Source: a virus. Taken from it: a stretch of 64,000 bases of DNA. The stretch is taken from the IMG/VR virus record IMGVR_UViG_3300045988_103180; one strand, 5' to 3'. How positions within the stretch are numbered: the stretch's first letter is position 1; each line of letters starts with the position of its first letter. Positions 1 to 64,000 of this stretch are shown here, one piece after another. A program made the translations under genes and the position numbers. The notes beneath the pieces were generated by a model, which saw only the letters and a program-made list of their open reading frames with translations, had not been told where the DNA came from and did not search any database.

Positions 1-1443
1 TTCTGCAATATCTAAAATATATTTTGGATTGACTCTATCATAATTCCAGACGTAATCAACAAGATATACAGGTTTAAAATTAACACCTTTATATTGCTCG
101 TTGGTCTTATCTAAGAACTCATAAAAATTCTCTAAAGGCAACGAGAGTCCAAATGCAGACCCGTGCCCAGCAGCATAATCAACAACACCAGTATCTTCAC
201 AAAGACTGCGCATATCTTCAATAGGACAGTAAGAATAATTACGAGCAGACCCTTTTAGATGCACCCCGTCTTCTTCTTCGACTTCCTGTAAGACTAATGT
301 AGGATGCTGGTATTTAGCTTGAATTTTATTTGCAATTAATCCCAAAATACCGGGTTTAGCATCATCTTTGCCGCATACGCAAGTAATGATAGCATTATTT
401 GTTAGTTTTTTGGTTTGAATCTGATATTCAAAGAACTCCATAGCTTCATCTTGTAGCTTGGTTTGCCTACGTTTCACTCGTTCAATAACAGTGATAGCTT
501 CTTGCCAAATAGGAACCTCTTTACCTTTTTCACCTCTCTTGGATGATGGAATCATAGTATCACACTTATAATCCAAGAGAGCGCTAAGAAGAAGACGTTT
601 CTCTACCATTTCACCAGTTCGACAACATGCATTAATATAAGGAACTACATAAAAGCTAGAGCTTAGATAATTAAGTCCATTCATCTTATTTAAAGAAAAC
701 TCTTGTTTATCTACAAATGCTTTAAAAAATTTGTTTTTAACGTTAGCGTAACCAATATTGACAAGCGCTCTCACTTCTTTTTCATGATAATCCATCATGT
801 CACCACATAAACCAAGAGCACACAAATCAACTAAGTCATTCGCATAATCGAAGTTACATATTTCATCCATCTGGCGACATAGCTGCCATGTAACGCCTGC
901 TCCGCAAAAGTTTTTATTAGGATAATCGTCTAATTGATTATTTACTACAATAGCATCCTTAGAATATTTTTCGCAATGGTGGTGGTCAGCGATTACAATG
1001 TCTACGCCATTATCATGCAAATATTTAAGTTGTTCATAATCATTGCTTGCCGCATCTGGGATAATAAGAAGATTGGTAGTCTCTATAATATTGTCTAAAT
1101 CAATGTCTGCAAGTCCGTGAGCTTTTCCTTCGTGGATTAAGATGGTAGGTTCCTTGCTACAAATACGGTGAATATAATTAGCTATAATGGCGCTCGAAGT
1201 CAATCCATCGCAATCACAGTCTTGTAAAATAGTAATCTTAGAGCTTGCCAACATACAATAATTAGCAATCATTACAGCTGCTTCTTTAATATTTTTTAGT
1301 AAATGAAAATCGTTTACATTATTCCAATAGGCATTAAGCCAATTACTTTGCTCTTCTACTGGAATATTTCTATTATATAAAATTTGTTGTTGAGGTGTCA
1401 AGCTATCTAATGTTGGCTTATATAATTTATAATCTATTTTCAT
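1..1443 (-). CDS. RecJ-like DHH/DHHA1 single-strand DNA exonuclease (C-terminus beyond window edge)
   Basis: Unterminated frame read by eye from ATG (rc of cat 1441-1443) to base 1, 481 sense codons. Motifs CDCDGLTSS, IIPDAASN, VIADHHH, AAGHGSAFG. Confidence 0.7.
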   Translation of the reverse strand, partial: MKIDYKLYKPTLDSLTPQQQILYNRNIPVEEQSNWLNAYWNNVNDFHLLKNIKEAAVMIANYCMLASSKITILQDCDCDGLTSSAIIANYIHRICSKEPTILIHEGKAHGLADIDLDNIIETTNLLIIPDAASNDYEQLKYLHDNGVDIVIADHHHCEKYSKDAIVVNNQLDDYPNKNFCGAGVTWQLCRQMDEICNFDYANDLVDLCALGLCGDMMDYHEKEVRALVNIGYANVKNKFFKAFVDKQEFSLNKMNGLNYLSSSFYVVPYINACCRTGEMVEKRLLLSALLDYKCDTMIPSSKRGEKGKEVPIWQEAITVIERVKRRQTKLQDEAMEFFEYQIQTKKLTNNAIITCVCGKDDAKPGILGLIANKIQAKYQHPTLVLQEVEEEDGVHLKGSARNYSYCPIEDMRSLCEDTGVVDYAAGHGSAFGLSLPLENFYEFLDKTNEQYKGVNFKPVYLVDYVWNYDRVNPKYILDIAE

Positions 1444-1657
1444 CAACTCCAAACTCTTTGCACATACATCCTGCTAATGTTTTAAAACCTGGGATATAAG
1501 GATAAATCCGTTTATCTTTAATAGCACATTCAGGAGGAACGGTGCTGGTCAATTTTAGCTCATGCGGCACATATGGATAAAAATAATATTTACAATATCG
1601 ACAGCGCTGATGTTTGCGGCGATAACTGAGAATCTTTAATTTATCATCTTCTGTCAT
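1427..1657 (-). CDS. hypothetical small Cys-rich protein
   Basis: 76-aa ORF tightly packed in a minus-strand operon. CRYCKY...CMCKEF cysteines. Confidence 0.4.
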   Translation of the reverse strand: MTEDDKLKILSYRRKHQRCRYCKYYFYPYVPHELKLTSTVPPECAIKDKRIYPYIPGFKTLAGCMCKEFGVDENRL

Positions 1658-1881
1658 ATTGTATCTTCCTCTTGGTTATTTTCGCTTTCTTCATACCATG
1701 ATTCTAAATCTCTTTTCTGCCTGTAATTATCAATCTTATCACGAATAATCTCAAAAGGATAAAATATAATATCTACCCATTTGTCTATGATAATATAAGC
1801 CATAATAATAGCAAGACACAAAAGAATCGGTGACAAAAGCACAAGTATCAAAACTATGATTTGTCCAATTGTAACACACAT
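1654..1881 (-). CDS. hypothetical small membrane protein
   Basis: 75-aa ORF with a hydrophobic N-terminal segment (IIVLILVLLSPILLCLAIIMAYIII). Overlaps neighbours by 4 and 1 nt. Confidence 0.4.
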   Translation of the reverse strand: MCVTIGQIIVLILVLLSPILLCLAIIMAYIIIDKWVDIIFYPFEIIRDKIDNYRQKRDLESWYEESENNQEEDTI

Positions 1882-2960
1882 TATAGCATAATCCTGTTCT
1901 TAAATAGATACATAAATACATCTTTTCCTTGGTCTAATGGACTTGCCTTATATCCTAAAATATTCTCTCTATCAAACACTACAGACATATTCATATACGG
2001 CTTATATTTATTACCAATCTTGGCAATCTTTTCTTCAACCTTTAAACTTTCATCTGAACCATATTCATCAAAATCATGGTCAAATGCGATAACAATTTCT
2101 TTACATCCTGCATCTTTAAGAAGTTTGAATTGATATTTAGACAAGGAACTGCCGCATGTTGCAACACAAATATTATTACCTGTACCATAATATGACATGT
2201 AGGCAAGAACCGACTTTTCTGATTCGGCTACAACCGCAGTTTGTATTTCTCTAATTCTTTCTTTAGCCCAATTAAGACCATACAAGTTAAAGCCAAGAGC
2301 ATGATTATAAAGTTCACCGTGGACTCGCCAAGGCTTATATTTTCCTTTTTTCTCTTGCTCTTGGATAATAGTTCTTTGTCGAATACCTACACATCTATCA
2401 TTCTGGTCAAAGTGCGGGATAAGGATATTGCCGCCAAGAGAGTCATAATGAATTTGCGCAAAGTCACACACCTCTTTTGAGATATTAGACCAAGAGGAAA
2501 TAATAGGTTGAGGATAATGCTGAATAATAGATATATCATATTCTGGTAACTCAATGGTATTATCATTTACAGTTACATCTTTTTGCTCTTTATATCTATT
2601 GAATATTTTCCAGTCTTCTTGACTATCTTTTAAATCAATATCATTATCTAAATCAATTTGAAGATTTAAGAAATTAACCACGAAATAGATTGCGGAATTA
2701 AGGTCTACATTTTTAACTTTCTCAACAAGTTCAAAAATATCAAATGCGCCGCACTCAGTATAGCAATTAAACATACTATTCTCAAAATAATAATATAACT
2801 TCTTTGAACCTTCACCGATGCCATTGTGACAGATTGTGCGGGAAATGATATAATCAGAATACATTTCTGGTTCTGCTCCAAAGTATTCTAGAATATCATA
2901 TACGTTTTCTGGTTCAATTGATTCCTTTACTTTTGCTTTATCGTATCCCAATTCCCGCAC
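1881..2960 (-). CDS. DnaG-like DNA primase (zinc finger + TOPRIM)
   Basis: CHC2-type finger CHNG..x..FNCYTEC. TOPRIM Glu (VVAESEKSV) and DxD (IAFDHDFDEYG). Adjacent to the helicase. Confidence 0.7.
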   Translation of the reverse strand: MRELGYDKAKVKESIEPENVYDILEYFGAEPEMYSDYIISRTICHNGIGEGSKKLYYYFENSMFNCYTECGAFDIFELVEKVKNVDLNSAIYFVVNFLNLQIDLDNDIDLKDSQEDWKIFNRYKEQKDVTVNDNTIELPEYDISIIQHYPQPIISSWSNISKEVCDFAQIHYDSLGGNILIPHFDQNDRCVGIRQRTIIQEQEKKGKYKPWRVHGELYNHALGFNLYGLNWAKERIREIQTAVVAESEKSVLAYMSYYGTGNNICVATCGSSLSKYQFKLLKDAGCKEIVIAFDHDFDEYGSDESLKVEEKIAKIGNKYKPYMNMSVVFDRENILGYKASPLDQGKDVFMYLFKNRIML

Positions 2961-2963
2961 CTC

Positions 2964-3392
2964 CTATTCTTTCTTCTTTTGGAAAATTTCATCTTTGTCT
3001 ATTGGTTTAAAAGAGAAATCAGTTACAAATAAAGTCTTATATCGACAAGTACCTTTATTTGCGCGCATCCAACAAATAACACGATTGAATTTTCCTCGTC
3101 GATTCTTATATACGCTTCTTTTTACATTTGGTGGACACATTCCGGGATGCTGTGCCAAAACGCCTTCAATATCTTGAATATCTTCATCTGTACAATCAAC
3201 CATGATTTCACCATAGTCGATTCGGTTTGCAATTGATTTTGCGCCAGCTAGCATGTTCTGGTCTAGGATTTTCTCTTGCTTGTAACTACCATTAATTTGA
3301 GTAGAGGATAGAAGAAAAACATTGTTATCGACAGCTATTTCTTTAAGTTTAGATGACATAAGAAATAGAATTTGGTCTTCGCGTACTTTCAT
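2964..3392 (-). CDS. DnaB-like replicative helicase, C-terminal segment (exon 2)
   Basis: REDQILFLMSSKLKEIAVDNNVFLLSSTQING matches DnaB motifs H3/H4 (SRxLKxLAKEL..v..lsQlnR). Lacks its own Walker motifs. Confidence 0.65.
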   Translation of the reverse strand: MKVREDQILFLMSSKLKEIAVDNNVFLLSSTQINGSYKQEKILDQNMLAGAKSIANRIDYGEIMVDCTDEDIQDIEGVLAQHPGMCPPNVKRSVYKNRRGKFNRVICWMRANKGTCRYKTLFVTDFSFKPIDKDEIFQKKKE

Positions 3393-4301
3393 CAGTTTTG
3401 TTATCCTATAGGCTTTTTATCCTATAGTTCTTATAGTTTCCTATAAGCTCGGCGTACATTTTCACCTACAGCTTTATCTGTTTAGGTGTTGGACACTCTT
3501 GGCAGGATTATATTTATTCACCTGCTACGCTCTACGGTATCAATCAACCTTTCGCAATTTGATTGATTACCTCGGTATCAACATATTATATTAACTTAGT
3601 CTTCACCGATTTTGCCCAATAATAATTCTAAATATTACTATTTAGAACGGCATCTTAGTAGCAATTTTAAATTTTCTATCTAAATATACATTTGCATTAT
3701 CATACATTTGATGGGATATTTCTTTTGCATATTTTCCTTGCCATTCAATAATTGACAAGCCATTATCTCTAACTCTGATTTTGTTTCGTTTCCATTTTGT
3801 TCGTTCAAGCATCATATCAATAAACTCATATGTGCCACAAAATGATAATCGAGGATAGTCAATAGTTCCCTTTGTTATTTTCCCAAGAGAACCATCACCG
3901 TCACAATATCCTCTTACAAAATGATATAAAAAAGCATCTGGAACTTGTATTTCTGTTGGGAAAACTAAGTCTTTTGATTTGCGAGGATGACATCCAAGAT
4001 TTAACAAATCATTAAACATTGGCTTACATCTAAATACAAGTTCACATCTACCAAACTTACCGTTTTGTCTAATTTTTACTTCATTATCCCATTCTAAAAA
4101 ATCTTTTAATTTTTCTAAATGATGCTTATCACTAGATTTTAGCATAACGCCAATCCTAGAGTCTTCACTCATACAACCATCAGCGTATAAAAATCCAAGC
4201 CAATAAGCAGATTCTTCTGAACTTATTTTTGAAAACTTATTAATATTTACATGATATTTTATCATTTTCTCTTCTTTCCGATAGAAAATGATAATTGCTA
4301 C
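3393..4301 (-). mobile_element. intervening sequence splitting the helicase gene, probable group I intron carrying a homing endonuclease ORF
   Basis: 909 nt between the helicase Walker-B segment and the H3/H4 segment. Contains a free-standing LAGLIDADG ORF with its own RBS plus about 250 nt of non-coding, stem-rich sequence (3393-3641). Confidence 0.5.
3642..4265 (-). CDS. LAGLIDADG homing endonuclease (double-motif)
   Basis: Two LAGLIDADG motifs: YWLGFLYADGCM and FVRGYCDGDGSL. Own RBS GGAAAGAAGAGAAA before the ATG. Confidence 0.85.
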   Translation of the reverse strand: MIKYHVNINKFSKISSEESAYWLGFLYADGCMSEDSRIGVMLKSSDKHHLEKLKDFLEWDNEVKIRQNGKFGRCELVFRCKPMFNDLLNLGCHPRKSKDLVFPTEIQVPDAFLYHFVRGYCDGDGSLGKITKGTIDYPRLSFCGTYEFIDMMLERTKWKRNKIRVRDNGLSIIEWQGKYAKEISHQMYDNANVYLDRKFKIATKMPF

Positions 4302-5444
4302 TTATAGTCTACCAGTTCCATGTGAAATTTCCTCAATCATCTTAATAGATGAAGTTAAATAGTCAAAGACAACACACTGAAAAGTTAGGTAATCTGTATT
4401 GCCTTGTTCATTTACTCGTGGATATTTATATTTACGTATATTGCGTTTGATACAATTCTCAACATCTTTCATGCCATAGTTAGGAAGATATTCCATACGA
4501 AGTGGTGCTTCTTCTAGAATCTGTACTGCTTTCTTTAATCTCTCTTCTTCGTCAAAAGTAAGTAAATCCATTTCAACAATATGGTCTTCTGGAATATTAC
4601 CGATAAAAGCTAATGCCATGGTTGTAAGCTCTTCAATGTCTAGTTCTACCGAAATATATAAAGTAGGTACTCGATTATATAAACGTTCCCATTTACCTTC
4701 ATCTGAATAATACTCAGAACATGAGAAAAAACAAGCATCAGCAACACCAGTGCGGCTTTTGCCTACACCTGTCGCTGCACTTCTTAAATAAAAGCGGCCA
4801 GGTCGTGCGCCCATAGCGATTGCATCTTCATACATATCATACATTGCCCAGCCACGAGCAGGATGCTGCGCTAATTCATCTACAATCTTTTGGACGTTAT
4901 CACCAATAGCAACAGAGTCGTTATCGTTATTGTCTACATATAAATCCCTGATAAAATAAAACTTACCCTCTACATCATCTGCTAATTGCTCTAATGTTGT
5001 ACCATCAAGATACTCGTCTTGTGCCTGCTTCTTTGCAGAATCTAAGATATTATCAGGGTCATAAATATCAGATACATCTACGCCAACATCATCATACGCG
5101 CGAAGTAGAGACATCTTTTTTAAACGATTATAATAATACTCGAAAGCATCTAGGTGAGCATTTGCATGAGTTTCAAACATCCACTCTCTACCTTTGTTAG
5201 CTTTATAGACTGCATATGCTTTCGGCTTGTCTTTAAGATAATTCTCAATTTCTCGTGCAAGATGGTCAGTTACACCCGCGTTATATAGACTATACAATGC
5301 ACCAAATACCACCTTGTGTAAGTCATTGCAAAAGTCGTGTTCTGAAAAGAAGTATTGTCCATCTGCCGCCAAGTATTCAGGTTTCCGCATACAACATCCA
5401 ATTACCTGCAATGCCGCAACAGAATCATAGTATTTACTAATCAA
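4302..5444 (-). CDS. DnaB-like replicative helicase, N-terminal segment (exon 1)
   Basis: DnaB N-domain-like start, Walker A SAATGVGKSR, Walker B VVFDYLT. The frame then stops 10-15 codons after Walker B. Confidence 0.7.
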   Translation of the reverse strand: MISKYYDSVAALQVIGCCMRKPEYLAADGQYFFSEHDFCNDLHKVVFGALYSLYNAGVTDHLAREIENYLKDKPKAYAVYKANKGREWMFETHANAHLDAFEYYYNRLKKMSLLRAYDDVGVDVSDIYDPDNILDSAKKQAQDEYLDGTTLEQLADDVEGKFYFIRDLYVDNNDNDSVAIGDNVQKIVDELAQHPARGWAMYDMYEDAIAMGARPGRFYLRSAATGVGKSRTGVADACFFSCSEYYSDEGKWERLYNRVPTLYISVELDIEELTTMALAFIGNIPEDHIVEMDLLTFDEEERLKKAVQILEEAPLRMEYLPNYGMKDVENCIKRNIRKYKYPRVNEQGNTDYLTFQCVVFDYLTSSIKMIEEISHGTGRL

Positions 5445-5456
5445 ATATCCTCCCTT

Positions 5457-5975
5457 CTATTCCAAATTAAAACGTGGCTTTTTCCTATAAATATTTACGT
5501 CTCTTGGCCGCACAAATACACGATGTTCATCTGTAATATCTGTATTCACTTGCCCTTCGCTCTGTACAGTTCTAATCTCTTCTAATCGTTTGAAATAATT
5601 TTCTGCTTCGACATAAATTGATTTGATAATCCATATGCCACCATTTGACCTACTCGGGTCATTACGCTTTATTTTATACCAATACTTTAAAGCCTTAGCC
5701 ATTTGCTCATATGTGATACCAGCTTTGATAAGTTGTCCCATATTCAAAGCTACTTTTTGATAATCTACATATGCACCGAGATATTTTCCAGCCATTTTCA
5801 TAACTGCTTCTCGTTGCTTTTTCAGCTTATCTTTATTTTTTTCTTTTTCCTCTTGGCTCTTGGCATAACATTCATCATGCCAATATCGGTTGCCAATCTT
5901 TTTCCAATCGAACTCACAATCACGGTCAATCATTTGGCCGCAATATGGACATTTAACAAGTCTTTGTTTTGCCAT
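5457..5975 (-). CDS. hypothetical zinc-ribbon protein (possible helicase partner)
   Basis: 172-aa ORF with CPYCGQ...HDEC. Lys-rich middle region. Sits immediately upstream of the helicase. Confidence 0.4.
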   Translation of the reverse strand: MAKQRLVKCPYCGQMIDRDCEFDWKKIGNRYWHDECYAKSQEEKEKNKDKLKKQREAVMKMAGKYLGAYVDYQKVALNMGQLIKAGITYEQMAKALKYWYKIKRNDPSRSNGGIWIIKSIYVEAENYFKRLEEIRTVQSEGQVNTDITDEHRVFVRPRDVNIYRKKPRFNLE

Positions 5976-5999
5976 ATTTTCTCCTAACTTTATAATATA

Positions 6000-6028
6000 A
6001 TTATAACATATTCAGGAGATTTTGTCAA
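6000..6028 (-). promoter_or_regulatory. sigma70-type promoter
   Basis: On the minus strand: TTGACA-17-TATAAT. Confidence 0.5.
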
Positions 6029-6029
6029 T

Positions 6030-6060
6030 AAAAAAGACCGCCCAATTATGGACGGTCTTT
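6030..6060 (-). terminator. rho-independent terminator
   Basis: rc AAGACCGTCC-ataatt-GGGCGGTCTT followed by TTTTT. Confidence 0.6.
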
Positions 6061-6064
6061 AGAA

Positions 6065-7081
6065 TTAAGCTACATCAATTCCATTAGACAGTAAGTCTTT
6101 GAGGTCATCAAGGATAAGTGAAAGCTGTTCAGCTTGCTTAGCAGTACAGTCATTGACCTTCTTGCCGACACCGAGATACTTATCTGTAATTTCGATAATT
6201 TTAGGCGCCCAAGACTTTTTGAATTCATCCTTAGAAACACTATGCTGAATCTTGACGGTTAATTCTTTGAATTCATTCTTCATAGCTTCAAAGTCAGGAC
6301 CATCATTAATATCATATGCAGTAGTACGTGCATCGGTGACAAACTTGCCAGCATCTTCCTCTGCTTGCTTGTCGATTGCATCACCAATAGCCTTGACAAG
6401 ATTGTCATATGTGAAGTCAATGGAGTCAGGCGTATATTTAAATCGAGAACCAGCTACGAATCGAGGGGTTCCGCGCATATACAGGACAGTATGAGTGCGG
6501 CCATCTTCCTCTTCTACTGGATGGGCGTAACCGATAACGTCACTCATTCGGTCAACGATTAGACGTGGACGATTGCCAAGAGTAGGAACAATCTGGTTAT
6601 ATTCACTACCATTTTCATCAGTAAAAGTCTTGTCTTGACTATGTGAAATCATTACTAGACCATAGCCCATCTGAGGAATGGAACGAAGACATTCATCGAA
6701 CTCTTTACTAGTTTTAGACCACCCCTGACCATAAGGTAGCTCATTTACAGCCGAGACTCCAGCCTGATTGCAGACGTACTTTTCACAAAGGTCATAAGCA
6801 ATGTCAGCAGTATCAATAATAATATTGCTGTATAGCTCATGAGCTTTCGGGTCTTTTAGCTGCTTTAGAACCTGTTTAAATTCAGACCATTTGTTAATAG
6901 GTTGCGGTTTTACGCCGCCAATTGCTAGATAGCCAACCTCAAAACCCAATAGTAAGGCTTTTGGAAATTTGGCTGCTGTTGATGTTTTTCCAGTCTTAGG
7001 CTCACCGTAAAACATGATTGTATAGCCCTCTAGCGAACGACTAACTTTGTGAGGTTCAATATTAAAAATATCAATTGACAT
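6065..7081 (-). CDS. Sak4-like / AAA_24-type recombination ATPase
   Basis: Walker A YGEPKTGKTS near the N-terminus. IIDTADI Walker B-like. Architecture typical of phage RecA-like annealing ATPases. Confidence 0.6.
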   Translation of the reverse strand: MSIDIFNIEPHKVSRSLEGYTIMFYGEPKTGKTSTAAKFPKALLLGFEVGYLAIGGVKPQPINKWSEFKQVLKQLKDPKAHELYSNIIIDTADIAYDLCEKYVCNQAGVSAVNELPYGQGWSKTSKEFDECLRSIPQMGYGLVMISHSQDKTFTDENGSEYNQIVPTLGNRPRLIVDRMSDVIGYAHPVEEEDGRTHTVLYMRGTPRFVAGSRFKYTPDSIDFTYDNLVKAIGDAIDKQAEEDAGKFVTDARTTAYDINDGPDFEAMKNEFKELTVKIQHSVSKDEFKKSWAPKIIEITDKYLGVGKKVNDCTAKQAEQLSLILDDLKDLLSNGIDVA

Positions 7082-7473
7082 ATATTGCTTTCTCTTTTCT
7101 CTCTTGGTTTAATCTTTTGCTATCTACTATTAAATACGATTTAGATAAATAACATTGTATCGGTGGCAAGTGCTATGTCCCCAATTGCTTAGCCACTCAG
7201 TTGCGTCCTCGCTGCTAAACTTCGTTTGGATGCTAGAAAATGCTGCTTTCACGCCCTGCCCAAGAGTCATTGTGTCACACCCTTCGTTGTCTACGACAAC
7301 AACGCGGTCTTCCTAACCCTTTGGGCATGTGTACCAGCGATCCTGCTCAACTACTCAGAAACGTGGGTCCGCTTGACAAAAACGTCTCTTGCGTATTCAA
7401 CTTGTCTTGAAGCTCCTTTAGGAATTTGACTCCATCCGCTGTTAGCATTTGCTCACCGCCTTCGCTCCACAGC

Positions 7474-7743
7474 TCATTCGCTTACGACCTCGTAGACGTT
7501 GCAGTTGGTAAAGTCGATGCGGTACGTCTTGCCTTCATCGCGGCACAGCTTGCAATCCTTGTACCCTTTCGTCCACCATGCAGCGTTGTCGCAACCCTTC
7601 CATCTGAGCAGGAGCCATACAAGTCTGCCGTTATCGTCCGTAACAGGATTGCCATTATTGTCAAGTACGATGTCTCTATACTTCCAGAACAAGTCGTTGT
7701 TGTGCTTGTAGTGTCTGGCCTTTCCGATGTATTTCTCGGTCAT
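7474..7743 (-). CDS. hypothetical protein in a G+C-rich island
   Basis: 89-aa frame from the ATG with RBS GGTGAAGGG. The GTG at 7815 in the ORF track is less likely. No motif recognised. Confidence 0.35.
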   Translation of the reverse strand: MTEKYIGKARHYKHNNDLFWKYRDIVLDNNGNPVTDDNGRLVWLLLRWKGCDNAAWWTKGYKDCKLCRDEGKTYRIDFTNCNVYEVVSE

Positions 7744-7859
7744 CCCTTCACCGGCTTTACGCAACTTATTCGCTATCTTGCGGCGCACTCCGAGCACTTG
7801 GCAGCAAGACCGCACATGACGTAAAATTAAATTCCATTTTAAATCCTTTTCTATCTTAT

Positions 7860-7885
7860 AGGGGATAGAACTTAATCTATCCCCT
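7860..7885. terminator. bidirectional hairpin terminator
   Basis: AGGGGATAGA-acttaa-TCTATCCCCT, with a T-rich run on the plus side. Confidence 0.45.
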
Positions 7886-7910
7886 ATTTATTTAATTGTC
7901 TGCTACTTGA

Positions 7911-8867
7911 CTAGAAAGGCCATGCCTCATCATCATCATCATCTTCATTTTCATCTACTGGAGCTTCAACCTTTGCGACTACCTTTGCTGCTGCAAAGTT
8001 CTGACCACCGTTACGATTAGCCTGATACTCGTCATGATTACGCTTGACCTCTGCCATACGCTCTTCACGCTCGTTTAACTTCTGCTTGAATTCCTTTTTG
8101 GTGATGGTAGATTCATCATCCCACTCATAAGGTTCGACCGCAGCCCAAGTAACATCCCAAGAACGAACATGACGAACGACCTTATGAACTACTGGGTCAC
8201 CAAATGCAGATTCTTCAGTCTTCTCAGTCGTGATGGCCTGAGACACGATAGAACCCTTGATATGAGTTAGGAGAGGATTCTTATTAGAAATATCTTGGTC
8301 GATAAAATAATCCATACCACCCTTAGAACGGACATTAACATCAACGGGAAGAATGCCACCACGATAATCAAAGACGTAGCCACGAAGATTTACAAAATCA
8401 TCACCATCTTCGACCTCACGCTCAGCCGCATTTGCAATAAGCATATCGACATCGAATGTCGCAGGATTCTCAGAAATCTCGTTGGTCATAACGTGCATAA
8501 ACTGGCCCTCGACACGCTTAGGAGAAACAACTTCACCATCACGAGATACAAAATCATTTGTGCCGACAGAACCATCAATACGAACCTTGAGAGCAGAAGT
8601 ACCTACAACTTCAAACGTATCTGAACCCTCATGGTCAATTAGGGCAGTTAGAATCTCCCATGCGGGATTAGGCTTGCCACTCTTAAAAGTCTCAGTAACG
8701 TAACGGAAAAATACAGGGACAACGTTAAGACCCTTATCATCAGTGGCTACATTTACTGTGCCGTTAATAAAAGGAGTGTTTGTCTTTTTAGAGACACGCT
8801 GGGCAAGGCGGTCAGTTGAAAATACATATCCCTCAATATGGCATGAATTATTTGTCTTTGAAAACAT
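7911..8867 (-). CDS. single-stranded DNA-binding protein (phage type)
   Basis: Acidic C-terminal tail ...NEDDDDDEAWPF resembles the SSB tip DDDIPF. Sits in a replication/recombination context. Confidence 0.6.
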   Translation of the reverse strand: MFSKTNNSCHIEGYVFSTDRLAQRVSKKTNTPFINGTVNVATDDKGLNVVPVFFRYVTETFKSGKPNPAWEILTALIDHEGSDTFEVVGTSALKVRIDGSVGTNDFVSRDGEVVSPKRVEGQFMHVMTNEISENPATFDVDMLIANAAEREVEDGDDFVNLRGYVFDYRGGILPVDVNVRSKGGMDYFIDQDISNKNPLLTHIKGSIVSQAITTEKTEESAFGDPVVHKVVRHVRSWDVTWAAVEPYEWDDESTITKKEFKQKLNEREERMAEVKRNHDEYQANRNGGQNFAAAKVVAKVEAPVDENEDDDDDEAWPF

Positions 8868-8907
8868 TCAATTTCCTTTCTAATTTTTCTTTCAATATAT
8901 ATCACAT

Positions 8908-8936
8908 ATTATAGCACGTTTTTAAATTTTAGTCAA
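8908..8936 (-). promoter_or_regulatory. sigma70-type promoter
   Basis: Minus strand TTGACT-17-TATAAT. Confidence 0.5.
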
Positions 8937-9609
8937 TAACTTTTTTAGGGTATTTCCCGCATGATTTATGCTCTAAACAATAACCGGCTTTGTCGCATTT
9001 ACACTTAAAGAATAAATCACAGATAGTTTTCCATTCATCAGAATATTCAGATAGCGCTTCAATAATGTCTTTCATTAGCTGTCTAAACTCCCAATAGGCA
9101 CGAGTACATAGACGCTGTTCAGCCATTGTCATAAGTGTGCGGCTATTGAAACGACAACTAACAGTCGTTGTCATTCCAAGAGGGAGAACCATATTTGCAT
9201 CTTCCTGCGGAATTCCACATTCCTTTTGCATATAAGTAGTAGCTTCGGCAATAGCTTTCATACAAGAATTGTACATTTGCTTAGCATCTTCATTTGCTGC
9301 AATCTTAGGAGGAACTACATAATCAAAATCTTGATATTTGATATAACGCGTACTTGCCTGTAGACGTGTAGGCGCTCCACCATTATGAGTATAAAATTCT
9401 CGAATTACCTTTGCTGAATACCCTTCTAGAACAAACCATACTTCTCCAAATTCAAGCGTGCGGAAATGCCCATCTTTGATACAAGAAAGACCACGTTTAT
9501 AATTCTTTTCTACGTTACTGGTATCTGTGCCATAACAAGGGCCAGCCATTTCTCCAATTAACGTAATAGGATTTTTAATAGTATTACTGTTAATCGTTAC
9601 TTTTCCCAT
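8929..9609 (-). CDS. thyX: flavin-dependent thymidylate synthase ThyX
   Basis: DGHFRTLEFGEV (GHxSxxEH-like), a THN..STRY variant of the RHRxxSxxxxSxRY motif, and RLCTRAYWEFRQL (AQWEIR-like). Confidence 0.75.
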   Translation of the reverse strand: MGKVTINSNTIKNPITLIGEMAGPCYGTDTSNVEKNYKRGLSCIKDGHFRTLEFGEVWFVLEGYSAKVIREFYTHNGGAPTRLQASTRYIKYQDFDYVVPPKIAANEDAKQMYNSCMKAIAEATTYMQKECGIPQEDANMVLPLGMTTTVSCRFNSRTLMTMAEQRLCTRAYWEFRQLMKDIIEALSEYSDEWKTICDLFFKCKCDKAGYCLEHKSCGKYPKKVID

Positions 9610-10474
9610 TTACACCATCCTGTGAATTGAAACCATAGTTAACTGCATTATATACATCAATATAATATTTTTCTTTTTCATTTAATTCTTCTTGCGGGCA
9701 AAGCTCAACGACTTCAAATGTAAATTGGTCTAAGCCATCTTTAAGCATTGCTGCATACATCTTGTTATCTTTAGGTGTCTTTATGCCACATCCGCAACGA
9801 CAGTGCTGTGTAAAACGATTTGCAATATCTACAGACTGACCTATATAGCATTTTGTATCATTTATGTCTGTAATCTTATAAATACCGCAAGTTTTTTCAG
9901 TACCAACAATATTAACGAATAAAGCCTTTGCTTTCTTCTGGAAATACGTTGACCAAATTAGCTTTGAAAGAATCTCTGGGTTAGAAAGGCGGTTCTTAAA
10001 CGAATTTAAAATATCAATATCTGCTTTATCACTATCTTCGATAATGATACGATAATCATCTTTAGAATCTTGAACCGCCTGTTCACGTTGAAACGCTTCA
10101 ATTGTCGCAGCCTTTTGTCGCTTTAGTTTATCAAGCGAGTTTTGAAGAATTTGAATTTGCTCGACATATTCAGCTTTATCTTCATCGACTTGAGCCTGAA
10201 AATCACGAAGATTATTCATGATATTCTCTTTTTCAATTTTCTTGAAATCTTCAAAGCTCTGCTTCTGCTGTTCCACATTCTCTTGGAGAGATTTTAAATG
10301 TGCCTTTTCATTTTGAATTTGATATTCAATATGCTCTCGCGCAATAAGAACTTCTTTGTTGTTCTCTTTGACTATATCACATGTTTCTTTTCTGCCAGCT
10401 ATAACGCCTACGCTATAGCCGCATACGACAAATGTAATAGCGCAGACAACAGCTATAATAAATTCGAGAGCCAT
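9590..10474 (-). CDS. T5orf172/GIY-YIG-like nuclease domain protein with N-terminal TM helix and coiled coil
   Basis: C-terminal CGIYKITD...CYIGQSVDIANRFTQH...NEKEKYYI. N-terminal hydrophobic helix followed by a long Glu/Lys/Gln coiled coil. Confidence 0.6.
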   Translation of the reverse strand: MALEFIIAVVCAITFVVCGYSVGVIAGRKETCDIVKENNKEVLIAREHIEYQIQNEKAHLKSLQENVEQQKQSFEDFKKIEKENIMNNLRDFQAQVDEDKAEYVEQIQILQNSLDKLKRQKAATIEAFQREQAVQDSKDDYRIIIEDSDKADIDILNSFKNRLSNPEILSKLIWSTYFQKKAKALFVNIVGTEKTCGIYKITDINDTKCYIGQSVDIANRFTQHCRCGCGIKTPKDNKMYAAMLKDGLDQFTFEVVELCPQEELNEKEKYYIDVYNAVNYGFNSQDGVNGKSND

Positions 10475-10475
10475 A

Positions 10476-10748
10476 TTACTTAGTATATGTTACAGTGATT
10501 TCAGGGTCAACGTTAATACCCTCATTGGTAAGACGAATAAAGTTAGTACCACCATCAGGCTGTAGTTCACGAACTGCATATCCCTTGCGGACAAGTGAAG
10601 AAGTAATAATGCAATTAGTAGTCTTATCGGTTAGATGAACAGCTTTTGCAATATCCTTAAAAGTTTCATCTTTGCCATGATTCTCCTGTAGGTGCTTTAG
10701 AACCTTTTTAGCATTGTCTGAAAATACTGGCTTGGTGATAGTAATCAT
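10476..10748 (-). CDS. hypothetical small winged-helix-like protein
   Basis: 90-aa ORF. FKDIAKAVHLTDKTTNCIITSSLVRKGY resembles a MarR-like recognition helix. Confidence 0.35.
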   Translation of the reverse strand: MITITKPVFSDNAKKVLKHLQENHGKDETFKDIAKAVHLTDKTTNCIITSSLVRKGYAVRELQPDGGTNFIRLTNEGINVDPEITVTYTK

Positions 10749-10785
10749 ATAACTCCTTTACTTTTTTCATTTTTATTTCATATAC

Positions 10786-10814
10786 ATGATAACATAAAAT
10801 ATTCTAGAAGTCAA
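10786..10814 (-). promoter_or_regulatory. sigma70-type promoter
   Basis: Minus strand TTGACT-17-TATCAT. Confidence 0.45.
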
Positions 10815-10817
10815 GCC

Positions 10818-11852
10818 TTAATTAAAAATTTCTTCTAGCTTACAGTCCTGTGTTGGTTTATCTGGACGAAGCCTAGATAGATAAGGATGTCGAAAAGTTT
10901 TATTCTCCTTGTCAAGACTCATGCAGTTTACCTCTACGACCATTCCAATATATTTATCAGGATTGGCTGCGAGGTCAGCTTTGAGATTATCTGTAAGACC
11001 AGAAGACACACGCCCAACAGACACAAGGTTTCCCGCATTATCATATGCGCCAAGACGTAAAGCACCAACCCAACCATAATATGCGGCTTTTGTAATTAGA
11101 TTACCTTCTTTATCTTTATATCCCCAAGTCTCAGATTCTTTACCAGTATAAAGATATTCTGGTGGCAGAACTTCTGTAATCACAAAATCAATATCATTCT
11201 GTGCTTGTTTAATTTTGAACATGACTTTTGGCTGTCGCTTGCCTGGCGCGTATAGACCATTCTCTACGCGAAACACCATACCTTCTTCGCCTGCGGCAAG
11301 TTTATCAGTTGTAACTCTATCTAAGTCTAGATAAGCGTTATCATAGCATCGTGCTACTTCAAGTTCTGGAATTAAAGGAGTAGCAATATCAATATGTCCA
11401 CAAAGATTACTATAACGATAATCATATGTCATATTATTCATAACATAATCTTCGCCGCTATATGCAAGAATATCGTGCATATAGAAATGAATCTTACCGT
11501 ACTCGCCTTTCTGACGTTCAATGGCTTTTTCTGGTAAAGCACCTAAAACCGATGTTACATTCTTAGATGTACCATTAGGATAATAAACCTCACCGATGAT
11601 GCACGTACCATTAGGAAGTTCATTTATAGCCCAATCTTTAATATGCGGCACTTTATCAATATTATCGCTATAATAGCCAGTCTTTTTAGATACTGTGCGA
11701 CTATAAAGATGAACCTCATTCTCGTCTTTAACTAGTTGTGACCAATATCCATCTTTCTTAATAGTACCTATGATTGGTATATTTTTAAGCATATTTTCGT
11801 AATTTTTGGGAGCTTTGCCAACCAGCATTGGCGAATAAATATTTAGAGACAT
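10818..11852 (-). CDS. ATP-dependent DNA ligase
   Basis: Motif I TIKKDGYW, motif IV EGMVFR, motif V VMFKIK. Start moved to the ATG at 11852 behind RBS TGGAGGAA. Confidence 0.75.
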   Translation of the reverse strand: MSLNIYSPMLVGKAPKNYENMLKNIPIIGTIKKDGYWSQLVKDENEVHLYSRTVSKKTGYYSDNIDKVPHIKDWAINELPNGTCIIGEVYYPNGTSKNVTSVLGALPEKAIERQKGEYGKIHFYMHDILAYSGEDYVMNNMTYDYRYSNLCGHIDIATPLIPELEVARCYDNAYLDLDRVTTDKLAAGEEGMVFRVENGLYAPGKRQPKVMFKIKQAQNDIDFVITEVLPPEYLYTGKESETWGYKDKEGNLITKAAYYGWVGALRLGAYDNAGNLVSVGRVSSGLTDNLKADLAANPDKYIGMVVEVNCMSLDKENKTFRHPYLSRLRPDKPTQDCKLEEIFN

Positions 11853-11880
11853 ATTCCTCCAATAGAAAAGAAAGGACAGA

Positions 11881-13974
11881 CTAAAGAATAACTCCCCGTC
11901 CACCCTTGTTTGCAATTTTACCTGTAAAGTTCTGCGGTTCAGTAATTGTCATAGATACAATTTTATCATCATCATCTAACTTAATGCCGCACATTCCGCC
12001 AGAGCGAATACTGCTTGCCCGCACACTATCAGCCATGAAACTAATTTGTCTCTTGATTGATGTTAATGTTACAACACACCCATTTGTCTCTTGGATACTG
12101 ACAATTTTGCTGTCGGTCTTAAATGCCACAGAACCTTTAACATTACGGGTGCCACCGGCAAATTGTTTACCTTCACACTTCTTAACCTTACCGTCTTCCG
12201 TAACAAATAACATGTAAGGCTTATCTACGAATACATCGTTGTGAATAGTGATAATCTTTTCATCATTATCAAGATTGATAATTGCACCGATAGCTGTACC
12301 CTTATCTTTTGAGCCACATTCTTTAATATCTGAAAGAGCAATCCTAAAGAATCGTCCTTTATTCGAGAATAAAGCCACTTTTCTATCCTCAGACACGGTG
12401 AATGCAAGGTTACCATCACTCTTGTACTTAGAAGGTGAGACTTTTTGTAGATAACCAAGAGGATTAAAAGCAATAATAAAATTTCTATTCTCTTTTGGTG
12501 TGGAAGACTTTGTCTTTTTCGTCTTTGTGATTTCCTTTTGAACTACCTTAGTGCGGCGTTCGTCTCCAAACTTTTCGGACACTTCATTAAAACGCTTAAT
12601 CATTTCTTGCTTTAGAAGTTTATTTGAATTTAAAATAGAACCAATTCGCTCAATTTCAGATTCAAGATTTTCTTTATCTTTAATTAGCTTATTTACTTCT
12701 AGTTTTGCAAGACGAACAAGTTTAATTTCTAGAATTGCCTTAGCTTGGTCTTCATCAATATCTAAGAAAGATTGTAGTTTTTCATTAGCTTCTTTAGTTG
12801 AAGAAGAACTCTTAATCGTTTCAACTGTTTCATCAATCTTATTAATTGCCGCAATAATACCATTTGTAATTTTTAATTTATAATTAAGAACATCAAGCTG
12901 ATGTTTGTACATATTAATATATATTTGCTTCTCATGTTTCAAGTGTGCAGTTAATGCTTCTTGCCAACCAAAGACTTTAGGATAGCGACCGTTCTCAAGC
13001 ATGGTCATGTTGATACCATAAGTTTTTTGTAGAGAAGTATTATCAAACAGATAAGTTGCTACTTCTTTTGGATTAGCAGACCTAGAAAGATAAATCTTAA
13101 TACAGACGTTTTCACCTGTAAGGTCATTTAGATTAACGATGCCAGGATTAGTTTCTTCATCATTCGTAATCTTTTCAATTTCATTACAAATAGTATTAGT
13201 ATAAACGCTATAAGGAAGTTCACGAACGATAATGCAATTATCTTTCTTGTCGTATTCTAGCTTTGCACGAATAATGCAACCTTTACCTTTACCAGTTTTA
13301 AGGCTTTCGCGCACTTCGTCTTTATTAAGAATTGTGCCACCAGTAGCAAAATCAGGATAACATAAAATATCATCAAATGTTGCATCTTTATGCTCTAACA
13401 TATACATCATTGCTGCATTTACTTCTTTGAGATTGAACTGTGGAACAGAGCTTGCAAGACCAGATGCAATTCCGCTTGTGCCGTTGACGATATTATAAAA
13501 TCCAAGAGAGGAAAGAATTCTAGGATACTTTTCAGTATCGTCATAGTTATCTACCCATTCATCTACAGTATATTTATCTGTTTCTTTGAGAAGATAATCA
13601 GATAGCTGAGAAAGACGTGATGCTGTATATCGTGGTGCGGCCCAGTTCCCTGTCTCTGTTAAAGTTCCGTACGAACCTTCCACTTCTACTAGTGGATACC
13701 TCATGGAAAAAGGCTGTCCACTACGCATTACAATACCTTCGCAAGACGCGTCGCCGTGAATGTAAAGTCTCATACAACTTCCTATCGCTTTAAGCGTCTT
13801 TTTAAATGGCTTATCATGAGTGAATTTGTCTGTGAACATACAGTACAGAACTTGTCTAGTAGATGGTTTTACGCAGTCTCGGACATCTACTAACGCACGT
13901 GACTGAATAACTGCTCCTGCATACTGTCCAAAACTGTTATCAATAACATCGTCTAAACTTACTTCAAAATCCAA
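11881..13974 (-). CDS. type II DNA topoisomerase, subunit A (GyrA/ParC-like)
   Basis: SRALVDVRDCVKPSTRQVLY (RALPDVRDGLKPVHRR-like). Active-site region AAPRYTASRLS. Confidence 0.8.
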   Translation of the reverse strand: MDFEVSLDDVIDNSFGQYAGAVIQSRALVDVRDCVKPSTRQVLYCMFTDKFTHDKPFKKTLKAIGSCMRLYIHGDASCEGIVMRSGQPFSMRYPLVEVEGSYGTLTETGNWAAPRYTASRLSQLSDYLLKETDKYTVDEWVDNYDDTEKYPRILSSLGFYNIVNGTSGIASGLASSVPQFNLKEVNAAMMYMLEHKDATFDDILCYPDFATGGTILNKDEVRESLKTGKGKGCIIRAKLEYDKKDNCIIVRELPYSVYTNTICNEIEKITNDEETNPGIVNLNDLTGENVCIKIYLSRSANPKEVATYLFDNTSLQKTYGINMTMLENGRYPKVFGWQEALTAHLKHEKQIYINMYKHQLDVLNYKLKITNGIIAAINKIDETVETIKSSSSTKEANEKLQSFLDIDEDQAKAILEIKLVRLAKLEVNKLIKDKENLESEIERIGSILNSNKLLKQEMIKRFNEVSEKFGDERRTKVVQKEITKTKKTKSSTPKENRNFIIAFNPLGYLQKVSPSKYKSDGNLAFTVSEDRKVALFSNKGRFFRIALSDIKECGSKDKGTAIGAIINLDNDEKIITIHNDVFVDKPYMLFVTEDGKVKKCEGKQFAGGTRNVKGSVAFKTDSKIVSIQETNGCVVTLTSIKRQISFMADSVRASSIRSGGMCGIKLDDDDKIVSMTITEPQNFTGKIANKGGRGVIL

Positions 13975-15825
13975 TTACTCTTTCACCTCACTAAAGTCAA
14001 TATTGTTGAAAATAAAATTTTTGCGACCGTCTGCATTTGAACCCATAAGAGTTATAAGTTTATTCTTTGTTTTGTCTGTTGGAATAAGAACATCCATATG
14101 CTGATTCTCGCCAAACATAGAATTACGTGCTTGACTTGCAGATAGTGAACCGAGTCCCTTACAACGTTGTACCTCTACTCCTGCTGGAAGGTTTGGCCTA
14201 GCTGCGTCCATTTCTTGGTCTGTAAAGTAATATTGTTCCTTATCTTTACCTTTGACAATATAGAGAGGTGAGCGTAACCAACATAGTCTATTCTCTTGAA
14301 TAAACTTAGGACAGAAGTGTTCTAAAGCTGATGCAATAAGCAATCCGATGTGGTAACCGTCACTATCGGAGTCAACGCATATACCAATCCTGCCGTATCT
14401 TAAATTTGTCTCTTCGTAATCTTCATATGGTTTAATACCAAGTGCCTTAAAAAGTAATTGAATCTCTTCGTTCTTTAACAGTCTATCGTCTTTATTTGCA
14501 AGTGCGTTGATTAGCTTGCCGCGCAGCATTAAAATTCCATATTTGTCAATTTCACGTGCAACACACATCGAAGCTCCAGCTGACAGTCCTTCCACTACGA
14601 GAAGGGTAGAATCTTGGCCAAGGAATTCAGCGTCTTTGAGCTTGTCTGGATTAAGAATCTTAACCTTATTACCACGCTTTTTATTATTCTTAACTGCCGC
14701 ACGCGCACGCTTAGCTGCTTCTGCGGCTTTTCGCGCAAGGATAGCCTTTTCCAGAATAGCCTTTGCATCTTCTGGGTTGCTATCTAGCCATACTTCTAGC
14801 TGCTGTCCAAGAGCAGTGGTAAAAGAAGTATCCATATCAATAATATCATCTTTTACCTGCGCATTATATTTAACACCTTTGCTATTGATATTACATACTA
14901 ATACAATACCTTCTTGGATTGCGGCACCATCCAGATTTTTATCTTTTGCGGTTAAAAGATTATTTTCTTTCGCCCAGTTATTAAATACACGAGTGAGAGT
15001 TGATTTAATTCCTGTAATATGCGGTCCAGATGATGTAATACCATAGTTAACGTATGGAATAATCTTTGCTTGACTGCCAGATGTAAAAGTCATAGCTAGA
15101 TTGATTTTATCAGTATTCATAACAAAATGATTACCAACAATTTCAATATCTTTACCACGTTTTTCATCTAACATATCTTCAATGCTATTATGACTAATCT
15201 TTTCGCCATTTAAAAATACCGTTAGAGTTGGACAAATACAAGTAATATCATTGAAAAACTTTTTGAAAAATAAAACTGATGTTTTACCTGTGCCAAAAAA
15301 TTGTTCGTCCGGAAGATAAGTAACAGTCGTACCAGTATGAGCGGTTTGTTTTGCGTCTCCACTTTGATGACTATAAAGTACACCATCTGAAAAGCTATTA
15401 CATTCCCACCTACCTTCACGAACTGTTTCTGCCATTACATTTTTAGATAGATATGTAACTAATTTTGTACCAATTCCGTTAAGGCCAAGACTTGAACCTT
15501 CATATACTCCATCATCTGTATATTTACCAGATGTATTCATAGTATCGAACGCAGCTTGAAAAACAGTTTTACCATCGTCTCGCATTTCATCTACAAGAAA
15601 TCCTTGAGCAAAATCTTCAATACGGCATAAACCGCTTTTGTCAATTGATACATCAATAGTATCACCATGACCAATGTTATGTTCGTCAAGAGCATTGCTA
15701 AACAATTCCATCATAAGTTGATTTGGCGTTGAAGTATCGCCACAATACATAGACGGGCGCTTTCTTACATGCTCTCTTGGTGTTAACGATTGAATAGATT
15801 CTTTAGTATAATCATTCTTAGCCAT
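13975..15825 (-). CDS. type II DNA topoisomerase, subunit B (GyrB/ParE-like)
   Basis: RKRPSMYCGDT, GLNGIGTKL, TOPRIM LVVEGLSAGAS, DSDSDGYHIG. Start at the ATG at 15825 behind AGGAG. Confidence 0.8.
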   Translation of the reverse strand: MAKNDYTKESIQSLTPREHVRKRPSMYCGDTSTPNQLMMELFSNALDEHNIGHGDTIDVSIDKSGLCRIEDFAQGFLVDEMRDDGKTVFQAAFDTMNTSGKYTDDGVYEGSSLGLNGIGTKLVTYLSKNVMAETVREGRWECNSFSDGVLYSHQSGDAKQTAHTGTTVTYLPDEQFFGTGKTSVLFFKKFFNDITCICPTLTVFLNGEKISHNSIEDMLDEKRGKDIEIVGNHFVMNTDKINLAMTFTSGSQAKIIPYVNYGITSSGPHITGIKSTLTRVFNNWAKENNLLTAKDKNLDGAAIQEGIVLVCNINSKGVKYNAQVKDDIIDMDTSFTTALGQQLEVWLDSNPEDAKAILEKAILARKAAEAAKRARAAVKNNKKRGNKVKILNPDKLKDAEFLGQDSTLLVVEGLSAGASMCVAREIDKYGILMLRGKLINALANKDDRLLKNEEIQLLFKALGIKPYEDYEETNLRYGRIGICVDSDSDGYHIGLLIASALEHFCPKFIQENRLCWLRSPLYIVKGKDKEQYYFTDQEMDAARPNLPAGVEVQRCKGLGSLSASQARNSMFGENQHMDVLIPTDKTKNKLITLMGSNADGRKNFIFNNIDFSEVKE

Positions 15826-15917
15826 GAATCTCCTTTCTTTTATAGATATTATATCATTTTCATTTTCAATTGTCAACAAAAAATGGATGCCGATTATAGC
15901 AATCGACATCCATGCAA

Positions 15918-16328
15918 TTACCTTCGCTTATTTTCTACATCTTTTAGGAACTGTCTGCGACTATCTACTTCATCCTTGCAGAATTCCTTGAAATTATTTT
16001 TCAAATTCCTATATTCCTTACGAGACGTGTACCAATCATGCTTTGCCCAACGACAAGCATCCTTAAAATATTTCGCATCCTCAAGCATATATGCGTAAGA
16101 CATAATACCATAATAACGCTCACGCATAGCTTCAGCACGCTTTTTCATAATTTTTACACGACACTTATACTCGGCAATACGCCAACCGCTCCAACGGTTT
16201 GCCACATCAACATCTTCGTCATGCGGCTTAGCATATCCAGTAAACGTACCCCACTTTGAAGATAGTGTTACCGATGCCAGTTTAGTGTTTTCATCCCAAG
16301 AACAATCAATTACTCGACGATGTGCCAT
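15918..16328 (-). CDS. hypothetical protein
   Basis: 136-aa ORF in operon packing. No motif recognised. Confidence 0.4.
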   Translation of the reverse strand: MAHRRVIDCSWDENTKLASVTLSSKWGTFTGYAKPHDEDVDVANRWSGWRIAEYKCRVKIMKKRAEAMRERYYGIMSYAYMLEDAKYFKDACRWAKHDWYTSRKEYRNLKNNFKEFCKDEVDSRRQFLKDVENKRR

Positions 16329-16338
16329 TTCTTTCTCC

Positions 16339-17190
16339 TTATAATTTATTATAGACTGTTGACATATAATAGTTCATGATAGCGAATTGAGTCGATTCAA
16401 GTGCATCCGCCGCATCTTTAGACGGCTCGGGAATAAATTTAGAATTATTCTCAATAAGCTCGTCCATTTTCATTACATACTTTTCTGCTTTTAACTTTGC
16501 ATCTTCTGGTGTAAAGACAGTACGGTAACGTTTAATATCCATCATTTCATCGCGATACATACTTTCTTTACCAAAAGAGTCATATTTATCAACCCATATA
16601 GCCCGAGAAAATGGTGCACCATCAATGAGATAACGTTTAACAAATAGATACAGTCGCATGATATGCTGCAATTCCTTCGCTACATATCCGTACTTCTCAA
16701 TCAGCTCATGATTGGCAGGAGAATCATGACAAATCTTCTTTGCCTTTTCCATTGCCATTCCAAGAGAAGAAAAGATTAGCTTCTGCGGATTAAGATTAGC
16801 AATATCATCACAATGTTTACGGAGATATTCCCAATAAATATTATATTGAGGATTCACAACATAATATTCAGTACAAAGAATCTCCAAGAAATTAATGTTA
16901 GCTTTATGGAGAATCTTAAAATAATCTCGAAAATCTTTTACAGTACAATGCTCGTCATTGTCCATAATCTCGACTTTATTAAGATGCTTCTTATCCAAGA
17001 ACAAATCATATGCTGTTGGGATCATAAGCAACTTGGTATCAACATCAGATTCTTCGTCCCATAGATTATAATTCATAGAACCATTGGCTGCGCATACAAG
17101 ATATGGATACTGCCAATACTTACCTGTGGCAATAATAGCGCTAAGATGCTCTTCAACCCTATTCTGAATCTTATTTACATTTTCTGCCAT
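16339..17190 (-). CDS. RlaP-like (RNA-repair-associated pol-beta fold) nucleotidyltransferase
   Basis: N-terminal NGSMNYNLWDEESDVDTKLL fits the GS-x9-12-SDxD nucleotidyltransferase signature. Directly downstream of the Ro60-like gene. Confidence 0.5.
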   Translation of the reverse strand: MAENVNKIQNRVEEHLSAIIATGKYWQYPYLVCAANGSMNYNLWDEESDVDTKLLMIPTAYDLFLDKKHLNKVEIMDNDEHCTVKDFRDYFKILHKANINFLEILCTEYYVVNPQYNIYWEYLRKHCDDIANLNPQKLIFSSLGMAMEKAKKICHDSPANHELIEKYGYVAKELQHIMRLYLFVKRYLIDGAPFSRAIWVDKYDSFGKESMYRDEMMDIKRYRTVFTPEDAKLKAEKYVMKMDELIENNSKFIPEPSKDAADALESTQFAIMNYYMSTVYNKL

Positions 17191-17215
17191 TTCTATTTCC
17201 TTTCTCTATATATGT

Positions 17216-17244
17216 ATTATAACAGATTTATTTATCATTGTCAA
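17216..17244 (-). promoter_or_regulatory. sigma70-type promoter
   Basis: Minus strand TTGACA-17-TATAAT. Confidence 0.5.
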
Positions 17245-17246
17245 TA

Positions 17247-17276
17247 CAAAAAAGGCACCCATGAGGGTGCCTTTAC
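17247..17276 (-). terminator. rho-independent terminator
   Basis: rc AAAGGCACCC-tcat-GGGTGCCTTT followed by TTTG. Confidence 0.65.
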
Positions 17277-17290
17277 CAAAAGAAAGAAAA

Positions 17291-18751
17291 TTAGAAGAGG
17301 TAGTTCTCGCTATCGTTGGCGTAGAAATGGTAGTTATCATTGATGTAGTCGTACAGCTTGCCGCCATTCTCTACGTATTTAAGCATCTTGAAGACGTTAT
17401 CGTTCAGAGCTGTCATGAGGTGGACGTCAGGATTGCCTGGATTAGCAATTTGGTCAGCATAGTTACCTAGGTCGAAACTATAAAGAATTGTGCGGCCATG
17501 TGTGGCACAATAATTATTATAGTTGCACATATCGTAAGTACTATCTCCCCAATAATGATACTGTCTTGCCATCACCTGCATATCAGAAACAACGAAGATG
17601 CGGTCGTACTTCTTATCACTGATAATACCGAAAGCAGGAGCAATGTCAGTTCCATAACCGCAATTATCGTTCTCACACATTTCACGAATGACTTGGAATG
17701 GGCCGCAAGCCTTCTTGAAAGTTGCAGACTTAGCACGATTGCCGAACTTTACAAAATCGCAATTACCATTAATGTAAAGAGCCGCAGCATAGCAAGCGCC
17801 AACTTCCTTGATAGTAAGATTGGACTTGTTACCGTAGCGGTCTTCCATCGAACCGGAAACATCAAGCATGATAACGGAATTACCTTCTAGCTTGGGCATA
17901 TTGCCGCAAGCAATACGGAAAGCAGTATCAAGTGCAGTGATAACTGCAAAGTTCTGAACATTTAGATTACGATAAGCAGTATAAATCTGATAAGGAAATA
18001 CAAGAGACTTCTTGATAGAAACCTCGTTAATAAGCTGGTCTACAAGATTACGCTTAATCCATTCGTCGTCAACGTCCTCTGCGAGAATGTTATTGAGATT
18101 ACGGATAAGAGCGAGATAACCGAGACGATTACCCTCAACCATATTCTTCCAACTGTTCTTGCCAGTGGAGATATTGACTTCCCAAGTATCAGCAGCTTCT
18201 AGCTTACCATTCATGTAACCATCAACAATGCCACTCTTGGGATGAATGATATTGATAAGGTCATACATGTTATAGCGCTTACCCTTCATCTGATACTTCA
18301 TAAGATTGTACTCAGAAAGACCAGACATATAATCTGCAAAACCACGAATCATAGCATGAGAACGCTTGCCACCAAGCATGTCAACAGCTGCGAAAATCTC
18401 AGACATATCATCAGGACGATGACAGAAAGCCTTATAGAAATCGCGCTTGCGCTCAAAGCTCTGACCATTCAGCATAGCCGCAACAAGCTGCGAAACACTA
18501 CGCATACCAAGTTGGTTTCGTGCAAACATGGCACACTTACCAGCGAACTCAGCGCCATACTTATCAATTACAAGATTCGTAAGTTCGATGAAACGAGTCT
18601 GCTGCGTGTCAGCATTCTCATAGAAACCATCGTCCATCTTGCTAGAGAACAAGAAATTCATCCAATCCTCAAGTACATCCTTCTTGTAATTCTCGCCGCC
18701 CTCGTATGACATAGAACGTTCGGTCTTAACCTTTTCATTAAACTTAGACAT
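17291..18751 (-). CDS. rsr: Ro60/Rsr ortholog (TROVE domain + vWA/MIDAS)
   Basis: YEGGENY..LEDWMNFLF..GFYE, LMKYQMKGKRYNMYDLINIIHPK, MIDAS IMLDVSGSM, GYGTDIAP, IFVVSDMQ. These line up with my recollection of Deinococcus Rsr. Confidence 0.75.
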   Translation of the reverse strand: MSKFNEKVKTERSMSYEGGENYKKDVLEDWMNFLFSSKMDDGFYENADTQQTRFIELTNLVIDKYGAEFAGKCAMFARNQLGMRSVSQLVAAMLNGQSFERKRDFYKAFCHRPDDMSEIFAAVDMLGGKRSHAMIRGFADYMSGLSEYNLMKYQMKGKRYNMYDLINIIHPKSGIVDGYMNGKLEAADTWEVNISTGKNSWKNMVEGNRLGYLALIRNLNNILAEDVDDEWIKRNLVDQLINEVSIKKSLVFPYQIYTAYRNLNVQNFAVITALDTAFRIACGNMPKLEGNSVIMLDVSGSMEDRYGNKSNLTIKEVGACYAAALYINGNCDFVKFGNRAKSATFKKACGPFQVIREMCENDNCGYGTDIAPAFGIISDKKYDRIFVVSDMQVMARQYHYWGDSTYDMCNYNNYCATHGRTILYSFDLGNYADQIANPGNPDVHLMTALNDNVFKMLKYVENGGKLYDYINDNYHFYANDSENYLF

Positions 18752-18788
18752 ATCTTATCACTTTCTCTTGGAAGGAAAACTTTCTTAT

Positions 18789-18818
18789 ATTATAACATCT
18801 GTTTATATAGCTTGTCAA
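18789..18818 (-). promoter_or_regulatory. sigma70-type promoter
   Basis: Minus strand TTGACA-18-TATAAT, then a CCAAGAGA leader. Confidence 0.5.
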
Positions 18819-18826
18819 GTAAAATT

Positions 18827-19615
18827 TTAGAAAACATCTAGGTCATGGAAACCTGAATAGTCAATGATTTTCAAATTGCCAAGAGCATCATAACCATAGT
18901 TGCCAGTATGCAAGTCTGAAATCTTTTCTTTATAAAGAAAATCAATAAAACGTTGAGTTGCCCTGCGACCATACGTTTCAATGAAAACGCCACACTCTGT
19001 AGTATAAAATTCACTATAGCTATCTTTGTGCTCTTTGCGACTTTTGTCAATCATTGCCTTTGCAATTTTATCCGTCTTGCGGCAATTGCTCTTTTTACGA
19101 TTGTATGTTTTCCCAGCGCAAGAAGAAACATACACCGGAACGCCGCATATAAAACCTAAAAAAGCAGTCTTAGTAAACATCTGATTAACATTATACTTGC
19201 GGGCAATACGATAAATATATTCTTCAACCGCACAATAGTCATTTGCATCTACTGGATATGCACCATCATTATTTGCATTTTTATAAAGGACTACATCATC
19301 AAAGCAGAAATACATAGGCACACGCTCTTGCTCAGCACAGTCTTTAAAATATTGATTATCTTCATCCTCAATATGAAAAAATCCAATATAAGGAATCTTA
19401 AACACATAGTTAGCAAACTCTTTAAAATGAAATACAGATTTGGAACAACCACAATTAACCCAATCAGCACCAATAGTATTGCCAATTTGCTTAATAAAAT
19501 TATAAAAAGTATCTTCAACGGCATCTTCAAAATATACCTGAGACAATTTTAAAAATTCAGGATTACAATTACGAAATCTATTATCAAGAAAATTAAGCAT
19601 CTCTGATTTATTCAT
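18827..19615 (-). CDS. hypothetical protein
   Basis: 262-aa ORF. No motif recognised. Confidence 0.45.
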   Translation of the reverse strand: MNKSEMLNFLDNRFRNCNPEFLKLSQVYFEDAVEDTFYNFIKQIGNTIGADWVNCGCSKSVFHFKEFANYVFKIPYIGFFHIEDEDNQYFKDCAEQERVPMYFCFDDVVLYKNANNDGAYPVDANDYCAVEEYIYRIARKYNVNQMFTKTAFLGFICGVPVYVSSCAGKTYNRKKSNCRKTDKIAKAMIDKSRKEHKDSYSEFYTTECGVFIETYGRRATQRFIDFLYKEKISDLHTGNYGYDALGNLKIIDYSGFHDLDVF

Positions 19616-19642
19616 ATAGTTTCCTTTCTTCGTTCCACTATA

Positions 19643-19975
19643 TTATATCATTTCAGAGTTGCATTTGTCAATTATTTTCTTTTTAGTGCCGATGGCTTTA
19701 CCTTTTTCATCTAAAACCGTGCCGATAGGACATCTTTTATAAACATATTTTAAAAATTCGTCTACCCTTTCAGTCTCATTTTTGTACATACCAAGAGAAA
19801 GAAAGGGTAGAATCTCATTATTTATATGTTCATATTCAGCATACGTGTCATCGTCTAATTTTCTAGTGCATCCTTGCCTAGATTCTTCTGGAACATATTC
19901 ACCTATGCGGCACAAGAGACATGAGTCATTGTCGCACTCATGACAATGCAAGCTAATGATAGTGTAATCATCCAT
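19643..19975 (-). CDS. hypothetical Cys-rich protein
   Basis: 110-aa ORF with CHECDNDSCLLC. Confidence 0.4.
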   Translation of the reverse strand: MDDYTIISLHCHECDNDSCLLCRIGEYVPEESRQGCTRKLDDDTYAEYEHINNEILPFLSLGMYKNETERVDEFLKYVYKRCPIGTVLDEKGKAIGTKKKIIDKCNSEMI

Positions 19976-20210
19976 TTGCCTGCCAATCTTTTATAAATCT
20001 AGCTGGATTGTAGGGAATCCATGCTTGATACTCTGGTGGCAAAACTACTCTTACTTCTGCTGGCTTTGTGACTATAGGAACACCGTTTACATATATCATA
20101 TTTGAATCAGATTCAATATGAATATCATACTGCTGTCCATGTTTCAATTCAACATCCATTGGCGGCACAAGATTTTTATATACCCAGTCTTCGCCAATAT
20201 ATGTATACAT
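19968..20210 (-). CDS. hypothetical protein
   Basis: 80-aa ORF overlapping its neighbours (operon packing). Confidence 0.4.
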   Translation of the reverse strand: MYTYIGEDWVYKNLVPPMDVELKHGQQYDIHIESDSNMIYVNGVPIVTKPAEVRVVLPPEYQAWIPYNPARFIKDWQANG

Positions 20211-20428
20211 TAGCGAGCCTTGCGAATTTCAAAGATAGGGTCAAAATAGGTCTTGCCAGCTTTGACTTTCTCAAGGAATGCTTCTGCATCCTTTTTCTCT
20301 ACAAACATCATTGCTTTACTTGAATCGGTTGTACGCATACCTTTTGCTGTAAGCATACGGAATTGCTTATCAATATAAGGTTCCTTGGTGCGCTTTCCAT
20401 AAATCATCCACATATTTAATACTCCCAT
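20210..20428 (-). CDS. hypothetical protein
   Basis: 72-aa ORF, start overlaps the upstream stop. Confidence 0.4.
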   Translation of the reverse strand: MGVLNMWMIYGKRTKEPYIDKQFRMLTAKGMRTTDSSKAMMFVEKKDAEAFLEKVKAGKTYFDPIFEIRKAR

Positions 20429-20628
20429 TCTTCTATGATATGCTTTAAACGAATTTCCTTAGTAAAATTGTTAATTGCTTCTATCTCTTGGTCTTGATAA
20501 CAATCATATACTTGGTCAACATTTCCAAGCCATACAAAATGCGTATATCCTCCATGATTTACTAAACCGAACAAATCAAAAGTTTTATACTCAGGTCGGC
20601 CTTGAATAATTGCGTCTTCAAGTGTCAT
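20416..20628 (-). CDS. hypothetical protein
   Basis: 70-aa ORF behind RBS AAGGAG. Confidence 0.4.
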   Translation of the reverse strand: MTLEDAIIQGRPEYKTFDLFGLVNHGGYTHFVWLGNVDQVYDCYQDQEIEAINNFTKEIRLKHIIEEWEY

Positions 20629-20664
20629 TAAATCTCCTTAAAGAATATTTTTTCTTTTGGCATA

Positions 20665-20693
20665 ATTATAACACATAAAAAGTGAGCCGTCAA
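20665..20693 (-). promoter_or_regulatory. sigma70-type promoter overlapping a terminator hairpin
   Basis: Minus strand TTGACG-17-TATAAT. Confidence 0.5.
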
Positions 20694-20714
20694 GAAAAAT
20701 TTGACAGCCCACTT
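20675..20714 (-). terminator. rho-independent terminator
   Basis: rc AGTGGGCTGTCAA-attttc-TTGACGGCTCACT followed by TTTT. Confidence 0.5.
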
Positions 20715-20724
20715 AAAATTTTAT

Positions 20725-21657
20725 TTAGTTGTTAAGAATGTACTCGCGCACTCGTGCCTGAGCAAGACCCTTGATTGCGGCCAACTTTACAGAAGCAGCC
20801 TTCTTCTTCTTGAAGAAGTCCCAGAAGTTCTCTTCAATAAGCTCGTCAAGAACTTTGTTGATAGCCATGCCAAAGAACTTACCATTCTTACAATCAATCA
20901 TATCCATATCGAGAGCGATAAGGACCTTGTTGATTTCCTTCTCGACAAAAGCATCAGTGCAATACTTCTCTACGAACTCCTTCTCCAAGGAATCAGTTCC
21001 AGTATAGGCAGTCTTCTTCTTAGTCTTGTCATTATGCCACTCATCACGTACAATCTTTGCAATTTGGATATTGCCCCACGGGTCGCGCACACAAGGATAA
21101 GCCTTGATTACGATGCCCTCACCGATAGTCCCCTTTGGAAGATTGTAAATACATTCGTCAACATGCTTATTCACATCATCCCAAGTCATGTTGCTGATGC
21201 GGCAAATGACAGGAACGCAACGATGATAGAACTTGCTGACTACTGGATACCATACATCATAATCAATATACTCACTATCATCAGTATTGAGAATATCAAA
21301 GATGAAGAATCCGCCCTCAAGATAAGTTTTGATAGTACCAGTGAACTTGCGGCCATCAACTCCGCCAAGCCACTCACCATAAATGATATAATTAGGATGG
21401 TCAAGCAACCAATTCTTTAGTGCATTAACCTCAGTATCGTCAGTGTTGGTGATATAATCAGCGAAACCAGCGTTATCCTTCTCGATAGAAATCTCACGAG
21501 TGCGGCTACCGCAAGTAATATTTCCATTATCGTTTACCCAGACAGAACTATTCGTACCATCCAGCTTCGGCTGCAAAATTGTGTCACGACCGATAAAGTT
21601 CTGAACTTCTGCACGAGTCGAGCGCTCAAGATGCACATACTTATTGAAATGAGACAT
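20725..21657 (-). CDS. Rnl2-like RNA ligase (nucleotidyltransferase superfamily)
   Basis: Motif I QPKLDGTN, motif III IIYGEW, motif IV GEGIVIK, motif V IAKIVRDEW. Confidence 0.6.
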   Translation of the reverse strand: MSHFNKYVHLERSTRAEVQNFIGRDTILQPKLDGTNSSVWVNDNGNITCGSRTREISIEKDNAGFADYITNTDDTEVNALKNWLLDHPNYIIYGEWLGGVDGRKFTGTIKTYLEGGFFIFDILNTDDSEYIDYDVWYPVVSKFYHRCVPVICRISNMTWDDVNKHVDECIYNLPKGTIGEGIVIKAYPCVRDPWGNIQIAKIVRDEWHNDKTKKKTAYTGTDSLEKEFVEKYCTDAFVEKEINKVLIALDMDMIDCKNGKFFGMAINKVLDELIEENFWDFFKKKKAASVKLAAIKGLAQARVREYILNN

Positions 21658-21689
21658 TATAAAATCCTTTCTCTTGTTTTCGTAATTAC

Positions 21690-21718
21690 ATTATACACAA
21701 ATTTTTGACCGCACGCAA
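21690..21718 (-). promoter_or_regulatory. sigma70-type promoter
   Basis: Minus strand TTGCGT-17-TATAAT. Confidence 0.5.
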
Positions 21719-22050
21719 GAACTTTTTTCTTCTCTTTTTCTTATTTCTTTTTACTACTTTACTACGTAAAGTAGTTTATTTTTCTTTATTCTTTTATTAT
21801 CTTCTTTTAATAGAAATTACTGTGCGTAGCACAGGAATTTCTTTATAATAAAATCTTTTATATAATACAATTATATAATATCTCTTTCTTATATATATAA
21901 AAATCAATATACATATATAAACTATTTTATATAAACTAATATAATTTATTTTATATATATTTAAGGGGTAAACCCCTTAACAACCCAGTTAAAAAGTATA
22001 ATGATTTTCAAATCTTTTGTCAAGAAAAAAATTTTAACTAAAATTCTTTT

Positions 22051-22080
22051 TAAAAAAGTATTGACAGGCACTATTGCTAT
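22051..22080 (+). promoter_or_regulatory. sigma70-type promoter
   Basis: TTGACA-18-TATAAT. Confidence 0.55.
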
Positions 22081-22120
22081 GATTTATAATATAGCCAACG
22101 CATAAAAGAAAGGATATTAC

Positions 22121-22501
22121 ATGGAACCAATTACAGCAGAAAAAGCACGTGACATGCGTTATGTCGCATTAAAGAAGAAAAAAGAAGAGCGATTAAAGAA
22201 AGTCCAAGAGTACGATTACTTCCATATCGTAATGGAAGATATTGAGAAAGCTGCCAATGACGGCAAGAACAGCTTAGACTTTTATCCGCATATATCAGAC
22301 TTCTACGATGAAATCATTCAAAGCGGTAGCATTGTACCAGCCGCGGACAAAGATTTTTCCCACCACGAGAAGGAAGTTTTTAAAGCTCTTGAAGAATCTC
22401 TTGGCTATGACGTAACACGCAATGAATACTATCAAGTAACTTATTTTCGTGGCGTTGACCGCATTGATATTACGATTAGTAAGTATACTATCTATTGGTA
22501 G
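22121..22501 (+). CDS. hypothetical protein
   Basis: 126-aa ORF behind RBS AGAAAGGA. Confidence 0.45.
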   Translation: MEPITAEKARDMRYVALKKKKEERLKKVQEYDYFHIVMEDIEKAANDGKNSLDFYPHISDFYDEIIQSGSIVPAADKDFSHHEKEVFKALEESLGYDVTRNEYYQVTYFRGVDRIDITISKYTIYW

Positions 22502-22507
22502 GTAAAA

Positions 22508-23020
22508 ATGAAACATACGCTAATTCTAATGTGTGGCGTAACGCAGAGTGGCAAATCTGTATTTGCAAAGGCAATTCAAGATTCACATGAAGACTGTATG
22601 ACAATCAAGAGAGATAATTGCCGCATGTATAATTCAGAAGATGCAAACACAGTTGACAAACGTTTCTATAATGCAGTAAATATTGCCTTAAAATCACATC
22701 GTTACGTTGTGGCGAATGACCGCAATATCAATCGCGTTGAGCGCGATAAATTTTTCAACAATGTAAATTATAATGGTTGCGAGGTTGTTTGTGTTTGGGT
22801 TGAGACTCCACAAAATGTAGCAGTTGCGCGCAATAAGAATCGTGATAAATATCATCGTTTAAGTGAAAAGGAAATTGCAGAAATGTATAGATGCAAAGTT
22901 TCGCCACAAGAAAATGAGTCGTTTGACAAGATTGTATTTATTTCAGAGCAGCAAAACTACGCTATCGGCACAAATAATATGCAAATTTTGCCAATCATTG
23001 ACCAACTAAAGGCAATCTAG
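22508..23020 (+). CDS. P-loop polynucleotide-kinase-like (AAA_33-type) kinase
   Basis: Walker A MCGVTQSGKS, RDNCR, and WVETPQNVAVARNKNR resembling the T4 Pnk kinase domain. Confidence 0.55.
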   Translation: MKHTLILMCGVTQSGKSVFAKAIQDSHEDCMTIKRDNCRMYNSEDANTVDKRFYNAVNIALKSHRYVVANDRNINRVERDKFFNNVNYNGCEVVCVWVETPQNVAVARNKNRDKYHRLSEKEIAEMYRCKVSPQENESFDKIVFISEQQNYAIGTNNMQILPIIDQLKAI

Positions 23021-23063
23021 TCTTACAATTGAATATTGAAGTCAACTATGATGAAAGGTTATA

Positions 23064-23996
23064 ATGTTGAAAATTCTTATTTCTATTATCAGTGTACTTA
23101 TTGCAATTTCAGGAATCGCCGCATGTCTGTCTTTTTTCCATGAAGATGAACACAAAGAGCGTGTCCAGCTAGGACGACGAGCAGTAGTTATCGTGCTTGG
23201 TCTAATTGCAACTGGCATTTGCTGTGTCTACTCACAAGACGTAGGTGAAGTAGTCGTTCTTCGTTCTCTTGGCGGCAATCTAGCCGGGTCTACTACAGAT
23301 GCAGGCTTTCACTTTACCGCACCTTGGAATGATGTAATTACGTTTGATACGCGCAATAACCTAATCAACTTTTACGGTAAAGACACAGAATACTCCTATG
23401 ATGGTGGCTCTGCTGAAGGTCCTTGCGTAACCGTAAATGATAAGTCAGGTTCTTCTGCTAATGTTGATATTCAGATTAACTACAGTCTTGACCCGAAGAC
23501 AGCTGAGTATCTTTACACTGAATACGGAACCCAAGAGAACTTCACCAAGAATTATGCAGCTAATGACCTACGTTCTGTTGCACGTGAAGTTTCAGGTCAA
23601 TTTGATACTATTACAATGCTGACTGACCGCGCTCAGTACACCAAGGCCGTCCAAAAAGCTCTTGAAAAGAAGTGGTCTAAGATTGGTCTTACTGTTGAGC
23701 AGGTAAGTGTTCAGGATATTTCTTATGCTAAGTCTATTACCAATGCTTATGCTGATTCTCAGGCAGCAGAAGTAGAGAAGGCTAAGGCTCAGAACCAGCA
23801 GGAAACTGCAAAGATTAAGGGTGAGACTAAGGTTATTGAAGCTACTAAAGAAGCAGAGGCAAACCGTGTACTCAACGAATCTCTAACTGACAATGTTCTA
23901 ACACAAGAGTACATTGATGCTCTAAAGGAAATGTCAAAGAATGGTAATACTGTAGTTGTGCCGCAAGGGTCAACACCAGTAGTCAATACAAAATAA
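23064..23996 (+). CDS. SPFH/band-7 (prohibitin/HflC-like) membrane protein
   Basis: N-terminal TM helices, GEVVVLRSLGG...GFHFTAPW, and a C-terminal Ala/Glu/Lys coiled coil. Confidence 0.65.
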   Translation: MLKILISIISVLIAISGIAACLSFFHEDEHKERVQLGRRAVVIVLGLIATGICCVYSQDVGEVVVLRSLGGNLAGSTTDAGFHFTAPWNDVITFDTRNNLINFYGKDTEYSYDGGSAEGPCVTVNDKSGSSANVDIQINYSLDPKTAEYLYTEYGTQENFTKNYAANDLRSVAREVSGQFDTITMLTDRAQYTKAVQKALEKKWSKIGLTVEQVSVQDISYAKSITNAYADSQAAEVEKAKAQNQQETAKIKGETKVIEATKEAEANRVLNESLTDNVLTQEYIDALKEMSKNGNTVVVPQGSTPVVNTK

Positions 23997-24004
23997 TATA
24001 AATT

Positions 24005-24040
24005 AGTCCCAAAGTTTCTATTGACTTTGGGACTTTTTTG
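24005..24040 (+). terminator. rho-independent terminator
   Basis: AGTCCCAAAGT-loop-ACTTTGGGACT followed by TTTTTTG. The loop contains the next -35 box. Confidence 0.6.
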
Positions 24041-24049
24041 TTATATAAT
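24021..24049 (+). promoter_or_regulatory. sigma70-type promoter
   Basis: TTGACT-17-TATAAT. Confidence 0.55.
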
Positions 24050-24082
24050 AGACTTAAATAAAATCCAAGGGAAGGAAGAGTA

Positions 24083-24271
24083 ATGGGGATTGATGCTATT
24101 ACAATTATTTGCATCACTGTTCTTGTGATTGCGGCAATTGCTGGGAAATGTTATATGGAGCATATAGCTCTAGAAACTAGAAAAATTTGCCCCAAAGCAA
24201 GTCTGCGGCAGAAAAACATTGACAACATGCCATACGTATCCAATGATATTTGGAAGGTCAAGATTAAGTAA
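24083..24271 (+). CDS. hypothetical small membrane protein
   Basis: 62-aa ORF, hydrophobic N-terminus, leader CCAAGGGAAGGAAGAG. Confidence 0.4.
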   Translation: MGIDAITIICITVLVIAAIAGKCYMEHIALETRKICPKASLRQKNIDNMPYVSNDIWKVKIK

Positions 24272-24344
24272 TGATTTGTTTTGCTATTGGTTTCTTTTTC
24301 GGCTACACTGTAGCATGTCTTATGTTTAATTCTAGGGAGTAGCA

Positions 24345-24467
24345 ATGGCAGATTGTTTGTTTGTACTATACGTACTTTTTATATGCGGCTATTCATATGT
24401 TGCACTTGCCGCACGTTTTGAAAAGTTTCGTTTTGAAATCTATAAGGCATTTCTTGAAATGTTTTAA
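24345..24467 (+). CDS. hypothetical 40-aa membrane peptide
   Basis: Below the ORF-track cutoff. RBS GGGAG 7 nt upstream. Hydrophobic core LFVLYVLFICGYSYVALA. Confidence 0.3.
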   Translation: MADCLFVLYVLFICGYSYVALAARFEKFRFEIYKAFLEMF

Positions 24468-24496
24468 TTGACCTTTGGCTTTATATATAATATAAT
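24468..24496 (+). promoter_or_regulatory. sigma70-type promoter
   Basis: TTGACC-17-TATAAT. Confidence 0.5.
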
Positions 24497-24613
24497 ACAA
24501 GTATAAAGTCAAGAGACTCCTTGGCAGAAAAGTTATGCAGCGCCCTGCAAAGGCGTTTAAACTGGAGCATTACCAGCAGGAGTCTCTTGATTTTATATTT
24601 GAAAGGAACAATT

Positions 24614-24802
24614 ATGCGTGATGTAAATAGAATCTATGATATTCTTGTGAAGTTTCAAGACCTATGGGAACAGTATCCTGACCAGCGTTTTGGGCAGATT
24701 ATCTCTAATTATCTTGTAAATGATAAGGAAGATATTTTCTATATTGAAGATGATGAACTGTCCAAGCGCCTTACTGACCAGCTTTCAATGATTGAGTGGT
24801 AA
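24614..24802 (+). CDS. hypothetical protein
   Basis: Start moved to the ATG at 24614 behind GAAAGGAA. The upstream part of the track ORF lies in a leader hairpin. Confidence 0.45.
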   Translation: MRDVNRIYDILVKFQDLWEQYPDQRFGQIISNYLVNDKEDIFYIEDDELSKRLTDQLSMIEW

Positions 24803-25032
24803 CTATGAATGTTTATTGTCTATTGGCTGCAATGAAAGATGATTTAAAGGAAAATGCGTATGTAGAGTTTGCTATGTATGATATGCCTAATATGCGCACA
24901 GAATCAGTCCCGCTAAATGAATGGTTAATTGACCCAGAAGACGAAATCTTAAAGGCCAACGTTATCGAGTTTGATATTGAGACTGACAAAAACTATGGCT
25001 ATTTAATGTTCACTATCTTTATCGCTATGTAA
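24796..25032 (+). CDS. hypothetical protein
   Basis: 78-aa ORF (alternative start 24805). Confidence 0.4.
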   Translation: MVTMNVYCLLAAMKDDLKENAYVEFAMYDMPNMRTESVPLNEWLIDPEDEILKANVIEFDIETDKNYGYLMFTIFIAM

Positions 25033-25040
25033 AGGATATT

Positions 25041-25613
25041 ATGATTACTCAGTATGGTTGCAGCACAGAGTTTTGTGAGACAGCAAGGCGCAATGTGATT
25101 GACGCATATAAAAAGTGGACCGATGAAGAGATTAAAGCTGACCTGCAAAAGAATAGGCTCCCGATGGTTTCTATCTTTATGAATGTAGGATATAATATCA
25201 ATATTGCCAGCGGCATCCGCGCACATAATGCGTTTCTTGGAAAAGAAATCTATATCATTGGCCGTAAGAAATGGGACAGGCGTGGCTCAATTAGCACTCA
25301 TAGATATGAAACTGTATATCATGCTGATAATTTTGATGAAGTTTTAGAAATTCTTCACCCTCTTGGATATACTATCTTTGCTGTGGATAATATTCCAGAG
25401 TATAATCCGCATAATATTTATGATGCCGACATTCCCATGAAGTCTGCGTTTGTATATGGCAATGAGTGTGACGGTTTGCCAAAAGAAATCATTGACAAAT
25501 GCGATGAAATGATTTATATTCGTCAATATGGTTCTTGCCGTTCATTGAATGTTGCGCAAAGCGCAGCCTGTTGCATGATGGAATATTCTCGACGTTATAG
25601 GATGAAAGGTTAA
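25041..25613 (+). CDS. SpoU/TrmH-family RNA 2'-O-ribose methyltransferase
   Basis: SPOUT C-terminal knot motifs: FVYGNECDGLPKEI, IYIRQYGSCRSLNVAQSAA. Confidence 0.7.
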   Translation: MITQYGCSTEFCETARRNVIDAYKKWTDEEIKADLQKNRLPMVSIFMNVGYNINIASGIRAHNAFLGKEIYIIGRKKWDRRGSISTHRYETVYHADNFDEVLEILHPLGYTIFAVDNIPEYNPHNIYDADIPMKSAFVYGNECDGLPKEIIDKCDEMIYIRQYGSCRSLNVAQSAACCMMEYSRRYRMKG

Positions 25614-25614
25614 T

Positions 25615-26244
25615 ATGCGTTATTGCAAAATTCAAGCTATTGTAAATGATATTCCATATACTCTATATGGACAATTTGATAATCTTATTTCATATGATGA
25701 AATTGAATATTATATCTCCGAAGCAATTGACTTTAACATCGAAGATGAGGAAGAAGAACTTGACTTTGAAGTTATATTGATGGACGATTTTGGTGCAGAG
25801 TTTAAGTGCGAGGACATGTCTTTGAACGACTGGCTTTCAAATGTTATCTGTGATTACAAGCATGTGCGGCCTATCCTTCAAGTCTATGTTTTAGGAAACC
25901 TCATGGATAACATGGTTTCTATATATCGTTCATATGAGGAAGATATTAGTAAAACTCCACAGTATCTATATCTAAGTGGTGAAGTCAGCAAAGATGAAGG
26001 TCGTAAGTATTCTGCCGCATGTGTCGTAGCTCCAGATAAGCAGCGCGTTGAGGTAATCGAAGAAGGCTGGAAAGACCTTCTCGGTCGTATCAAGCGTGAC
26101 GACAATATGGGTGGAGTATATATCAAGACAGGTATCTTCACTGTATTCGATGTACCGCAAGAAGACTATGAACGATATAAGAAGAATACAGAATTAGTAT
26201 TAGATTCAAGGTGGGATTCTATTGAACAACAGTATCCAAGTTAA
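25615..26244 (+). CDS. hypothetical protein
   Basis: 209-aa acidic ORF. No motif recognised. Confidence 0.45.
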   Translation: MRYCKIQAIVNDIPYTLYGQFDNLISYDEIEYYISEAIDFNIEDEEEELDFEVILMDDFGAEFKCEDMSLNDWLSNVICDYKHVRPILQVYVLGNLMDNMVSIYRSYEEDISKTPQYLYLSGEVSKDEGRKYSAACVVAPDKQRVEVIEEGWKDLLGRIKRDDNMGGVYIKTGIFTVFDVPQEDYERYKKNTELVLDSRWDSIEQQYPS

Positions 26245-27187
26245 CGTGTCTATTCCTCGTGGTATTGATGCCGTCAATGTGCTAGGCCCATCAGATAGGT
26301 ATGTAAGGGCCGTAAAAGAACAAATTGATGATACACTGCGTGTTAATCTTGGACGCTCTAATGAAGAAAATACTATTGTAATTTTCGGCAAGGAGAAGTC
26401 TGTATATCAAGCTCAAGAGGTATTTGAAAAGCTGATTGAAATTAAAGACGAAATCAGTACAGATGAAGTGCAGCTTCTTGCCAAGCAAAGTGTAGATGGT
26501 GGTATTTTTGATAACTCTGGTTCTTCTACTACTGTTCTTAAATATGGTAAAAAGGAAATCAAAGTACGAACAGAAGGTCAGCTTGAATATCTGAATAGTA
26601 TGCGGTGCAATGCTATTACTATTTGTATTGCACCTCCTGGTGCTTCAAAAACCTATACGGCTGTATGCTATGCACTGTCTCAGCTTATCAATAAGAATGT
26701 AGATACAATCGTTATTTCTCGCCCAATGGTTTCAGCGAAAGGCGAAGCAGATTTAGGTGCTCTGCCCGGCACTGCCGATGAAAAGTTTTCACTATATGCA
26801 CTTCCTATGATGGATGTATTTGAACGAGTTCTCGGACGTGAGAAACTTGATTCATATATTGAAAAAGGTAAAATCAAAATGCTGCCGCTAGGGTATATGC
26901 GCGGATGTTCTCTATATAAAACTTTCCTTCTCGTGGATGAAGCAGAGAACATGAATACGATTCTAGGAAAACTCGCAGTCACACGTTTAGGAGAAGATTC
27001 TAAGATTGTTCTATGCGGCGATTTGGTTCAGCAAGATTCCAAAGGCGAAAGCGGTCTTGAATATCTTGCCAATAGTCTAAAAGATGTATCTGGTATTGGC
27101 GTAGTACGTATGACAGAAGCAGATGTTGTAAGGCACGCTCTTATCACTAAAATGTTAAATGCTTTTGCCGCATACGATGAAAAATAA
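26222..27187 (+). CDS. phoH: PhoH-like ATPase
   Basis: Walker A APPGASKTYTAV, Walker B LLVDEAENM, CGDLVQQD. Confidence 0.8.
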   Translation: MNNSIQVNVSIPRGIDAVNVLGPSDRYVRAVKEQIDDTLRVNLGRSNEENTIVIFGKEKSVYQAQEVFEKLIEIKDEISTDEVQLLAKQSVDGGIFDNSGSSTTVLKYGKKEIKVRTEGQLEYLNSMRCNAITICIAPPGASKTYTAVCYALSQLINKNVDTIVISRPMVSAKGEADLGALPGTADEKFSLYALPMMDVFERVLGREKLDSYIEKGKIKMLPLGYMRGCSLYKTFLLVDEAENMNTILGKLAVTRLGEDSKIVLCGDLVQQDSKGESGLEYLANSLKDVSGIGVVRMTEADVVRHALITKMLNAFAAYDEK

Positions 27188-27190
27188 TTA

Positions 27191-27219
27191 TTGACTTTTG
27201 AATTATTTTATTCTATAAT
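27191..27219 (+). promoter_or_regulatory. sigma70-type promoter
   Basis: TTGACT-17-TATAAT. Confidence 0.55.
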
Positions 27220-27248
27220 ATATTTAGTTTAAGAAAGGATGCGGTCAT

Positions 27249-27461
27249 ATGAATTGGAACGATTTATCACCAGAAGCAAAAATCTATATTGAGTTAAGCC
27301 CTGTAGAGTTTGCAAAAACTTCTATGGCCGCTTCTATCTCTCTATTGGAGAATGCCAATAGCACTAAAGAGTATGAGCGTATTATCTCGAATTGTGTAAA
27401 CTTGCTTACACTATGCGGCAAATCAATTGGTTATCATCCTAATTTTACTTTGGTGAAATAA
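27249..27461 (+). CDS. hypothetical protein
   Basis: 70-aa ORF behind AAGAAAGGA. Confidence 0.4.
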   Translation: MNWNDLSPEAKIYIELSPVEFAKTSMAASISLLENANSTKEYERIISNCVNLLTLCGKSIGYHPNFTLVK

Positions 27462-27526
27462 AGTTCTTGACGCTGGATACATCTTATGATATTATATATA
27501 ATATAAGATGTGAAAGGATTTAATAA

Positions 27527-27970
27527 ATGGCTGAGTTTAGTAAGCATGATATGAAGATGTTTGATTTGGCGCGAAAGGCGGCACTGGAATCTACATATGA
27601 ACCTTTCAAACTCGGCACTGTTATGTCTTATAAAGGCAAAGTTCTTGCTACTGGTCACAACAGCCGCAAGACCAATCCTTTGCAAAAGAAGTATAATCGC
27701 AAATATCGTACGTTTAGAGAGAATGGTCAACCTATTCATGATTATCTTCATGCAGAGATTGATTGTCTTTTGAATATTCCAAAGTGCATTGATGTCAACC
27801 TTGACTATTCAAAGGTGAAGGTATATACTTATCGTATCTGCAATGGAAAGCGATTTAATTTCGGTTTAGCACGAAGTTGTCCTGCGTGCTTGCACGCTTT
27901 GCGTGATAAGGGTATCCAGCATTTTTATTATACTGGTGACGATTCTTTTATTTATGAAAAAGTATATTAG
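27527..27970 (+). CDS. dCMP/cytidine deaminase-family zinc enzyme
   Basis: HAEIDCLL and SCPACLHAL (HAE...PCxxC). Confidence 0.75.
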   Translation: MAEFSKHDMKMFDLARKAALESTYEPFKLGTVMSYKGKVLATGHNSRKTNPLQKKYNRKYRTFRENGQPIHDYLHAEIDCLLNIPKCIDVNLDYSKVKVYTYRICNGKRFNFGLARSCPACLHALRDKGIQHFYYTGDDSFIYEKVY

Positions 27971-27978
27971 GTGATAAC

Positions 27979-28059
27979 ATGTTGATTGTAATTATAGGAA
28001 TTGTTTCTATTTTTCTTTTTTCTGTATATGCATATTACTATGGAAAGCGATTTAAGTAA
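27979..28059 (+). CDS. hypothetical 26-aa membrane peptide
   Basis: MLIVIIGIVSIFLFSVYAYYYGKRFK. Its stop overlaps the next ATG (TAATG). Confidence 0.3.
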   Translation: MLIVIIGIVSIFLFSVYAYYYGKRFK

Positions 28060-28349
28060 TGAATTGTATTATTATTCCTGACAAGGAAATGAATTCATAC
28101 ATTACAAAGCTCAATCCGAATTTTGTATTTGTATGGTGTGAACAGTATGCTACCCTTATAGATTTCGTTAATGGTAAGCGCGTTCCTGTTCGTGATACAT
28201 ATGATGCAATTGTTCCGCATTTTATTCTTGCATATGGCGATGACGAAGCTAAGAAGACTGTTGGCGATGCTGTACTACACAACATTTTAGCAGAAGTGAC
28301 GCAGATTTATCACGATACTAGCCGCAAGGTCTATATCATCACTTATTAG
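28059..28349 (+). CDS. hypothetical protein
   Basis: 96-aa ORF. Confidence 0.45.
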   Translation: MNCIIIPDKEMNSYITKLNPNFVFVWCEQYATLIDFVNGKRVPVRDTYDAIVPHFILAYGDDEAKKTVGDAVLHNILAEVTQIYHDTSRKVYIITY

Positions 28350-28374
28350 ACAAGTTCTAGACAATCTGTTTGAC

Positions 28375-28451
28375 GGGCTATTAGCTCAAATGGATAGAGC
28401 AAAAGACTTCTAATCTTTAGGTTACAGATTCGAGTTCTGTATAGCCCACCA
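28375..28451 (+). tRNA. tRNA-Arg(TCT), CCA encoded
   Basis: Hand-folded cloverleaf: acceptor GGGCTAT/ATAGCCC, anticodon loop CTTCTAA, T-loop TTCGAGT. Confidence 0.85.
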
Positions 28452-28503
28452 GACAGATTGTCAGACTTATATTAGACAGCATTTTTCTTTGAAAGGATTT
28501 ATT

Positions 28504-28677
28504 GTGAAAATTCGTGACTGGGACGAACTTGAGTATAGCAATGATGATACTTTTGAAAAGTTTTCCCACAAAGCAAAGCTAATTCGTCAGCGCAAAGACG
28601 ATACTTATAAGGCAAAACGTAAGGAAAAGTTAGAGCGCATGGAGTTTGAAGAAAATGCTACTAAGGGAGAGGACTAG
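28504..28677 (+). CDS. hypothetical Lys/Glu-rich protein
   Basis: GTG start behind GAAAGGA. 57 aa. Confidence 0.35.
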   Translation: MKIRDWDELEYSNDDTFEKFSHKAKLIRQRKDDTYKAKRKEKLERMEFEENATKGED

Positions 28678-28695
28678 TTCCTCTCCCTTTTTTTG
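28665..28695 (+). terminator. rho-independent terminator
   Basis: GGGAGAGGA-ctagt-TCCTCTCCC followed by TTTTTTT. Confidence 0.6.
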
Positions 28696-28707
28696 TAGAA
28701 AAAAATA

Positions 28708-28737
28708 TTTGCCGCACACATTTATATATGGTATAAT
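28708..28737 (+). promoter_or_regulatory. sigma70-type promoter (extended -10)
   Basis: TTTGCC-18-TGgTATAAT. Confidence 0.45.
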
Positions 28738-28765
28738 ATTATTAAATCAAGAGAGAGGAAGATAA

Positions 28766-29713
28766 ATGAACGAAGTCGATATACTGCGTAATAGCTCGCT
28801 TGTGCGCGAGAAGCATCTTGCCAATGGAATCTCTTCTTTTAATTTCTCAAACAAGTGCTTTTTCAACCAAGCATGGGATGATATTAATGTTAAAGCACGC
28901 GGACTTTTTGTAAAAGATGATAATAAGGTTGTTGCACGTTCGTACAACAAGTTCTTCAATATTGGAGAGCGTCCTGAGACTGAAATGGCTAGCCTGCGCG
29001 AGAATCTTGTGTTCCCTGTGTGCGCATATGTCAAGTCTAACGGATTCCTTGCTATGATTTCTGCCGACCCGACCGAGGATGGTAAACTGTTCATCGCATC
29101 CAAGAGCACGAATGAGGGAGATTTCGCAGGATATATCCGTGACGTTCTTGACAAGACGTTGACCACTGCACAGCAGGAGGAATTCGCAGAATATCTGCAC
29201 AAGAATGACTGCACTGCTGTCTTCGAGTGCATTGACCCTATCCATGACCCGCATATCGTTGAGTATTCGCATCCTCACCTCGTGCTTTTGGACTTGGTGT
29301 ACAATGATTTTAACTATAGCCATGCGGGGTACTATACACTTATTGACGTAGCGGGACATTTCGGATTCTATTGCAAGGTTCTTAGCAAAGTCATTGCTAA
29401 CTGGCAGGAGTTTGAAGCCTTTATTGACAAGTGGGCCGCGTGTGCATACATCGAGGGCTTTGTCTTCGAGGATTCGAACGGTTTCATGGTGAAATATAAG
29501 ACTCCTTGGTACAAGAACTGGAAGCAGGTTCGTGGAGTTTTACAGCAGGTTTGGACTGGACGCGATATTGATACTATCAAGAACATCAAGACCAAGCTGG
29601 CATTTGAACCTCGTCTCATGGCCGCAATTCCTGAGTTCGTGGAAGAGTGCCGCGAGCAAGGTCGTGGAGCTTGCCCCTCGGTAATCGAATTGCGTAACTG
29701 GTTTGAAAATTAA
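28766..29713 (+). CDS. T4 Rnl1-like (RnlA/Trl1-type) tRNA-repair RNA ligase
   Basis: Colinear with T4 Rnl1 as I recall it: KARGLFV, YNKFFNIGERPE (MEKFFNLNENP), motif I YVKSNGFL, VFECIDP, IEGFVFEDSNGFMVKYKTPWY ([21 protein letters not shown]). Confidence 0.7.
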   Translation: MNEVDILRNSSLVREKHLANGISSFNFSNKCFFNQAWDDINVKARGLFVKDDNKVVARSYNKFFNIGERPETEMASLRENLVFPVCAYVKSNGFLAMISADPTEDGKLFIASKSTNEGDFAGYIRDVLDKTLTTAQQEEFAEYLHKNDCTAVFECIDPIHDPHIVEYSHPHLVLLDLVYNDFNYSHAGYYTLIDVAGHFGFYCKVLSKVIANWQEFEAFIDKWAACAYIEGFVFEDSNGFMVKYKTPWYKNWKQVRGVLQQVWTGRDIDTIKNIKTKLAFEPRLMAAIPEFVEECREQGRGACPSVIELRNWFEN

Positions 29714-29715
29714 TC

Positions 29716-29745
29716 TTGACGATTGGTTATATTATATGCTATAAT
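29716..29745 (+). promoter_or_regulatory. sigma70-type promoter
   Basis: TTGACG-18-TATAAT. Confidence 0.55.
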
Positions 29746-29774
29746 TATGGTATAGCCAAGAGAGAGGAAAAGAT

Positions 29775-29957
29775 ATGATGGCTTCTTATAACACTGCTAT
29801 TCTGCACCTTGCAAATTATTATCTTGAGCATCATGACGAGATTTCTGGGTATTATCTTGATGGTGCAATTGATATGATTCATAATATCTATGGCGTGCGC
29901 GTAGAGCGAGTTTCCGCAGATATGTATAAGATTGCCGACATTTTGATGGAGGACTAA
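29775..29957 (+). CDS. hypothetical protein
   Basis: 60-aa ORF behind the leader CCAAGAGAGAGGAAAAG. Confidence 0.4.
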   Translation: MMASYNTAILHLANYYLEHHDEISGYYLDGAIDMIHNIYGVRVERVSADMYKIADILMED

Positions 29958-29959
29958 CA

Positions 29960-30175
29960 ATGCTGCACATGGACAATTCTGTGGGCAATCCCATGATGCT
30001 TCTTGCTTCTGAGGAAGAAATGGAGCAGAAGGTTGATGATGTAATCCAGACAATTGAAACTGAATATAATGGGCGGGCTTCTGCCGATATTGTCTATGAC
30101 CTCTTGGATTCTTATGAGGTTGAGACTTCTGATTTGCCGCAATGGTTGTGGAATCGCTTGGCCGCATATCTTTAA
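29960..30175 (+). CDS. hypothetical acidic protein
   Basis: 71-aa ORF. Confidence 0.4.
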   Translation: MLHMDNSVGNPMMLLASEEEMEQKVDDVIQTIETEYNGRASADIVYDLLDSYEVETSDLPQWLWNRLAAYL

Positions 30176-30197
30176 TGATTTTTAGGGTGATTGTCTC

Positions 30198-30226
30198 TTG
30201 ACAATTGCCCTTTTTTGTTATATAAT
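30198..30226 (+). promoter_or_regulatory. sigma70-type promoter inside a terminator hairpin
   Basis: TTGACA-17-TATAAT. The flanking stem GGGTGATTGT/ACAATTGCCC is followed by a T-run. Confidence 0.55.
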
Positions 30227-30256
30227 ATAAAATAGGTTATTATGAAAGGATGATAT

Positions 30257-31069
30257 ATGATTAAATTGGCAATTCCATTTCAATTGAATGGCGAATTGAA
30301 CGATAAAGCTAAAGAGTTTAATATTCTCTTTTACAAATCTCGCAATTCGATTGAAGACCTTATTGATTTTGTGCAGGAATATGATGATACCCGTATCAAT
30401 CTTGAATTCCCAGAAGGTATCCATATGCCTACCGTCAAGTCAATTAACAAAGTATCAGACAAGATTTATATCCGCGTAGCACCAACAGACATTACAAAGG
30501 CCGCAGAGCTTAAAGAAAATTCATATAAGTTTTTCTTTAATCAAGATATGAAGGTTCCAACCTATTCCTGTCTTGAGTCTTTTATCAATCTAGGTGTATC
30601 TGATGTATACATTGCCGATGATTTATGTTATAATATAAAGAATGTTCATGATATTTGTCAAGAGAACAATGTTCAAATGCGGCTAATTTTGAATCAGGTT
30701 CCGTCAATGACACTTGACCGTGGTATCAATCCAAAGGCTCCAATCTTTATGCCAAAAGATATGGATACTATCAATCCGTATTTTGATGTCTTTGAATTTG
30801 AATGCGGTTTGCCATATGATTGGGCAAAGTTTGATGTCTTATATCGTGCATGGTTCATTAATAAATATTGGCATGGTCAAATGAGTGAAATCAATGAAGA
30901 TGTAGATATGGATTTTCATTGTGACGCAATCCACCCAAGTTTCACTGCAAGCAAAATTAACTGCGAGCGTCGTTGTTGCAAGCGTCTATCAAACCATTGT
31001 AATAAATGTGAAGATTTTCTGTCTCTTGGCGAGGTTTTAAAGAAGAAGCAAATCCGTTTTACAAATTAA
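30257..31069 (+). CDS. hypothetical protein with C-terminal Cys cluster
   Basis: 270-aa ORF with CERRCCKRLSNHCNKCEDF. No family recognised. Confidence 0.45.
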   Translation: MIKLAIPFQLNGELNDKAKEFNILFYKSRNSIEDLIDFVQEYDDTRINLEFPEGIHMPTVKSINKVSDKIYIRVAPTDITKAAELKENSYKFFFNQDMKVPTYSCLESFINLGVSDVYIADDLCYNIKNVHDICQENNVQMRLILNQVPSMTLDRGINPKAPIFMPKDMDTINPYFDVFEFECGLPYDWAKFDVLYRAWFINKYWHGQMSEINEDVDMDFHCDAIHPSFTASKINCERRCCKRLSNHCNKCEDFLSLGEVLKKKQIRFTN

Positions 31070-31165
31070 CTAATTGGGCAAATGATTATAATCTTTTGCC
31101 CACATTTTTTATATATTTTTAAGCAATCGTCTTGTCGTATAGGAATAGAAAGAGGAATTATCCGA

Positions 31166-31939
31166 ATGAAATTCATTAAAAACAAAACGAAAGCATTGGC
31201 TATGTGCCTATCCGTAGTGGCACTCGCTGGCGTGACAAATGCTTTTTGTGTAAACGAAGCAAATGCAATTATCGTTAATGATGAAATTACAAATGCGGCA
31301 GTCCGCACAACTACACTTGATGCTATGATTCCATATAAGGAAGATGGGTACGATAACGCTCAGACATGGCTAGTGGATAAATGTAACATGAAAGACTCAC
31401 AGTTTGATGATGTTATATATATTATTCAGAATTACGGAGATTATCTTGAACAGAATGATATTTTAGAGATTCAAGATATTATGGAGAAGCAATCTGTTTG
31501 CGACACTATTACAGAACTAAAGCAATATAAGGCTCGACTTGATAGCTGGAAACAGTATGGTGCAGATAAGAAACAGAAAGCTCTCCAAGAGAAGAAAGAA
31601 GCAGAAGAACGTGCGGCTCAAGAAGCTGCTGCTCAAAAAGCTGCGGCGCAGGTAAGTTATCAGAATCAACAGTCTAACTCATATAGTACATCAAGCTATT
31701 CATATTCTGGCTACTCTTGGAATGGCTCTGCACGTGATTTCATTGTTTCTAAGGAAAGTGGTGGTAGTTATAGTGCCACCAATGGACGCTACTATGGCGC
31801 ATACCAGCTTGATATTTCCTATTTGAATGGAGACTTGTCGCAGGAAAATCAAGACAGGGTTGCTGAGCAATATGTGTCAAATAGATATGGTAGCTGGGAA
31901 AATGCTGCCGCGCACTGGCAGTCTCATGGTTGGTACTAA
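31166..31939 (+). CDS. secreted protein with C-terminal APF/transglycosylase-like domain
   Basis: Signal peptide MKFIKNKTKALAMCLSVVALAGVTNA. C-terminus KESGGSYSATNGRYYGAYQLDISYL...RYGSWENAAAHWQSHGWY resembles Lactobacillales aggregation-promoting-factor tails. Confidence 0.6.
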   Translation: MKFIKNKTKALAMCLSVVALAGVTNAFCVNEANAIIVNDEITNAAVRTTTLDAMIPYKEDGYDNAQTWLVDKCNMKDSQFDDVIYIIQNYGDYLEQNDILEIQDIMEKQSVCDTITELKQYKARLDSWKQYGADKKQKALQEKKEAEERAAQEAAAQKAAAQVSYQNQQSNSYSTSSYSYSGYSWNGSARDFIVSKESGGSYSATNGRYYGAYQLDISYLNGDLSQENQDRVAEQYVSNRYGSWENAAAHWQSHGWY

Positions 31940-31958
31940 AATATTTTCAATAAAATAG

Positions 31959-31987
31959 TTGACTTCTAGAAAAATATTTGTTATAAT
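31959..31987 (+). promoter_or_regulatory. sigma70-type promoter
   Basis: TTGACT-17-TATAAT. Confidence 0.55.
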
Positions 31988-32032
31988 ATTAACGAAATTA
32001 AAGGAACAAAAGAATTAAAAGGAGAATGGTAA

Positions 32033-32452
32033 ATGGCAGAATCTTATGGTTTAAACTTTAATTTAGCTATGACTACAAATGAGGATGGTGTTGTAGACCT
32101 AGGTGTACATGTAACCGATTCTGACGGTCTTGACCTAGACCATAAAGCTAGTGGCAAAGATGCTATGAAGGTTATTGATGAGCTAACTAGTACTCTTACG
32201 CGCGAGCTTATGATTGTATCTGATGACCGCAAGCAGAAGAAGGATAAGGAACAGGCTAAAAAGATTAAGAAGGAGCGCGAAGAGCGTGCGGCTAAGCTAG
32301 CTGATCTCAAGTCTCAGGCTGAGAAAATCAAGAAGCAGATTGAGGAAATCGAAAAGGACACTAAGGATGCAAAGACTGTCCGCACAAGCCGTCCTTCCTA
32401 TGAGTCTCTTCTTGACCAGGATTTTGCTCGTCTACTAAAGCTATTTAGTTAA
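32033..32452 (+). CDS. hypothetical Lys/Glu-rich coiled-coil protein
   Basis: 139-aa ORF behind AAAGGAG. Confidence 0.45.
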   Translation: MAESYGLNFNLAMTTNEDGVVDLGVHVTDSDGLDLDHKASGKDAMKVIDELTSTLTRELMIVSDDRKQKKDKEQAKKIKKEREERAAKLADLKSQAEKIKKQIEEIEKDTKDAKTVRTSRPSYESLLDQDFARLLKLFS

Positions 32453-32461
32453 AAAAAGTTC

Positions 32462-32490
32462 TTGCCAAGAGCTTTAAGAAGTTATATAAT
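32462..32490 (+). promoter_or_regulatory. sigma70-type promoter
   Basis: TTGCCA-17-TATAAT. Confidence 0.5.
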
Positions 32491-32517
32491 ATAGTTAAAG
32501 AAAGAGAGGAAGGTATC

Positions 32518-32868
32518 ATGGATTTGTTTGTCAAAGATAAATATTACAATATTGACTCGAAGCGCGACTTGGACGTTTGCTTGAAAGAGAACGGCTTCAA
32601 TTATGATGAACTTGAGAATGTGATACTTTCCTATCATGCGGCAGATTATGCGCATGGCGTTGAAGGTCTAATTGGCGATGATTTATACGAGACACAGCAC
32701 GCTATCAACTCTGAGTTGAGTGACTTGGAAAACGAGATTAAGAATCTTAATGGTCGTTCGTGCAAGAATAACACTCGTGCGGATATTGCGAATCGACTTA
32801 GTGATATTTACGCCAATCTTATGGACTTAAACCTTTCCTGCCAAGTATATGACAGGGATACGCTGTAA
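32518..32868 (+). CDS. hypothetical protein
   Basis: 116-aa ORF behind GAGAGGAAGG. Confidence 0.45.
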   Translation: MDLFVKDKYYNIDSKRDLDVCLKENGFNYDELENVILSYHAADYAHGVEGLIGDDLYETQHAINSELSDLENEIKNLNGRSCKNNTRADIANRLSDIYANLMDLNLSCQVYDRDTL

Positions 32869-32878
32869 GGAGCTTTTT

Positions 32879-33412
32879 ATGGGACAAGACATTCATGTTT
32901 ATCTTGCTCGCAAGACTAGCGAGTATGCACAGAAGAATGGATGCGAAGAGTATTATCCGGTAGAGTTATTTTCTAAGTATTATAACAATGATGATGATAG
33001 TGTCGTGTATGAATATGCCCAGCCATACAATGGTCGCAATTATGAGCTGTTTTCTTGGCTCATGGATGGCAATGGTCGTGTATATGTAGATGAATCTGCT
33101 TGCCCCGTTGGTCTGTATTTTGACTATGATGGTCTTGTGCCGCAAAAGATTCTTAAAGAATGGGAAGACTGGGAAGAGGGCGGCGCATATGGATATAATG
33201 CTGTTATGCTCTCTGATATTATCAATCATTATAATGCAATTAGTTCTACTAAGTATGCGGTCGATGATATGCTTGGAAGTCATTCCTCTAACAATGAGCT
33301 TAAAGATAGTATCGGTGATTTCATCGAAGACATCAAGCGTTATTGTAGCATTGAAGGAGCATATTATCTAACTCCGCAGGATATTCTTGTTGTCTATTGG
33401 TTTGATAATTAA
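32879..33412 (+). CDS. hypothetical protein
   Basis: Start at the ATG at 32879 behind AAGGAG. 177 aa. Confidence 0.45.
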   Translation: MGQDIHVYLARKTSEYAQKNGCEEYYPVELFSKYYNNDDDSVVYEYAQPYNGRNYELFSWLMDGNGRVYVDESACPVGLYFDYDGLVPQKILKEWEDWEEGGAYGYNAVMLSDIINHYNAISSTKYAVDDMLGSHSSNNELKDSIGDFIEDIKRYCSIEGAYYLTPQDILVVYWFDN

Positions 33413-33421
33413 AAAAAGTTC

Positions 33422-33451
33422 TTGACAGACTTTATATCAATATGATATAAT
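33422..33451 (+). promoter_or_regulatory. sigma70-type promoter of the first tRNA transcription unit
   Basis: TTGACA-18-TATAAT. Confidence 0.55.
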
Positions 33452-33585
33452 ATTTTTAGTTACAAAATAAAAGTTCTGGACAAAAAGTTATAATTTTTGT
33501 TGCGCAACTTTTATATTGTAATAGTGGTGTTAGAGCCTGCAAGATTTCTAGAGTATTGCAGGCTCATTTTCTTTTAACATTCTGA

Positions 33586-33658
33586 GCTGCCGTAGCTCAA
33601 CTGGCAGAGCAGCTGATTTGTAATCAGCAGGTTGTAGATTCGATTTCTATCGGCAGCT
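33586..33658 (+). tRNA. tRNA-Thr(TGT)
   Basis: Acceptor GCTGCCG/CGGCAGC, D-arm GCTC..GAGC, anticodon loop TTTGTAA, T-loop TTCGATT. Confidence 0.85.
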
Positions 33659-33775
33659 CAGAGTGCTAATCTTAGACACTCTCCAAGTGGTAGTAGACCG
33701 AGCTTTGAACTCGCCTGTACTACCCCAAGTCAATTTTAGCGGTTTGGACAGTCGCTATATAAATTTGTCCATTTT

Positions 33776-33848
33776 TGGCTCTTCTTCTAACGGAATAGGA
33801 AAGTGCGCTCTGACCGCATTAATGAAAGTTCGAGTCTTTCAGAGCCAG
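33776..33848 (+). tRNA. tRNA-Gln(CTG)
   Basis: U1-A72 acceptor TGGCTCT/AGAGCCA (Gln-like), anticodon loop CTCTGAC, T-loop TTCGAGT. Confidence 0.6.
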
Positions 33849-33866
33849 CCTAGTTAAAAAAATTAC

Positions 33867-33895
33867 TTGACAAATACCAAGTAATTTTATATAAT
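33867..33895 (+). promoter_or_regulatory. sigma70-type promoter driving the permuted tRNA-like RNA 1
   Basis: TTGACA-17-TATAAT. The -35 lies in the palindrome AATTACTTG..CAAGTAATT. Confidence 0.55.
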
Positions 33896-33901
33896 ATAGT
33901 T

Positions 33902-34000
33902 AACAAATCGTGATGGTGAAGGTTCAGGTTCGACTCCTGCCGCTGTCCGACAAGGACGGCGTAGTTTCAATTGGTGAGAATAGCACCTAGCGATTGTGTT
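33902..34000 (+). ncRNA. circularly permuted tRNA-like RNA 1 (YrlA-class Y-RNA candidate)
   Basis: Terminal stem AACAAATCG/CGATTGTGTT with one bulge, then UGAU. T-arm CAGG-TTCGACT-CCTG. 8-bp acceptor-like stem CGCTGTCC/GGACGGCG closed by GACAA. D-arm GTTT-CAATTGGTGA-GAAT. Confidence 0.55.
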
Positions 34001-34370
34001 ATATCCAATGCTTGGGGAGAGGTTATCGCTGCAAGGTAAATGTCTCCCGACTTCTATAATCTTTTGCAGGGATTATAGATTAAAGGGTTGGCGGTTTTCC
34101 CAGTTTGAAACCGTCCACGTGATTATATTATCTTGCTTGCAAGATTTTATATATGCCGGCTCTGTAGCCGTAGACAATGCGGGCCAGCGCATACTTGAAA
34201 AGAAGCGCCTAGGGGAAGAGGAATCTGGTATATTTTGGTAGTTTTCAAACCTCTGCAGATGTGAAAACTACTACTTTAATTGCGGGTGGGAGGTCAGTAT
34301 CTCACGGAGTCTCATAAGCTCTGTTAAGTTTCGGCAGCAGAAACACCTCGCGACCAATTTTTGTTATAAA
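34001..34370 (+). ncRNA. ORF-free, hairpin-dense RNA segment of unknown class
   Basis: G+C-richer than its surroundings. Hairpins GGGGAGA..TCTCCC, TCTATAATC..GATTATAGA, ATCTTGC..GCAAGAT, GTAGTTTTCA..TGAAAACTAC. No RBS-preceded ORF. Confidence 0.35.
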
Positions 34371-34377
34371 AAATTAT

Positions 34378-34407
34378 TTGACAAATAGTTGAATAATTTG
34401 ATATAAT
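34378..34407 (+). promoter_or_regulatory. sigma70-type promoter
   Basis: TTGACA-18-TATAAT, within the palindrome AAATTATT..AATAATTT. Confidence 0.55.
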
Positions 34408-34569
34408 ATATCTAGAAGGAAAGGGAAAAAGGATAGTCAACAGTACCGTCAACAAACCAGTGACCCTGCGGCTTATTGCCAACACCCAGAAGTGTAATGC
34501 TTAGTACGCTGTTAGGTTTGACCATTTGTTTTCTTCTAGTGTAGTAAACCAAGAGAAAGGTAAGAAAGT

Positions 34570-34710
34570 ATGGCACAGTCAATCGAGACGATGGAACAGC
34601 GTTATCAGATGCTACTTAACCGCAAAGGTAAGAACTCAGAAAATGTAGGCATCATGCGCAAGCTACGCCGCAAGATTAACAAGGCAAAGCAGGGTGTCAT
34701 TCTTTCCTAA
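34570..34710 (+). CDS. hypothetical 46-aa basic protein
   Basis: Below the ORF-track cutoff. Leader CCAAGAGAAAGGTAAGAAAG before the ATG. MAQSIETMEQRYQMLLNRKGK... Confidence 0.4.
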   Translation: MAQSIETMEQRYQMLLNRKGKNSENVGIMRKLRRKINKAKQGVILS

Positions 34711-34724
34711 TTAAGTTTATTTAT

Positions 34725-34822
34725 TATGCGTGATGAGGGTTCAGTTACTTCGTGAAGATTTTATGGGATATTTTAAATGCGGTACGCTGCATTTGTTAGT
34801 CTGACCCCAATTTTTCCGCATA
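34725..34822 (+). ncRNA. repeat-family structured RNA, copy R0
   Basis: P1 TATGCG/CGCATA, UGAU, P2 GGGTTCAG/CTGACCCC, TTACTTCG, AATTTTTC. Confidence 0.55.
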
Positions 34823-34893
34823 TTTTTTCTTGACTTCTGGTCTATGTATATTATGATATAATATACATAGACCAAGAGAGAAAGAGGTTTGTT

Positions 34894-35049
34894 ATGAAGC
34901 AGTTCGTCATTTGTCGTGAAAAGACCTGCGGTATCTATTCAATTCGTGTCAACACTGATTGTTCTACTGTTCGTTTTGAGATAATCAAAGATTTCGACAC
35001 GTTTGAAGATGCAGACAACTACCTTCATAATATTCTTCTATATAAGTAA
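34894..35049 (+). CDS. hypothetical 51-aa protein
   Basis: Below the ORF-track cutoff. Leader CCAAGAGAGAAAGAGG. MKQFVICREKTCGIYSIRV... Confidence 0.4.
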   Translation: MKQFVICREKTCGIYSIRVNTDCSTVRFEIIKDFDTFEDADNYLHNILLYK

Positions 35050-35059
35050 TTCATTCTAT

Positions 35060-35128
35060 TGGAGTGTAATTCAGTTGGTAGAATGTTGTTAACTCAACGT
35101 GTCGCAGGTTCGAGTCCTGTCACTTCAA
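35060..35128 (+). tRNA. tRNA-like gene, Asn-paralog with truncated anticodon arm (pseudo-tRNA or mimic)
   Basis: Same acceptor 5' strand (TGGAGTG) as tRNA-Asn, with good D and T arms. Only 19 nt separate the D and T arms (4-bp stem GTTG/CAAC, 6-nt loop). Confidence 0.4.
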
Positions 35129-35157
35129 TAGAACAAAACGTGGCTTATCTACCCTGC

Positions 35158-35229
35158 TGGAGTGTAGCTCAATGGTAGAGCCTGCGGCTGTTAACCGCAT
35201 TGTTGTAGGTTCGAGTCCTACCATTCCAG
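35158..35229 (+). tRNA. tRNA-Asn(GTT)
   Basis: U1-A72 acceptor TGGAGTG/CATTCCA, anticodon loop CTGTTAA, T-loop TTCGAGT. Confidence 0.85.
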
Positions 35230-35280
35230 CAGAGTAGATAGCTACTCAATTTATCCAAAAGTAGAAAAGGAGCTTTGTAA

Positions 35281-35727
35281 ATGTCGTATCCTTATAAGGA
35301 TGAAGTATTGGCAACTAAATATGCTTATATTCCCGATGATGCGGCCAATGCTCCCGCTCGCAAAAAGAAAAAGACAGTGAAGAAAGCCAATCATAAGCAC
35401 GCTTACGATAAGAGTATTGTTATCAATTACTTTGATAAGTACGCTGGCACATGGACTTATGCCTATAGGAATGTTTGTACTATTTGCGGTCGTATCGGTG
35501 ATTTTGTTGATAATGAGGGAATTATCAAAAAGACTTTCCCGCATGTCAAGCCTAGCTGGTTTGGTTTTGCTGTTTCTTTTGGATATAACGATGAATTTGC
35601 TGAATTTACCGAGTGGTCAAAGACTTGGTATCCTCTGATTATTTGGAAAGACTATCAGCCTTTGGATGACAAGTTTATTCCAGACGAGTTTTTTGATATG
35701 CTTGGGATTCAGAAACAAACCAATTAA
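35281..35727 (+). CDS. hypothetical protein embedded in the tRNA island
   Basis: 148-aa ORF behind AAAGGAG. CTICGR. No family recognised. Confidence 0.45.
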   Translation: MSYPYKDEVLATKYAYIPDDAANAPARKKKKTVKKANHKHAYDKSIVINYFDKYAGTWTYAYRNVCTICGRIGDFVDNEGIIKKTFPHVKPSWFGFAVSFGYNDEFAEFTEWSKTWYPLIIWKDYQPLDDKFIPDEFFDMLGIQKQTN

Positions 35728-35731
35728 AGAT

Positions 35732-35825
35732 GCGCCGGCACTCCGATTGGCCTTGAGAGCGGGGACTCAAAATCCTTTGGCGGTAACCATTCCGCATGTC
35801 GGTCCGAATCCGACCCGGCGTACCA
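35732..35825 (+). tRNA. tRNA-Leu(CAA), type II, CCA encoded
   Basis: Acceptor GCGCCGG/CCGGCGT, anticodon loop CTCAAAA, long variable arm GCGG..CCGC, T-arm GTCGG-TCCGAAT-CCGAC. Confidence 0.6.
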
Positions 35826-35827
35826 TT

Positions 35828-35912
35828 GCCGCAGTATTCCTTTAAAGACGAGGGGAAGACTGTAAATCTTCTGTCTATGACTGGCTAGGAGCGTTACCTA
35901 GATGCGGCACCA
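35828..35912 (+). tRNA. tRNA-Tyr(GTA)-like gene with non-canonical T-loop and D-arm, CCA encoded
   Basis: Anticodon arm GAAGA-CTGTAAA-TCTTC is canonical. The T-arm CTAGG-AGCGTTA-CCTAG lacks TTC, and the 7th acceptor pair is mismatched. Confidence 0.35.
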
Positions 35913-35920
35913 ATGTTTAT

Positions 35921-35996
35921 TAAATGCGTGATTAAGATTCAGTTACTTCGTATGGGCTTATGTATTGTAACACTGAATCTAACTTTTCCGCATTTA
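35921..35996 (+). ncRNA. repeat-family structured RNA, copy R1
   Basis: P1 AAATGCG/CGCATTT, UGAU, P2 AGATTCAG/CTGAATCT, TTACTTCG, AACTTTTC. Confidence 0.55.
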
Positions 35997-36008
35997 TTTG
36001 TTTACCAT

Positions 36009-36114
36009 AATGCGTGATAATAAATCAGTTACTTCATTCTGGAAAAATGCGCTTGCAGGTTCGACTCCTGCTCTGTATCGGTATACATTTTACTGATTTA
36101 GCCTTTTCCGCATT
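36009..36114 (+). ncRNA. repeat-family structured RNA, copy R2 (carries a T-arm-like insert)
   Basis: P1 AATGCG/CGCATT, UGAU, P2 TAAATCAG/CTGATTTA, TTACTTCA. Insert GCAGG-TTCGACT-CCTGC plus hairpin TGTAT-cggt-ATACA. Confidence 0.55.
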
Positions 36115-36130
36115 TACTTTATTAAAGTAG

Positions 36131-36212
36131 GCGATACGTGATAACGTTTCAGATACTTCAAATCTCCATTCTGAGCTGATTACTCAAACTGAAACACCTA
36201 TTTCCGTATCGC
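36131..36212 (+). ncRNA. repeat-family structured RNA, copy R3
   Basis: P1 GCGATACG/CGTATCGC, UGAU, P2 GTTTCAG/CTGAAAC, ATACTTCA. The insert shares CATTCTGAGCTG with the tRNA-Thr 5' end. Confidence 0.55.
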
Positions 36213-36222
36213 TTTCTCTTGT

Positions 36223-36334
36223 GCGGCAAGTGATTAGTAAAGAGTTACTTCGTTATATGATATGTTTAAATAAGAGCAACTTTCACTAGAAAGAGGCAAC
36301 CCCACCTATACTCTTTACACTTTTTCCTTACCGT
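36223..36334 (+). ncRNA. repeat-family structured RNA, copy R4
   Basis: P1 GCGGCAAG/CTTACCGT (one mismatch), UGAU, P2 GTAAAGAG/CTCTTTAC, TTACTTCG, ACTTTTTC. Confidence 0.5.
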
Positions 36335-36386
36335 TATTTGTAAACCCCTTTCTCGCCTATATAGTGTGCGAGCTATATAGACACAA

Positions 36387-36467
36387 ATGTGCGTGATTAT
36401 TATTCAGTTACTTCATATAGCAATTTTTATGACCATCCAACACTGAATAAACTTTTTCCGCACACAT
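36387..36467 (+). ncRNA. repeat-family structured RNA, copy R5
   Basis: P1 ATGTGCG/CGCACA(ca)T, UGAU, P2 TTATTCAG/CTGAATAA, TTACTTCA, ACTTTTTC. Confidence 0.55.
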
Positions 36468-36478
36468 TGATATTTTAT

Positions 36479-36506
36479 AGGGACTCTTTTGAGTCCCTAT
36501 TTTTTG
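36479..36506 (+). terminator. rho-independent terminator
   Basis: AGGGACTC-tttt-GAGTCCCT followed by ATTTTTTG. Confidence 0.6.
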
Positions 36507-36536
36507 TTGACTATTGGCTATATATTATGCTATAAT
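36507..36536 (+). promoter_or_regulatory. sigma70-type promoter
   Basis: TTGACT-18-TATAAT. Confidence 0.55.
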
Positions 36537-36563
36537 ATATTTAAGAAATCGAAAGGAGATTCA

Positions 36564-37100
36564 ATGAGCATCTTTGTAGTCAGTGACACTCATTTTTCGC
36601 ATCAGAATATTATCAATTATTGTGAGAAGTCGCGTGCTTTTAATACGGTTGATGACATGAACGAAGACATCATCGAAAGGTGGAATTCCGTTGTATCTCC
36701 TGATGATACTATCTATCATCTTGGTGATTGCTTCATGGGACCGCTTGAGACTGTAGCTAAATATGGTTCTCATCTCAATGGAAAGGTTCATGTGATTCCC
36801 GGCAATCATGATACCAAGAAACGCATTGCTGAAATGGAAAAGCTCGGCTGGATTATTGAAAACAAGGTATCTTGTCTTGATTACAATGATGTCAGTTTCA
36901 TTATGATTCACGAGCGCCCCGAGGAAATGCGTGGAGACAGCGCCAATGTCATTCTATACGGTCATGTTCATGATGCGGCTCCCAAGGGCCTTGTTGATTG
37001 GACATATCATGTAGGTGTTGACACTAATAATCTTACTCCTGTTAATATTCATGACATTTGGCTCGATGTCCAGCAGAAGAAGATTGAGCTTGGAGAGTAA
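36564..37100 (+). CDS. calcineurin-like metallophosphoesterase
   Basis: MSIFVVSDTHFSH, YHLGDCF, IPGNHD, GHVH. Start at 36564 behind GAAAGGAG. Confidence 0.75.
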   Translation: MSIFVVSDTHFSHQNIINYCEKSRAFNTVDDMNEDIIERWNSVVSPDDTIYHLGDCFMGPLETVAKYGSHLNGKVHVIPGNHDTKKRIAEMEKLGWIIENKVSCLDYNDVSFIMIHERPEEMRGDSANVILYGHVHDAAPKGLVDWTYHVGVDTNNLTPVNIHDIWLDVQQKKIELGE

Positions 37101-37101
37101 A

Positions 37102-37296
37102 ATGGAAGTCAAGCATAAGGTCCAGCGTATCTGCGGCAATTGCAGATTTTACAAAAATTGCAGTTGCTATCGCTTTCCTCCAAATGTAATTATTGACCCA
37201 ACAGATTATAATATCTATACAGTACATCCTTCACCGCAAAGTGGAGATAGGTGCGGTGAATGGGCAATTCATCCTAAATTGGAGAAATATGAGTGA
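37102..37296 (+). CDS. hypothetical zinc-ribbon-like protein
   Basis: 64 aa behind GGAGAG. CGNCRFYKNCSC...GDRCGEW. Confidence 0.4.
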   Translation: MEVKHKVQRICGNCRFYKNCSCYRFPPNVIIDPTDYNIYTVHPSPQSGDRCGEWAIHPKLEKYE

Positions 37297-37561
37297 AATG
37301 TGTAGTATGCACCTTAATAAAATGACTGCTATGATTCTTGATTTCATTGTGTACCTTAGTCAGCAGAAAGATATTGAGAAGATTGTAGATAAACTTAAAA
37401 AGGTTGACCGTGCTGTTTTCCATGACCTTGTTGTAAATGCTATGGAAAAGAATCCTTCTCATACTAGCACTTATTGTGCTGAGCAGTTATGGAACATGGC
37501 TCCACTTACATCTTTAGCTCTCTTGGATTGGCTTAATAATTTCAACGAATTTTATGCCTAA
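37289..37561 (+). CDS. hypothetical protein
   Basis: 90-aa frame from the ATG at 37289 behind GGAGAAA. Confidence 0.4.
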   Translation: MSEMCSMHLNKMTAMILDFIVYLSQQKDIEKIVDKLKKVDRAVFHDLVVNAMEKNPSHTSTYCAEQLWNMAPLTSLALLDWLNNFNEFYA

Positions 37562-37568
37562 TTTTTTC

Positions 37569-37598
37569 TTGACTTTTGGTTAAAAGATATGCTATAAT
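37569..37598 (+). promoter_or_regulatory. sigma70-type promoter
   Basis: TTGACT-18-TATAAT. Confidence 0.55.
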
Positions 37599-37630
37599 AT
37601 AGTTAAAGAAACCAAGAGAAAGAAGAAATA

Positions 37631-37804
37631 ATGGTTGAAGCGACTAATATATGCGGTAATTGCAAATATTATGAGTCTACAGACCTTTGGTATCTAGGCA
37701 TTTGCCGCAAGCATTTAATTGATGACGAACCTGACAAGGTATGCGTTAATGATTGGATGTGCAATGATGGAGAGTATGACGAAGAGGAATACAATGGAGA
37801 TTAG
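37631..37804 (+). CDS. hypothetical 57-aa Cys-rich protein
   Basis: Below the ORF-track cutoff. Leader AACCAAGAGAAAGAAG. CGNCKYYES...GICRKH...CVNDWMC resembles ORF 37102. Confidence 0.4.
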   Translation: MVEATNICGNCKYYESTDLWYLGICRKHLIDDEPDKVCVNDWMCNDGEYDEEEYNGD

Positions 37805-37955
37805 TAAATCTGACCGTGACACATACTTTGACCTGCTTTATGATATGTACGATGCCGACTTGGTTGATGTTGCTTTAGAGACTCTTGGCGAGAATGAGCT
37901 GCTTGATGGCATTCCTGCTATGCTTAAAGACTATTATTTTGACGAAGATTGCTAA
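37794..37955 (+). CDS. hypothetical acidic protein
   Basis: The ATG at 37794 overlaps the upstream stop. 53 aa. Confidence 0.35.
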   Translation: MEISKSDRDTYFDLLYDMYDADLVDVALETLGENELLDGIPAMLKDYYFDEDC

Positions 37956-38855
37956 ATGAAAGTAGCGGTTATGAATTTTAAGACTTTTGAAGGAAATTCT
38001 GGCGATATATGGAAGTATGTCTTTACGAAAGAAGATATGGTCGCCGAAGCGGTTCTATATAAATATAATAGTTACTACGATAGAACTGTAATTTGTTGCA
38101 GCGTTATGAGTGGTTGTCCTGTTGGATGTCTCTTTTGCGGCACTGGTTCTAAATTTGTTAGGAATCTTACTGCTGATGAAATTGTAGATCAGATTGTAAC
38201 CGTCTTAACTAATAAAGGTTTAATTAATGACATTAATGAAAAGTGTAAAAAATTACAGTTTATGTTTATGAGCATGGGTGAGCCTATGTTAAATTGGGTA
38301 GAAGTTGAAAAAGCAATTGTCAATCTTCATAAAAAGTTTAGTAATGCTCAGTTACTACTTTCGACTATTGGCTGTGATAATGATGAAACTTTTGCAAAGA
38401 TGATTGCTCTATCTAAGAAGATAGATAAAATTGGTTTGCAATTTTCTATTCATAAGTCCAATGACGCAGAGCGGAATGTGTTAATTCCATTCAAGAAGAA
38501 AATGAATCTTCAAAAGATTAGGGATGTTGGAACTGTTTGGTGGAAAGAAACCGGTAGGCATCCATTCTTAAACTACTGCATTGATGGAACGAATAATGAA
38601 GATAAGAACTTTAAAGAACTTACAGACCTGTTTTCTCCTGTAATCTTTAATTTTACTTTTAGTGTAGTTTGCGCATCTGATGAAACTATGAAAGATGCTG
38701 CGTTTAGAAACTTAGATGTTATTAAGAAGTTTCAGGATAAGTTCTTAGAAAAGGGTTATAATGTAAGGACATTTGACCCAGCTGGTCAAGATGATATTGG
38801 TGGTGGGTGCGGCCAGCTTTGGTATGTTCAGAAGTGGCTAAAGTCTCACCAATAG
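37956..38855 (+). CDS. RlmN/Cfr-family radical-SAM RNA (adenine C2/C8) methyltransferase, N-terminally short
   Basis: SGCPVGCLFCGTGSKFVRNLTADEIVDQIV (RlmN GCALECKFCSTAQ..RNL..EI..Q), FMSMGEPMLN, and the C-terminal catalytic Cys region GQDDIGGGCGQLW. Confidence 0.7.
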   Translation: MKVAVMNFKTFEGNSGDIWKYVFTKEDMVAEAVLYKYNSYYDRTVICCSVMSGCPVGCLFCGTGSKFVRNLTADEIVDQIVTVLTNKGLINDINEKCKKLQFMFMSMGEPMLNWVEVEKAIVNLHKKFSNAQLLLSTIGCDNDETFAKMIALSKKIDKIGLQFSIHKSNDAERNVLIPFKKKMNLQKIRDVGTVWWKETGRHPFLNYCIDGTNNEDKNFKELTDLFSPVIFNFTFSVVCASDETMKDAAFRNLDVIKKFQDKFLEKGYNVRTFDPAGQDDIGGGCGQLWYVQKWLKSHQ

Positions 38856-38876
38856 TTTAAAAGCAGTTACAGTAAT

Positions 38877-38948
38877 GCGAAATTCGTACAACGGTTAGGA
38901 CATCCTGCTTATAACGGGAAGACGAAAGTTCAACTCTTTCATTTCGTA
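38877..38948 (+). tRNA. tRNA-Ile(TAT)
   Basis: Acceptor GCGAAAT/ATTTCGT, anticodon arm TCCTG-CTTATAA-CGGGA, T-arm GAAAG-TTCAACT-CTTTC. Confidence 0.7.
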
Positions 38949-38963
38949 CCTCTAACTTTTTTC

Positions 38964-38993
38964 TTGACAATTGCATATTGAATATGATATAAT
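38964..38993 (+). promoter_or_regulatory. sigma70-type promoter driving permuted tRNA-like RNA 2 and the tRNA cluster
   Basis: TTGACA-18-TATAAT. Confidence 0.55.
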
Positions 38994-39003
38994 ATAGTTA
39001 TCA

Positions 39004-39097
39004 AGTCGAGCATAGAGCAGATGTGGGTTCGACTCCCATCCTTGCCCGACAAGGGCGAGGTAGTTTAATTGGTTAAATACGGTTCTTACGTTCGACT
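39004..39097 (+). ncRNA. circularly permuted tRNA-like RNA 2 (YrlA-class Y-RNA candidate)
   Basis: Terminal stem AGTCGAG/TTCGACT. T-arm GTGGG-TTCGACT-CCCAT. 8-bp acceptor-like stem CCTTGCCC/GGGCGAGG closed by GACAA. D-arm GTTT-AATTGGTT-AAAT. Confidence 0.55.
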
Positions 39098-39214
39098 AGA
39101 TATATAGAAAATATAGGAAATAGCTTAACCCTATATTTTCAACTTCTAAAGCCTAGCTAGCTTTAGATTAAAAGGTTCGCAACTATCCTTAAAATGGTTG
39201 CCACTAGTGACGGT

Positions 39215-39286
39215 GTGTTAGTAGTTTAACTGGCAGAATTGCAAGGTGACGTTCTTGAGATTGGAGTTCGAATCTCCACTAGCGCA
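39215..39286 (+). tRNA. tRNA-like gene with 8-nt anticodon loop (Val-GAC-like)
   Basis: Acceptor GTGTTAG/CTAGCGC (two G-U pairs), D-arm GTTT..GAAT, T-arm TGGAG-TTCGAAT-CTCCA. The anticodon stem CAAG/CTTG encloses GTGACGTT. Confidence 0.4.
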
Positions 39287-39294
39287 CGAAAATT

Positions 39295-39369
39295 TCTCTA
39301 TGGTGTAATTGGCAGCACAACGGATTTTGGTTCCGTTAGTTTATGTTCGAGTCATAATAGAGAAGCCAA
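39295..39369 (+). tRNA. tRNA-Gln(TTG), CCA encoded
   Basis: U1-A72 acceptor TTCTCTA/TAGAGAA, anticodon arm ACGGA-TTTTGGT-TCCGT, T-loop TTCGAGT. Confidence 0.8.
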
Positions 39370-39373
39370 CATG

Positions 39374-39446
39374 TCCATGTAGCTCAGTAGGTAGAGCAGC
39401 AGACTGAAAATCTGCGTGTCGGTAGTTCAATTCTACCCGTGGACAC
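39374..39446 (+). tRNA. tRNA-Phe(GAA)
   Basis: Acceptor GTCCATG/CGTGGAC, anticodon arm GCAGA-CTGAAAA-TCTGC, T-loop TTCAATT. Confidence 0.85.
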
Positions 39447-39454
39447 CTTATATG

Positions 39455-39526
<72 letters not shown>

Positions 39527-39541
39527 CCTTTAGTTTTCTTT

Positions 39542-39615
39542 GGCAGTGTAGCTTAGATGGTTAGAGCGCACGGCTCATACCCGTGAGGTCATTAGTTCAA
39601 ATCTAATCACTGTCA
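39542..39615 (+). tRNA. tRNA-Met/Ile2(CAT)
   Basis: Acceptor GGCAGTG/CACTGTC, anticodon arm CACGG-CTCATAC-CCGTG, T-loop TTCAAAT. Confidence 0.85.
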
Positions 39616-39623
39616 CCTTATAT

Positions 39624-39708
39624 GCGGCTATGGCGGAAGTGGCAGACGCGCTAGCTTTAGGTACTAGTGGGGAAACCCATGCAGGTTCGATTCCTGCTAG
39701 CCGCACCA
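39624..39708 (+). tRNA. tRNA-Leu(TAG), type II, CCA encoded
   Basis: Acceptor GCGGCTA/TAGCCGC, anticodon loop TTTAGGT, variable arm GGGG-aaa-CCC, T-arm GCAGG-TTCGATT-CCTGC. Confidence 0.75.
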
Positions 39709-39723
39709 AGTATTTTGTTTTGA

Positions 39724-40500
39724 ATGGATGTAATTATGTGTAATTATATTGACCACATTGATGCTGTTATTACTCATTATTGTAATTTTAACTGTCCTTT
39801 TTGTATTGATAAATTTAAAACAAATATTAAGAATCCTCAGAATGAATTTAATAAAGAATATTTTAATGATTTTTTAAATTCTTTAAATAAAAAAGAAAGT
39901 TCTGGCGATATTAAGATTAATTCTAATCGTGAGGTTCTATTTTTGGGTGGTGAACCAACAACTGTTGGTTTTAATTTACTGAAGGATTATGCTAATATTG
40001 TTAGTCGTAATGGTTTTCATCCAATTATATCAACTAATGGTGTTGATAAAAACACAATTAAAAAGATTCTTCCATATTTCGATTGGGTACAGGTAACGGC
40101 TCATAGCAAGAAAGAGATTGATGAATGGCGTACGTATAATACGTATGGGAATATCAATCTTAAAATTGCTGGAGATAGTCATTTTACGTATGATAAGTTA
40201 AATTATTTAATTGATAATTGTAAAGATTTTACTCGTCGTAGCGTATCCATGTATTTTACAAAAGATTTTGTTGAATTATGTAAAGATAAAGAAATTTGGA
40301 ATCTTTTAGATTCTTTAAATAATTGGAAAACCAATGGAAGTTACGAGTATGCTTTTTATAAAGATGTTCGTATTAAGAAATGTATACATGGATTAACAAA
40401 TATTATTGATGAACCCACTGTCCCAAAGATTTATGATAAGAAATATAATAAAACATGGGATAATGAAGAATTAGATGATTATTTAAATCTATTTATATAG
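39724..40500 (+). CDS. radical-SAM enzyme of unknown specificity
   Basis: CNFNCPFC (CxxxCxxC) near the N-terminus. VLFLGGEPT SAM-binding motif. Very AT-rich codons. Confidence 0.65.
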   Translation: MDVIMCNYIDHIDAVITHYCNFNCPFCIDKFKTNIKNPQNEFNKEYFNDFLNSLNKKESSGDIKINSNREVLFLGGEPTTVGFNLLKDYANIVSRNGFHPIISTNGVDKNTIKKILPYFDWVQVTAHSKKEIDEWRTYNTYGNINLKIAGDSHFTYDKLNYLIDNCKDFTRRSVSMYFTKDFVELCKDKEIWNLLDSLNNWKTNGSYEYAFYKDVRIKKCIHGLTNIIDEPTVPKIYDKKYNKTWDNEELDDYLNLFI

Positions 40501-41251
40501 TTTAAGACAGTATTAAATACAGAATAATGATAACTCGCAGCGCTTCTTTATAGCGAAACTTGACAGAGAGAGGTTTAATACTGTTTATAATGGGGGCATG
40601 GATATAGTCATGATGTAGCTAGATTCTCATGGATGATGACAGCTTAACCAATTCTGGTTCGAGTCCAGGCGTGTCTTAGCTTAGACGGAAAATAAGCAGC
40701 CATGTGTTTATGATTATGTTATTTTGCAAAAGACATGTAGTGTAATTGGCAACACGCCCTACTTTCGGAGTAGATAACCAGCGGGGAGCTGGGTTTGCCT
40801 GCTAAGCAAAACGTGCTTATTATAAGCATTCGGGTCGGAACCGAATTACTCCGCCATATAATACCTGCCCCTATTGGCAGTGGTTTTTAAGATTTTCCCG
40901 AAAAAAATCTTTTGCGGTAGAATAGGCAACGCCGCACAGCTATTCGAGAGGATAGCGAGCCTTCTCGCTAGGAGATAAGCGAGTGCTTTCACGGAGTAAT
41001 TGGTGAGCTGAAACACCGTAAAAACAGACCCTCTGGATGCGCCGTGAATACGCATCCTGCTTTGGCTAATCAACTGGTCCAGCGACTAGGCCCGCCTAGA
41101 AAGCGGTGCGTTCCCAAGAGGGAATGGAGGGCAGCACTTCGGTTAGCCGCCATAAGGAAGCAGAACCGGACCAGTGTTCGGACTCGCCTCGAAAGCGATG
41201 TGTCCCGCGAGGGATGGGTAGCGTCAACTCCTGCTTCTGCCATATATTACG
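40501..41251 (+). ncRNA. large ornate structured RNA (GOLLD/ROOL-class candidate) with an embedded permuted tRNA-like module
   Basis: About 750 nt, G+C-richer, no RBS-preceded ORF. Many short hairpins, several tetraloop-capped (TCCC-gcga-GGGA, TTCCC-aaga-GGGAA, GGATGCG..CGCATCC, AGCGAG..CTCGCT). Long-range pair ACAGTATTAAA (40507) / TTTAATACTGT (40575). Confidence 0.5.
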
Positions 41252-41289
41252 TAGGGTAACTTCTTTTATAGAAGTTACCCTATTTTTTT
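41252..41289 (+). terminator. rho-independent terminator
   Basis: TAGGGTAACTTC-ttttata-GAAGTTACCCTA followed by TTTTTTT. Confidence 0.7.
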
Positions 41290-41290
41290 A

Positions 41291-41320
41291 TTGACATACA
41301 GCAATTCAAAATGATATAAT
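41291..41320 (+). promoter_or_regulatory. sigma70-type promoter
   Basis: TTGACA-18-TATAAT. Confidence 0.55.
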
Positions 41321-41354
41321 ATATTTAAAGAAAAGCCAAGAGAAAGGTTATCTC

Positions 41355-41708
41355 ATGAGCAACACCGATGATATGCTTTATGAACAGTGTAAGTGTATTT
41401 CAGAAGAACTTGATGAACTTGTAGACAAATATAATAATTCTGATGACTGCGATGAATTCATAGAATATTTTGACGATAACTATGGAATTGACTATATATG
41501 GCGTATGGGTGTAGGCCTTATCGGTGTGCGCGTTCTTGTTGCTTTTGGTGGCCCCAATATCTATATTGATACTTTTGATGGCGTTGTCCGTGGCTACTGG
41601 GGCAGCACGCAGTCCTATCCTTTGCATTATAATGTAGTTGATACTCTCAATGACTATTTTGAGGATTGCGCGGCAGAAAATATTTATTTTGATAGTCATC
41701 GTAATTAA
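41355..41708 (+). CDS. hypothetical acidic protein
   Basis: 117-aa ORF behind the leader GCCAAGAGAAAGG. Confidence 0.45.
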   Translation: MSNTDDMLYEQCKCISEELDELVDKYNNSDDCDEFIEYFDDNYGIDYIWRMGVGLIGVRVLVAFGGPNIYIDTFDGVVRGYWGSTQSYPLHYNVVDTLNDYFEDCAAENIYFDSHRN

Positions 41709-41712
41709 TATC

Positions 41713-41741
41713 TTGATTATTGGCTTTATATCTAGTATAAT
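41713..41741 (+). promoter_or_regulatory. sigma70-type promoter
   Basis: TTGATT-17-TATAAT. Confidence 0.5.
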
Positions 41742-41775
41742 ATATTTAAAGAAAGCTAAGAGAAAGAAATATAAG

Positions 41776-42150
41776 ATGCCTACTTTCATTTGTACTGTGT
41801 GTCAAAATAGAATTAAAGAACATGGCAGCAATGTCGATTGTGGATATTATAACGATACTCGTCAGATGATTGAAGACACGACAAAGTTATATGATAAAAG
41901 TTTTCTTTGTCCGCATTTTTGTCACGTTAGGTATCACAATATAGGTGTATGTAAATCAAAGAAAAAATACGCTAACAGATATGATGCGTTATGTGCGGCT
42001 AAGATGATATTCGTCAATAGCTCAAAAACCTTGCGTCCATATAAGTGCAAGATGTGCAAGTTTTGGCATTTAACGCATCAGTATAATAGCAATTATAATC
42101 CAGAAAAAGAGTACGATAAAGCTAGAAAAGCAAACCGCTTGTATGATTAG
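41776..42150 (+). CDS. hypothetical multi-zinc-finger protein
   Basis: The ATG at 41776 follows the leader GCTAAGAGAAAGAAA. CTVCQN..., CPHFCH, CKMCKFWH. Confidence 0.45.
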   Translation: MPTFICTVCQNRIKEHGSNVDCGYYNDTRQMIEDTTKLYDKSFLCPHFCHVRYHNIGVCKSKKKYANRYDALCAAKMIFVNSSKTLRPYKCKMCKFWHLTHQYNSNYNPEKEYDKARKANRLYD

Positions 42151-42159
42151 GAGATAAAT

Positions 42160-42639
42160 ATGGCTAATCTTTATATTCTTGCAGGTATCCCAGGCTGCGG
42201 CAAGTCGTTTTGGGCGCATGAGCATAGCGCTGAACTTGATGCCAAGATTGTTTCGCGTGATTATATCCGCTTTGAGTATATGGCAAATGACCCTGATTTT
42301 CTTCCTTCTATGGATTACTTTAAGTATGAGAGTGACGTTATTAAGGATTTCTATAGTCAGATTAACGACAATCTTTGCAATGATATTAATGTTATTGCAG
42401 ATGCTACTCATATCTCTTGGAAGTCGCTTCGCAAGACCGTTGAGAATTGCGGCAAGAACGCCGATAAGATTATTCTTGTATACTTCAATCGTGGCCTTGA
42501 CATTGCTTTACCGCAGAATGCTAAGCGCGGAGATGTTGAACATGTACCCGAGGATGTTATCAAGCGCATGTGGGCTGGTCGTTATATGCCTGCTCGCGCT
42601 AAAGCCAAGGGTCTTGTAGGCGAGTATATGATTGTATAG
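42160..42639 (+). CDS. T4 Pnk-like polynucleotide 5'-kinase domain protein (no phosphatase domain)
   Basis: MANLYILAGIPGCGKSFWAHE...VSRDYIR (T4 Pnk IILTIGCPGSGKSTWA..NRDDYR). QNAKRGDVEHVPEDVIKRMW (RNSKRG..VP.DVL). Confidence 0.65.
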   Translation: MANLYILAGIPGCGKSFWAHEHSAELDAKIVSRDYIRFEYMANDPDFLPSMDYFKYESDVIKDFYSQINDNLCNDINVIADATHISWKSLRKTVENCGKNADKIILVYFNRGLDIALPQNAKRGDVEHVPEDVIKRMWAGRYMPARAKAKGLVGEYMIV

Positions 42640-42645
42640 GTGAAT

Positions 42646-42861
42646 ATGAAAAAAGATACCGTATATGTTTTTAAGCAGATTTTAGATGCTATCCAAGAGC
42701 AAGAAATATCTAGTTCATCTATTGGTTTTGAATATTGCGTATATGAAATGCCGCAAAAAGAATGCGAAGATATATGTATAATCTTGCAGAAACTTGGGTA
42801 TAATGCAATTATAGGACATAGACTCGGAAGTGAGTCTACAATTACAGTGATGAAAGAGTAG
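42646..42861 (+). CDS. hypothetical protein
   Basis: 71-aa frame from the ATG at 42646. Confidence 0.4.
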   Translation: MKKDTVYVFKQILDAIQEQEISSSSIGFEYCVYEMPQKECEDICIILQKLGYNAIIGHRLGSESTITVMKE

Positions 42862-42863
42862 AT

Positions 42864-43175
42864 ATGTGTACATTTGATTATCCAGAACATTATAATTATC
42901 TTACAAAAGACCAGCAGGAGAGCGTTCTAAGCTGGTTCAATACCACGAAAGACATTGAGCGCAGTATTATCAGCACTTCTGTAAAGAGCAAGTCTGAACG
43001 TGAGCTAAAGGCTTTCTCTGAGAACCGTGAACGTTATGAGACGCAGCTTCGCGGAGCACAGTCAATTTTGCGTTCAATGGGCGTCTTTGTTGAATACAAT
43101 TGGCCGGGCCATGAGCATGAGTATTTTCTAGCTACTGCGGCAGATGCCGAGCGTTATCGCAAGGAGCATGAATAA
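42864..43175 (+). CDS. hypothetical protein
   Basis: 103-aa ORF. Confidence 0.4.
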   Translation: MCTFDYPEHYNYLTKDQQESVLSWFNTTKDIERSIISTSVKSKSERELKAFSENRERYETQLRGAQSILRSMGVFVEYNWPGHEHEYFLATAADAERYRKEHE

Positions 43176-43369
43176 TGGCCGCATGTATTCATGGAGACGT
43201 ATGCCGTGCATGGATGCGACAGACAGGCAGTATTGCACCATTGCGTGCATCTTGTCCTAATTGTCCTTGGTTTGAGCCTAAGTATCGCCCTTGTGATACT
43301 TGGTTTAATAGAGATTGTATGCGCGATTGGCAAGGTCGCCCAGTCGTAACTTGTCGCGCGATGATTTAG
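43175..43369 (+). CDS. hypothetical Cys-rich protein
   Basis: 64-aa ORF with CIHGDVC...CPNCPW...C. Its start overlaps the upstream stop. Confidence 0.4.
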   Translation: MAACIHGDVCRAWMRQTGSIAPLRASCPNCPWFEPKYRPCDTWFNRDCMRDWQGRPVVTCRAMI

Positions 43370-43380
43370 AAAGGTATTTT

Positions 43381-43656
43381 ATGATTGCTAATGATGCCCG
43401 CACAATGGTATATGATACTCTTTATAAGTATGATTATGACATTCCCCAAGAGTTAGAAGATAAAATCAATGAAGAGATTATTGCTGCGGCAGAGCGTATG
43501 AAGTTTCGTTGTAAGGTCGAGCTTTTCCCCTGTGATGATGAACGAGCGCAGGATGTAGAATTTCGCCGCAGTATTGTTGTGTATTATCATAGTTTAGGTT
43601 ATAATTGTTACGTGACACCTTGTAACGGTCATTTTGTTTTAGTAGTGGAGTGGTAA
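43381..43656 (+). CDS. hypothetical protein
   Basis: The ATG at 43381 sits behind GAAAGG. 91 aa. Confidence 0.4.
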   Translation: MIANDARTMVYDTLYKYDYDIPQELEDKINEEIIAAAERMKFRCKVELFPCDDERAQDVEFRRSIVVYYHSLGYNCYVTPCNGHFVLVVEW

Positions 43657-43658
43657 AT

Positions 43659-43949
43659 ATGTTTTTTGTTATGATGGACTGGTTTGAAGATGGTGTTGAT
43701 TCCTATCGTGGAATGAAGGTAATTCCTATTCTAGATAGTGATGCAGATATTGCACTTTTCCTCGCACATGATATTGCCTACAATATGGACGCTTGGGAAG
43801 AGTATGAGAAGCCGCACGATGTATATGTATTCCATAGTGATAACGGTATCTTCGATGAAGAAGATAACTTTGTATGTTCTTACTTAGATTGCGATAAATT
43901 CACCAAATGCGGCGAACGCAAGTTTAATGGACGAATTCCTAAGTACTAA
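43659..43949 (+). CDS. hypothetical protein
   Basis: 96-aa frame from the ATG at 43659. Confidence 0.4.
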   Translation: MFFVMMDWFEDGVDSYRGMKVIPILDSDADIALFLAHDIAYNMDAWEEYEKPHDVYVFHSDNGIFDEEDNFVCSYLDCDKFTKCGERKFNGRIPKY

Positions 43950-43952
43950 TGG

Positions 43953-43979
43953 TAGGGCTAGAAATAGCCCTATTTTTTT
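43953..43979 (+). terminator. rho-independent terminator
   Basis: TAGGGCTA-gaaa-TAGCCCTA followed by TTTTTTT. Confidence 0.65.
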
Positions 43980-43980
43980 C

Positions 43981-44009
43981 TTGTAGTAAGCCATATAAAA
44001 TGATATAAT
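43981..44009 (+). promoter_or_regulatory. sigma70-type promoter
   Basis: TTGTAG-17-TATAAT. Confidence 0.5.
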
Positions 44010-44041
44010 ATATTTAAGAAATGAAGCAGAAAGGATTTTAT

Positions 44042-44974
44042 ATGGCTTCTGAGTTTGGTTTTCGCCCATGCAAGATTGAAGATTTGAAAGGACAACCAAA
44101 AGTCCAAAAGATGCTGCAAATCTATATTAAGGCGGCACAGATTAAGAAGGAATCTTTCCCGCATACGATTATCACAGGCCAGTCTGGTTGCGGCAAGACC
44201 GCTACGGCTAATGTAATCGCACACGAGCTTGGATATGGGTTTAAGGCTTTCTCTGGCCCTGCGATTAATGATAAGAAGGTAATTGACGAGATTCTTCTTA
44301 ATCTTAAAGAGAATGACGTGCTCTTTATCGACGAAATTCATAGAATTAGCCAAAGATTGCAAGAGTCTCTATATTTTGCAATGGAGCAGTTCCAAGCAGA
44401 TGTTGTAGTGGACGGAGTGGCGACAAGGGTGAGCTTGCCGCATTTTACTCTTATTGCCGCAACTAATCTTTATGGTGGTCTTAACGATGCGCTTTTGAAC
44501 CGTTTCCCTATTCAAATTAAATTAGCCGCATATTCTAAAGCTGATATGGCATCTATCGTAGAGAAGATTTGTCAAGAGAAGAAAATTAAGATTGATGAAG
44601 AGAGTGTCTATAAGATTGCGGCAACTACTCGCGGTATTCCACGCAATGCCAACTCTTATGTAGCCCGTGTATATGATTTTGCATTGGTGATGAATGATGG
44701 TGTAATCAATCCTGAAATTGTTGATGAAGCCCTATATGTGATGGGAATTAATAAGTTTGGTCTTAATCAAGATGATATGGATTATATGAATTTCCTTAAC
44801 AGTAATACTCGTGCTGTAGGTGTGGATACAATTTGTCTTACTCTTGGCATGGATAAAGATACTGTGCAAACAAAGATTGAGCCTTATCTGCTATCCAAGT
44901 GTTATATTCAAAAGCAGCCGCGTGGTCGTGTCATCACCGATTTAGGTCGTGCAATGATGGAAGAGTGTGAATAA
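44042..44974 (+). CDS. RuvB-like AAA+ ATPase
   Basis: FRPCKIEDLKGQPKV, Walker A TGQSGCGKTATA, Walker B/sensor LFIDEIHRIS, TRGIPRNAN. Confidence 0.7.
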   Translation: MASEFGFRPCKIEDLKGQPKVQKMLQIYIKAAQIKKESFPHTIITGQSGCGKTATANVIAHELGYGFKAFSGPAINDKKVIDEILLNLKENDVLFIDEIHRISQRLQESLYFAMEQFQADVVVDGVATRVSLPHFTLIAATNLYGGLNDALLNRFPIQIKLAAYSKADMASIVEKICQEKKIKIDEESVYKIAATTRGIPRNANSYVARVYDFALVMNDGVINPEIVDEALYVMGINKFGLNQDDMDYMNFLNSNTRAVGVDTICLTLGMDKDTVQTKIEPYLLSKCYIQKQPRGRVITDLGRAMMEECE

Positions 44975-45339
44975 TGGACGCAGAAACTATTCAAGAGATT
45001 GCGAATCAACTTGGCATTACAGTTGATGAAGTTACCAAAGAAGCGATTCCCGCTTTTGCTCAATTTGAAATAGGACATAATATTTTCGGAGTTATTATGT
45101 TTGGATGTTTATTTGCGGTAACTTTAGCTTTAACTGTATTTTTTATGAAAAAGGGCATAATTGAAAAAAGAAATGGCGATTTAAATCCAAACTACGATTC
45201 AAGTCTTTATTTTATAATTGGTACTCTCGCTGCACTTTGTGCAACAGTATTTTTTGTTCTTTCGGTTAATGCAATTTCGTCCGTTACTCTTTGGATATAT
45301 TCTCCTTATGGCTCTTTTATTAATTATATCCTTAATTAG
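44974..45339 (+). CDS. hypothetical membrane protein (paralog pair member 1)
   Basis: MDAETIQEIANQLGITVDEVTKEAIPAF followed by 3 hydrophobic segments. Paralogous to ORF 45358. Confidence 0.45.
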   Translation: MDAETIQEIANQLGITVDEVTKEAIPAFAQFEIGHNIFGVIMFGCLFAVTLALTVFFMKKGIIEKRNGDLNPNYDSSLYFIIGTLAALCATVFFVLSVNAISSVTLWIYSPYGSFINYILN

Positions 45340-45357
45340 TTAGAAAGAATGTGAACA

Positions 45358-45750
45358 ATGAATACAGAAGTTATTAAAGAAATTGCAAATCAGCTTGGAA
45401 TCGCTGCAAGCGCTGTTACAAAAGACGTAATTCCAGCATATGCTTCATATGTGATTGCGGTATACGCTAGTAGGGTTATCATCCTTGCTATTCTTGCTAT
45501 TGCTCTTTTGGTTGTAGCTCGATTTTGTATGGCTAAAAGTAAGGAATATTCTGACTGGGAGAAATTACCGTTAACAGAGTATCAAAAAAGCTGTGTAAGG
45601 GATAAATATGAAGCTCTCGAAGTTACAAGTTACGTCTGCTATGGCCTAAGTGCAGTTTTCGTTGGTATTGCGGTTATAGCATTTGCCACCGTTATCCCTT
45701 GGATTTTCTCGCCTTATGGTGCCTTTATAAATCTCCTAATGCCGCATTAA
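45358..45750 (+). CDS. hypothetical membrane protein (paralog pair member 2)
   Basis: MNTEVIKEIANQLGIAASAVTKDVIPAY. Ends ..SPYGAFINLLM, compare ..SPYGSFINYIL in the paralog. Confidence 0.45.
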   Translation: MNTEVIKEIANQLGIAASAVTKDVIPAYASYVIAVYASRVIILAILAIALLVVARFCMAKSKEYSDWEKLPLTEYQKSCVRDKYEALEVTSYVCYGLSAVFVGIAVIAFATVIPWIFSPYGAFINLLMPH

Positions 45751-45757
45751 AAAGTTC

Positions 45758-45786
45758 TTGCGTTTCGTTATATATTATTATATAAT
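45758..45786 (+). promoter_or_regulatory. sigma70-type promoter
   Basis: TTGCGT-17-TATAAT. Confidence 0.5.
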
Positions 45787-45816
45787 ATATATAGACCAAG
45801 AGGGAAAGGAAATTAT

Positions 45817-45966
45817 ATGATTGGCTCTATGGTTCTTTATAAGGCTCTATACGGCGATGTATATGGCGTAGTTGTAGATATTCTTTTCTTCTGCGATAGT
45901 CTTGTTATTGTTGACGAAGATGGCGTATTTCATACTGCCAAGCGTGAAGATGTTTACTATCTCTAA
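45817..45966 (+). CDS. hypothetical 49-aa protein
   Basis: Below the ORF-track cutoff. Leader ACCAAGAGGGAAAGGAAA. Resembles small ORFs 46865 and 49390. Confidence 0.35.
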   Translation: MIGSMVLYKALYGDVYGVVVDILFFCDSLVIVDEDGVFHTAKREDVYYL

Positions 45967-45975
45967 GGAGATTAT

Positions 45976-46194
45976 ATGTGCAAGTATTGTAATTTCAAAA
46001 TGAACACCCGCTGGGGCGAGAGCGTTGACTGTACTGATTATGATAATGCCGATTCTGATGTTGGTATGTATATTCATTATTCGGATACAGATAAAGCCTA
46101 CTATCTCATGGGTGAGTATTACGATAAAGGCATTGATAAGCTCGGTTGGTCGCATGAGATTCAGTATTGTCCTTTCTGTGGTCGCAAGCTCTAA
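45976..46194 (+). CDS. hypothetical zinc-ribbon protein (paralog of 50807)
   Basis: MCKYC...CPFCGRKL. Same termini as ORF 50807. Confidence 0.5.
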   Translation: MCKYCNFKMNTRWGESVDCTDYDNADSDVGMYIHYSDTDKAYYLMGEYYDKGIDKLGWSHEIQYCPFCGRKL

Positions 46195-46203
46195 GGAGAT
46201 TTA

Positions 46204-46530
46204 ATGAATTGCAACCTTATATCTAACATTTTGTCGGCTTTGGATACCATCGCATATAATGAGGGTTGGCTGATTGGTGAGTATAACGGCGAAACGCGCA
46301 GCACTTTTTACTATCGTGGTATCAAGTTCACAGTGGTAGGTCGTAAACAAGTACCTGTCTATTTCGATATTTATTGTGAATATCAAAATGGAAAGGATGT
46401 GACCTATAGCAAGATTGGCCGCACATATCTAGGTGAGAAGGGCGTGATGGGAGAAAGTCCAGTGCAGAACTTCGCAGTTATGCTCTTCTGTGATATGGTA
46501 AAGGAATCAAAAATCCTTACTATTTTCTAG
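46204..46530 (+). CDS. hypothetical protein
   Basis: 108-aa ORF behind AAGGAG. Confidence 0.45.
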   Translation: MNCNLISNILSALDTIAYNEGWLIGEYNGETRSTFYYRGIKFTVVGRKQVPVYFDIYCEYQNGKDVTYSKIGRTYLGEKGVMGESPVQNFAVMLFCDMVKESKILTIF

Positions 46531-46559
46531 TTGACCTACGTTCTTTGATATTATATAAT
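46531..46559 (+). promoter_or_regulatory. sigma70-type promoter
   Basis: TTGACC-17-TATAAT. Confidence 0.55.
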
Positions 46560-46593
46560 ATTATTAAAGAAAGCCAAGAGAAAGAAGAAAGAT

Positions 46594-46872
46594 ATGCGTT
46601 ACATTGTCGAATGTGAACTTAATCGTTTTCAAGCATGGTCTGGCGGCAAGACTTGGTTGGAAGAGTTGATTAACCATCCAAAGGCTTACGATTATATCGT
46701 TGACCTGATTGAACTCAAAGATTTGTGTTATGACGGCGAGCTTAGTACTGAGACTGAAATTAACGATTACCTTTGGTTCTATATGCAGCAAGATTTGCGG
46801 GAAGCAGGCTTTCTGAATGAGAACGATGAATGGATTGAGAACACGGACGAGGAAGAGGACAAAGATGCTTAA
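46594..46872 (+). CDS. hypothetical acidic protein
   Basis: 92-aa ORF behind the leader GCCAAGAGAAAGAAG. Confidence 0.45.
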   Translation: MRYIVECELNRFQAWSGGKTWLEELINHPKAYDYIVDLIELKDLCYDGELSTETEINDYLWFYMQQDLREAGFLNENDEWIENTDEEEDKDA

Positions 46873-47026
46873 GCTGTCTGTTGGAGATTATGTCACCTAT
46901 ACTGCTCCCGCTGGTATTGTAAGTGTCGTTAAGATTCTGCACTTCAATAGTAACGGAACAGTCCTTGTCAAGTATCTAAATGGCTCTACCGTTTACGTAC
47001 CAGAGAACAAGTTGTCTCTATATTAA
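46865..47026 (+). CDS. hypothetical small protein
   Basis: The ATG at 46865 overlaps the upstream stop. 53 aa. Confidence 0.35.
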   Translation: MLKLSVGDYVTYTAPAGIVSVVKILHFNSNGTVLVKYLNGSTVYVPENKLSLY

Positions 47027-47030
47027 TTGT

Positions 47031-47060
47031 AAACAGGGGCGCAAGCCCCTGTTTTTGTTT
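47031..47060 (+). terminator. rho-independent terminator
   Basis: AAACAGGGGC-gcaa-GCCCCTGTTT followed by TTGTTTT. Confidence 0.65.
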
Positions 47061-47078
47061 TCCAAGAGAGGAAAGAAA

Positions 47079-47414
47079 ATGAAGAGCGCCAAGGTTTTGT
47101 TTGATACCATTTATGGCAAATGTAGCAATGGCGATATGTATAGTTGGAAAGCATGTAAGCCCAAAGAGCATGATAATGTGGTATCATTTGATGTACGGCA
47201 AAAGGTAGACAATCAGCTTCTTTGCTCTTGCGCCATAAGTTGTTTTGAAGAGTATACATATTATAGTCATGATTATCCTATTGGTCGTGTACACTTCTTG
47301 TTTTATGATGGCTGTGATGCATTAGAGCTAAATGTGTCAGATTATAAATGTGAAGTGGGCAGTATCTATATGAATGATATTATCGACATGGCAATTAAGA
47401 TGCTTTACCGATAA
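47079..47414 (+). CDS. hypothetical protein
   Basis: The ATG at 47079 follows CCAAGAGAGGAAAGAAA. 111 aa. Confidence 0.45.
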   Translation: MKSAKVLFDTIYGKCSNGDMYSWKACKPKEHDNVVSFDVRQKVDNQLLCSCAISCFEEYTYYSHDYPIGRVHFLFYDGCDALELNVSDYKCEVGSIYMNDIIDMAIKMLYR

Positions 47415-47422
47415 TTTTATAC

Positions 47423-47451
47423 TTGCGGCCAGTCTTATATTATTATATAAT
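47423..47451 (+). promoter_or_regulatory. sigma70-type promoter
   Basis: TTGCGG-17-TATAAT. Confidence 0.5.
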
Positions 47452-47483
47452 ATATATAAAGAAAGACAATGAAGGGATAAAAC

Positions 47484-47792
47484 ATGACCCAGAGCAGCAA
47501 GAAGTTTAAGCAGATTATCAACCGGGCTTTCGCTAACGTCAACCATGTAATGCAGATGTGCCACAAAGATGTGGCAATCGCAAGCATGGACGAGCAGACT
47601 TATACTTATTCTTTTGGCGATAAGCATGTGACCGTCACAGCTTGTGTTGCCTGCGATGATTTTGAGTATGTACCGCGATTTACTGTTGCAAAACTCGGCA
47701 GTGATTATGTTAAGGATATAAACGTATATAGTGCGAATTATATGGAAGGTGCGTGTATTTACGCCACTATTTGTGATATGTTTGGAGTGTAA
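47484..47792 (+). CDS. hypothetical protein
   Basis: 102-aa ORF. Confidence 0.45.
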   Translation: MTQSSKKFKQIINRAFANVNHVMQMCHKDVAIASMDEQTYTYSFGDKHVTVTACVACDDFEYVPRFTVAKLGSDYVKDINVYSANYMEGACIYATICDMFGV

Positions 47793-47793
47793 G

Positions 47794-48132
47794 ATGAACA
47801 AGTTTATGAATCAGCTTATCCACGATTTTATGTATAAGAATGTTGCCAAGTATTCTTGGCATATCCTTAATATCGTCAAGAAGCAAGAAGATAATCTATA
47901 TGTCCGTGTAGCTTCTGGCCTTTCATATAAGACTGCTGGTTGTAACATTCATATCTATCCTAATGGTGGTAGCTTGGACGATAGCGATTCTGCTGCTTAT
48001 AATTTTGTACTATGTTTTCAAGACGGTGAAGGAGATAGTGCAGGAACTTGTGTAGGAGTTCTAGAAAAAGTAGCGGATGCCGCGCATGTTCTTGACTGTC
48101 TATTGGCCGCGAACGATTTTGATAAGGATTAG
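47794..48132 (+). CDS. hypothetical protein
   Basis: The ATG at 47794 sits behind GGAGTG. 112 aa. Confidence 0.45.
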   Translation: MNKFMNQLIHDFMYKNVAKYSWHILNIVKKQEDNLYVRVASGLSYKTAGCNIHIYPNGGSLDDSDSAAYNFVLCFQDGEGDSAGTCVGVLEKVADAAHVLDCLLAANDFDKD

Positions 48133-48134
48133 CA

Positions 48135-48542
48135 ATGAGTTATTATCTGACCGATGAAATTGTCAAGAGTTTGACTGAATATGCTGCTAAGATTGAACAG
48201 GCATATCACGAACGTCCTCTTTGTCATTTTGATTGGAAGCCCGCACGTATTTCTGTAGACAAAGTTAATCCAAGCAAGGTACTTTTCGATATGGTCTGGC
48301 TTGATGATGAATCGCTTAAAGGATGTGTATCTGTTGATGACTTGGTGCTTTGTACTGGTTCTAATTTAGATATGCAACATAAGTTAGTTTTTTCTATTTG
48401 GGAGCATGATAACCATCGTATTAACGGTGATTCAACGGCTAAATTTGTTATTCCGTATCATGGCGGCAATGACTGGGACTCTATTGGTCAATATGTCTAT
48501 GGTTTTGTAGATGAAGTTGATACTTTAATGTGTTGTTATTAG
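48135..48542 (+). CDS. hypothetical protein
   Basis: 135-aa ORF. Confidence 0.45.
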   Translation: MSYYLTDEIVKSLTEYAAKIEQAYHERPLCHFDWKPARISVDKVNPSKVLFDMVWLDDESLKGCVSVDDLVLCTGSNLDMQHKLVFSIWEHDNHRINGDSTAKFVIPYHGGNDWDSIGQYVYGFVDEVDTLMCCY

Positions 48543-48549
48543 GAGAGCT

Positions 48550-48933
48550 ATGAATGATTCAAATGCTTTAAATATTCTAGAGAAAATCTACAATGCTATT
48601 AAAAAACATAGTCTTGATAGGACTCAATGTTGGACGGTTGGTCATGTAAAGTTTTACAAAAATCGTCTTATTTCGTATTGTACTTTTGATATTCTTGCCA
48701 GCTATAACCAAGAATCTTTTGGTCAGTGTAGCATCACTCTAGTCAATACAGAAACTTCTTTTGATTGTTTGACTGTTTCATTTAAGGCATATAAGGAAAG
48801 TGTCTATGGAGCTGGCAACGTGTATCCTAAAGTTACTTTGCCACTAAGTCGATATGAAGTCACTGACGATGTTTTGGGACGTTATTTTTATCGTTTGATA
48901 CATAATTTATATGCTTTGGCTGTTTTTTATTAG
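48550..48933 (+). CDS. hypothetical protein (tandem paralog 1 of 2)
   Basis: IYNAIKKHSLDRTQCWTVGHVKFYKN...VTLPLSRYEVTDDVLGRYFY. Paralogous to the next ORF. Confidence 0.45.
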   Translation: MNDSNALNILEKIYNAIKKHSLDRTQCWTVGHVKFYKNRLISYCTFDILASYNQESFGQCSITLVNTETSFDCLTVSFKAYKESVYGAGNVYPKVTLPLSRYEVTDDVLGRYFYRLIHNLYALAVFY

Positions 48934-48943
48934 GAGAAAAAGC

Positions 48944-49309
48944 GTGAATATTTTTAAAGAAATCTACAATGCCTTAAAAGTCTATTGTTTTAATACAAAC
49001 AGCGCGTGTTGGGAAGTTGGCGTTATTAAGTTTTATAAAGATGAAGCTGATAATTTTGATACGTCCTGCTCTTTTGAAATTATGTCTAAATATGACAAAG
49101 AACCATTGGGATATTGTAGTATTTTTTTGACTACAAAACCAATGGAAGGCAGCCTTGTTGTTGTATTTAATACTTATAAAGTAAACACGAATGATGTTGT
49201 ATATCCAAGTATTACTTTGCCGCCAAGTCGTTGTGAGTATGATAATGATATACTTGGACATTATTTTTATCTTTTAGTTGACCAGCTATATCATATGACT
49301 GTTTTTTAA
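48944..49309 (+). CDS. hypothetical protein (tandem paralog 2 of 2)
   Basis: GTG start behind AGGAG. IYNALKVYCFNTNSACWEVGVIKFYKD...ITLPPSRCEYDNDILGHYFY. Confidence 0.45.
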   Translation: MNIFKEIYNALKVYCFNTNSACWEVGVIKFYKDEADNFDTSCSFEIMSKYDKEPLGYCSIFLTTKPMEGSLVVVFNTYKVNTNDVVYPSITLPPSRCEYDNDILGHYFYLLVDQLYHMTVF

Positions 49310-49330
49310 ACCGCACGCTTAAAATTTTTC

Positions 49331-49359
49331 TTGCAGATGGTGAAATAATAGTATATAAT
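49331..49359 (+). promoter_or_regulatory. sigma70-type promoter
   Basis: TTGCAG-17-TATAAT. Confidence 0.5.
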
Positions 49360-49389
49360 ATAAGTATACCAAGAGGGAAAGGAAAGTAT

Positions 49390-49548
49390 ATGAAGCGCAA
49401 TGATTACGTACAATATCTTAACCCCTATACTCGCAAGTTCATTATCTGCCAGATTGAAGAGATTTATGGCGATGGTCATGTTCTTCTATATGCGGTTGAT
49501 ACGAACGAAGCGTTTCTGGTCAACACTTGGGAACTTTTGTCTTATTAA
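49390..49548 (+). CDS. hypothetical 52-aa protein
   Basis: Below the ORF-track cutoff. Leader ACCAAGAGGGAAAGGAAAG. Confidence 0.35.
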   Translation: MKRNDYVQYLNPYTRKFIICQIEEIYGDGHVLLYAVDTNEAFLVNTWELLSY

Positions 49549-49558
49549 GGAATATTTT

Positions 49559-49816
49559 ATGATTTCACCCTATGAAGTTAAAGATAGACAGCATAATCAA
49601 AGTTATAATGACCCCTTTGAGCTTAAAATTGATAAAGGACTAACATATAGCTCTGGGACCGATTCTTGTAGTGTAAGTTTTGTCTTTTCAGAAGTTTCTG
49701 CTGACAAGATGAAAACTTTAACAAAATATATAGACAATGGTTATAAAGTTACTATGAAGCCGCGTTTTTATAATGGCGAAACAAAAATCTATATTACTAT
49801 TGTTTATAAGTTTTAA
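49559..49816 (+). CDS. hypothetical protein (tandem triplet member 1)
   Basis: MISPYEVKDRQHNQSY... Shares its N-terminus and YxDxGY core with the next two ORFs. Confidence 0.45.
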   Translation: MISPYEVKDRQHNQSYNDPFELKIDKGLTYSSGTDSCSVSFVFSEVSADKMKTLTKYIDNGYKVTMKPRFYNGETKIYITIVYKF

Positions 49817-49845
49817 CAAATAATTTTTCTATTAAGGAGTCAACA

Positions 49846-50127
49846 ATGATTACACCAAACGAAGTAAAAAGAAAGTCTATTCAAAACTCCGACCCTGAGA
49901 ATTATTCTCATACTCTTGAAGTGAGGATTGATGACGCTCTTAGGTATGACCCATGCAAGAATCGTGTGCATTGTGACCTTGCTCTTAGTTGTCTTACCAC
50001 TTACAGCATTAATACTCTTTTTAAATATATTGACGCTGGATATGATGTTATGATTAGCAATGAATCTAATGAGAATAATGATATAACATTGACTATTTAT
50101 CACTATTTCAATAATAGGGATAATTAA
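49846..50127 (+). CDS. hypothetical protein (tandem triplet member 2)
   Basis: MITPNEVKRKSIQNSDP...RIDDALRYDP...KYIDAGYDV. Confidence 0.45.
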   Translation: MITPNEVKRKSIQNSDPENYSHTLEVRIDDALRYDPCKNRVHCDLALSCLTTYSINTLFKYIDAGYDVMISNESNENNDITLTIYHYFNNRDN

Positions 50128-50399
50128 TGATTCAGCCTTTGGAGTTTAAACGCGAGTATCTTCATAATAATCCGCACTCAGAGATAGATGTTGGTCTTGA
50201 AACCATGATTGATGCGGCTCTCAAATATGACCCTTTCAGCAATGTCACTTATTGTACTTTATTTCGTCCTGCCTTGAATGGTTGTGATATGAAAGTCCTT
50301 GCCAAGTATGCTGAAGCTGGATATAGCATTGCAATTCAAACTGCGCATCATTGTGATGATACCGATGATGTAGAAGTGACCGTTTGTTATTATTACTAG
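50127..50399 (+). CDS. hypothetical protein (tandem triplet member 3)
   Basis: MIQPLEFKREYLHNNP...MIDAALKYDP...KYAEAGYSI. Confidence 0.45.
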   Translation: MIQPLEFKREYLHNNPHSEIDVGLETMIDAALKYDPFSNVTYCTLFRPALNGCDMKVLAKYAEAGYSIAIQTAHHCDDTDDVEVTVCYYY

Positions 50400-50406
50400 A
50401 GGCAAT

Positions 50407-50730
50407 ATGAATATTTTGACCAATTGTGAAACCAATGTCTTTTTTAAATTTTTCCTTAAAAAGACAATTTTTATGCCGTCGACTCAGTTTCAGTGGTGTT
50501 CAGTCTACGAAGGTTGCGACAAACGCACTGTCAAAGACATTAATAAAGCGATTGATTTATTAAATAAATATCATTTTTTCGCATATTGTCGCATTAGGCC
50601 CACAAGACCCTTTTGGGAACGTTGTAGTGTTATGGTCGTTGTGTGCGTTCCAGCAGACCGTGCAAAGTGGTGGCAAGATTGCGGTCAAGTACTTTATCAA
50701 CGGTTATTCTATCCTATTATTCGTCATTAG
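50407..50730 (+). CDS. hypothetical protein
   Basis: 107-aa ORF, start uncertain. Confidence 0.35.
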   Translation: MNILTNCETNVFFKFFLKKTIFMPSTQFQWCSVYEGCDKRTVKDINKAIDLLNKYHFFAYCRIRPTRPFWERCSVMVVVCVPADRAKWWQDCGQVLYQRLFYPIIRH

Positions 50731-50743
50731 TCTAAAAAAGTTC

Positions 50744-50772
50744 TTGCATCTTGCCTGAAATTGTTATATAAT
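50744..50772 (+). promoter_or_regulatory. sigma70-type promoter
   Basis: TTGCAT-17-TATAAT. Confidence 0.5.
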
Positions 50773-50806
50773 ATAATTAAAGAAACCAAGAGAAAGAAGT
50801 TCTTCT

Positions 50807-51019
50807 ATGTGCAAGTATTGTGAGTACCCTGCCGGTGTTCGATTTGGCGCAAACATGCTTGATGATGAATATTCTGAGGGCGAGGGCTATTCTATCACCA
50901 TTTGCGATGTTTACAAAAATCCGCAACGCAAATTCATTTGCATTGAGGACGAAGATGGCGAATCGGCTGCTAGCTCGATTGATATTAACTTTTGCCCCAT
51001 CTGCGGTAGAAAACTGTAA
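50807..51019 (+). CDS. hypothetical zinc-ribbon protein (paralog of 45976)
   Basis: MCKYC...CPICGRKL. Confidence 0.5.
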   Translation: MCKYCEYPAGVRFGANMLDDEYSEGEGYSITICDVYKNPQRKFICIEDEDGESAASSIDINFCPICGRKL

Positions 51020-51045
51020 CAGACCAATAGAGTAGAAAAAAATAC

Positions 51046-51074
51046 TTGCAGTTCATCTTTCATTATTATATAAT
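51046..51074 (+). promoter_or_regulatory. sigma70-type promoter
   Basis: TTGCAG-17-TATAAT. Confidence 0.5.
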
Positions 51075-51115
51075 ATAATTAAAGAAAAGCAAGAGGAAAA
51101 GAAAGGTTTTCCAAT

Positions 51116-51316
51116 ATGGCTAAGTACATGAAGGCTAACATCATCTTCAACAAGTTCTACGAGGGCGATGGTCGTTTCTGCGGCATCGAGTATACTGAGT
51201 GCATGTTCAAGAGTCTTGAGCAGCTTAACCGTATCATGGCCGAGGTTGCCGCTAAGAACCTTCGTGAGCACCATCTTGTCTATGAGGGCTATGTCGGCAG
51301 CATTGAAAACCTTTAA
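51116..51316 (+). CDS. hypothetical protein with G+C-rich codon choice
   Basis: 66-aa ORF. Its codon usage is unlike its neighbours (many NNC/NNG codons). Confidence 0.45.
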   Translation: MAKYMKANIIFNKFYEGDGRFCGIEYTECMFKSLEQLNRIMAEVAAKNLREHHLVYEGYVGSIENL

Positions 51317-51350
51317 TCTGATATATTAGTTATCCAAGAGAGGAATTAGA

Positions 51351-51773
51351 ATGGGCTTGATTTATCTTTCTTTCAAGAATATGGTCGAGGATGATGCAAA
51401 AAACTTTATTGTTGCCAACTTCGAAGACGGCACTTATGATGGTGATACGGACTGGAGCGAAGTCTTTGATGATATGTATGATTCTGATGATGTAACCGGC
51501 AATGCTTCGCTTGCTGGGCATCCTGATTGTTTCCTCGTGTCGTATGCGCCCGACTATGAGAAGATTGCGTTTATGTTCGCCGATGAAGATATTCGTGAGA
51601 CACTTGAGGATACGTATGGTGACGAGGTGCCTTGGTATGAGTTCGTTGGGCATGGTCAGGATGGTATCACTAAGTTTGATACATGGATTCGTATCGCAAT
51701 GCTGTGTGAGCTGAACGATGACCTTTATAAGTATTTTGAGCAGGTCCAGAAGAACTTTGGCAAGGAGAACTAG
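51351..51773 (+). CDS. hypothetical acidic protein
   Basis: 140-aa ORF behind CCAAGAGAGGAA. Confidence 0.45.
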   Translation: MGLIYLSFKNMVEDDAKNFIVANFEDGTYDGDTDWSEVFDDMYDSDDVTGNASLAGHPDCFLVSYAPDYEKIAFMFADEDIRETLEDTYGDEVPWYEFVGHGQDGITKFDTWIRIAMLCELNDDLYKYFEQVQKNFGKEN

Positions 51774-51774
51774 T

Positions 51775-52440
51775 ATGCTTGGTATTGATAAAACTACGGT
51801 ATCTGATAGTGTGATGTACAAGGATGCTAGTATCCAACATCAAGTGTATAATGCAAATGAGATTGCACGTGCCGCACACTCACTTGCGGTTACGAATGCT
51901 AAGTTTCTGAGTAAATTTAACTATGGTACCGATGGTAATGACCGCATTGTTGATATGGAACTGTCTGACGATTTGCTTGAGAGCCTTTATGATGCGCTTG
52001 TGGATGGACATGAGAAACTAGTCCAAGAAAAGAAAAAGCGTGATGAAAAGGTTCGCCGCAAATTCAATGAGTCTCAGGTTAATCAGATTAAGCGCGTCAA
52101 ATACGATAATCCTTGGACTATCGTGTGGTGGCGTGACGGTCAGGTTACTCGCTCTAAGTGTGCGGAAAATGATGTGTGGAGCGAGTCCGTAGGCTTTAAT
52201 ACGTGTGTTTCCAAACATTATTTTCAGACTGCTGGCGCATATAACAAAGTTTTGAAAACATATTGTACCGATGTACACAACGATAAAGTCACCAGTTGGC
52301 AAGATGGTTACGATACTGGCTATGAAGATGGTCGTGAAGATGGCTACTATGAAGGTCATGAAGATGGTTACGATGAAGGTTTCGAGGACGGCCAAAACTA
52401 TGAGCGCCAAGAGCGAAAAGAAATGAATTTTGAAGACTAG
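51775..52440 (+). CDS. hypothetical protein with C-terminal (E/D)DG(Y/R) repeats
   Basis: The ATG at 51775 sits behind AAGGAG. The tail reads QDGYDTGYEDGREDGYYEGHEDGYDEGFEDG. Confidence 0.45.
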   Translation: MLGIDKTTVSDSVMYKDASIQHQVYNANEIARAAHSLAVTNAKFLSKFNYGTDGNDRIVDMELSDDLLESLYDALVDGHEKLVQEKKKRDEKVRRKFNESQVNQIKRVKYDNPWTIVWWRDGQVTRSKCAENDVWSESVGFNTCVSKHYFQTAGAYNKVLKTYCTDVHNDKVTSWQDGYDTGYEDGREDGYYEGHEDGYDEGFEDGQNYERQERKEMNFED

Positions 52441-52453
52441 ATTGGCCGCGCAA

Positions 52454-52483
52454 GGAGAGTAGAGAAATCTATTCTCCTTTTTC
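52454..52483 (+). terminator. rho-independent terminator
   Basis: GGAGAGTAGA-gaaa-TCTATTCTCC followed by TTTTTC. Confidence 0.6.
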
Positions 52484-52496
52484 TATTGGAGGTTAT

Positions 52497-52658
52497 ATGG
52501 ATTATATCTATAAAGACATTTTAGATGCCCTTAATACCACTGATGATACAGATAGTATTGCTGATTACGTCAATAAAATTGAAAGCGGCAGTGGCGAAAC
52601 TTTCTATGATTGGCTCGACAATGTGATTGATGTATTGGACGATGAAGATTATGATTAA
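52497..52658 (+). CDS. hypothetical 53-aa acidic protein
   Basis: Below the ORF-track cutoff. RBS TGGAGG 6 nt upstream. Confidence 0.4.
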   Translation: MDYIYKDILDALNTTDDTDSIADYVNKIESGSGETFYDWLDNVIDVLDDEDYD

Positions 52659-52672
52659 TGAAGTGTTAGGAG

Positions 52673-52906
52673 TTGTCTGTCTTGTTTGTGCAATCGTTGG
52701 AGTATGCGCTGTCCTGTCTTTTATATTCTCCTGCTGGGGACATGATAATGACATTGGCGACATTGATTGGTAGTTCTCCTATGAGCCTGTTTATTTTCAC
52801 TGTCCTATGTGTTATTGGCTTTATCGTTGGTATCTGTATGATTCTGTATGCGGCAAGGGAGACTGCGTTTCTTGTGCGTGAGGTAATCCAAGAGAAGAAA
52901 GAATAA
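52673..52906 (+). CDS. hypothetical small membrane protein (start uncertain)
   Basis: TTG-start track ORF. An internal ATG at 52744 would give a 2-TM 54-aa protein. A 40-aa TM ORF (52651-52773) in another frame is also possible. Confidence 0.3.
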   Translation: MSVLFVQSLEYALSCLLYSPAGDMIMTLATLIGSSPMSLFIFTVLCVIGFIVGICMILYAARETAFLVREVIQEKKE

Positions 52907-52930
52907 GTCATTAGCCGCATAAGTTTTTTC

Positions 52931-52959
52931 TTGTAGTCTGTCTAATAATGTTATATAAT
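52931..52959 (+). promoter_or_regulatory. sigma70-type promoter
   Basis: TTGTAG-17-TATAAT. Confidence 0.5.
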
Positions 52960-52991
52960 ATTATTAAAGAAAGGCAAGGAAAGGATTTCAA

Positions 52992-53282
52992 ATGACCAAT
53001 AAGTATGATAACTTTCGTCTTAATGTTATTCTTGACCGTATTAAGGATAAGAATATTCTTACAAAGACTGCTGATGTTATTTGTCGTATGCGTGAAAATG
53101 TAGATTGCCCTAATTTTTTCTACATTCCTGCTGACTGTGTGAGCGATATGGATTATGTGATTGCGGCCATCAATTATATTATCACATCTTTTGGCTATAA
53201 GGCACATTGGGATTGTCTTAGTTATGCCAAGGTTGGCGGCAAGTATTGTATTCATCTGTTTCTTGAGGAAATTGACCTATAA
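52992..53282 (+). CDS. hypothetical protein
   Basis: 96-aa ORF behind GGCAAGGAAAGGA. Confidence 0.45.
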   Translation: MTNKYDNFRLNVILDRIKDKNILTKTADVICRMRENVDCPNFFYIPADCVSDMDYVIAAINYIITSFGYKAHWDCLSYAKVGGKYCIHLFLEEIDL

Positions 53283-53289
53283 AAAGTTC

Positions 53290-53318
53290 TTGCTGGCTGC
53301 TCTATAATATTATATAAT
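53290..53318 (+). promoter_or_regulatory. sigma70-type promoter
   Basis: TTGCTG-17-TATAAT. Confidence 0.5.
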
Positions 53319-53374
53319 ATATATAGAGAAAGGGAGAGGACAAGATAAAGTTTTCTAAGAGAAGGAGAAAGTAT

Positions 53375-53701
53375 ATGACTAAGGTTGAGACGATTCTTGC
53401 ACAGGTTGACGGTCTTCTGGATGCGGCATATGAGGTTGTCAATGGCCGCAAGCTCTGGAAGGAAGTTACTCCTTTGGTGAATATTGCTGCCGAGATGCTT
53501 CTTGAAGAGCGCAAGGACTATTATGCTGGTTGCGCCTATTGGGTTTCCTGCTATGGTACTGAAAAGGAAATGCTCGATGCTAAGAATACCCTTGAGGACC
53601 TTGGCCTGTGCGTCTGTGATTACTACTGGGATGATGCTGACGAGTATGATGCTGCTGGTGGTCATTTGAGCGTCTATTGGACTGTCAACGACTGGGACTA
53701 G
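53375..53701 (+). CDS. hypothetical protein
   Basis: 108-aa ORF behind GAAGGAGAAAG. Confidence 0.45.
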   Translation: MTKVETILAQVDGLLDAAYEVVNGRKLWKEVTPLVNIAAEMLLEERKDYYAGCAYWVSCYGTEKEMLDAKNTLEDLGLCVCDYYWDDADEYDAAGGHLSVYWTVNDWD

Positions 53702-53709
53702 GAGCGCAT

Positions 53710-54048
53710 ATGTTATTGAGCAATGAGAAGTATGCAAAGGAAAATGTTTATTGGACTTTGGACTTCGTGCTATCTGCGAATTATTATATTTATCAGTGTG
53801 CCGCAAAGCAAGTTGAAATTCTTGCGGCTAATAAGGATACATGCAATGATACTGAGTTGCCTACTATGTATGACCTGATTGATGATGCTTTGGCTACTGG
53901 TGCAGACGAAGAGGGCGAGTGTTATAATTGTTGGGGTGTGACTGACAACTATAATACTGATTTTGCTTTTGGTTGTATAATAGTTGAAGAAGATGGCAAG
54001 ACTATCCTTAATGGTATTGATTGGATTGATGGAATATCTGGTAGGTGA
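53710..54048 (+). CDS. hypothetical protein
   Basis: The ATG at 53710 sits behind AGGAG. 112 aa. Confidence 0.45.
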   Translation: MLLSNEKYAKENVYWTLDFVLSANYYIYQCAAKQVEILAANKDTCNDTELPTMYDLIDDALATGADEEGECYNCWGVTDNYNTDFAFGCIIVEEDGKTILNGIDWIDGISGR

Positions 54049-54052
54049 TAAT

Positions 54053-54364
54053 GTGTATCCGATATGGATAGATAGTAGAAGCAAAGACGATGGGCCAATG
54101 ATTGATTGGCAGTTTAAAATTATGGATTATGTGTATGACATGCTTGAAGGCCTGCCATATGGGACTGCTGCTATTATCAGCAAAGAAGAGCTTCACAAGC
54201 ATGTATGCCCTGAACGTGAAATCTGGTGTCCTTTTGGCAGTAGGCGCTTTTGGCCTATACCTGAGATGTTAGAGTTATGCGGCATAAAGGTCAATAGTAA
54301 TTGGAAGTCCACAATGGACACTTGGGGATATTTTGTAGCTATGAAAGGGCGTAGTGATGAATAA
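54053..54364 (+). CDS. hypothetical protein
   Basis: GTG at 54053 behind AGGTGA. 103 aa. Confidence 0.35.
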   Translation: MYPIWIDSRSKDDGPMIDWQFKIMDYVYDMLEGLPYGTAAIISKEELHKHVCPEREIWCPFGSRRFWPIPEMLELCGIKVNSNWKSTMDTWGYFVAMKGRSDE

Positions 54365-54887
54365 TATACATAGTTTTGTTGATGATATGGCACAAGAGAT
54401 ATATAAAAATTTGGATAGGCCGCATAATCAGAATTGTGTCATAAGGGTTGCAAATGAGGATATGACTCTTCAAGAATGTCGTGCAGTTGTTTTACATTTT
54501 CAGAAAAAGGGTTTTGAAGCTACTTGGTATCAAAAAGATGATAAAAAGCCTATCATTGTAGTATCTTGGGGCTTGCCATTTGATATTGATGAAATTGATA
54601 CTATGTATAAAACTGGAATTCAATTGGTCAATGAGCCTTATAAAGTTGTACATCTGCTAGCAGAGTATATTCATTATGTTTATCTTTGTTCTTATAAGGA
54701 TATTTGCGTTATTCCTCTTGAGCGTTTAGATTATATTGCCGGTGATTATTTGACTTATAAAACATTTATAGACGCTCTTCAAGAAGCGGAAGAGAGTTAT
54801 TCATTAAAGATTTATACGGGTACTCTTGATGATGAAGATTGGGAATCTGAGTATATTTGTATCCAAAAGAAGGAACGAAATGGATAA
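54354..54887 (+). CDS. hypothetical protein
   Basis: 177-aa ORF. Confidence 0.45.
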   Translation: MMNNIHSFVDDMAQEIYKNLDRPHNQNCVIRVANEDMTLQECRAVVLHFQKKGFEATWYQKDDKKPIIVVSWGLPFDIDEIDTMYKTGIQLVNEPYKVVHLLAEYIHYVYLCSYKDICVIPLERLDYIAGDYLTYKTFIDALQEAEESYSLKIYTGTLDDEDWESEYICIQKKERNG

Positions 54888-55131
54888 AATAGAAGAGTAT
54901 CGGTATAAACTCTTTGATTACATATATGAAGAGTTTGAAGGTGCGCCGCGAGGATTTTGTTGTATGTTTTCTGTTGAAGAGATTTATGAAGATATTGGTA
55001 TTTCTTGGCCTTATATCCGTTCAGCGCTTTCTTGCGCAATAAAAAATCTGGAGCAATGCGGCATACATATTTATGATAATTATTGTGATACAATTACTAG
55101 GGGCTATTTTCTAGCCAAGAAAATTAAATAG
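54880..55131 (+). CDS. hypothetical protein
   Basis: The ATG at 54880 sits behind AAGGAA. 83 aa. Confidence 0.4.
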   Translation: MDKIEEYRYKLFDYIYEEFEGAPRGFCCMFSVEEIYEDIGISWPYIRSALSCAIKNLEQCGIHIYDNYCDTITRGYFLAKKIK

Positions 55132-55137
55132 TGTGGT

Positions 55138-55176
55138 AAAAGACCTGCGGCCTATGGCCGTGGGTCTTTTCTTTTA
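55138..55176 (+). terminator. rho-independent terminator
   Basis: AAAGACCTGCGGCC-tat-GGCCGTGGGTCTTT followed by TCTTTT. Confidence 0.7.
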
Positions 55177-55177
55177 C

Positions 55178-55206
55178 TTGACAAAATAGACGAAGTATGT
55201 TATACT
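55178..55206 (+). promoter_or_regulatory. sigma70-type promoter
   Basis: TTGACA-17-TATACT. Confidence 0.5.
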
Positions 55207-55335
55207 GTAGATGTGGTACAGTATCTTGGTGTCCGTGTGAAGTGTGCTTACGCGTTTTTGCGTATTAACTGACTAATGGCGCAAGTGCGCGGTAAATTAT
55301 CTTTAACGGACGAGACGGATTGGCAAATGACAAAA

Positions 55336-55582
55336 CCGCAGGTATTTTGGTGGGTATTTTTTTACTTTCGGAGTGATTAAAAAATGCACACCAGTATCAA
55401 AATGATTAAAAAATACACACCAGTCATTATTTCCGCAGGTACTTTGGTGGGTATTTTTTAATTTTAAATTTTTAGCGAAGTGAAAGGAGCGATTGGAAAG
55501 TTAAAAAATGCACACCAGTTAAGATAAAAAAGTGAAAAAATGCACACCAGTCCCTTCAAAATTGTTAAAAAATGCACACCCC
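55336..55582 (+). repeat. iteron array (putative replication origin)
   Basis: Five direct copies of TTAAAAAATGCACACCAGT (55377, 55406, 55501, 55533, 55565; minor variants). Two copies of CCGCAGGTAYTTTGGTGGGTATTTTTT (55336, 55433). Confidence 0.7.
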
Positions 55583-55651
55583 TAATAAATTATATAATAA
55601 ATTATTTTAATAAATAATATGTCGTATACGTGTGTGCAAGGAAGGAGAAAT

Positions 55652-56503
55652 ATGACAGATAAAGAAGAAAGCCACAAAGCGCCCAAGCTGAGTTTTAGCG
55701 TAGACCCTGAGAAGTTAGAGAACAAAAATTGTGACTACAATGCGATGGGCAGTCTTATGTTGGATACTAAGTTGGAAAAAGACAATACTAGGATTCTATC
55801 TATGAAGGACAGTCGAGCGAGATTGAAAAGTGTAGGATTGACGAACTATCAGATTAGAAATGTCATGAGTTGTTTTGAATCATTGGATGTTATCAAGATA
55901 AATGGTATGAACGTTATCGTGCAGCCAGTGGAAGGACAGTATGTTACCATCCCCGTGGATACTGTTAGATTTTGTCTCAGTGCGTTAAGTGCGGATTGTT
56001 TCAAGACGTATTGCTATCTTAAAAGGTGGTATCAACTTCACGAAGCATTCTTTAAGGGCGGCGAGAACTATTTCTTTTCCCGCACTGAGATTTTGAAAGC
56101 TCTTGGATATTACAAGGATGCGAGAAATATTCGCAGAGTAGACGAATTCCTTATCGTACTTAGGGATGTCGGCCTTATCGAGTATGCGGAGAAGGCTGTA
56201 TACCGTAAGGGAAAGAAAGGTCTTTATACTGAATTGTATAAGGTAAATGACTATGCACGTGCGCAAAAGGAATCTATCGAGAATACGCTGAGAGAAATGA
56301 AAGTCTATACTGATTTAGGGTATATGAATTTGCAAGAGATTAGAGAGCATTATTTGTCGATGGATGAAGAGAGGGGAGATACTTGGCTAAAATTTGTCGC
56401 AAGGTTTGCAGACCGTGCTAAAGATAAAGATAAGGTGAATGCTATACTTGCTCTTTCCAATAAGAAGTTAGAGCTTGGTAATTTCTGTGATGATATAAAA
56501 TAA
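55652..56503 (+). CDS. putative replication initiator (Rep-like, winged-helix)
   Basis: 283-aa ORF behind GGAAGGAG, immediately downstream of the iterons. Function is inferred from context only. Confidence 0.45.
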   Translation: MTDKEESHKAPKLSFSVDPEKLENKNCDYNAMGSLMLDTKLEKDNTRILSMKDSRARLKSVGLTNYQIRNVMSCFESLDVIKINGMNVIVQPVEGQYVTIPVDTVRFCLSALSADCFKTYCYLKRWYQLHEAFFKGGENYFFSRTEILKALGYYKDARNIRRVDEFLIVLRDVGLIEYAEKAVYRKGKKGLYTELYKVNDYARAQKESIENTLREMKVYTDLGYMNLQEIREHYLSMDEERGDTWLKFVARFADRAKDKDKVNAILALSNKKLELGNFCDDIK

Positions 56504-56781
56504 CTCGTGTTTTGCACTCGTTTAGAAATGACGTATGTTTGATTATGAATAGTGTCTGAAAGCTGGAGAGAAAGCCCATATAGGGTTAAAAATGATTACA
56601 CTGCCTAATTCATTGAAGTGCGCATTTTACCAGTTCAGCAAACCAATGTCAAGAAAAAAATTTTTTAGCACAACCTTTTTAATTTTCGATTCCAATTACA
56701 AAAACGAATTTCATTTCCAAATGAAAACGATTTCCATTTCGCTTTTCATTTTCAAAACCAAAATTCATCTTGAAAAAGTTC

Positions 56782-56810
56782 TTGCGGTCAGTGAAAACTT
56801 ATAGTATAAT
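56782..56810 (+). promoter_or_regulatory. sigma70-type promoter
   Basis: TTGCGG-17-TATAAT. Confidence 0.5.
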
Positions 56811-56872
56811 ATAATTAAAGAAAGGGAGGGGATAAGAAACCTCCCGTGGGTTCCAAGAGAAAGAAGATTAAC

Positions 56873-57208
56873 ATGACCCAGTTCGAGATTTACAACACTA
56901 TCAAGTCTGCCATGTCTGACAACGCCGAGGTGGTTGAGTTCTGCGATAAGCAGCTTGCGGCTATCGAGCGCAAGCGCGCCAAGGATGCTGAGAAGTCCGC
57001 AGAGAAGCAGGCTTTCCTTGACGAGATTTACGCAGCTCTCAAGTCTTTTGACGAGCAGGCGGGAGCCACCTCTAAGGCCGTAGCCATGCACATGGGCGAG
57101 GATGTCAGCTCCCGCAAGGTCGCAGCCAACATGCGTTTCCTCGTTGAGGATGGTCGTGCCGAGAAGGTGGCGGTGAACAGCAAGACCTTCACGTACAAGG
57201 CTCTGTAG
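56873..57208 (+). CDS. hypothetical protein (G+C-rich codons)
   Basis: The ATG at 56873 follows CCAAGAGAAAGAAG. 111 aa. Confidence 0.45.
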   Translation: MTQFEIYNTIKSAMSDNAEVVEFCDKQLAAIERKRAKDAEKSAEKQAFLDEIYAALKSFDEQAGATSKAVAMHMGEDVSSRKVAANMRFLVEDGRAEKVAVNSKTFTYKAL

Positions 57209-57319
57209 CGAAATATTTAATAGGTAGGGTCTACTTATTAGAGTTTTTAATTAGAAGGGCCGTGGAGTCCATTTGATGAGACTCCCGGCCTATTCCAAGA
57301 GATAGAAGGAAGTAAGCCT

Positions 57320-57691
57320 ATGCGGCACACCTACTATGATATGAAAGGTAACGAGCATACCATAGAGATTCCTAACGAGTATATCGAGTCCAAGAGACAG
57401 CAGGCAATACTCAAGGCAAGCGCGGCCAACCTCTATCTGCTAGAGCATGGCATCGAGTATGACGCAGCATACAGGCCTGATACAGACAAGAAGGAGAAGA
57501 AAGTGTCTGAAAAGCAATTGATTATGAATTCCATTGCGGACGCACTGGGAGAGCTTACCATGACCACCAGTGACTGGGAGGATTCCCCACACGGTATCGA
57601 GGTCGGCGATGATGGTAAAATCCGATTCATTCTCAATTCCAAGACGTATGAGATGTCTATGGTATGCAAGCGTAAGCCCAAGGCAAAATAA
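57320..57691 (+). CDS. hypothetical protein
   Basis: 123-aa ORF behind CCAAGAGATAGAAGGAAG. Confidence 0.45.
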   Translation: MRHTYYDMKGNEHTIEIPNEYIESKRQQAILKASAANLYLLEHGIEYDAAYRPDTDKKEKKVSEKQLIMNSIADALGELTMTTSDWEDSPHGIEVGDDGKIRFILNSKTYEMSMVCKRKPKAK

Positions 57692-57826
57692 GATTGATTT
57701 TCAAATGCGGCCAAAATTTTTGGGCAGGAAAGTGTAATTTACACTTTAATAAAAACATATATTAAAAAAACACTTTTTAAATGTAACTAATTTAGTCACA
57801 TTTCCGCATTGATTTTCACTTACAAA

Positions 57827-57852
57827 AAGCGTGTGCCGCACGCTTCTTTTTC
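57827..57852 (+). terminator. rho-independent terminator
   Basis: AAGCGTG-tgcc-gCACGCTT followed by CTTTTTC. Confidence 0.5.
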
Positions 57853-58007
57853 TTCTGTCTCTTGGTTTATGTGAACCTATTTTATGACGCGCAAGCGCGC
57901 CTTTGGCGATTGATTCTCACTTTCTATTGGCTCTAGAAGTCACACAGGGGTACGCAAAAATGATTAAAATTCATTTTAGAACGCTCTCTTGGTAGGTGCC
58001 AGTTCTG

Positions 58008-58045
58008 TCCCTTCTCGCCATATAGGCGGGGAGGGATTTTTTTTA
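58008..58045 (+). terminator. rho-independent terminator
   Basis: 12-bp stem TCCCTTCTCGCC/GGCGGGGAGGGA followed by TTTTTTTT. Confidence 0.6.
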
Positions 58046-58477
58046 TTTAATTTTATGATTGACTTTCGTTTTAGGATTTTGAGAGCGCTATGGCGCAGGC
58101 CCCCAAAATCTACATAAATTCGCCATATACGCGAACGGCGGCGGCAGGTCCAAATATGGTATTATTGTATAGTGTTCCTTTATTATATTATACCATACAA
58201 TTCCCTATTTGTCAAGACTCTTCACAGAACCAACACGGAATCTCCACAAATAATAGTTAGGTACCTCACAATGATTCGGAGTTAACCTAGGGTAACACTT
58301 GCTCGGGTCGCTCTGTACCTAACTTAATTTTTTTCACGTGTGCGGCCCTGTAATAGCCCTAGAACGGGCGATAGCCAAAAGTGCCTAGGAACGCAAGGGC
58401 ATAGGCCGCAAGGCCGTTAAAACGCGTTTCAGGCGCTCAGTTTTTTGTATAAAAGTTGTGTTTTTGCTTGAAAAATC

Positions 58478-58507
58478 TTGACAATAAGGTACCTAATCGT
58501 GTAAAAT
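58478..58507 (+). promoter_or_regulatory. sigma70-type promoter with a GGTACC palindrome in the spacer
   Basis: TTGACA-18-TAAAAT. TAAGGTACCTAA sits between -35 and -10. Confidence 0.45.
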
Positions 58508-58666
58508 CGACCCAACTATGGAATTTCTGTGAATTTTTTTTAAAATATCTTGATTTTTCCGCTCATTTGTGCTAGGCAAGGAGATCTTTTTCCTACCTTT
58601 TCAGTAGGAATTAAACGCAAAATAAAGCGCCCTACTTTTAAAGTAGAGCGCTTTTATTTAATTGTG

Positions 58667-58930
58667 TTATTTTATTGTAAATTGCGTTATGAGCGCTTGC
58701 GCGCATTGCGTGAGCGTTTCGGCGTTTTCCGTTTCGCCACTTGCGTAGGCGTTGCCCGCCAAATGCGTGAGGTCGTGTACTATCTTATGAATCTCGGTAG
58801 GTAGCAAAACTACCTTGCCGCTTTTCATCGCGTTTAGGTGGTGGGCTTGCAAGTCGTGCCCTAGCTTGCGGAGTTCCGTATCGGGCAAGTTTCCGAATAC
58901 CTCAATTAATGCCGCGCGTCTGTAATCCAT
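58667..58930 (-). CDS. hypothetical protein
   Basis: 87-aa ORF followed by a bidirectional hairpin at 58624-58654. Confidence 0.4.
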   Translation of the reverse strand: MDYRRAALIEVFGNLPDTELRKLGHDLQAHHLNAMKSGKVVLLPTEIHKIVHDLTHLAGNAYASGETENAETLTQCAQALITQFTIK

Positions 58931-59005
58931 CGGCTAGCCGTCCTTATGCTGTGCTATAGGTGCAAGGGTAAGGTGGGCGGGGTTTGCTCCGCCCACCCTA
59001 GGCGA

Positions 59006-59437
59006 CTACGCTACGATGGCATAGGCCATCTTGTTTCCGATGGGTGCAACCTTGGTAGCGCGCTTATCGAGCATGAGCAACCCGACAATTTTTGCGGCCT
59101 TGGGCGCAGACGTTACCACGCTCGGGAACTCTGCCATAACCTCGGCGAGCGTGAATGGCTCGCCGTTCGCGTGAGCTGCCGCGAGCTTTTCGGCTGTTGC
59201 ACGGTTTTCAAGCGCCGTCTTGCTCGGCGCTTTGGGCTTGGCTGCGTTCTCCTTGAGCACATGGTACTTATGCGAAACCTTGCGGTCAAAGTTCTCGACA
59301 GTATGAACGTCTGCCTTATAGGTATCGCCAAGAACCTCACGAATGAGGTCATCGGTCACGCCCTTGGTGCCGCCTTTGGCAAGGACCGCGAACATCTGGT
59401 AGTCGGTGAACTGAAACTTGGTGCGAGTGGTAGCCAT
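59006..59437 (-). CDS. hypothetical Ala/Lys-rich protein
   Basis: 143-aa ORF with balanced composition. The antisense 165-aa plus ORF looks spurious. Confidence 0.5.
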   Translation of the reverse strand: MATTRTKFQFTDYQMFAVLAKGGTKGVTDDLIREVLGDTYKADVHTVENFDRKVSHKYHVLKENAAKPKAPSKTALENRATAEKLAAAHANGEPFTLAEVMAEFPSVVTSAPKAAKIVGLLMLDKRATKVAPIGNKMAYAIVA

Positions 59438-59797
59438 AGCTAACCCCTATCCGTCCCCGAGACGCGAGCGAGCCGCCGTTCGGCTCTTTTTTCTCTGTCC
59501 CCTTTGGACAACTATTACTTTACTATTGCATAGACTTTTTGGCAAGAACTATTTTAAAAAATATGGAGGAATCATGGAAACCCCAGGTAGATGGCCTAGT
59601 TTTTTCAGATTCTCAAAATATTTTGGCCCCAACCTCGGGGCTACGGTTGTTTAAACAAGTGCATTTGAAATATTTCAAAACTTAAAACGCTTCAATCGGC
59701 GTTACCCTAGGCTAACTTTAAAGCGTTTTAATTATTGAAGCGTTTCAATCGGGATTTGTGAAGGAAATATGTTTTCAAAAAAATCTGAAAATAATGC

Positions 59798-59826
59798 TTG
59801 ACAAAACCATTCTGGCGTGATAAAAT
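59798..59826 (+). promoter_or_regulatory. sigma70-type promoter (extended -10)
   Basis: TTGACA-17-TGaTAAAAT. Confidence 0.45.
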
Positions 59827-59852
59827 TTTTTGCGCCATAAATGGCGTCTTGG

Positions 59853-59874
59853 ATAGTTTACCTAGGTAAACTAT
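59853..59874. repeat. perfect 22-bp palindrome (operator-like)
   Basis: ATAGTTTACCTAGGTAAACTAT. Confidence 0.6.
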
Positions 59875-59883
59875 TTTAATTAG

Positions 59884-59895
59884 TTAGGTACCTAA
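59884..59895. repeat. perfect 12-bp palindrome TTAGGTACCTAA (operator-like), one of about 6 related sites
   Basis: Related sites at 58257, 58315, 58485, 59941 and 61469. Confidence 0.6.
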
Positions 59896-60071
59896 CAATG
59901 ATTCACGGTTTACCATAGCTAACTTCTTGCCGGATAATGCGGTACCTAAATAAAAAAATATCGCCATAGCGGCCATGAGACGCGTTTTAAGGTGCCATTA
60001 GGCCAAAGTCCTTATTTTAATAAAGGGGTTTGCCGCACGCCCTAGAGCGCTAGAATCGCTTTTGCTCATAG

Positions 60072-60100
60072 TAAAAGAAAAGGGAGCCGTTAGGCTCCCC
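60072..60100 (-). terminator. rho-independent terminator
   Basis: rc GGGAGCC-taac-GGCTCCC followed by TTTTCTTTTAC. Confidence 0.6.
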
Positions 60101-60106
60101 ATTCGT

Positions 60107-60820
60107 CTAAAGGTCAAGTGTTTTAAATGCCGCGCTTGCGTCTCGCCAACCTTGACCACGCGAACCGTGGCGCGTCTTTTTGTGCTTTGCCTTTGCCGCA
60201 AGCAAAATAGCTGCCTCAATACGTGCGTCTGAAAGCGCGGTGTGGTCCTCGGTAAAGTCGTGTTCACTGTTGATAAAGCGGTACACGCTTTCCGCACTAG
60301 TTGACGGGTTTCCGCTAGGCGTGAACGCTCCCGTTGCTACGCAATACTTTAGATAGCGCTTAGAGCTGGTAATGTTGCTTGCGTAGTCCCAAACGTCTTT
60401 AAGTCGTAGTTTAAAGGGCATGAACCACGTAGCGAAACCGTTTGAATACGTGCGCAACGTGTTGTTTAGCGCTATCTCGTCAAATCGACAATTGTACGCC
60501 CACGCGCTTTTAACGTTGCACTCTTTACAATCAGCTTTGAACGTGCGCCAAACCTCATTAAAAGACGATTCGACCCACTCACCCGTTTTAATTCCCTCAA
60601 GATAGGTAGGGATTTTATCGGCGTAGTAGGCGCTTTTCATGAGGTCAATTTGATAAAACGTATCAGTGACCACAAACGAACGCTCACGAATAGCGTTATT
60701 GTCGTTGTCGCGGATAGTATAGCCAAAGTCGTAAACCAAAGACGTCTCGGGGTGCGCCTTGTTATCCTTGTGGTTGACGGTTGGAGCGGTTTCACAATCC
60801 AAAACACAGAAGTTAGCCAT
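60107..60820 (-). CDS. DEDD (DnaQ-like) 3'-5' exonuclease
   Basis: Exo I FCVLDCETAP, Exo II-like WAYNCRFDEIAL, Exo III HTALSDARIEA. Start at the ATG at 60820 behind GAAAGG. Confidence 0.65.
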   Translation of the reverse strand: MANFCVLDCETAPTVNHKDNKAHPETSLVYDFGYTIRDNDNNAIRERSFVVTDTFYQIDLMKSAYYADKIPTYLEGIKTGEWVESSFNEVWRTFKADCKECNVKSAWAYNCRFDEIALNNTLRTYSNGFATWFMPFKLRLKDVWDYASNITSSKRYLKYCVATGAFTPSGNPSTSAESVYRFINSEHDFTEDHTALSDARIEAAILLAAKAKHKKTRHGSRGQGWRDASAAFKTLDL

Positions 60821-60895
60821 TTCAATACCTTTCAACTAGGCTTAACTTATTACACTAACTAGTATAGCGTTTTTTGTTGTTGCGTCAACCGTTTA

Positions 60896-61393
60896 TTATT
60901 CTACATATTTCCAACAAAAACCGTAGGCGTTATCTCTTCTGCCTTTGCAAGCGGCTGTAATGTTACAATGCCCGTCACGTTTGCCCAACCATCTTTCAGC
61001 GTCCGCAACACCACCAAAACGTTTAAGCGGTTGTTTTGTTTCTTTATCTAACATTAAAACAGGAACCGCTAACGTAATACCAATTCGTTTGTTTCTAGTA
61101 CCATAATTTGAATTTAAATAAGGCGTTGACCATTCAAGATTAGAAACGTCATTATTTTTTGGGTTTTCGTCTAAATGGTTGATTTGTTCCCAATGGTTTG
61201 GATTAGGTATAAACATTGTGGCTACTAATTTGTGCAATCGCCAATAATGCTTTTCACCATGCACACTTAGGACAATAGAGTAATATCCCTTTTTGTCTAA
61301 TTTTGGTTTCATAAAATCATTTATATTTTTGGAATAAACTCTACCATCTGAATAAATAATATAATTGTGGTTATCAGGGTATTCTTTTGTCAT
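60896..61393 (-). CDS. HNH homing endonuclease (NUMOD4/HNH_3-like)
   Basis: HKLVATMFIPNPNHWEQINHLDENPKNNDVSNLEWSTPYLN. AT-rich patch within the G+C-richer arm. Confidence 0.75.
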   Translation of the reverse strand: MTKEYPDNHNYIIYSDGRVYSKNINDFMKPKLDKKGYYSIVLSVHGEKHYWRLHKLVATMFIPNPNHWEQINHLDENPKNNDVSNLEWSTPYLNSNYGTRNKRIGITLAVPVLMLDKETKQPLKRFGGVADAERWLGKRDGHCNITAACKGRRDNAYGFCWKYVE

Positions 61394-61659
61394 TACTATA
61401 ATATCCTCCTTTCGTTAAGTATAGTATAGCATAAAAATATAAAATTGTCAAGTTTACCTTAGCTAACTCAAGGTACCTAACTGTAGAGAACGTGTCGCCG
61501 TTTGCGTAGCAAACGCCGGGGTCGGCGCATTCTGCGCCAACACCGAAGTCATAATGAGTAGGCTATGTTCGGTGCCATTGTCCTCCCGACCAAGGTTAGT
61601 ATAGCACTTTCAGGACGTGCAGCACGCGAAAAAAAGAAAAAGTTTTTTTAATTTTTCTC

Positions 61660-61688
61660 TTGCTTTTGGTTGTGTATTGTGGTAAAAT
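61660..61688 (+). promoter_or_regulatory. sigma70-type promoter
   Basis: TTGCTT-17-TAAAAT, followed by the same CGNCNCCAACTATGG start region as 58478. Confidence 0.4.
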
Positions 61689-61734
61689 CGCCGCCAACTA
61701 TGGCGTAATGGAAAAGGCACCTTAGTAGGTGCCT

Positions 61735-61881
61735 TTACATTAAAGCGTAGTTAAAGTACATAAAGAAGAGAAGAATAACGCCCCAATCAGTAATACCTAG
61801 AAATAATAAAACCAAACCAACGCAACCAATCGCAACAAGCGCCCACTTGATAGCGTTGTACGTCTTTACTGTTACTTTCAT
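61735..61881 (-). CDS. hypothetical 48-aa membrane protein
   Basis: Below the ORF-track cutoff. RBS AGGTGA. MKVTVKTYNAIKWALVAIGCVGLVLLFLGITDWGVILLFF... Followed by hairpin AAAGGCACC/GGTGCCTTT. Confidence 0.4.
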   Translation of the reverse strand: MKVTVKTYNAIKWALVAIGCVGLVLLFLGITDWGVILLFFMYFNYALM

Positions 61882-61938
61882 TTGTCACCTACCAATGTTT
61901 CACGTGAAACATTAGGGGAGCGTTGCCGCTCCCCAGCT

Positions 61939-62421
61939 CTATTCTAGCTCTTGGATAATAAGAGATTCTAGCGCGTCTAGCAAAGTAGTTTCGTCTTTAA
62001 TACGTACCGCCTTACCGCTTGACGTATCACGTTGCCATGCGTGGACGTTACCACTTTCATCGTCAAATAAAATGCCGCCCTTGTAGTTTGATACGCGCCA
62101 CTTGTTAGTGCCATGTTTGACCACGTGGACGTTATTCAAGTCGATAGCAGGGTAGTATTTGCGCAACCATGCGCGTTTATTCTTGCGTACCGCGCTATCA
62201 AATTGCTTAGTAGTCTTGCCTTTTGCCAACCAACTAACGACCTCGACCGCATAGCCGTAGCCCTGTAAAGCGGCAAGCAAACCGTTTAGCTTCTTGTAGT
62301 CTCCTAAAGGCTTAGCGATTAGGTAAGGCGCGGCGTTTTCTGCTTGCAACATAGGCAACCACCCGTTGACGTTGTAAAAATCACAAAGAGTGCCGTCCAA
62401 ATCTAAAACAATTGCTTTCAT
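61939..62421 (-). CDS. HAD-superfamily phosphatase
   Basis: N-terminal MKAIVLDLDGTLCDF (DxDGT nucleophile motif). 160 aa. Confidence 0.65.
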   Translation of the reverse strand: MKAIVLDLDGTLCDFYNVNGWLPMLQAENAAPYLIAKPLGDYKKLNGLLAALQGYGYAVEVVSWLAKGKTTKQFDSAVRKNKRAWLRKYYPAIDLNNVHVVKHGTNKWRVSNYKGGILFDDESGNVHAWQRDTSSGKAVRIKDETTLLDALESLIIQELE

Positions 62422-62546
62422 TATTCCACTTTCAAAGAGTGGGTAGGGCTTGCGCCCTACCCTTTGACTAACTAAAGACGCTTACCCTTACAAACGTACT
62501 CAAGATTAACGTTGTAGTCGAACTCTTCGCCCAACTCACGCACACG

Positions 62547-62711
62547 CTAAACGGAACTGTCAAGCTCTTTAGAATCTTCGCCACAATCCATGCGGGCAGC
62601 AACGATAGCAGCGGCGAGATTTTGCTCGCTATCAGCTTCAACGATAAAGTTATCGTAATCGTCAAGCGGATAGTCCGCGTCAATACCGTTAACAGAAACG
62701 AAATACAACAT
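62547..62711 (-). CDS. hypothetical 54-aa acidic protein
   Basis: My own reading. RBS TTGGAG 8 nt before the ATG at 62711. MLYFVSVNGIDADYPLDDYDNFIVEADSEQ... The overlapping 82-aa track ORF in another frame looks like low-complexity junk. Confidence 0.4.
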   Translation of the reverse strand: MLYFVSVNGIDADYPLDDYDNFIVEADSEQNLAAAIVAARMDCGEDSKELDSSV

Positions 62712-62766
62712 AACAAACTCCAATTCTAAAGGCGGGCGGGGAATACCCCGCCCTAGCTATCAGAAA

Positions 62767-63240
62767 CTAACGCGCCTTGTAAACATAAAGAACGTTAGTA
62801 CCGTTCGACTTGAACACCATCGTATCCACCTCAAAGACCTTAGCCTTAATCAGACGGTCGAAGAACTCTTTGAGAGTGTTGCGCGTATCTTTATTATCAA
62901 GCGTAACATAGGTGTTACCGCTATACCAATCACGAACCTTGTTAGTTTTGATAGCTCCAGAACGACCGCACAAATCGGAGAACGTGAACCATTCATCACG
63001 GTTTGCATTGAGAAACGCAACAAGCAGGTCAAGAGCATCCGCATGAGCATCGCTAATTTCGGTAGGCGCGGTACCAACCAAACCAGAAGTACCAACCGCC
63101 GCACGGTAAAGTGCATCGAAAGCCTCGTCTGAAAGCTCAACGCCCGTGGCAAGTACGCGCGTCTTGGTGGTGTTGTACTTGTCGGTGTGAGCCTGAGCCG
63201 CGAGACCGAGAGCCTTGTTGTAATTCTGAGCGTTAGACAT
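62767..63240 (-). CDS. hypothetical protein
   Basis: The ATG at 63240 sits behind TGGAG. 157 aa, balanced composition. Confidence 0.5.
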   Translation of the reverse strand: MSNAQNYNKALGLAAQAHTDKYNTTKTRVLATGVELSDEAFDALYRAAVGTSGLVGTAPTEISDAHADALDLLVAFLNANRDEWFTFSDLCGRSGAIKTNKVRDWYSGNTYVTLDNKDTRNTLKEFFDRLIKAKVFEVDTMVFKSNGTNVLYVYKAR

Positions 63241-63577
63241 TGCTAACTCCATTCTATCCCCGTTCGGGCGTGTAACTACCTGTTACTCTTACGCCCTCGC
63301 CTTTGGACAACTATTATTATGCGGTAAGTTGCCTAGTTTGGCAAGTATCAATTTGCCGCACACAATTCCTCCATAAGTCTCCTGGTCTAACCCTTTAGTG
63401 TAACATAAGTCAAGTGAAAAGTCAAACCGTGAGAGCGTGAATGCGCGAATACACAGAAAAAACAACTCTATCAAGTTGTGACCACTAATTCATAATTTTT
63501 TGCCCTTGCAAGCCCACAGAATCGCCTACAAGGTGCCATTTGGTAAAATGCCTACGCGCATAGGTACGACCAAAAGA

Positions 63578-63608
63578 GCCAAAATAAAAGGCTCCCACGG
63601 GAGCCTTT
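63578..63608 (-). terminator. rho-independent terminator
   Basis: rc AAAGGCTCCC-gtg-GGAGCCTTT followed by TATTTTGG. Confidence 0.6.
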
Positions 63609-63610
63609 AG

Positions 63611-63793
63611 TTAATGCGCCAAAGCGACAAATACCACGTTGCCGCCCTCGTCTACGACCGCGCACGTTGTACGTTCGCATTCAGCTATCGCTCGCGCCCT
63701 TGCCTTATGCGCCGCAAGTGAAGCGCTCGAATCGTAGCCCGTACATTTGTCAATGCTAAAATCTTTGGCATTGTCACGCTTGAGGTAGTACAT
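63611..63793 (-). CDS. hypothetical protein
   Basis: 60-aa ORF. Confidence 0.4.
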   Translation of the reverse strand: MYYLKRDNAKDFSIDKCTGYDSSASLAAHKARARAIAECERTTCAVVDEGGNVVFVALAH

Positions 63794-64000
63794 TATTCTA
63801 TCCCTTCTCTTGATTTACGACCTAAGTATAACACCTTTGCACGCGATAGCGCCCGACAATCTTAAAAAGTTTTTTCATGTTTTTTCAGATTGACGCTTGA
63901 CAGAAAAATCGCCCTATCCTATTATTATTATTAAGCTAGAGGACTGTGCATTTTTTGAGTTAGTTGGTCAAAGAAAAACCCACCCTTGCGGGTGGGCTTC

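Follow-up and report, generated by a model that had tools for sequence, protein, structure and literature searches.

What the conserved autoantigen Ro60 does at the molecular level is only partly understood, and its recurring genomic link to RNA-repair enzymes is without mechanistic explanation. The closest described relative of the protein considered here, in sequence as well as fold, is the Ro60 (phiRo60) of the Thermus phage phiLo (PDB 9KOP and 9L5Y; Hu et al., NAR 2025, PMC12135203), which binds phage Y-like RNAs and the host PNPase, attenuating the Thermus enzyme. As the sole biochemical precedent for a phage Ro60, it points to modulation of host PNPase and not to repair (PMC12135203). 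Its Y-like RNAs are encoded directly upstream of the Ro gene and are defined by a CGAA motif; no adjacency to RlaP has been described. Among bacteria, Ro rings with Y RNAs are exemplified by Rsr with YrlA and YrlB -- the rsr-yrlBA-rtcBA operon of Salmonella and the Rsr-Y RNA-PNPase complex of Deinococcus -- and two Y RNAs per Ro gene are the norm (PMC4201824). In YrlA and YrlB, the middle section of the RNA mimics a tRNA, with a T-arm, a closed acceptor-like stem and a D-arm. Y RNAs adjoin Ro in 254 bacteria and 22 phages (PMC4201824); in those phages, mycobacteriophages among them, the YrlA-like RNA lies within 4 kb of Ro and on the same strand (Chen et al. 2014). A phage Ro60 with its own Y RNA is thus an established category.

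Phage T4 repairs tRNA against the anticodon nuclease PrrC by means of Pnkp and Rnl1. The general scheme of phage kinase-ligase tRNA repair has been described, and ROT/TROVE, RlaP and RNA ligases have been recognized as a phage RNA-repair theme (PMC7824862). RlaP enzymes (PF10127; P. fluorescens, P. aeruginosa and T4 NrdC.11; PMC12776372, PMC7824862) combine a Pol-beta nucleotidyltransferase domain with a helical domain, carry a GS..DxD..D catalytic set, and show genomic association with RNA ligases, among phages also with ROT/TROVE. They add one or two NMPs onto damaged RNA 3' (3'-OH) ends and help to restore repaired tRNA, the NMP-adding activity being established solely for the Pseudomonas enzymes (PMC12776372).

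The DNA analysed here, called the window below, is a stretch of 64,000 nucleotides from an uncultured phage of ~140 kb. Protein folds and motifs, family links, promoters, a terminator, RNA structure with covariation, and synteny were computed (Table 1). A segment of ~25 kb brings together Ro, RlaP, the two Y RNAs, a pair of RNA ligases, a SpoU methylase, a kinase and a phosphoesterase, each with a strong promoter of its own; the window also has 13-14 tRNA genes. Like T4 with its Pnkp and Rnl1, this tRNA-carrying phage encodes an Rnl1-family ligase along with a kinase and a phosphoesterase; unlike in T4 Pnkp, kinase and phosphoesterase are separate proteins, and Ro, the Y RNAs, RlaP, a second ligase and the SpoU methylase are additions to the T4 kit. 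The bacterial Rsr systems likewise have two Y RNAs per genome and a genomic association with RNA-repair enzymes, but their partners are RtcB and RtcA, whereas those in the window are ATP-dependent ligases and a kinase. Ro60, Y RNAs and RlaP have each been published from phages already; the locus is a well-supported new example of a described module.

Table 1. Features of the Ro-RlaP locus, the other RNA-repair genes and the Y-like RNAs, in positions of the window.
Feature	Position	Strand	Evidence or remarks
Conserved protein, 136 aa, no assigned function	15918..16328	-	tblastn synteny; always 3' of RlaP in this clade
Divergent RlaP-family (PF10127) Pol-beta nucleotidyltransferase, 283 aa	16339..17190	-	N-terminal NTase and C-terminal helical domain
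RlaP gene promoter	17216..17244	-	TTGACA-N17-TATAAT, consensus 12/12
Intrinsic terminator, immediately 3' of Ro stop codon	17251..17274	-	10-bp stem with 6 GC pairs, then T-run
Ro60-type protein, 486 aa	17291..18751	-	HEAT-repeat TROVE ring, inserted vWA domain, complete MIDAS site
Ro gene promoter	18789..18818	-	TTGACA-N18-TATAAT with TG extension, consensus 12/12
Conserved protein, 262 aa, no assigned function	18827..19615	-	tblastn; upstream of Ro in all clades
RNA ligase, PF09414 family	20725..21657	-	Pfam 59.6 bits; phrog_548, 3e-40
Polynucleotide-kinase-type P-loop kinase	22508..23020	+	phrog_505; Pfam AAA_33 and KTI12
SpoU-family RNA 2'-O-methyltransferase	25041..25613	+	Pfam PF00588, 79.1 bits
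T4 Rnl1-family RNA ligase	28766..29713	+	Pfam PF09511, 143.9 bits; phrog_8238
Y-like RNA A (YrlA-type)	33898..34007	+	own 12/12 promoter at 33867-33895; structure models R1, R2
Calcineurin-like phosphoesterase, candidate 3'-end healing enzyme	36489..37100	+	Pfam Metallophos_2, 44.3 bits
Y-like RNA B (YrlA-type), paralogue of A	38996..39108	+	own 12/12 promoter at 38964-38993

A sequence-only reading had proposed that a phage Ro60/Rsr ortholog is paired here with an RlaP-type nucleotidyltransferase. Both open reading frames are present at the positions and lengths it gave, and the segments that it quoted can be read in the translations: YEGGENY, LEDWMNFLF and GFYE (aa 16-45), LMKYQMKGKRYNMYDLINIIHPK (aa 150-172) and the MIDAS motifs MLDVSGSM (295-302), GYGTDIAP (365-372) and IFVVSDMQ (385-392) in the 486-aa protein, and GSMNYNLWDEESDVDTK in its 283-aa neighbour. 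The 486-aa protein matches Pfam TROVE (PF05731) significantly, at 56.5 bits against a cutoff of 23 (E 3.8e-15), over aa 183-265 only, and TROVE is matched by all 38 members of the Ro family set. Its predicted fold is a HEAT-repeat toroid closed by the vWA domain (AF2 pLDDT 82.5, pTM 0.80). The best 13 Foldseek matches of this model in the PDB are all Ro60 or Rsr -- of phiLo, Xenopus, human and Deinococcus -- with TM 0.61-0.74 across 487-544 aligned columns, and those next below are isolated vWA domains only, at TM ~0.24. The sequence-only reading had named a missing TROVE match and a fold other than the Ro toroid as its grounds for withdrawal; since the match is significant and the fold is a Ro-like toroid, neither was found.

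Among solved structures the strongest sequence relationship is to phiLo Ro60 (9L5Y/9KOP), with a phmmer E value of 1.8e-22 across aa 13-392, or 6e-34 using the family profile, and an identity of about 20-25%; the 'Ro-like RNA binding protein' lineages of mycobacteriophages and other phages are < 30% identical to the window Ro. The protein also matches phrog_850 over its full length (E 5e-28). The HEAT ring with inserted vWA domain is common to phiLo Ro60 and the 486-aa protein, and their MIDAS ligands align, D322/S324/T391/D416 being the Ca2+ ligands in phiLo; in the 38-sequence family alignment, residues D297, S299, S301, T368 and D390 are invariant. Also common to both are a KY..HP(K/R) helix and part of the basic RNA-contact surface, the KY..HPK segment of the 486-aa protein aligning by phmmer to LLKYKRARRVVSQRLAIRLTHPR of phiLo Ro60. 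The likeness to Deinococcus Rsr that had been seen in this segment was not reproduced: searched alone, it retrieved no Rsr. Of the four residues of phiLo Ro60 that contact RNA most strongly, two are matched by a positive charge at the aligned position (K142 aligned with R136, R178 with K172). The Ro60-specific vWA model PF25045 gave 15.7 bits, under its threshold of 27.7, with the 486-aa protein, and is matched at E <= 0.01 by 15 of the 38 family members; the NCBIfam Rsr equivalog model NF041674 gave 16.8 bits against a cutoff of 900. Of the original description, then, Ro60-type holds by TROVE and fold, but ortholog of Rsr was too strong. Judged by these comparisons the protein belongs to the phage Ro subfamily typified by phiLo Ro60 (phrog_850) and is no Rsr equivalog. 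That the gene encodes a phage-type Ro60 of the phiLo subfamily, a HEAT-repeat ring capped by vWA/MIDAS, is well supported.

The 283-aa neighbour shares with known RlaP enzymes the nucleotidyltransferase and helical domains, the catalytic set and the company of RNA ligases and TROVE, but is too divergent to match PF10127 itself; a Pfam search with it gave no match at all. The RlaP assignment is nevertheless supported by its homologues and its fold. PF10127 is found at E <= 0.01 in 11 of the 26 members of its family, in which no other family recurs, and four of these (P0130, P0131, P0138 and P0142), which are 36-59% identical to the query at E 1e-44 to 1e-84, reach 24.4-27.1 bits and so pass the curated cutoff of 23. 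The protein also matches phrog_388 (E 4.8e-15). G37, S38, the DxD residues D49 and D51, and D86 are invariant in the 26-sequence alignment; D86, from its beta-strand position, is probably the third catalytic carboxylate. In the AF2 model (pLDDT 91.7), the NTase and C-terminal helical domains form a cleft. Foldseek against a viral library places it with Bacillus-phage nucleotidyltransferases (full-length TM 0.71-0.73), including the 'nrdC.11-like' protein of 0305phi8-36, while in the PDB copy searched, which does not include the PfRlaP crystal structure, the nearest solved folds are ANT(4') (KNTase) and HalB, at TM ~0.44. A phmmer search against the PDB returned cytochrome c peroxidase matches only, which are spurious.

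As to the pairing of Ro with RlaP, the genes are indeed adjacent, but they are separate transcription units, each with its own 12/12 promoter and with a terminator between. Ro is followed by RlaP in all 25 loci in which Ro is at least 71% identical, and also in the distant L066; the 136-aa protein, which found no match in searches of Pfam, NCBIfam and PHROG, completes this order in L032, L033 and 25 IMG/VR loci (tblastn). In a sister clade the Rnl1 ligase gene lies immediately downstream of Ro, in the place of RlaP, and RlaP was not found near Ro; the order Ro then Rnl1 is seen in 12 other loci. In 38 of 48 IMG/VR loci the gene immediately downstream of Ro encodes one of these two repair enzymes, and in every clade examined Ro sits among RNA-repair genes. 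The PF09414 ligase is kept 3-4 kb upstream of Ro in all relatives; in the window it lies 3.5 kb and the Rnl1 ligase 11.6 kb from the RlaP gene, an arrangement kept in relatives. One relative, L029, has the ligases, the kinase and the phosphoesterase but no Ro at the equivalent position, which indicates that Ro is dispensable for the repair block; no Y-like RNA was found there in the region searched. The 262-aa protein encoded upstream of Ro has a weak match to L7Ae (E 0.067) and occurs also in a relative without Ro.

The tRNA-like RNAs that had been pointed out at 33902 and 39004 are real, and the core pattern, structure models and covariation identify them as Y RNAs of YrlA type. A and B have in common a 41-nt core pattern that none of 100 window shuffles reproduced, and each is a full-length match to the structure model (R1/R2), A scoring 60.7 bits with R1 and 97.2 with R2. 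RNA A is built of basal stems, a T-arm, an 8-bp acceptor-like stem capped by GACAA, and a D-arm; RNA B, folded unaided, yields a four-way junction with a basal stem and a tRNA-like module (z = -4.5). The layout thus resembles the tRNA-mimicking middle section of bacterial YrlA/YrlB, and the family keeps the nucleotides of tRNA tertiary contacts: GGUUCGAnUCC, equivalents of U8/R9, and A..GG..A of the D-loop. The RNA alignment was built via Infernal, MAFFT having misaligned the 3' halves of A and B. Covariation was computed on a 15-sequence set and on 32 distinct sequences; in the latter, 88.9% of cells are paired, double changes occur in 33 of 34 pairs, and the score is 0.57, against 0.06-0.13 for slid controls. 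That A and B are YrlA-like Y RNAs is therefore supported, with strong covariation behind the predicted structure. The curated Rfam YrlA model (RF02553) aligns to the whole of RNA B at 32.4 bits, under its threshold of 69, and found no match in RNA A; at curated thresholds Rfam detects only tRNAs in the window. The present analysis provides a covariance-supported model of phage Y RNAs, which the curated model detects weakly.

The two RNAs differ from those described before in where they lie and in what they carry near the 5' end. They are encoded within tRNA clusters on the strand opposite to Ro, 15.1 (A) and 20.2 kb (B) away, B immediately preceding an array of seven tRNAs. The phiLo RNAs adjoin Ro and bear CGAA, whereas these are unlinked, tRNA-like and without CGAA; unlike the RNAs of the bacterial systems and of the phages of Chen et al. 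2014, they fall outside the published 4 kb and same strand, so searches that demand this would miss such cases. The published Ro-binding motif GNCGAAN0-1G is absent, RNA B reading GUCGAG and RNA A AUCGUG. Conserved instead is a 5' motif, AGUUA[C/A/U], in the same fixed register in A, in B and in the Ro-adjacent RNAs of relatives. Such homologous RNAs precede Ro by 35-900 nt, on its own strand, in 14 IMG/VR loci as well as in L030, L031, L033, L034 and L035, and the Rfam YrlA model weakly matches the same places (29-40 bits against the threshold of 69).

Several other candidates were set aside. The best sub-threshold YrlA match in the window (35083-35211, 36.2 bits) takes in the T-arm of a tRNA together with the D-arm of the tRNA after it, a class of false positive described by Chen et al. 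(PMC4201824); R2 matches in L002, L013, L028 and L029 overlap tandem tRNAs and belong to the same class. R1 matches at 9197-9297 of L001 and 36028-36134 of the window were rejected because they have no tRNA-like module, and where the core pattern was scanned for exactly, the matches were for the most part chance ones at the 3' ends of tRNAs (L003 and 20 of 22 metagenome loci). Permuted tRNA genes are an unlikely reading of the Y-like RNAs: the basal stem is an interrupted helix of ~17-20 bp, with no equivalent of an anticodon loop.

The reading favoured here, with moderate confidence, is that a Ro-Y RNA ribonucleoprotein forms one arm of a phage-encoded kit for RNA quality control and repair that protects tRNAs. 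From the computed features we infer the formation of the particle, the timing of its expression, its partners and the pathway itself. The Ro gene would be expressed from the consensus promoter in front of it, probably at an early stage of infection, and the protein would assemble with Y RNAs A and B, the basal stem of each binding the outside of the ring in the manner of other Ro-Y RNA complexes. Left exposed, the tRNA-like module could link the ring to a partner that recognises tRNA or processes RNA. Broken RNA ends would be healed by the kinase and phosphoesterase, RlaP would add back one or two nucleotides at 3'-OH ends, and the Rnl1-type and PF09414-type ligases would seal the break; the likely purpose would be to keep phage and host tRNAs functional under attack by host ribotoxins such as anticodon nucleases. 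With Ro, Y RNAs and repair genes lying within ~25 kb, the phage offers a compact natural system for reconstituting the link of Ro to repair. A stronger form, which appears unlikely, would make the particle a physical component of tRNA repair: the ring would hold damaged tRNAs, to which the tRNA mimic of the Y RNA would recruit RlaP, Rnl1 and kinase, with the fixed-register 5' AGUUA(C) and 3' UAUUUCC, not GNCGAA, as the recognition site of phage-type Ro60. If true, this stronger form would for the first time connect Ro60 ribonucleoproteins with repair mechanistically, and would account for the presence of rsr and Y RNA genes in repair operons.

One possibility, somewhat unlikely, is that the Ro-Y RNA particle uses its Y RNA to bind host PNPase, or a different 3'-5' exoribonuclease, and redirects or dampens the enzyme, with RlaP and the ligases acting independently and the adjacency to Ro reflecting a mere clustering of early RNA-metabolism genes. 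phiLo Ro60 and its Y-like RNAs are reported to form a complex with Thermus PNPase and to attenuate it (PMC12135203), and the Ro-Y RNA-PNPase complexes of Deinococcus and Salmonella represent the best-established bacterial function (PMC4201824); the separate promoters of Ro and RlaP, and the variation by clade in the gene downstream of Ro, also fit. Mere clustering is harder to reconcile with the company of repair genes that Ro keeps in every clade examined and with the repair-enzyme neighbours in 38 of the 48 loci. Hijacking of a host nuclease and a role in repair can both hold.

It is also conceivable, if improbable, that A and B are not partners of Ro at all and act alone, as decoys for host nucleases that target tRNA, as signals for processing in tRNA operons, or as RNAs that tRNA-processing enzymes act upon or are regulated by, and that Ro, having lost its adjacent Y RNA gene, binds other misfolded RNAs. 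The gap upstream of Ro here is 76 nt, against 300-420 nt in relatives, and the Ro-adjacent Y RNA gene is absent from it, which, along with the distant, opposite-strand placement of A and B among tRNAs and the missing published Ro-binding motif, speaks for this reading. Yet A and B fall in one covarying family with the Ro-adjacent RNAs, with the 5' AGUUA in the same register; the Ro-bearing relatives L030, L031 and L034 likewise have a second Y-like RNA in the tRNA region (at 18279, 18268 and 17090, respectively); and two Y RNAs per Ro gene are normal in bacteria (PMC4201824). That the Ro fold has been kept mainly as a protein-binding adaptor working through vWA/MIDAS, for instance in anti-defence, with no dedicated RNA partner, is highly improbable: MIDAS is strictly conserved and has no assigned role in Ro60 proteins (PMC12135203), but it is conserved in all Ro60 proteins, which bind RNA, and here some basic residues aligned to RNA-contact positions are conserved and Ro is found together with Y-like RNA genes across the family.

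A near-identity DNA search with the locus against GenBank phages found nothing, and its topoisomerase gene has matches of < 30% identity only. Its host, a Thermus species in the case of phiLo, is here probably a member of the Bacillota, as is loosely suggested by the Bacillota-type promoters and by RlaP homologues in phages of Bacillus, Listeria and Brevibacillus. The group is common in public metagenomes, where clusters at 90% identity hold 1179 Ro and 984 RlaP sequences.

The 486-aa protein and its 283-aa neighbor lie exactly where the sequence-only reading had placed them, and all of the peptide motifs that it quoted are present in their translations. The larger protein has a significant match to the Pfam TROVE model (56.5 bits, cutoff 23) that is confined to aa 183-265; the Pfam vWA model specific to Ro60 stays below threshold (15.7 vs 27.7), and PHROG 850 ("RNA-binding protein") covers the full length. 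Among solved structures, a sequence search with this protein finds only 9L5Y and 9KOP (E 1.8e-22), both of them structures of the Ro60 encoded by Thermus phage phiLo (PMC12135203). With a profile of 38 homologs that match improves to 6e-34, and the Ro60 proteins of Xenopus (5.6e-6) and human (6e-5) are also reached, as is Deinococcus Rsr (2.4e-4). The AlphaFold2 model (pLDDT 82.5, pTM 0.80) agrees with the expected Ro toroid: its whole-chain matches are to Ro60/Rsr structures only (13 hits, TM 0.61-0.74), and the next are to isolated vWA domains only. Neither outcome named in advance as refuting the Ro60 reading, a missing TROVE match or a fold other than a Ro-like toroid, was observed. The MIDAS set is complete, as had been claimed, with D297, S299, S301, T368 and D390 invariant and aligned with the metal ligands of phiLo Ro60. 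Residues mutated in the phiLo protein were mapped through the alignment of the two (chain index = paper numbering + 8, checked on seven residues); positive charge is kept at K142 and R178, which correspond to R136 and K172 here, and R137 and K141 are matched by S131 and I135, next to which K129 and R130 are conserved. The protein is a phage-type Ro60 homolog and not an equivalog of bacterial Rsr: of its designation as a Ro60/Rsr ortholog the homology to Ro60 stands, and the Rsr equivalog model, with a cutoff of 900 bits, scores it at 16.8. Relatives are found in 85 GenBank phages, all less than 30% identical, and several are annotated as "Ro-like RNA binding protein" or "TROVE domain-containing protein".

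The neighbor had been proposed to be an RlaP-type nucleotidyltransferase, which is borne out by matches to PHROG 388 ("nucleotidyltransferase"), to PF10127 (RlaP) within its family and to folds in a viral structure library. Searches of Pfam and NCBIfam with the 283-aa protein itself gave no match; PF10127 is matched by 11 of the 26 family members, and no other family recurs. Four homologs, at 24.4-27.1 bits, pass the curated PF10127 cutoff of 23, including two (P0130 and P0131) that share 55-59% identity with the window protein. G37-S38, D49-x-D51 and D86 are invariant in the family alignment, a pattern in agreement with RlaP, for which three catalytic aspartates have been reported. The model (pLDDT 91.7) consists of an NTase domain and a helical domain; its closest PDB folds are kanamycin nucleotidyltransferase and HalB (TM ~0.44), and in the viral library it matches nucleotidyltransferases of Bacillus phages over the full length with TM 0.71-0.73. 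The accession of one of the latter has the prefix of phage 0305phi8-36, where the corresponding gene is annotated "nrdC.11-like"; T4 NrdC.11 is a member of the RlaP family. Judged from sequence and predicted structure, the neighbor is a divergent RlaP. RlaP was recently shown to append one or two NMPs at RNA 3'-OH ends and to aid in making over-damaged tRNA functional again (PMC12776372).

Protein-coding and RNA features of the putative Ro and RNA-repair module
Feature	Position	Strand	Basis
Divergent RlaP (predicted), 283 aa	16339..17190	-	ORF and translation
Ro60-type protein, 486 aa	17291..18751	-	ORF and translation
PF09414 RNA ligase	20725-21657		
PNK-type kinase	22508-23020		
SpoU RNA methyltransferase	25041-25613		
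Rnl1 ligase	28766-29713		
Y-like RNA, copy A	33898-34007	+	
Calcineurin-like phosphoesterase	36489-37100		
Y-like RNA, copy B	38996-39108	+	

The claimed pairing of Ro with RlaP holds as adjacency. The order Ro, RlaP, 136-aa ORF is found in 25 of 25 IMG/VR loci whose Ro is at least 71% identical, as well as in the related contigs L032 and L033, and Ro is followed by RlaP even in a distant locus, L066 (Ro 55%, RlaP 41%). Since each of the two genes has a 12/12 TTGACA-N17/18-TATAAT promoter of its own and the two are separated by a 10-bp terminator, they are adjacent genes and a shared operon is not demonstrable. At 12 loci with Ro 51-55% identical, a T4 Rnl1-type ligase replaces RlaP directly downstream of Ro, and a PF09414 RNA ligase is located 3-4 kb upstream of Ro throughout the compared loci. 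Contig L029 has the same block, but there a 262-aa gene is followed by Rnl1 without Ro between them; in this single case, a partial contig, no Y-like RNA was found in the region searched. The gene set of the window matches the RNA-repair theme of jumbo phages, in which ROT/TROVE proteins occur with RlaP and RNA ligases (PMC7824862). Two radical-SAM proteins (37956-38855 and 39724-40500, +) lie on either side of the block formed by copy B and a seven-tRNA array; together with the SpoU methylase they suggest that the phage encodes RNA modification.

Of the two tRNA-like RNAs that had been noted, the one near 39004 (copy B) was matched by the full Rfam YrlA model (RF02553) at 38998-39106 in a permissive scan, at 32.4 bits, below the threshold of 69. 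The one near 33902 (copy A) has a 41-nt core in common with it, which no shuffle of the window reproduced. The unaided fold of copy B (z = -4.5) combines a pair of basal stems with a T-arm (GGUUCGACUCC), a D-arm and an acceptor-like stem of 8 bp that ends in a GACAA cap. This amounts to a tRNA whose termini are closed and whose anticodon stem is opened, as in the design described for YrlA (Chen et al. 2014, PMC4201824). In M. smegmatis YrlA the cap is cleaved and CCA is added. A covariance model built from copy B recovers copy A at E 4e-13, along with diverged copies in related contigs. With 15 sequences, 92.8% of cells are paired, double changes occur in 30 of 34 pairs, and the covariation score is 0.58 vs 0.07-0.13 in slid controls; with 32 distinct sequences, from phages whose Ro is 23-98% identical to that of the window, the values are 88.9%, 33 of 34, and 0.57 vs 0.06-0.13, and 0 of 500 shuffles reached them. 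The alignments were fitted to the model, which somewhat inflates pairing, but the slid controls, together with how many different pair types occur, argue for a real signal. A YrlA match at 35083-35211 scores above copy B and was rejected as spanning two tandem tRNAs, a known class of false positive: a tRNA at 35060-35128 (+; Rfam 44.2 bits, no ARAGORN call) and tRNA-Asn at 35158-35230. A lone T-arm-like hairpin at 36028-36134 (+; GCAGGUUCGACUCCUGC), with neither D-arm nor acceptor-like stem, is matched weakly by the model (17.7 bits) and may be the remnant of a tRNA or Y RNA.

In relatives with Ro at most 55% identical, the same covariance model finds Y-like RNAs ahead of Ro, 35-900 nt upstream and in the same orientation (17 matches in 14 IMG/VR loci, plus L030, L031, L033, L034 and L035); all of them are clear of real tRNA genes, and Rfam YrlA weakly matches the same places at 29-40 bits. 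A second Y-like RNA is located in the tRNA region of L030 (18279), L031 (18268) and L034 (17090). Loci of the clade to which the window belongs (Ro at least 71% identical) have no Y-like RNA within 6 kb of Ro, and the gap upstream of Ro is 76 nt in the window vs 300-420 nt in relatives, retaining only the promoter and a shared 5' UTR. The Ro-adjacent copy thus appears to have been lost in this lineage, leaving two copies in tRNA clusters, each of which begins a few bases past a 12/12 promoter.

The published GNCGAAN0-1G motif is absent from copies A and B. Both have AGUUA[A/U] 30-31 nt upstream of the T-loop, and the Ro-adjacent RNAs of even very distant phages have AGUUAC in the same register. 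Of 33 elements, 16 have the conserved motif AGUUA[C/A/U] 29-34 nt before the T-loop; the background rate for an occurrence anywhere in a 100-nt window is ~9%. The elements concerned are those at 33898 and 38996 and those of L030, L034, L062, L063, L068, L070, L072, L073, L080, L082 and L083. Roughly half of the elements have a 3' motif like UAUUUCC, ~59-74 nt past the T-loop, and the two motifs span phages with Ro only 23-55% identical. They are possibly a phage-type site for Ro binding or processing, distinct from the GNCGAA motif.

The identity of the parts of this module is secure. In the best-supported reading, the Ro protein would assemble with Y RNAs A and B into an RNP acting within, or beside, a phage tRNA-repair kit in which RlaP would put back lost 3' nucleotides ahead of ligation; both RNP formation and its coupling to the pathway are what we infer from these parts. 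The main rival is that Ro and its Y RNAs bind and attenuate host PNPase, as do phiLo Ro60 and its Y-like RNAs, the only biochemically documented phage case (PMC12135203); that reading and the repair reading are compatible. Phage Ro60 (Pedulla 2003, as cited in PMC4201824), Y RNAs adjoining Ro in phages (PMC4201824) and phage RlaP are already known (see also PMC12135203, PMC7824862 and PMC12776372). The modest additions are the siting of Y RNA genes within tRNA arrays and unlinked to Ro, a candidate for an alternative recognition motif, and a repair kit of unusual completeness in an uncultured phage that is prevalent.

The window is AT-rich (~34-47% GC), has 13-14 tRNA genes and encodes a primase, DnaB-like helicase, Sak4, thymidylate synthase, DNA ligase and topoisomerase II. 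Contigs of 130-147 kb from metagenomes and IMG/VR encode its proteins as well, so the window is part of an uncultured phage of ~140 kb; no close relative was found among GenBank phages. At ~21657-22121 the coding strand switches divergently, from minus on the left to plus on the right, and GC skew changes sign at the same place (~21.7-22.1 kb); this could be an origin region or just a divergent early-promoter region. Eight perfect 12/12 promoters (15848-19671 and 33422-38993), six with a TG extension, precede individual small genes and RNAs, which points to many independently transcribed early units and to a host whose holoenzyme is of the sigma-A/sigma-70 type, probably a species of Bacillota. 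Copy A is followed by ~350 nt of gene-free, hairpin-rich sequence (34008-34410, +), the first part of which (CCAAUGCUUGGGGAGAGGUUAUCGCUGCAAG...) is conserved in relatives, with a terminator-like hairpin near 34131-34152; a 12/12 promoter at 34378-34407 then precedes a ~160-nt leader and a small ORF from 34571. The region and the leader may be further non-coding RNAs. The tRNA that ARAGORN calls at 39215-39287 (+; Rfam tRNA score 35.1 bits) is assigned no identity and has a four-base anticodon, "gacg", so that its anticodon loop would be enlarged. L002 and L013 have it at the matching position of their tRNA arrays; it is thus conserved, and it could be quadruplet-decoding or otherwise unusual. 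In region 1-5302 of the distant phage L082 (Ro 29% identical), its two Y-like RNAs and Ro are directly preceded by over 15 tRNA genes and a permuted tmRNA (1044-1202), which Rfam scores at 64.3 bits (threshold 47). The ORF at 9590-10474 (-), with a C-terminal GIY-YIG homing-endonuclease domain, adjoins the thymidylate synthase gene, an arrangement kept in L032 and L033, and precomputed Pfam hits at 1-669 of L029 indicate a topoisomerase A subunit with an intein bearing a LAGLIDADG endonuclease.

Follow-up and report, generated by a model that had tools for sequence, protein, structure and literature searches.

A predicted stand-alone phage RNA ligase related to fungal Trl1 and its probable role in the repair of broken RNA

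The gene at 28766..29713 (+ strand) of the window, the whole 64-kb stretch of viral DNA analysed here, appears to encode an active, stand-alone ATP-dependent RNA ligase, which would perform the sealing step when the phage repairs broken RNA by a pathway of its own. The likeliest targets of such a pathway would be tRNAs whose anticodon loops have been cleaved by nucleases of the host, and the probability of this reading is put at roughly 0.8. A role in mending tRNA breaks had been proposed in the preliminary description of the locus, and it stands as the most likely one, for breaks in tRNA or other RNA, but the accompanying suggestion of orthology with T4 RnlA does not. If the enzyme behaves as others of its family do, it would transfer AMP from ATP onto Lys90 and hand it to an RNA end carrying a 5'-phosphate, after which the 3'-OH of the other end would attack and close the break. 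Healing of the ends would fall to separately encoded enzymes, with the protein encoded at 42160-42639 as the likely 5'-kinase and the assignment of a 3'-phosphoesterase uncertain, whereas most relatives carry the two healing activities in the same protein, ahead of the ligase.

On a plain reading, this is a further phage RNA repair ligase, an ordinary representative of a type already known, and a 96%-identical protein already carries the label "RNA ligase". The one interesting possibility is that it may seal ends bearing a 2'-PO4. The phage itself is known only from metagenomes, and a nucleotide search against isolated phages gave no match; it belongs to an uncultured clade with genomes of about 145 kb, the nearest named relative of which is a metagenome-derived 'Siphoviridae sp.'.

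An intact RNA ligase gene

The open reading frame listing contains an ATG-initiated ORF of 315 aa at exactly the limits originally given for the ligase gene, and all of the motifs quoted for its product are found in the order claimed: KARGLF (residues 43-48), KFFNIGERPE (62-71), KSNG (90-93), FECIDP (153-158), EGFVFE (230-235) and VKYKTPWY (242-249). The HMM search that had been proposed as a check matched PF09511 (RNA_lig_T4_1) with E = 8.9e-42, scoring 143.9 bits against a cut-off of 28.3 and spanning profile positions 1-227 of 227 (Pfam). Among the PHROG families, the protein matches phrog_8238, annotated as 'RNA ligase', at E = 1.2e-76, and phrog_562, the T4 gp63 family, at E = 4.9e-34.

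The layout of the protein comprises an Rnl1-type N-subdomain, a nucleotidyltransferase domain and a helical C-domain of about 70 aa, and its AF2 model has a pLDDT of 94.2. Nucleotidyltransferase motifs I, Ia, III, IV and V can all be recognised, as K90-x-N-G, S112-K113, E154, E230-G231 and K243-x-K245, respectively. Motif I, K90-S-N92-G93 (29033..29044, +), includes the predicted AMP-accepting lysine, K90, and aligns to 'KENG' in fungal Trl1, while motifs IV (E230-G231-F-V) and V (29453..29500, +, for the two together) align to EGFVIR and KYK of the same enzyme. Across 85 family members K90, K113, E154, E230, G231, K243 and K245 are invariant (85/85), as are N92 and G93, motifs IV and V, and R45, R58 and K62 in the N-subdomain; the same applies to H163 (29252..29254, +), the counterpart of Trl1 His227. 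Judged by these residues, the predicted product is a member of a known family of RNA-sealing enzymes, intact and with its catalytic residues complete.

Closer to fungal Trl1 than to T4 Rnl1

The nearest solved relatives of the ligase, both by profile and by predicted fold, are the ligase domains of fungal Trl1. Profile comparison with the PDB gave E-values of 7.6e-31 to 1.9e-24 for Trl1, over query residues 39-315, against 5e-14 for T4 Rnl1, over residues 23-258; Foldseek returned E = 1.9e-19 for Trl1-LIG (TM 0.74-0.76, identity 23-25%) and E = 1.5e-14 for T4 Rnl1 (TM 0.63, identity 17-18%). On this combination of sequence and modelled structure, the enzyme is placed in the Rnl1/Trl1 superfamily, closer to the Trl1 ligase domain (Rnl6) than to T4 Rnl1.

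The original label of T4 Rnl1-like is hence apt as regards the shared Pfam family and motif order, but not if taken to mean an ortholog of T4 RnlA (Rnl1, gp63), which was rejected on a score of 33.7 bits to the NCBIfam equivalog TIGR02308, the cut-off of which is 242.25. BLASTP identity to T4 RnlA is 21%, and the hhalign alignment covers T4 residues 33-256 only. The C-domain of the T4 enzyme (approximately aa 255-374), responsible for tRNA specificity, is without a counterpart in the phage ligase, which has just 70 residues past motif V, unaligned to T4. The bacterial Pnkp/Rnl4 family was likewise rejected as an affiliation: there was no PDB match to a Pnkp ligase at E <= 10 and no match to TIGR04075, a profile that the fused relatives discussed below match over their kinase and phosphatase part only (profile positions about 10-425).

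An all-helical C-domain, as seen in Trl1-LIG, is the clade-defining feature of Rnl6 (PMC6379707). The C-domain of the phage ligase (residues 247-315; 29504..29710, +) is all-helical in the AF2 model, with four helices, and the full-length HMM alignment to Trl1 runs through it; K253 and R256, which correspond to Trl1 Arg334 and Arg337, lie within it. It ends in V-I-E-L-R310-N-W-F, resembling 'IIKLRNDF' in Trl1, and the distance from R256 to R310 is 54 residues; in CthLIG, the Chaetomium thermophilum ligase domain, Arg337 and the Arg of the 'I-x-L-R-x-x-F' ending are 53 residues apart. Targeted comparison of this domain with that of Trl1 was weakly positive, with scores of 10.2 and 6.9 bits; of 2000 shuffles, 2 attained the first and 11 the second. 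A 70-column profile of the C-domain alone did not retrieve Trl1 from the PDB, and an AF2 model of residues 240-315 (pLDDT 89) had no significant Foldseek match.

Fused relatives and neighbouring KptA genes

The family is a large one, with about 900 clusters at 50% identity (E <= 1e-30), and most of the relatives, found in bacteria and phages of Firmicutes, are kinase-metallophosphoesterase-ligase fusions. The stand-alone form accounts for about 47 of the 150 best-scoring representative clusters, and is present at 86-99% identity on dozens of phage contigs of 80-147 kb. One locus that at first sight offered a second stand-alone case (L028) was rejected, being a trifunctional gene split over three reading frames.

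Of 80 bacterial loci, 11 have a gene for the 2'-phosphotransferase Tpt1/KptA (PF01885, E about 1e-43) adjoining the fused homolog on the same strand, a linkage drawn from only about three lineages. Two different gene orders are represented among these loci, some of which also include Thg1-like and WYL-regulator genes. The phosphoesterase His at the position of CthPnkp H189, which lets CthPnkp go on to 2'-phosphate removal, is kept in 66 of 76 fused relatives; Gln is found at this position mostly in long fusions (828-861 aa) from Myxococcota-type assemblies, and also in a single protein of 742 aa encoded by a Gammaproteobacteria MAG. No correlation between His or Gln at this position and KptA linkage can be found, all KptA-linked loci having His. 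A pattern scan for KptA in IMG/VR, meant for comparison with the ligase-bearing contigs, returned only two contigs, both unrelated.

End specificity

The 2'-PO4 site of Trl1 is made up of Asn150, His227, Arg334 and Arg337 (PMC6379707, PMC11404444, PMC12440814). These residues align to N92, H163, K253 and R256 of the phage ligase, all four of which are invariant in 85/85 members, the only substitution being the invariant Lys253 at the position of Arg334. In the alignment, T4 Rnl1, an enzyme that makes no use of 2'-PO4 ends, likewise places a His opposite K253 and a Lys opposite R256, and has a gap at the position of H163. Because the Asn/His/basic/Arg pocket of Trl1 is kept, the phage ligase may prefer 3'-OH,2'-PO4 ends, and would then leave a 2'-phosphate at the junction for removal by Tpt1/KptA. 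The odds of this seem somewhat worse than even. The KptA genes beside homologs argue for a 2'-PO4 preference, while the retention in most fusions, all the KptA-linked ones included, of the phosphoesterase His for 2'-phosphate removal argues against it. No KptA was found in the 64-kb window by either tblastn or HMM, a further point against; the enzyme removing the 2'-phosphate would presumably be that of the host. Shuman and co-workers noted that the sulfate-contacting residues are absent from other RNA ligase families (PMC6379707). Plant tRNA ligase needs a 2'-PO4 and yet lacks both arginines (PMC12440814), hence the pocket is not fully diagnostic.

A broader and rather doubtful proposal is that the ligase and its large family could represent the prokaryotic counterpart of the fungal/plant-type (Rnl6) tRNA ligases, sealing 3'-OH,2'-PO4 to 5'-PO4 ends and leaving a 2'-phosphate at the junction. 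Were this true, such junctions would provide bacterial Tpt1/KptA with the natural substrate that has long been sought for it, and RNA repair by the phage would be reliant on an NAD+-consuming enzyme of its host. The invariance of the Asn/His/Lys/Arg pocket, the wide distribution of the family and the adjacency of KptA in some genomes all bear on end specificity, which is directly testable in an enzyme that is small (315 aa) and soluble-looking.

The ligase could instead be a functional equivalent of T4 Rnl1, sealing 3'-OH,2'-OH and 5'-PO4 ends at anticodon-loop breaks once the cyclic phosphate has been removed completely, with no 2'-phosphate step. The common Pfam family and motif order, together with the phrog_562 match, are what would be expected of such an enzyme; furthermore, the kinases and phosphoesterases of the phage could heal the ends completely, most fused relatives keep the His needed for the monoesterase activity of CthPnkp, and there is no KptA in the window. 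Set against these points are the score far beneath the RnlA equivalog cut-off, the absence of a T4-type C-domain and the nearer relationship to Trl1 by both sequence and fold, and this reading would account neither for the invariant H163/K253/R256 pocket nor for the KptA genes next to homologs. This alternative is a credible one, if not quite an even chance.

Expression signals and neighbouring genes

As had been proposed, the ligase gene stands alone behind a promoter of its own. This is of the sigma70 type with an extended -10 (TTGCCG, 17 nt, TGnTATAAT; 28709..28737, +) and follows an intrinsic-terminator-like hairpin of 11 pairs and a T-run (28663..28696, +), which closes the upstream unit of tRNA-Arg and a small ORF. 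The leader and Shine-Dalgarno sequence CAAGAGAGAGGAAG (28748..28761, +) ends 4 nt before the ATG, its GAGG core being 7 nt upstream of the start codon; one further copy of the 13-mer CAAGAGAGAGGAA is found in the window, at 29757-29769, ahead of the next ORF. Terminator, promoter and RBS are all conserved in a relative with a 79%-identical ligase (L003), in which the promoter is nearly identical and the gene order is also kept. Given its own sigma70-type promoter in a promoter-packed region, the gene is probably transcribed early by the host polymerase.

The term 'cassette', previously applied to the gene, fits its promoter but does not extend to a terminator: the next promoter (TTGACG, 18 nt, TGnTATAAT; 29716..29745, +) lies 3 nt past the ligase stop codon, and the first terminator-like hairpin 3' of the ligase is at 30184..30218 (+). 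Transcripts of the ligase would read into two small ORFs of 60 and 71 aa (29775..30175, +), which have no family match and for which syntenic genes are called in L003. The reported adjacency to tRNA-Arg (anticodon UCU; 28375..28451, +; ARAGORN and Rfam) is correct in that the tRNA lies 315 nt upstream, but it belongs to a separate transcription unit, and both the terminator and a 62-aa ORF (28489..28677, +) intervene. This ORF has no family match, although a gene is called at its position in L003, where the DNA is nearly identical, and in L004. The tRNA neighbour is not conserved, as ARAGORN finds none at the same place in L003 even though the promoter region there is so similar.

Other RNA repair and tRNA genes in the window

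Most of the genes originally listed as accompanying the ligase can also be identified. A second sealing enzyme, an Rnl2-family RNA ligase, is encoded at 20725..21657 (-; PF09414, E = 5.4e-16), and the two Pnk-like kinases correspond to AAA_33 matches at 22508-23020 and 42160-42639. The latter gene (+) encodes a P-loop polynucleotide-kinase-like protein of 159 aa (AAA_33, E = 5e-14), PSTK-like in NCBIfam, that is matched by the profile of the fused relatives' kinase domain (E = 3e-15); it is the best candidate for a 5'-OH kinase partner of the ligase. The former (+) encodes a second P-loop kinase of 170 aa, weakly like the N-terminus of bacterial Pnkp. The metallophosphoesterase is of the YfcE rather than the Pnkp type (36564..37100, +) and goes unmatched by a profile built on the phosphoesterase domain of the fusions, which matches no ORF in the window, there being no phosphoesterase of the Pnkp type; it is an uncertain candidate for the 3'-end healing enzyme. 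The paired HxT/S motifs of 2H phosphoesterases are not found in the window either, there being no obvious 2H cyclic phosphodiesterase, and the supposed HAD phosphatase (61939-62421, -) is borderline only, at 23.6-24.7 bits, just under the cut-offs.

The putative Ro60 ortholog is a TROVE/Ro60-like RNA-binding protein (17291..18751, -; PF05731, E = 3.8e-15); no Y-RNA or other known RNA is detected near its gene, Rfam showing tRNAs only. Two methylases are present as described, namely a SpoU/TrmL-like protein (25041-25613), which lies 3 kb upstream of the ligase and is the only RNA 2'-O-methylase found, and an RlmN/Cfr-like radical-SAM enzyme (37956-38855), which scores 109 bits, under the equivalog cut-off. 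The window also encodes a nucleotidyltransferase, and the estimate of at least 11 tRNAs compares with 13 by ARAGORN and 12 by Rfam. The phage clade appears to invest heavily in defence of the translation machinery, but as a kind of toolkit this set of genes is not unusual, as comparable large-phage sets of Rnl1, Rnl2, TROVE, kinases, phosphoesterases and tRNAs have been described (PMC7824862).

This gene content also bears on the alternative that the ligase joins RNA (or RNA/DNA) ends in general and acts mainly on substrates other than tRNAs, with cleaved phage mRNAs, rRNA or RNAs handled with the Ro60-like protein as candidates. The presence of the TROVE protein, the Rnl2 ligase and the nucleotidyltransferase in the same window would suit such a role, as would the unconserved tRNA-Arg neighbour and a C-domain that is short and unlike the tRNA-specific one of T4 Rnl1. 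Yet tRNA is a substrate of both Trl1 and T4 Rnl1, its nearest characterised relatives, homologs are accompanied by KptA and a Thg1-like gene for tRNA 5'-end repair, and the phage's own tRNA genes, at least 13 in number, point to pressure on tRNA supply; a general end-joiner is thus improbable. It is very unlikely indeed that the gene is a decayed or non-catalytic remnant of a split trifunctional kinase-phosphatase-ligase gene, as might be imagined from the prevalence of fusions and the broken one in L028, given its intact and invariant catalytic residues, a full-length ORF with its own promoter and RBS, the lack of kinase or phosphatase remnants upstream, and the retention of the stand-alone form across the phage contigs and representative clusters enumerated above.

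Comparison with known systems

As a sealing enzyme for broken tRNA, the phage ligase would resemble T4 RnlA in being phage-encoded and stand-alone, with its healing partners encoded at other places in the genome, and the presumed common role is the countering of host tRNA nucleases; nothing points to a part in tail-fibre attachment for the phage ligase. The trifunctional proteins of phrog_8238, such as Staphylococcus phage Twillingate gp176 and SPbeta-like phage gp148, align with the entire ligase as true homologs, showing 35-46% identity and the same invariant residues; such fusions also occur in many gut Firmicutes and Myxococcota genomes. They differ in having two healing domains ahead of the ligase, whereas the phage ligase is alone, with the only kinase resembling the fused one sited 12 kb away. 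The domain order of the fused relatives, kinase-phosphoesterase-ligase, is shared with the Clostridium thermocellum Pnkp/Hen1 system, but that system has a Hen1 methyltransferase partner, and no Hen1-like match was found among the approximately 55 window ORFs scanned or the recurrent neighbours of the homologs.

The likeness to Trl1 extends to the same N-subdomain and nucleotidyltransferase motifs and to a C-domain of similar size that is predicted to be all-helical. By contrast, the arrangement of healing domains differs, Trl1 having a kinase and a 2H cyclic phosphodiesterase behind the ligase, while the relatives of the phage enzyme have a Pnkp-type kinase and a metallophosphoesterase ahead of it. 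The phage ligase itself stands alone, as do the RNA ligases of Mucorales (PMC10946426).

Identity of the ligase

The open reading frame proposed in the preliminary description runs from the ATG at 28766 to a stop codon at 29711-29713 on the plus strand, and its 315 aa product contains all of the ligase motifs quoted there, in the same order. This phage ligase matches PF09511 (RNA_lig_T4_1) over the entire profile (E = 8.9e-42; 143.9 bits, cut-off 28.3), as well as three 'RNA ligase' PHROG families (the best being phrog_8238, E = 1.2e-76), and is 96% identical to the UniProt entry 'RNA ligase [Siphoviridae sp. ctnPP24]'. The phage ligase is intact and conserved, and belongs to the Rnl1/Trl1 superfamily. 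The more specific proposal of orthology to T4 RnlA (T4 Rnl1) has to be abandoned, as the NCBIfam equivalog model, whose cut-off is 242.25, gives only 33.7 bits. T4 RnlA (from AF158101) shares 21% identity over 226 residues by BLASTP, and with hhalign only its residues 33-256 can be aligned; hence the C-terminal tRNA-specificity domain of the T4 enzyme has no counterpart in the phage ligase.

The nearest solved structures are instead the ligase domains of the fungal tRNA ligase Trl1 (Trl1-LIG), the only ones matched by a single-sequence search. A profile built from 20 sequences matches these domains with E-values of 7.6e-31 to 1.9e-24 across residues 39-315 of the query, compared with about 5e-14 over residues 23-258 for T4 Rnl1. 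Similarly, the top Foldseek match of a confident AlphaFold model (pLDDT 94.2) is Trl1-LIG (E = 1.9e-19, TM 0.74-0.76, 24-25% identity), followed by T4 Rnl1 (E = 1.5e-14, TM 0.63). The ligase domain of bacterial Pnkp (Rnl4) was not matched in sequence, profile or family-model searches. The clade-defining feature of Rnl6, to which Trl1-LIG belongs, is its C-domain. That of the phage ligase is predicted to comprise four helices in about 70 residues, and has in common with Trl1 a K/RxxR start and an 'I-x-L-R-x-x-F' end at nearly equal spacing. By itself, this domain recovered Trl1 in neither profile nor fold searches; aligned to two Trl1 C-domains it scored 10.2 and 6.9 bits, values that 2 and 11, respectively, of 2000 shuffled sequences equalled or exceeded. 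These likenesses are suggestive of kinship with the Rnl6 C-domain, rather than proof of it.

Putative 2'-phosphate pocket

In Chaetomium Trl1-LIG, Asn150, His227, Arg334 and Arg337 hold a sulfate beside the active site that is taken to mimic a terminal 2'-PO4, and mutants of this pocket adenylylate RNA 60- to 580-fold more slowly (PMC6379707; PMC11404444; PMC12440814). HMMER alignments place these residues at N92, H163, K253 and R256 of the phage ligase. All four are invariant, both among the 20 aligned sequences and across a larger set made up of the phage ligase and 84 homologs of phage or bacterial-genome origin (85 of 85). Three points temper the comparison. Arg334 is represented by a lysine. 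T4 Rnl1 has His and Lys at the two basic positions, albeit with a gap at H163. The plant tRNA ligase requires a 2'-PO4 yet lacks these arginines (PMC12440814). That the phage ligase prefers 2'-PO4 ends, with a host Tpt1/KptA completing the repair, is a tentative proposal, somewhat short of an even chance.

Distribution of relatives and fusions

Close relatives (86-99% identity) are all stand-alone proteins of 314-315 aa, found on phage contigs from metagenomes, the longest 147 kb. More distant ones (35-46%) include fusions encoded by isolated phages (of Staphylococcus, Lactobacillus and others, as well as Bacillus SPbeta-like phages) and at 78 of the 80 loci in bacterial species genomes. An exhaustive profile search returned 902 clusters at E<=1e-30, with about 47 stand-alone forms among the best 150. 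The fusions are 700-860 aa long, the ligase forming the C-terminal third behind an AAA_33 kinase and a calcineurin-type phosphoesterase; this healing part resembles bacterial Pnkp, but the ligase part does not. The sole apparently 'stand-alone' bacterial locus, L028 (1-8963 of a 145.8-kb contig binned as Clostridiaceae), was rejected, being a fusion gene broken into three overlapping frames (6655-7314, 7280-7744 and 7695-8963); the split could reflect gene decay to a pseudogene, faulty assembly or programmed frameshifting. A tmRNA gene lies on the same contig at 269-619.

Clustering of neighbouring genes revealed a protein of ~182 aa in 11 of the 80 bacterial loci, identified by Pfam as the RNA 2'-phosphotransferase Tpt1/KptA (E = 2.5e-43 and 5.9e-43), which removes junction 2'-phosphates. 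Its gene is on the same strand as the fusion: it lies 0.8-1.5 kb upstream in Phascolarctobacterium-type loci, and in two others, from Segatella and Bacteroidaceae bins, it overlaps the fusion gene at its end. The linkage thus involves two gene orders and about three lineages. Some of these loci also carry Thg1-like and WYL-domain regulator genes. This adjacency fits a pathway that forms, and later clears, 2'-phosphate junctions. Counting against such a pathway, all KptA-linked fusions retain the phosphoesterase histidine that, in Clostridium thermocellum Pnkp (CthPnkp), allows phosphate to be removed completely, and the reading is weakened further by the ability of some Tpt1 enzymes to take off terminal 2'- or 3'-phosphates (PMC6573784). 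Neither KptA nor an obvious 2H-type cyclic phosphodiesterase was found within the 64-kb window, outside which lies ~80 kb of the phage genome.

In other fusions (L007, L022, L026, L034, L064, L079-L081 and L077), mostly long at 828-861 aa, Gln replaces His in the phosphoesterase GDxHG motif. All are from Myxococcota-type assemblies except L077, a Gammaproteobacteria MAG. At the same position, the H189D change restricts CthPnkp to diesterase activity, so that a 2'-PO4 is left.

Expression signals

The preliminary description of a stand-alone promoter cassette beside tRNA-Arg holds only in part. Upstream of the ligase are tRNA-Arg(UCU) (28375-28451) and a 62-aa ORF, followed by a hairpin of 11 bp plus T-run (28663-28696), the promoter (28709-28737; TTGCCG, 17 nt, TGnTATAAT) and, before the ATG, a strong Shine-Dalgarno sequence. 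The ligase therefore has a promoter of its own but no terminator, because the next promoter (29716-29745), driving two small ORFs, starts 3 bases past the stop codon and the first downstream terminator is at 30184. As about fifteen near-consensus sigma70 promoters occupy intergenic gaps of the plus-strand block between 22 and 41 kb, this arrangement is typical of the region, which, judging from its sequence, resembles an early region transcribed by host polymerase. In L003, a colinear phage relative with a 79% identical ligase, the small ORF, terminator, promoter and ribosome-binding site are nearly base-for-base the same; hence promoter-like, terminator-like and Shine-Dalgarno sequences are present at the expected positions and kept in a relative. 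ARAGORN detects no tRNA at the corresponding place in L003, which implies that the tRNA adjacency is incidental.

A 13-nt leader, CAAGAGAGAGGAA, is identical at 28748-28760 (ligase) and 29757-29769 (the next small ORF), each copy preceded by an extended -10 promoter and followed by a start codon. These are the only two copies in 64 kb, against a chance expectation of about 0.09.

Genomic context

The window belongs to a large phage genome whose layout is divergent: the minus strand carries replication genes, Ro60 and Rnl2 up to about 21.7 kb, where GC skew flips, and a long plus-strand block follows. The ligase sits in a conserved RNA-repair gene context. The previously listed toolkit stands, except that the HAD phosphatase is only borderline: it includes the Rnl2-type ligase (20725-21657, minus strand), TROVE/Ro60, two P-loop kinases, a YfcE-type metallophosphoesterase, a SpoU methylase, an RlmN/Cfr-like radical-SAM enzyme and, where at least 11 tRNAs had been claimed, 13 by ARAGORN and 12 by Rfam. 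The fused-kinase profile matches 42160-42639 first (E = 3e-15), ahead of 22508-23020; the fused-phosphoesterase profile has no match in the window.

Several further features were observed. A P-loop kinase is directly followed by an SPFH/Band_7 (HflC-like) gene (22508-23996), and in Staphylococcus phage Twillingate a kinase-phosphatase-ligase fusion precedes a membrane protein and an HflC-like gene, such that repair-enzyme/SPFH linkage is seen in two unrelated phages. Adjoining Ro60/TROVE, a 283-aa protein (16339-17190, minus strand) has a match in phrog_388 'nucleotidyltransferase' (E = 5e-15) and none among the Pfam and NCBIfam models, and may be a Pol-beta-type enzyme repairing RNA ends. The top NCBIfam match of the SpoU methylase (25041-25613) is TrmL, a 2'-O-methyltransferase of the wobble position (34), at 42 bits and under the cut-off; by analogy with Hen1 in the Pnkp system, an anticodon-loop 2'-O-methyl would block metal-independent nucleases. 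Right behind the tRNA array, a further radical-SAM protein (39724-40500) weakly matches prokaryotic viperin (E = 3e-11; 43 bits, cut-off 180) and has a faint KwaB-like stretch. ARAGORN assigns a four-base anticodon, 'gacg', to the tRNA at 39215-39287 (only 35 bits by Rfam) and alone finds tRNA-Cys (24515-24586) and a 94-nt tRNA-Leu(CAA) (35732-35825), while one at 35060-35128 is found by Rfam alone. The PhoH-like gene (26222-27187) is absent from the otherwise colinear L003 (about 85% nucleotide identity), apparently through an indel that separates these close phages. Three homing-endonuclease-type genes (LAGLIDADG, GIY-YIG and HNH types; 3642-4265, 9590-10474 and 60896-61393, all minus strand) lie among replication and nucleotide-metabolism genes; L003 has a GIY-YIG gene ahead of its own metallophosphoesterase, where the window has none.

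Proposed function and comparison with known systems

Judging from its family, the phage ligase would be adenylylated at K90 and transfer AMP to a 5'-PO4 end for attack by a 3'-OH, after end healing by a separately encoded kinase and phosphoesterase, and would thereby undo host RNA cleavage, probably of tRNA; a probability of roughly 0.8 is assigned to this joint reading. No description of this bacterial and phage family's closeness to Trl1-LIG, of its invariant 2'-PO4 pocket or of its adjacency to KptA was found in the searchable literature, and earlier description of each is possible. The toolkit, called unusually complete in the preliminary description, is not unusual in kind: both PF09511 RNA ligases and sets comprising Rnl1, Rnl2, TROVE, kinases, phosphoesterases, KptA and tRNAs have already been described in large phages (PMC7824862; PMC9503650). 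Given these precedents and the existing RNA-ligase annotation, the phage ligase is of an already known kind.
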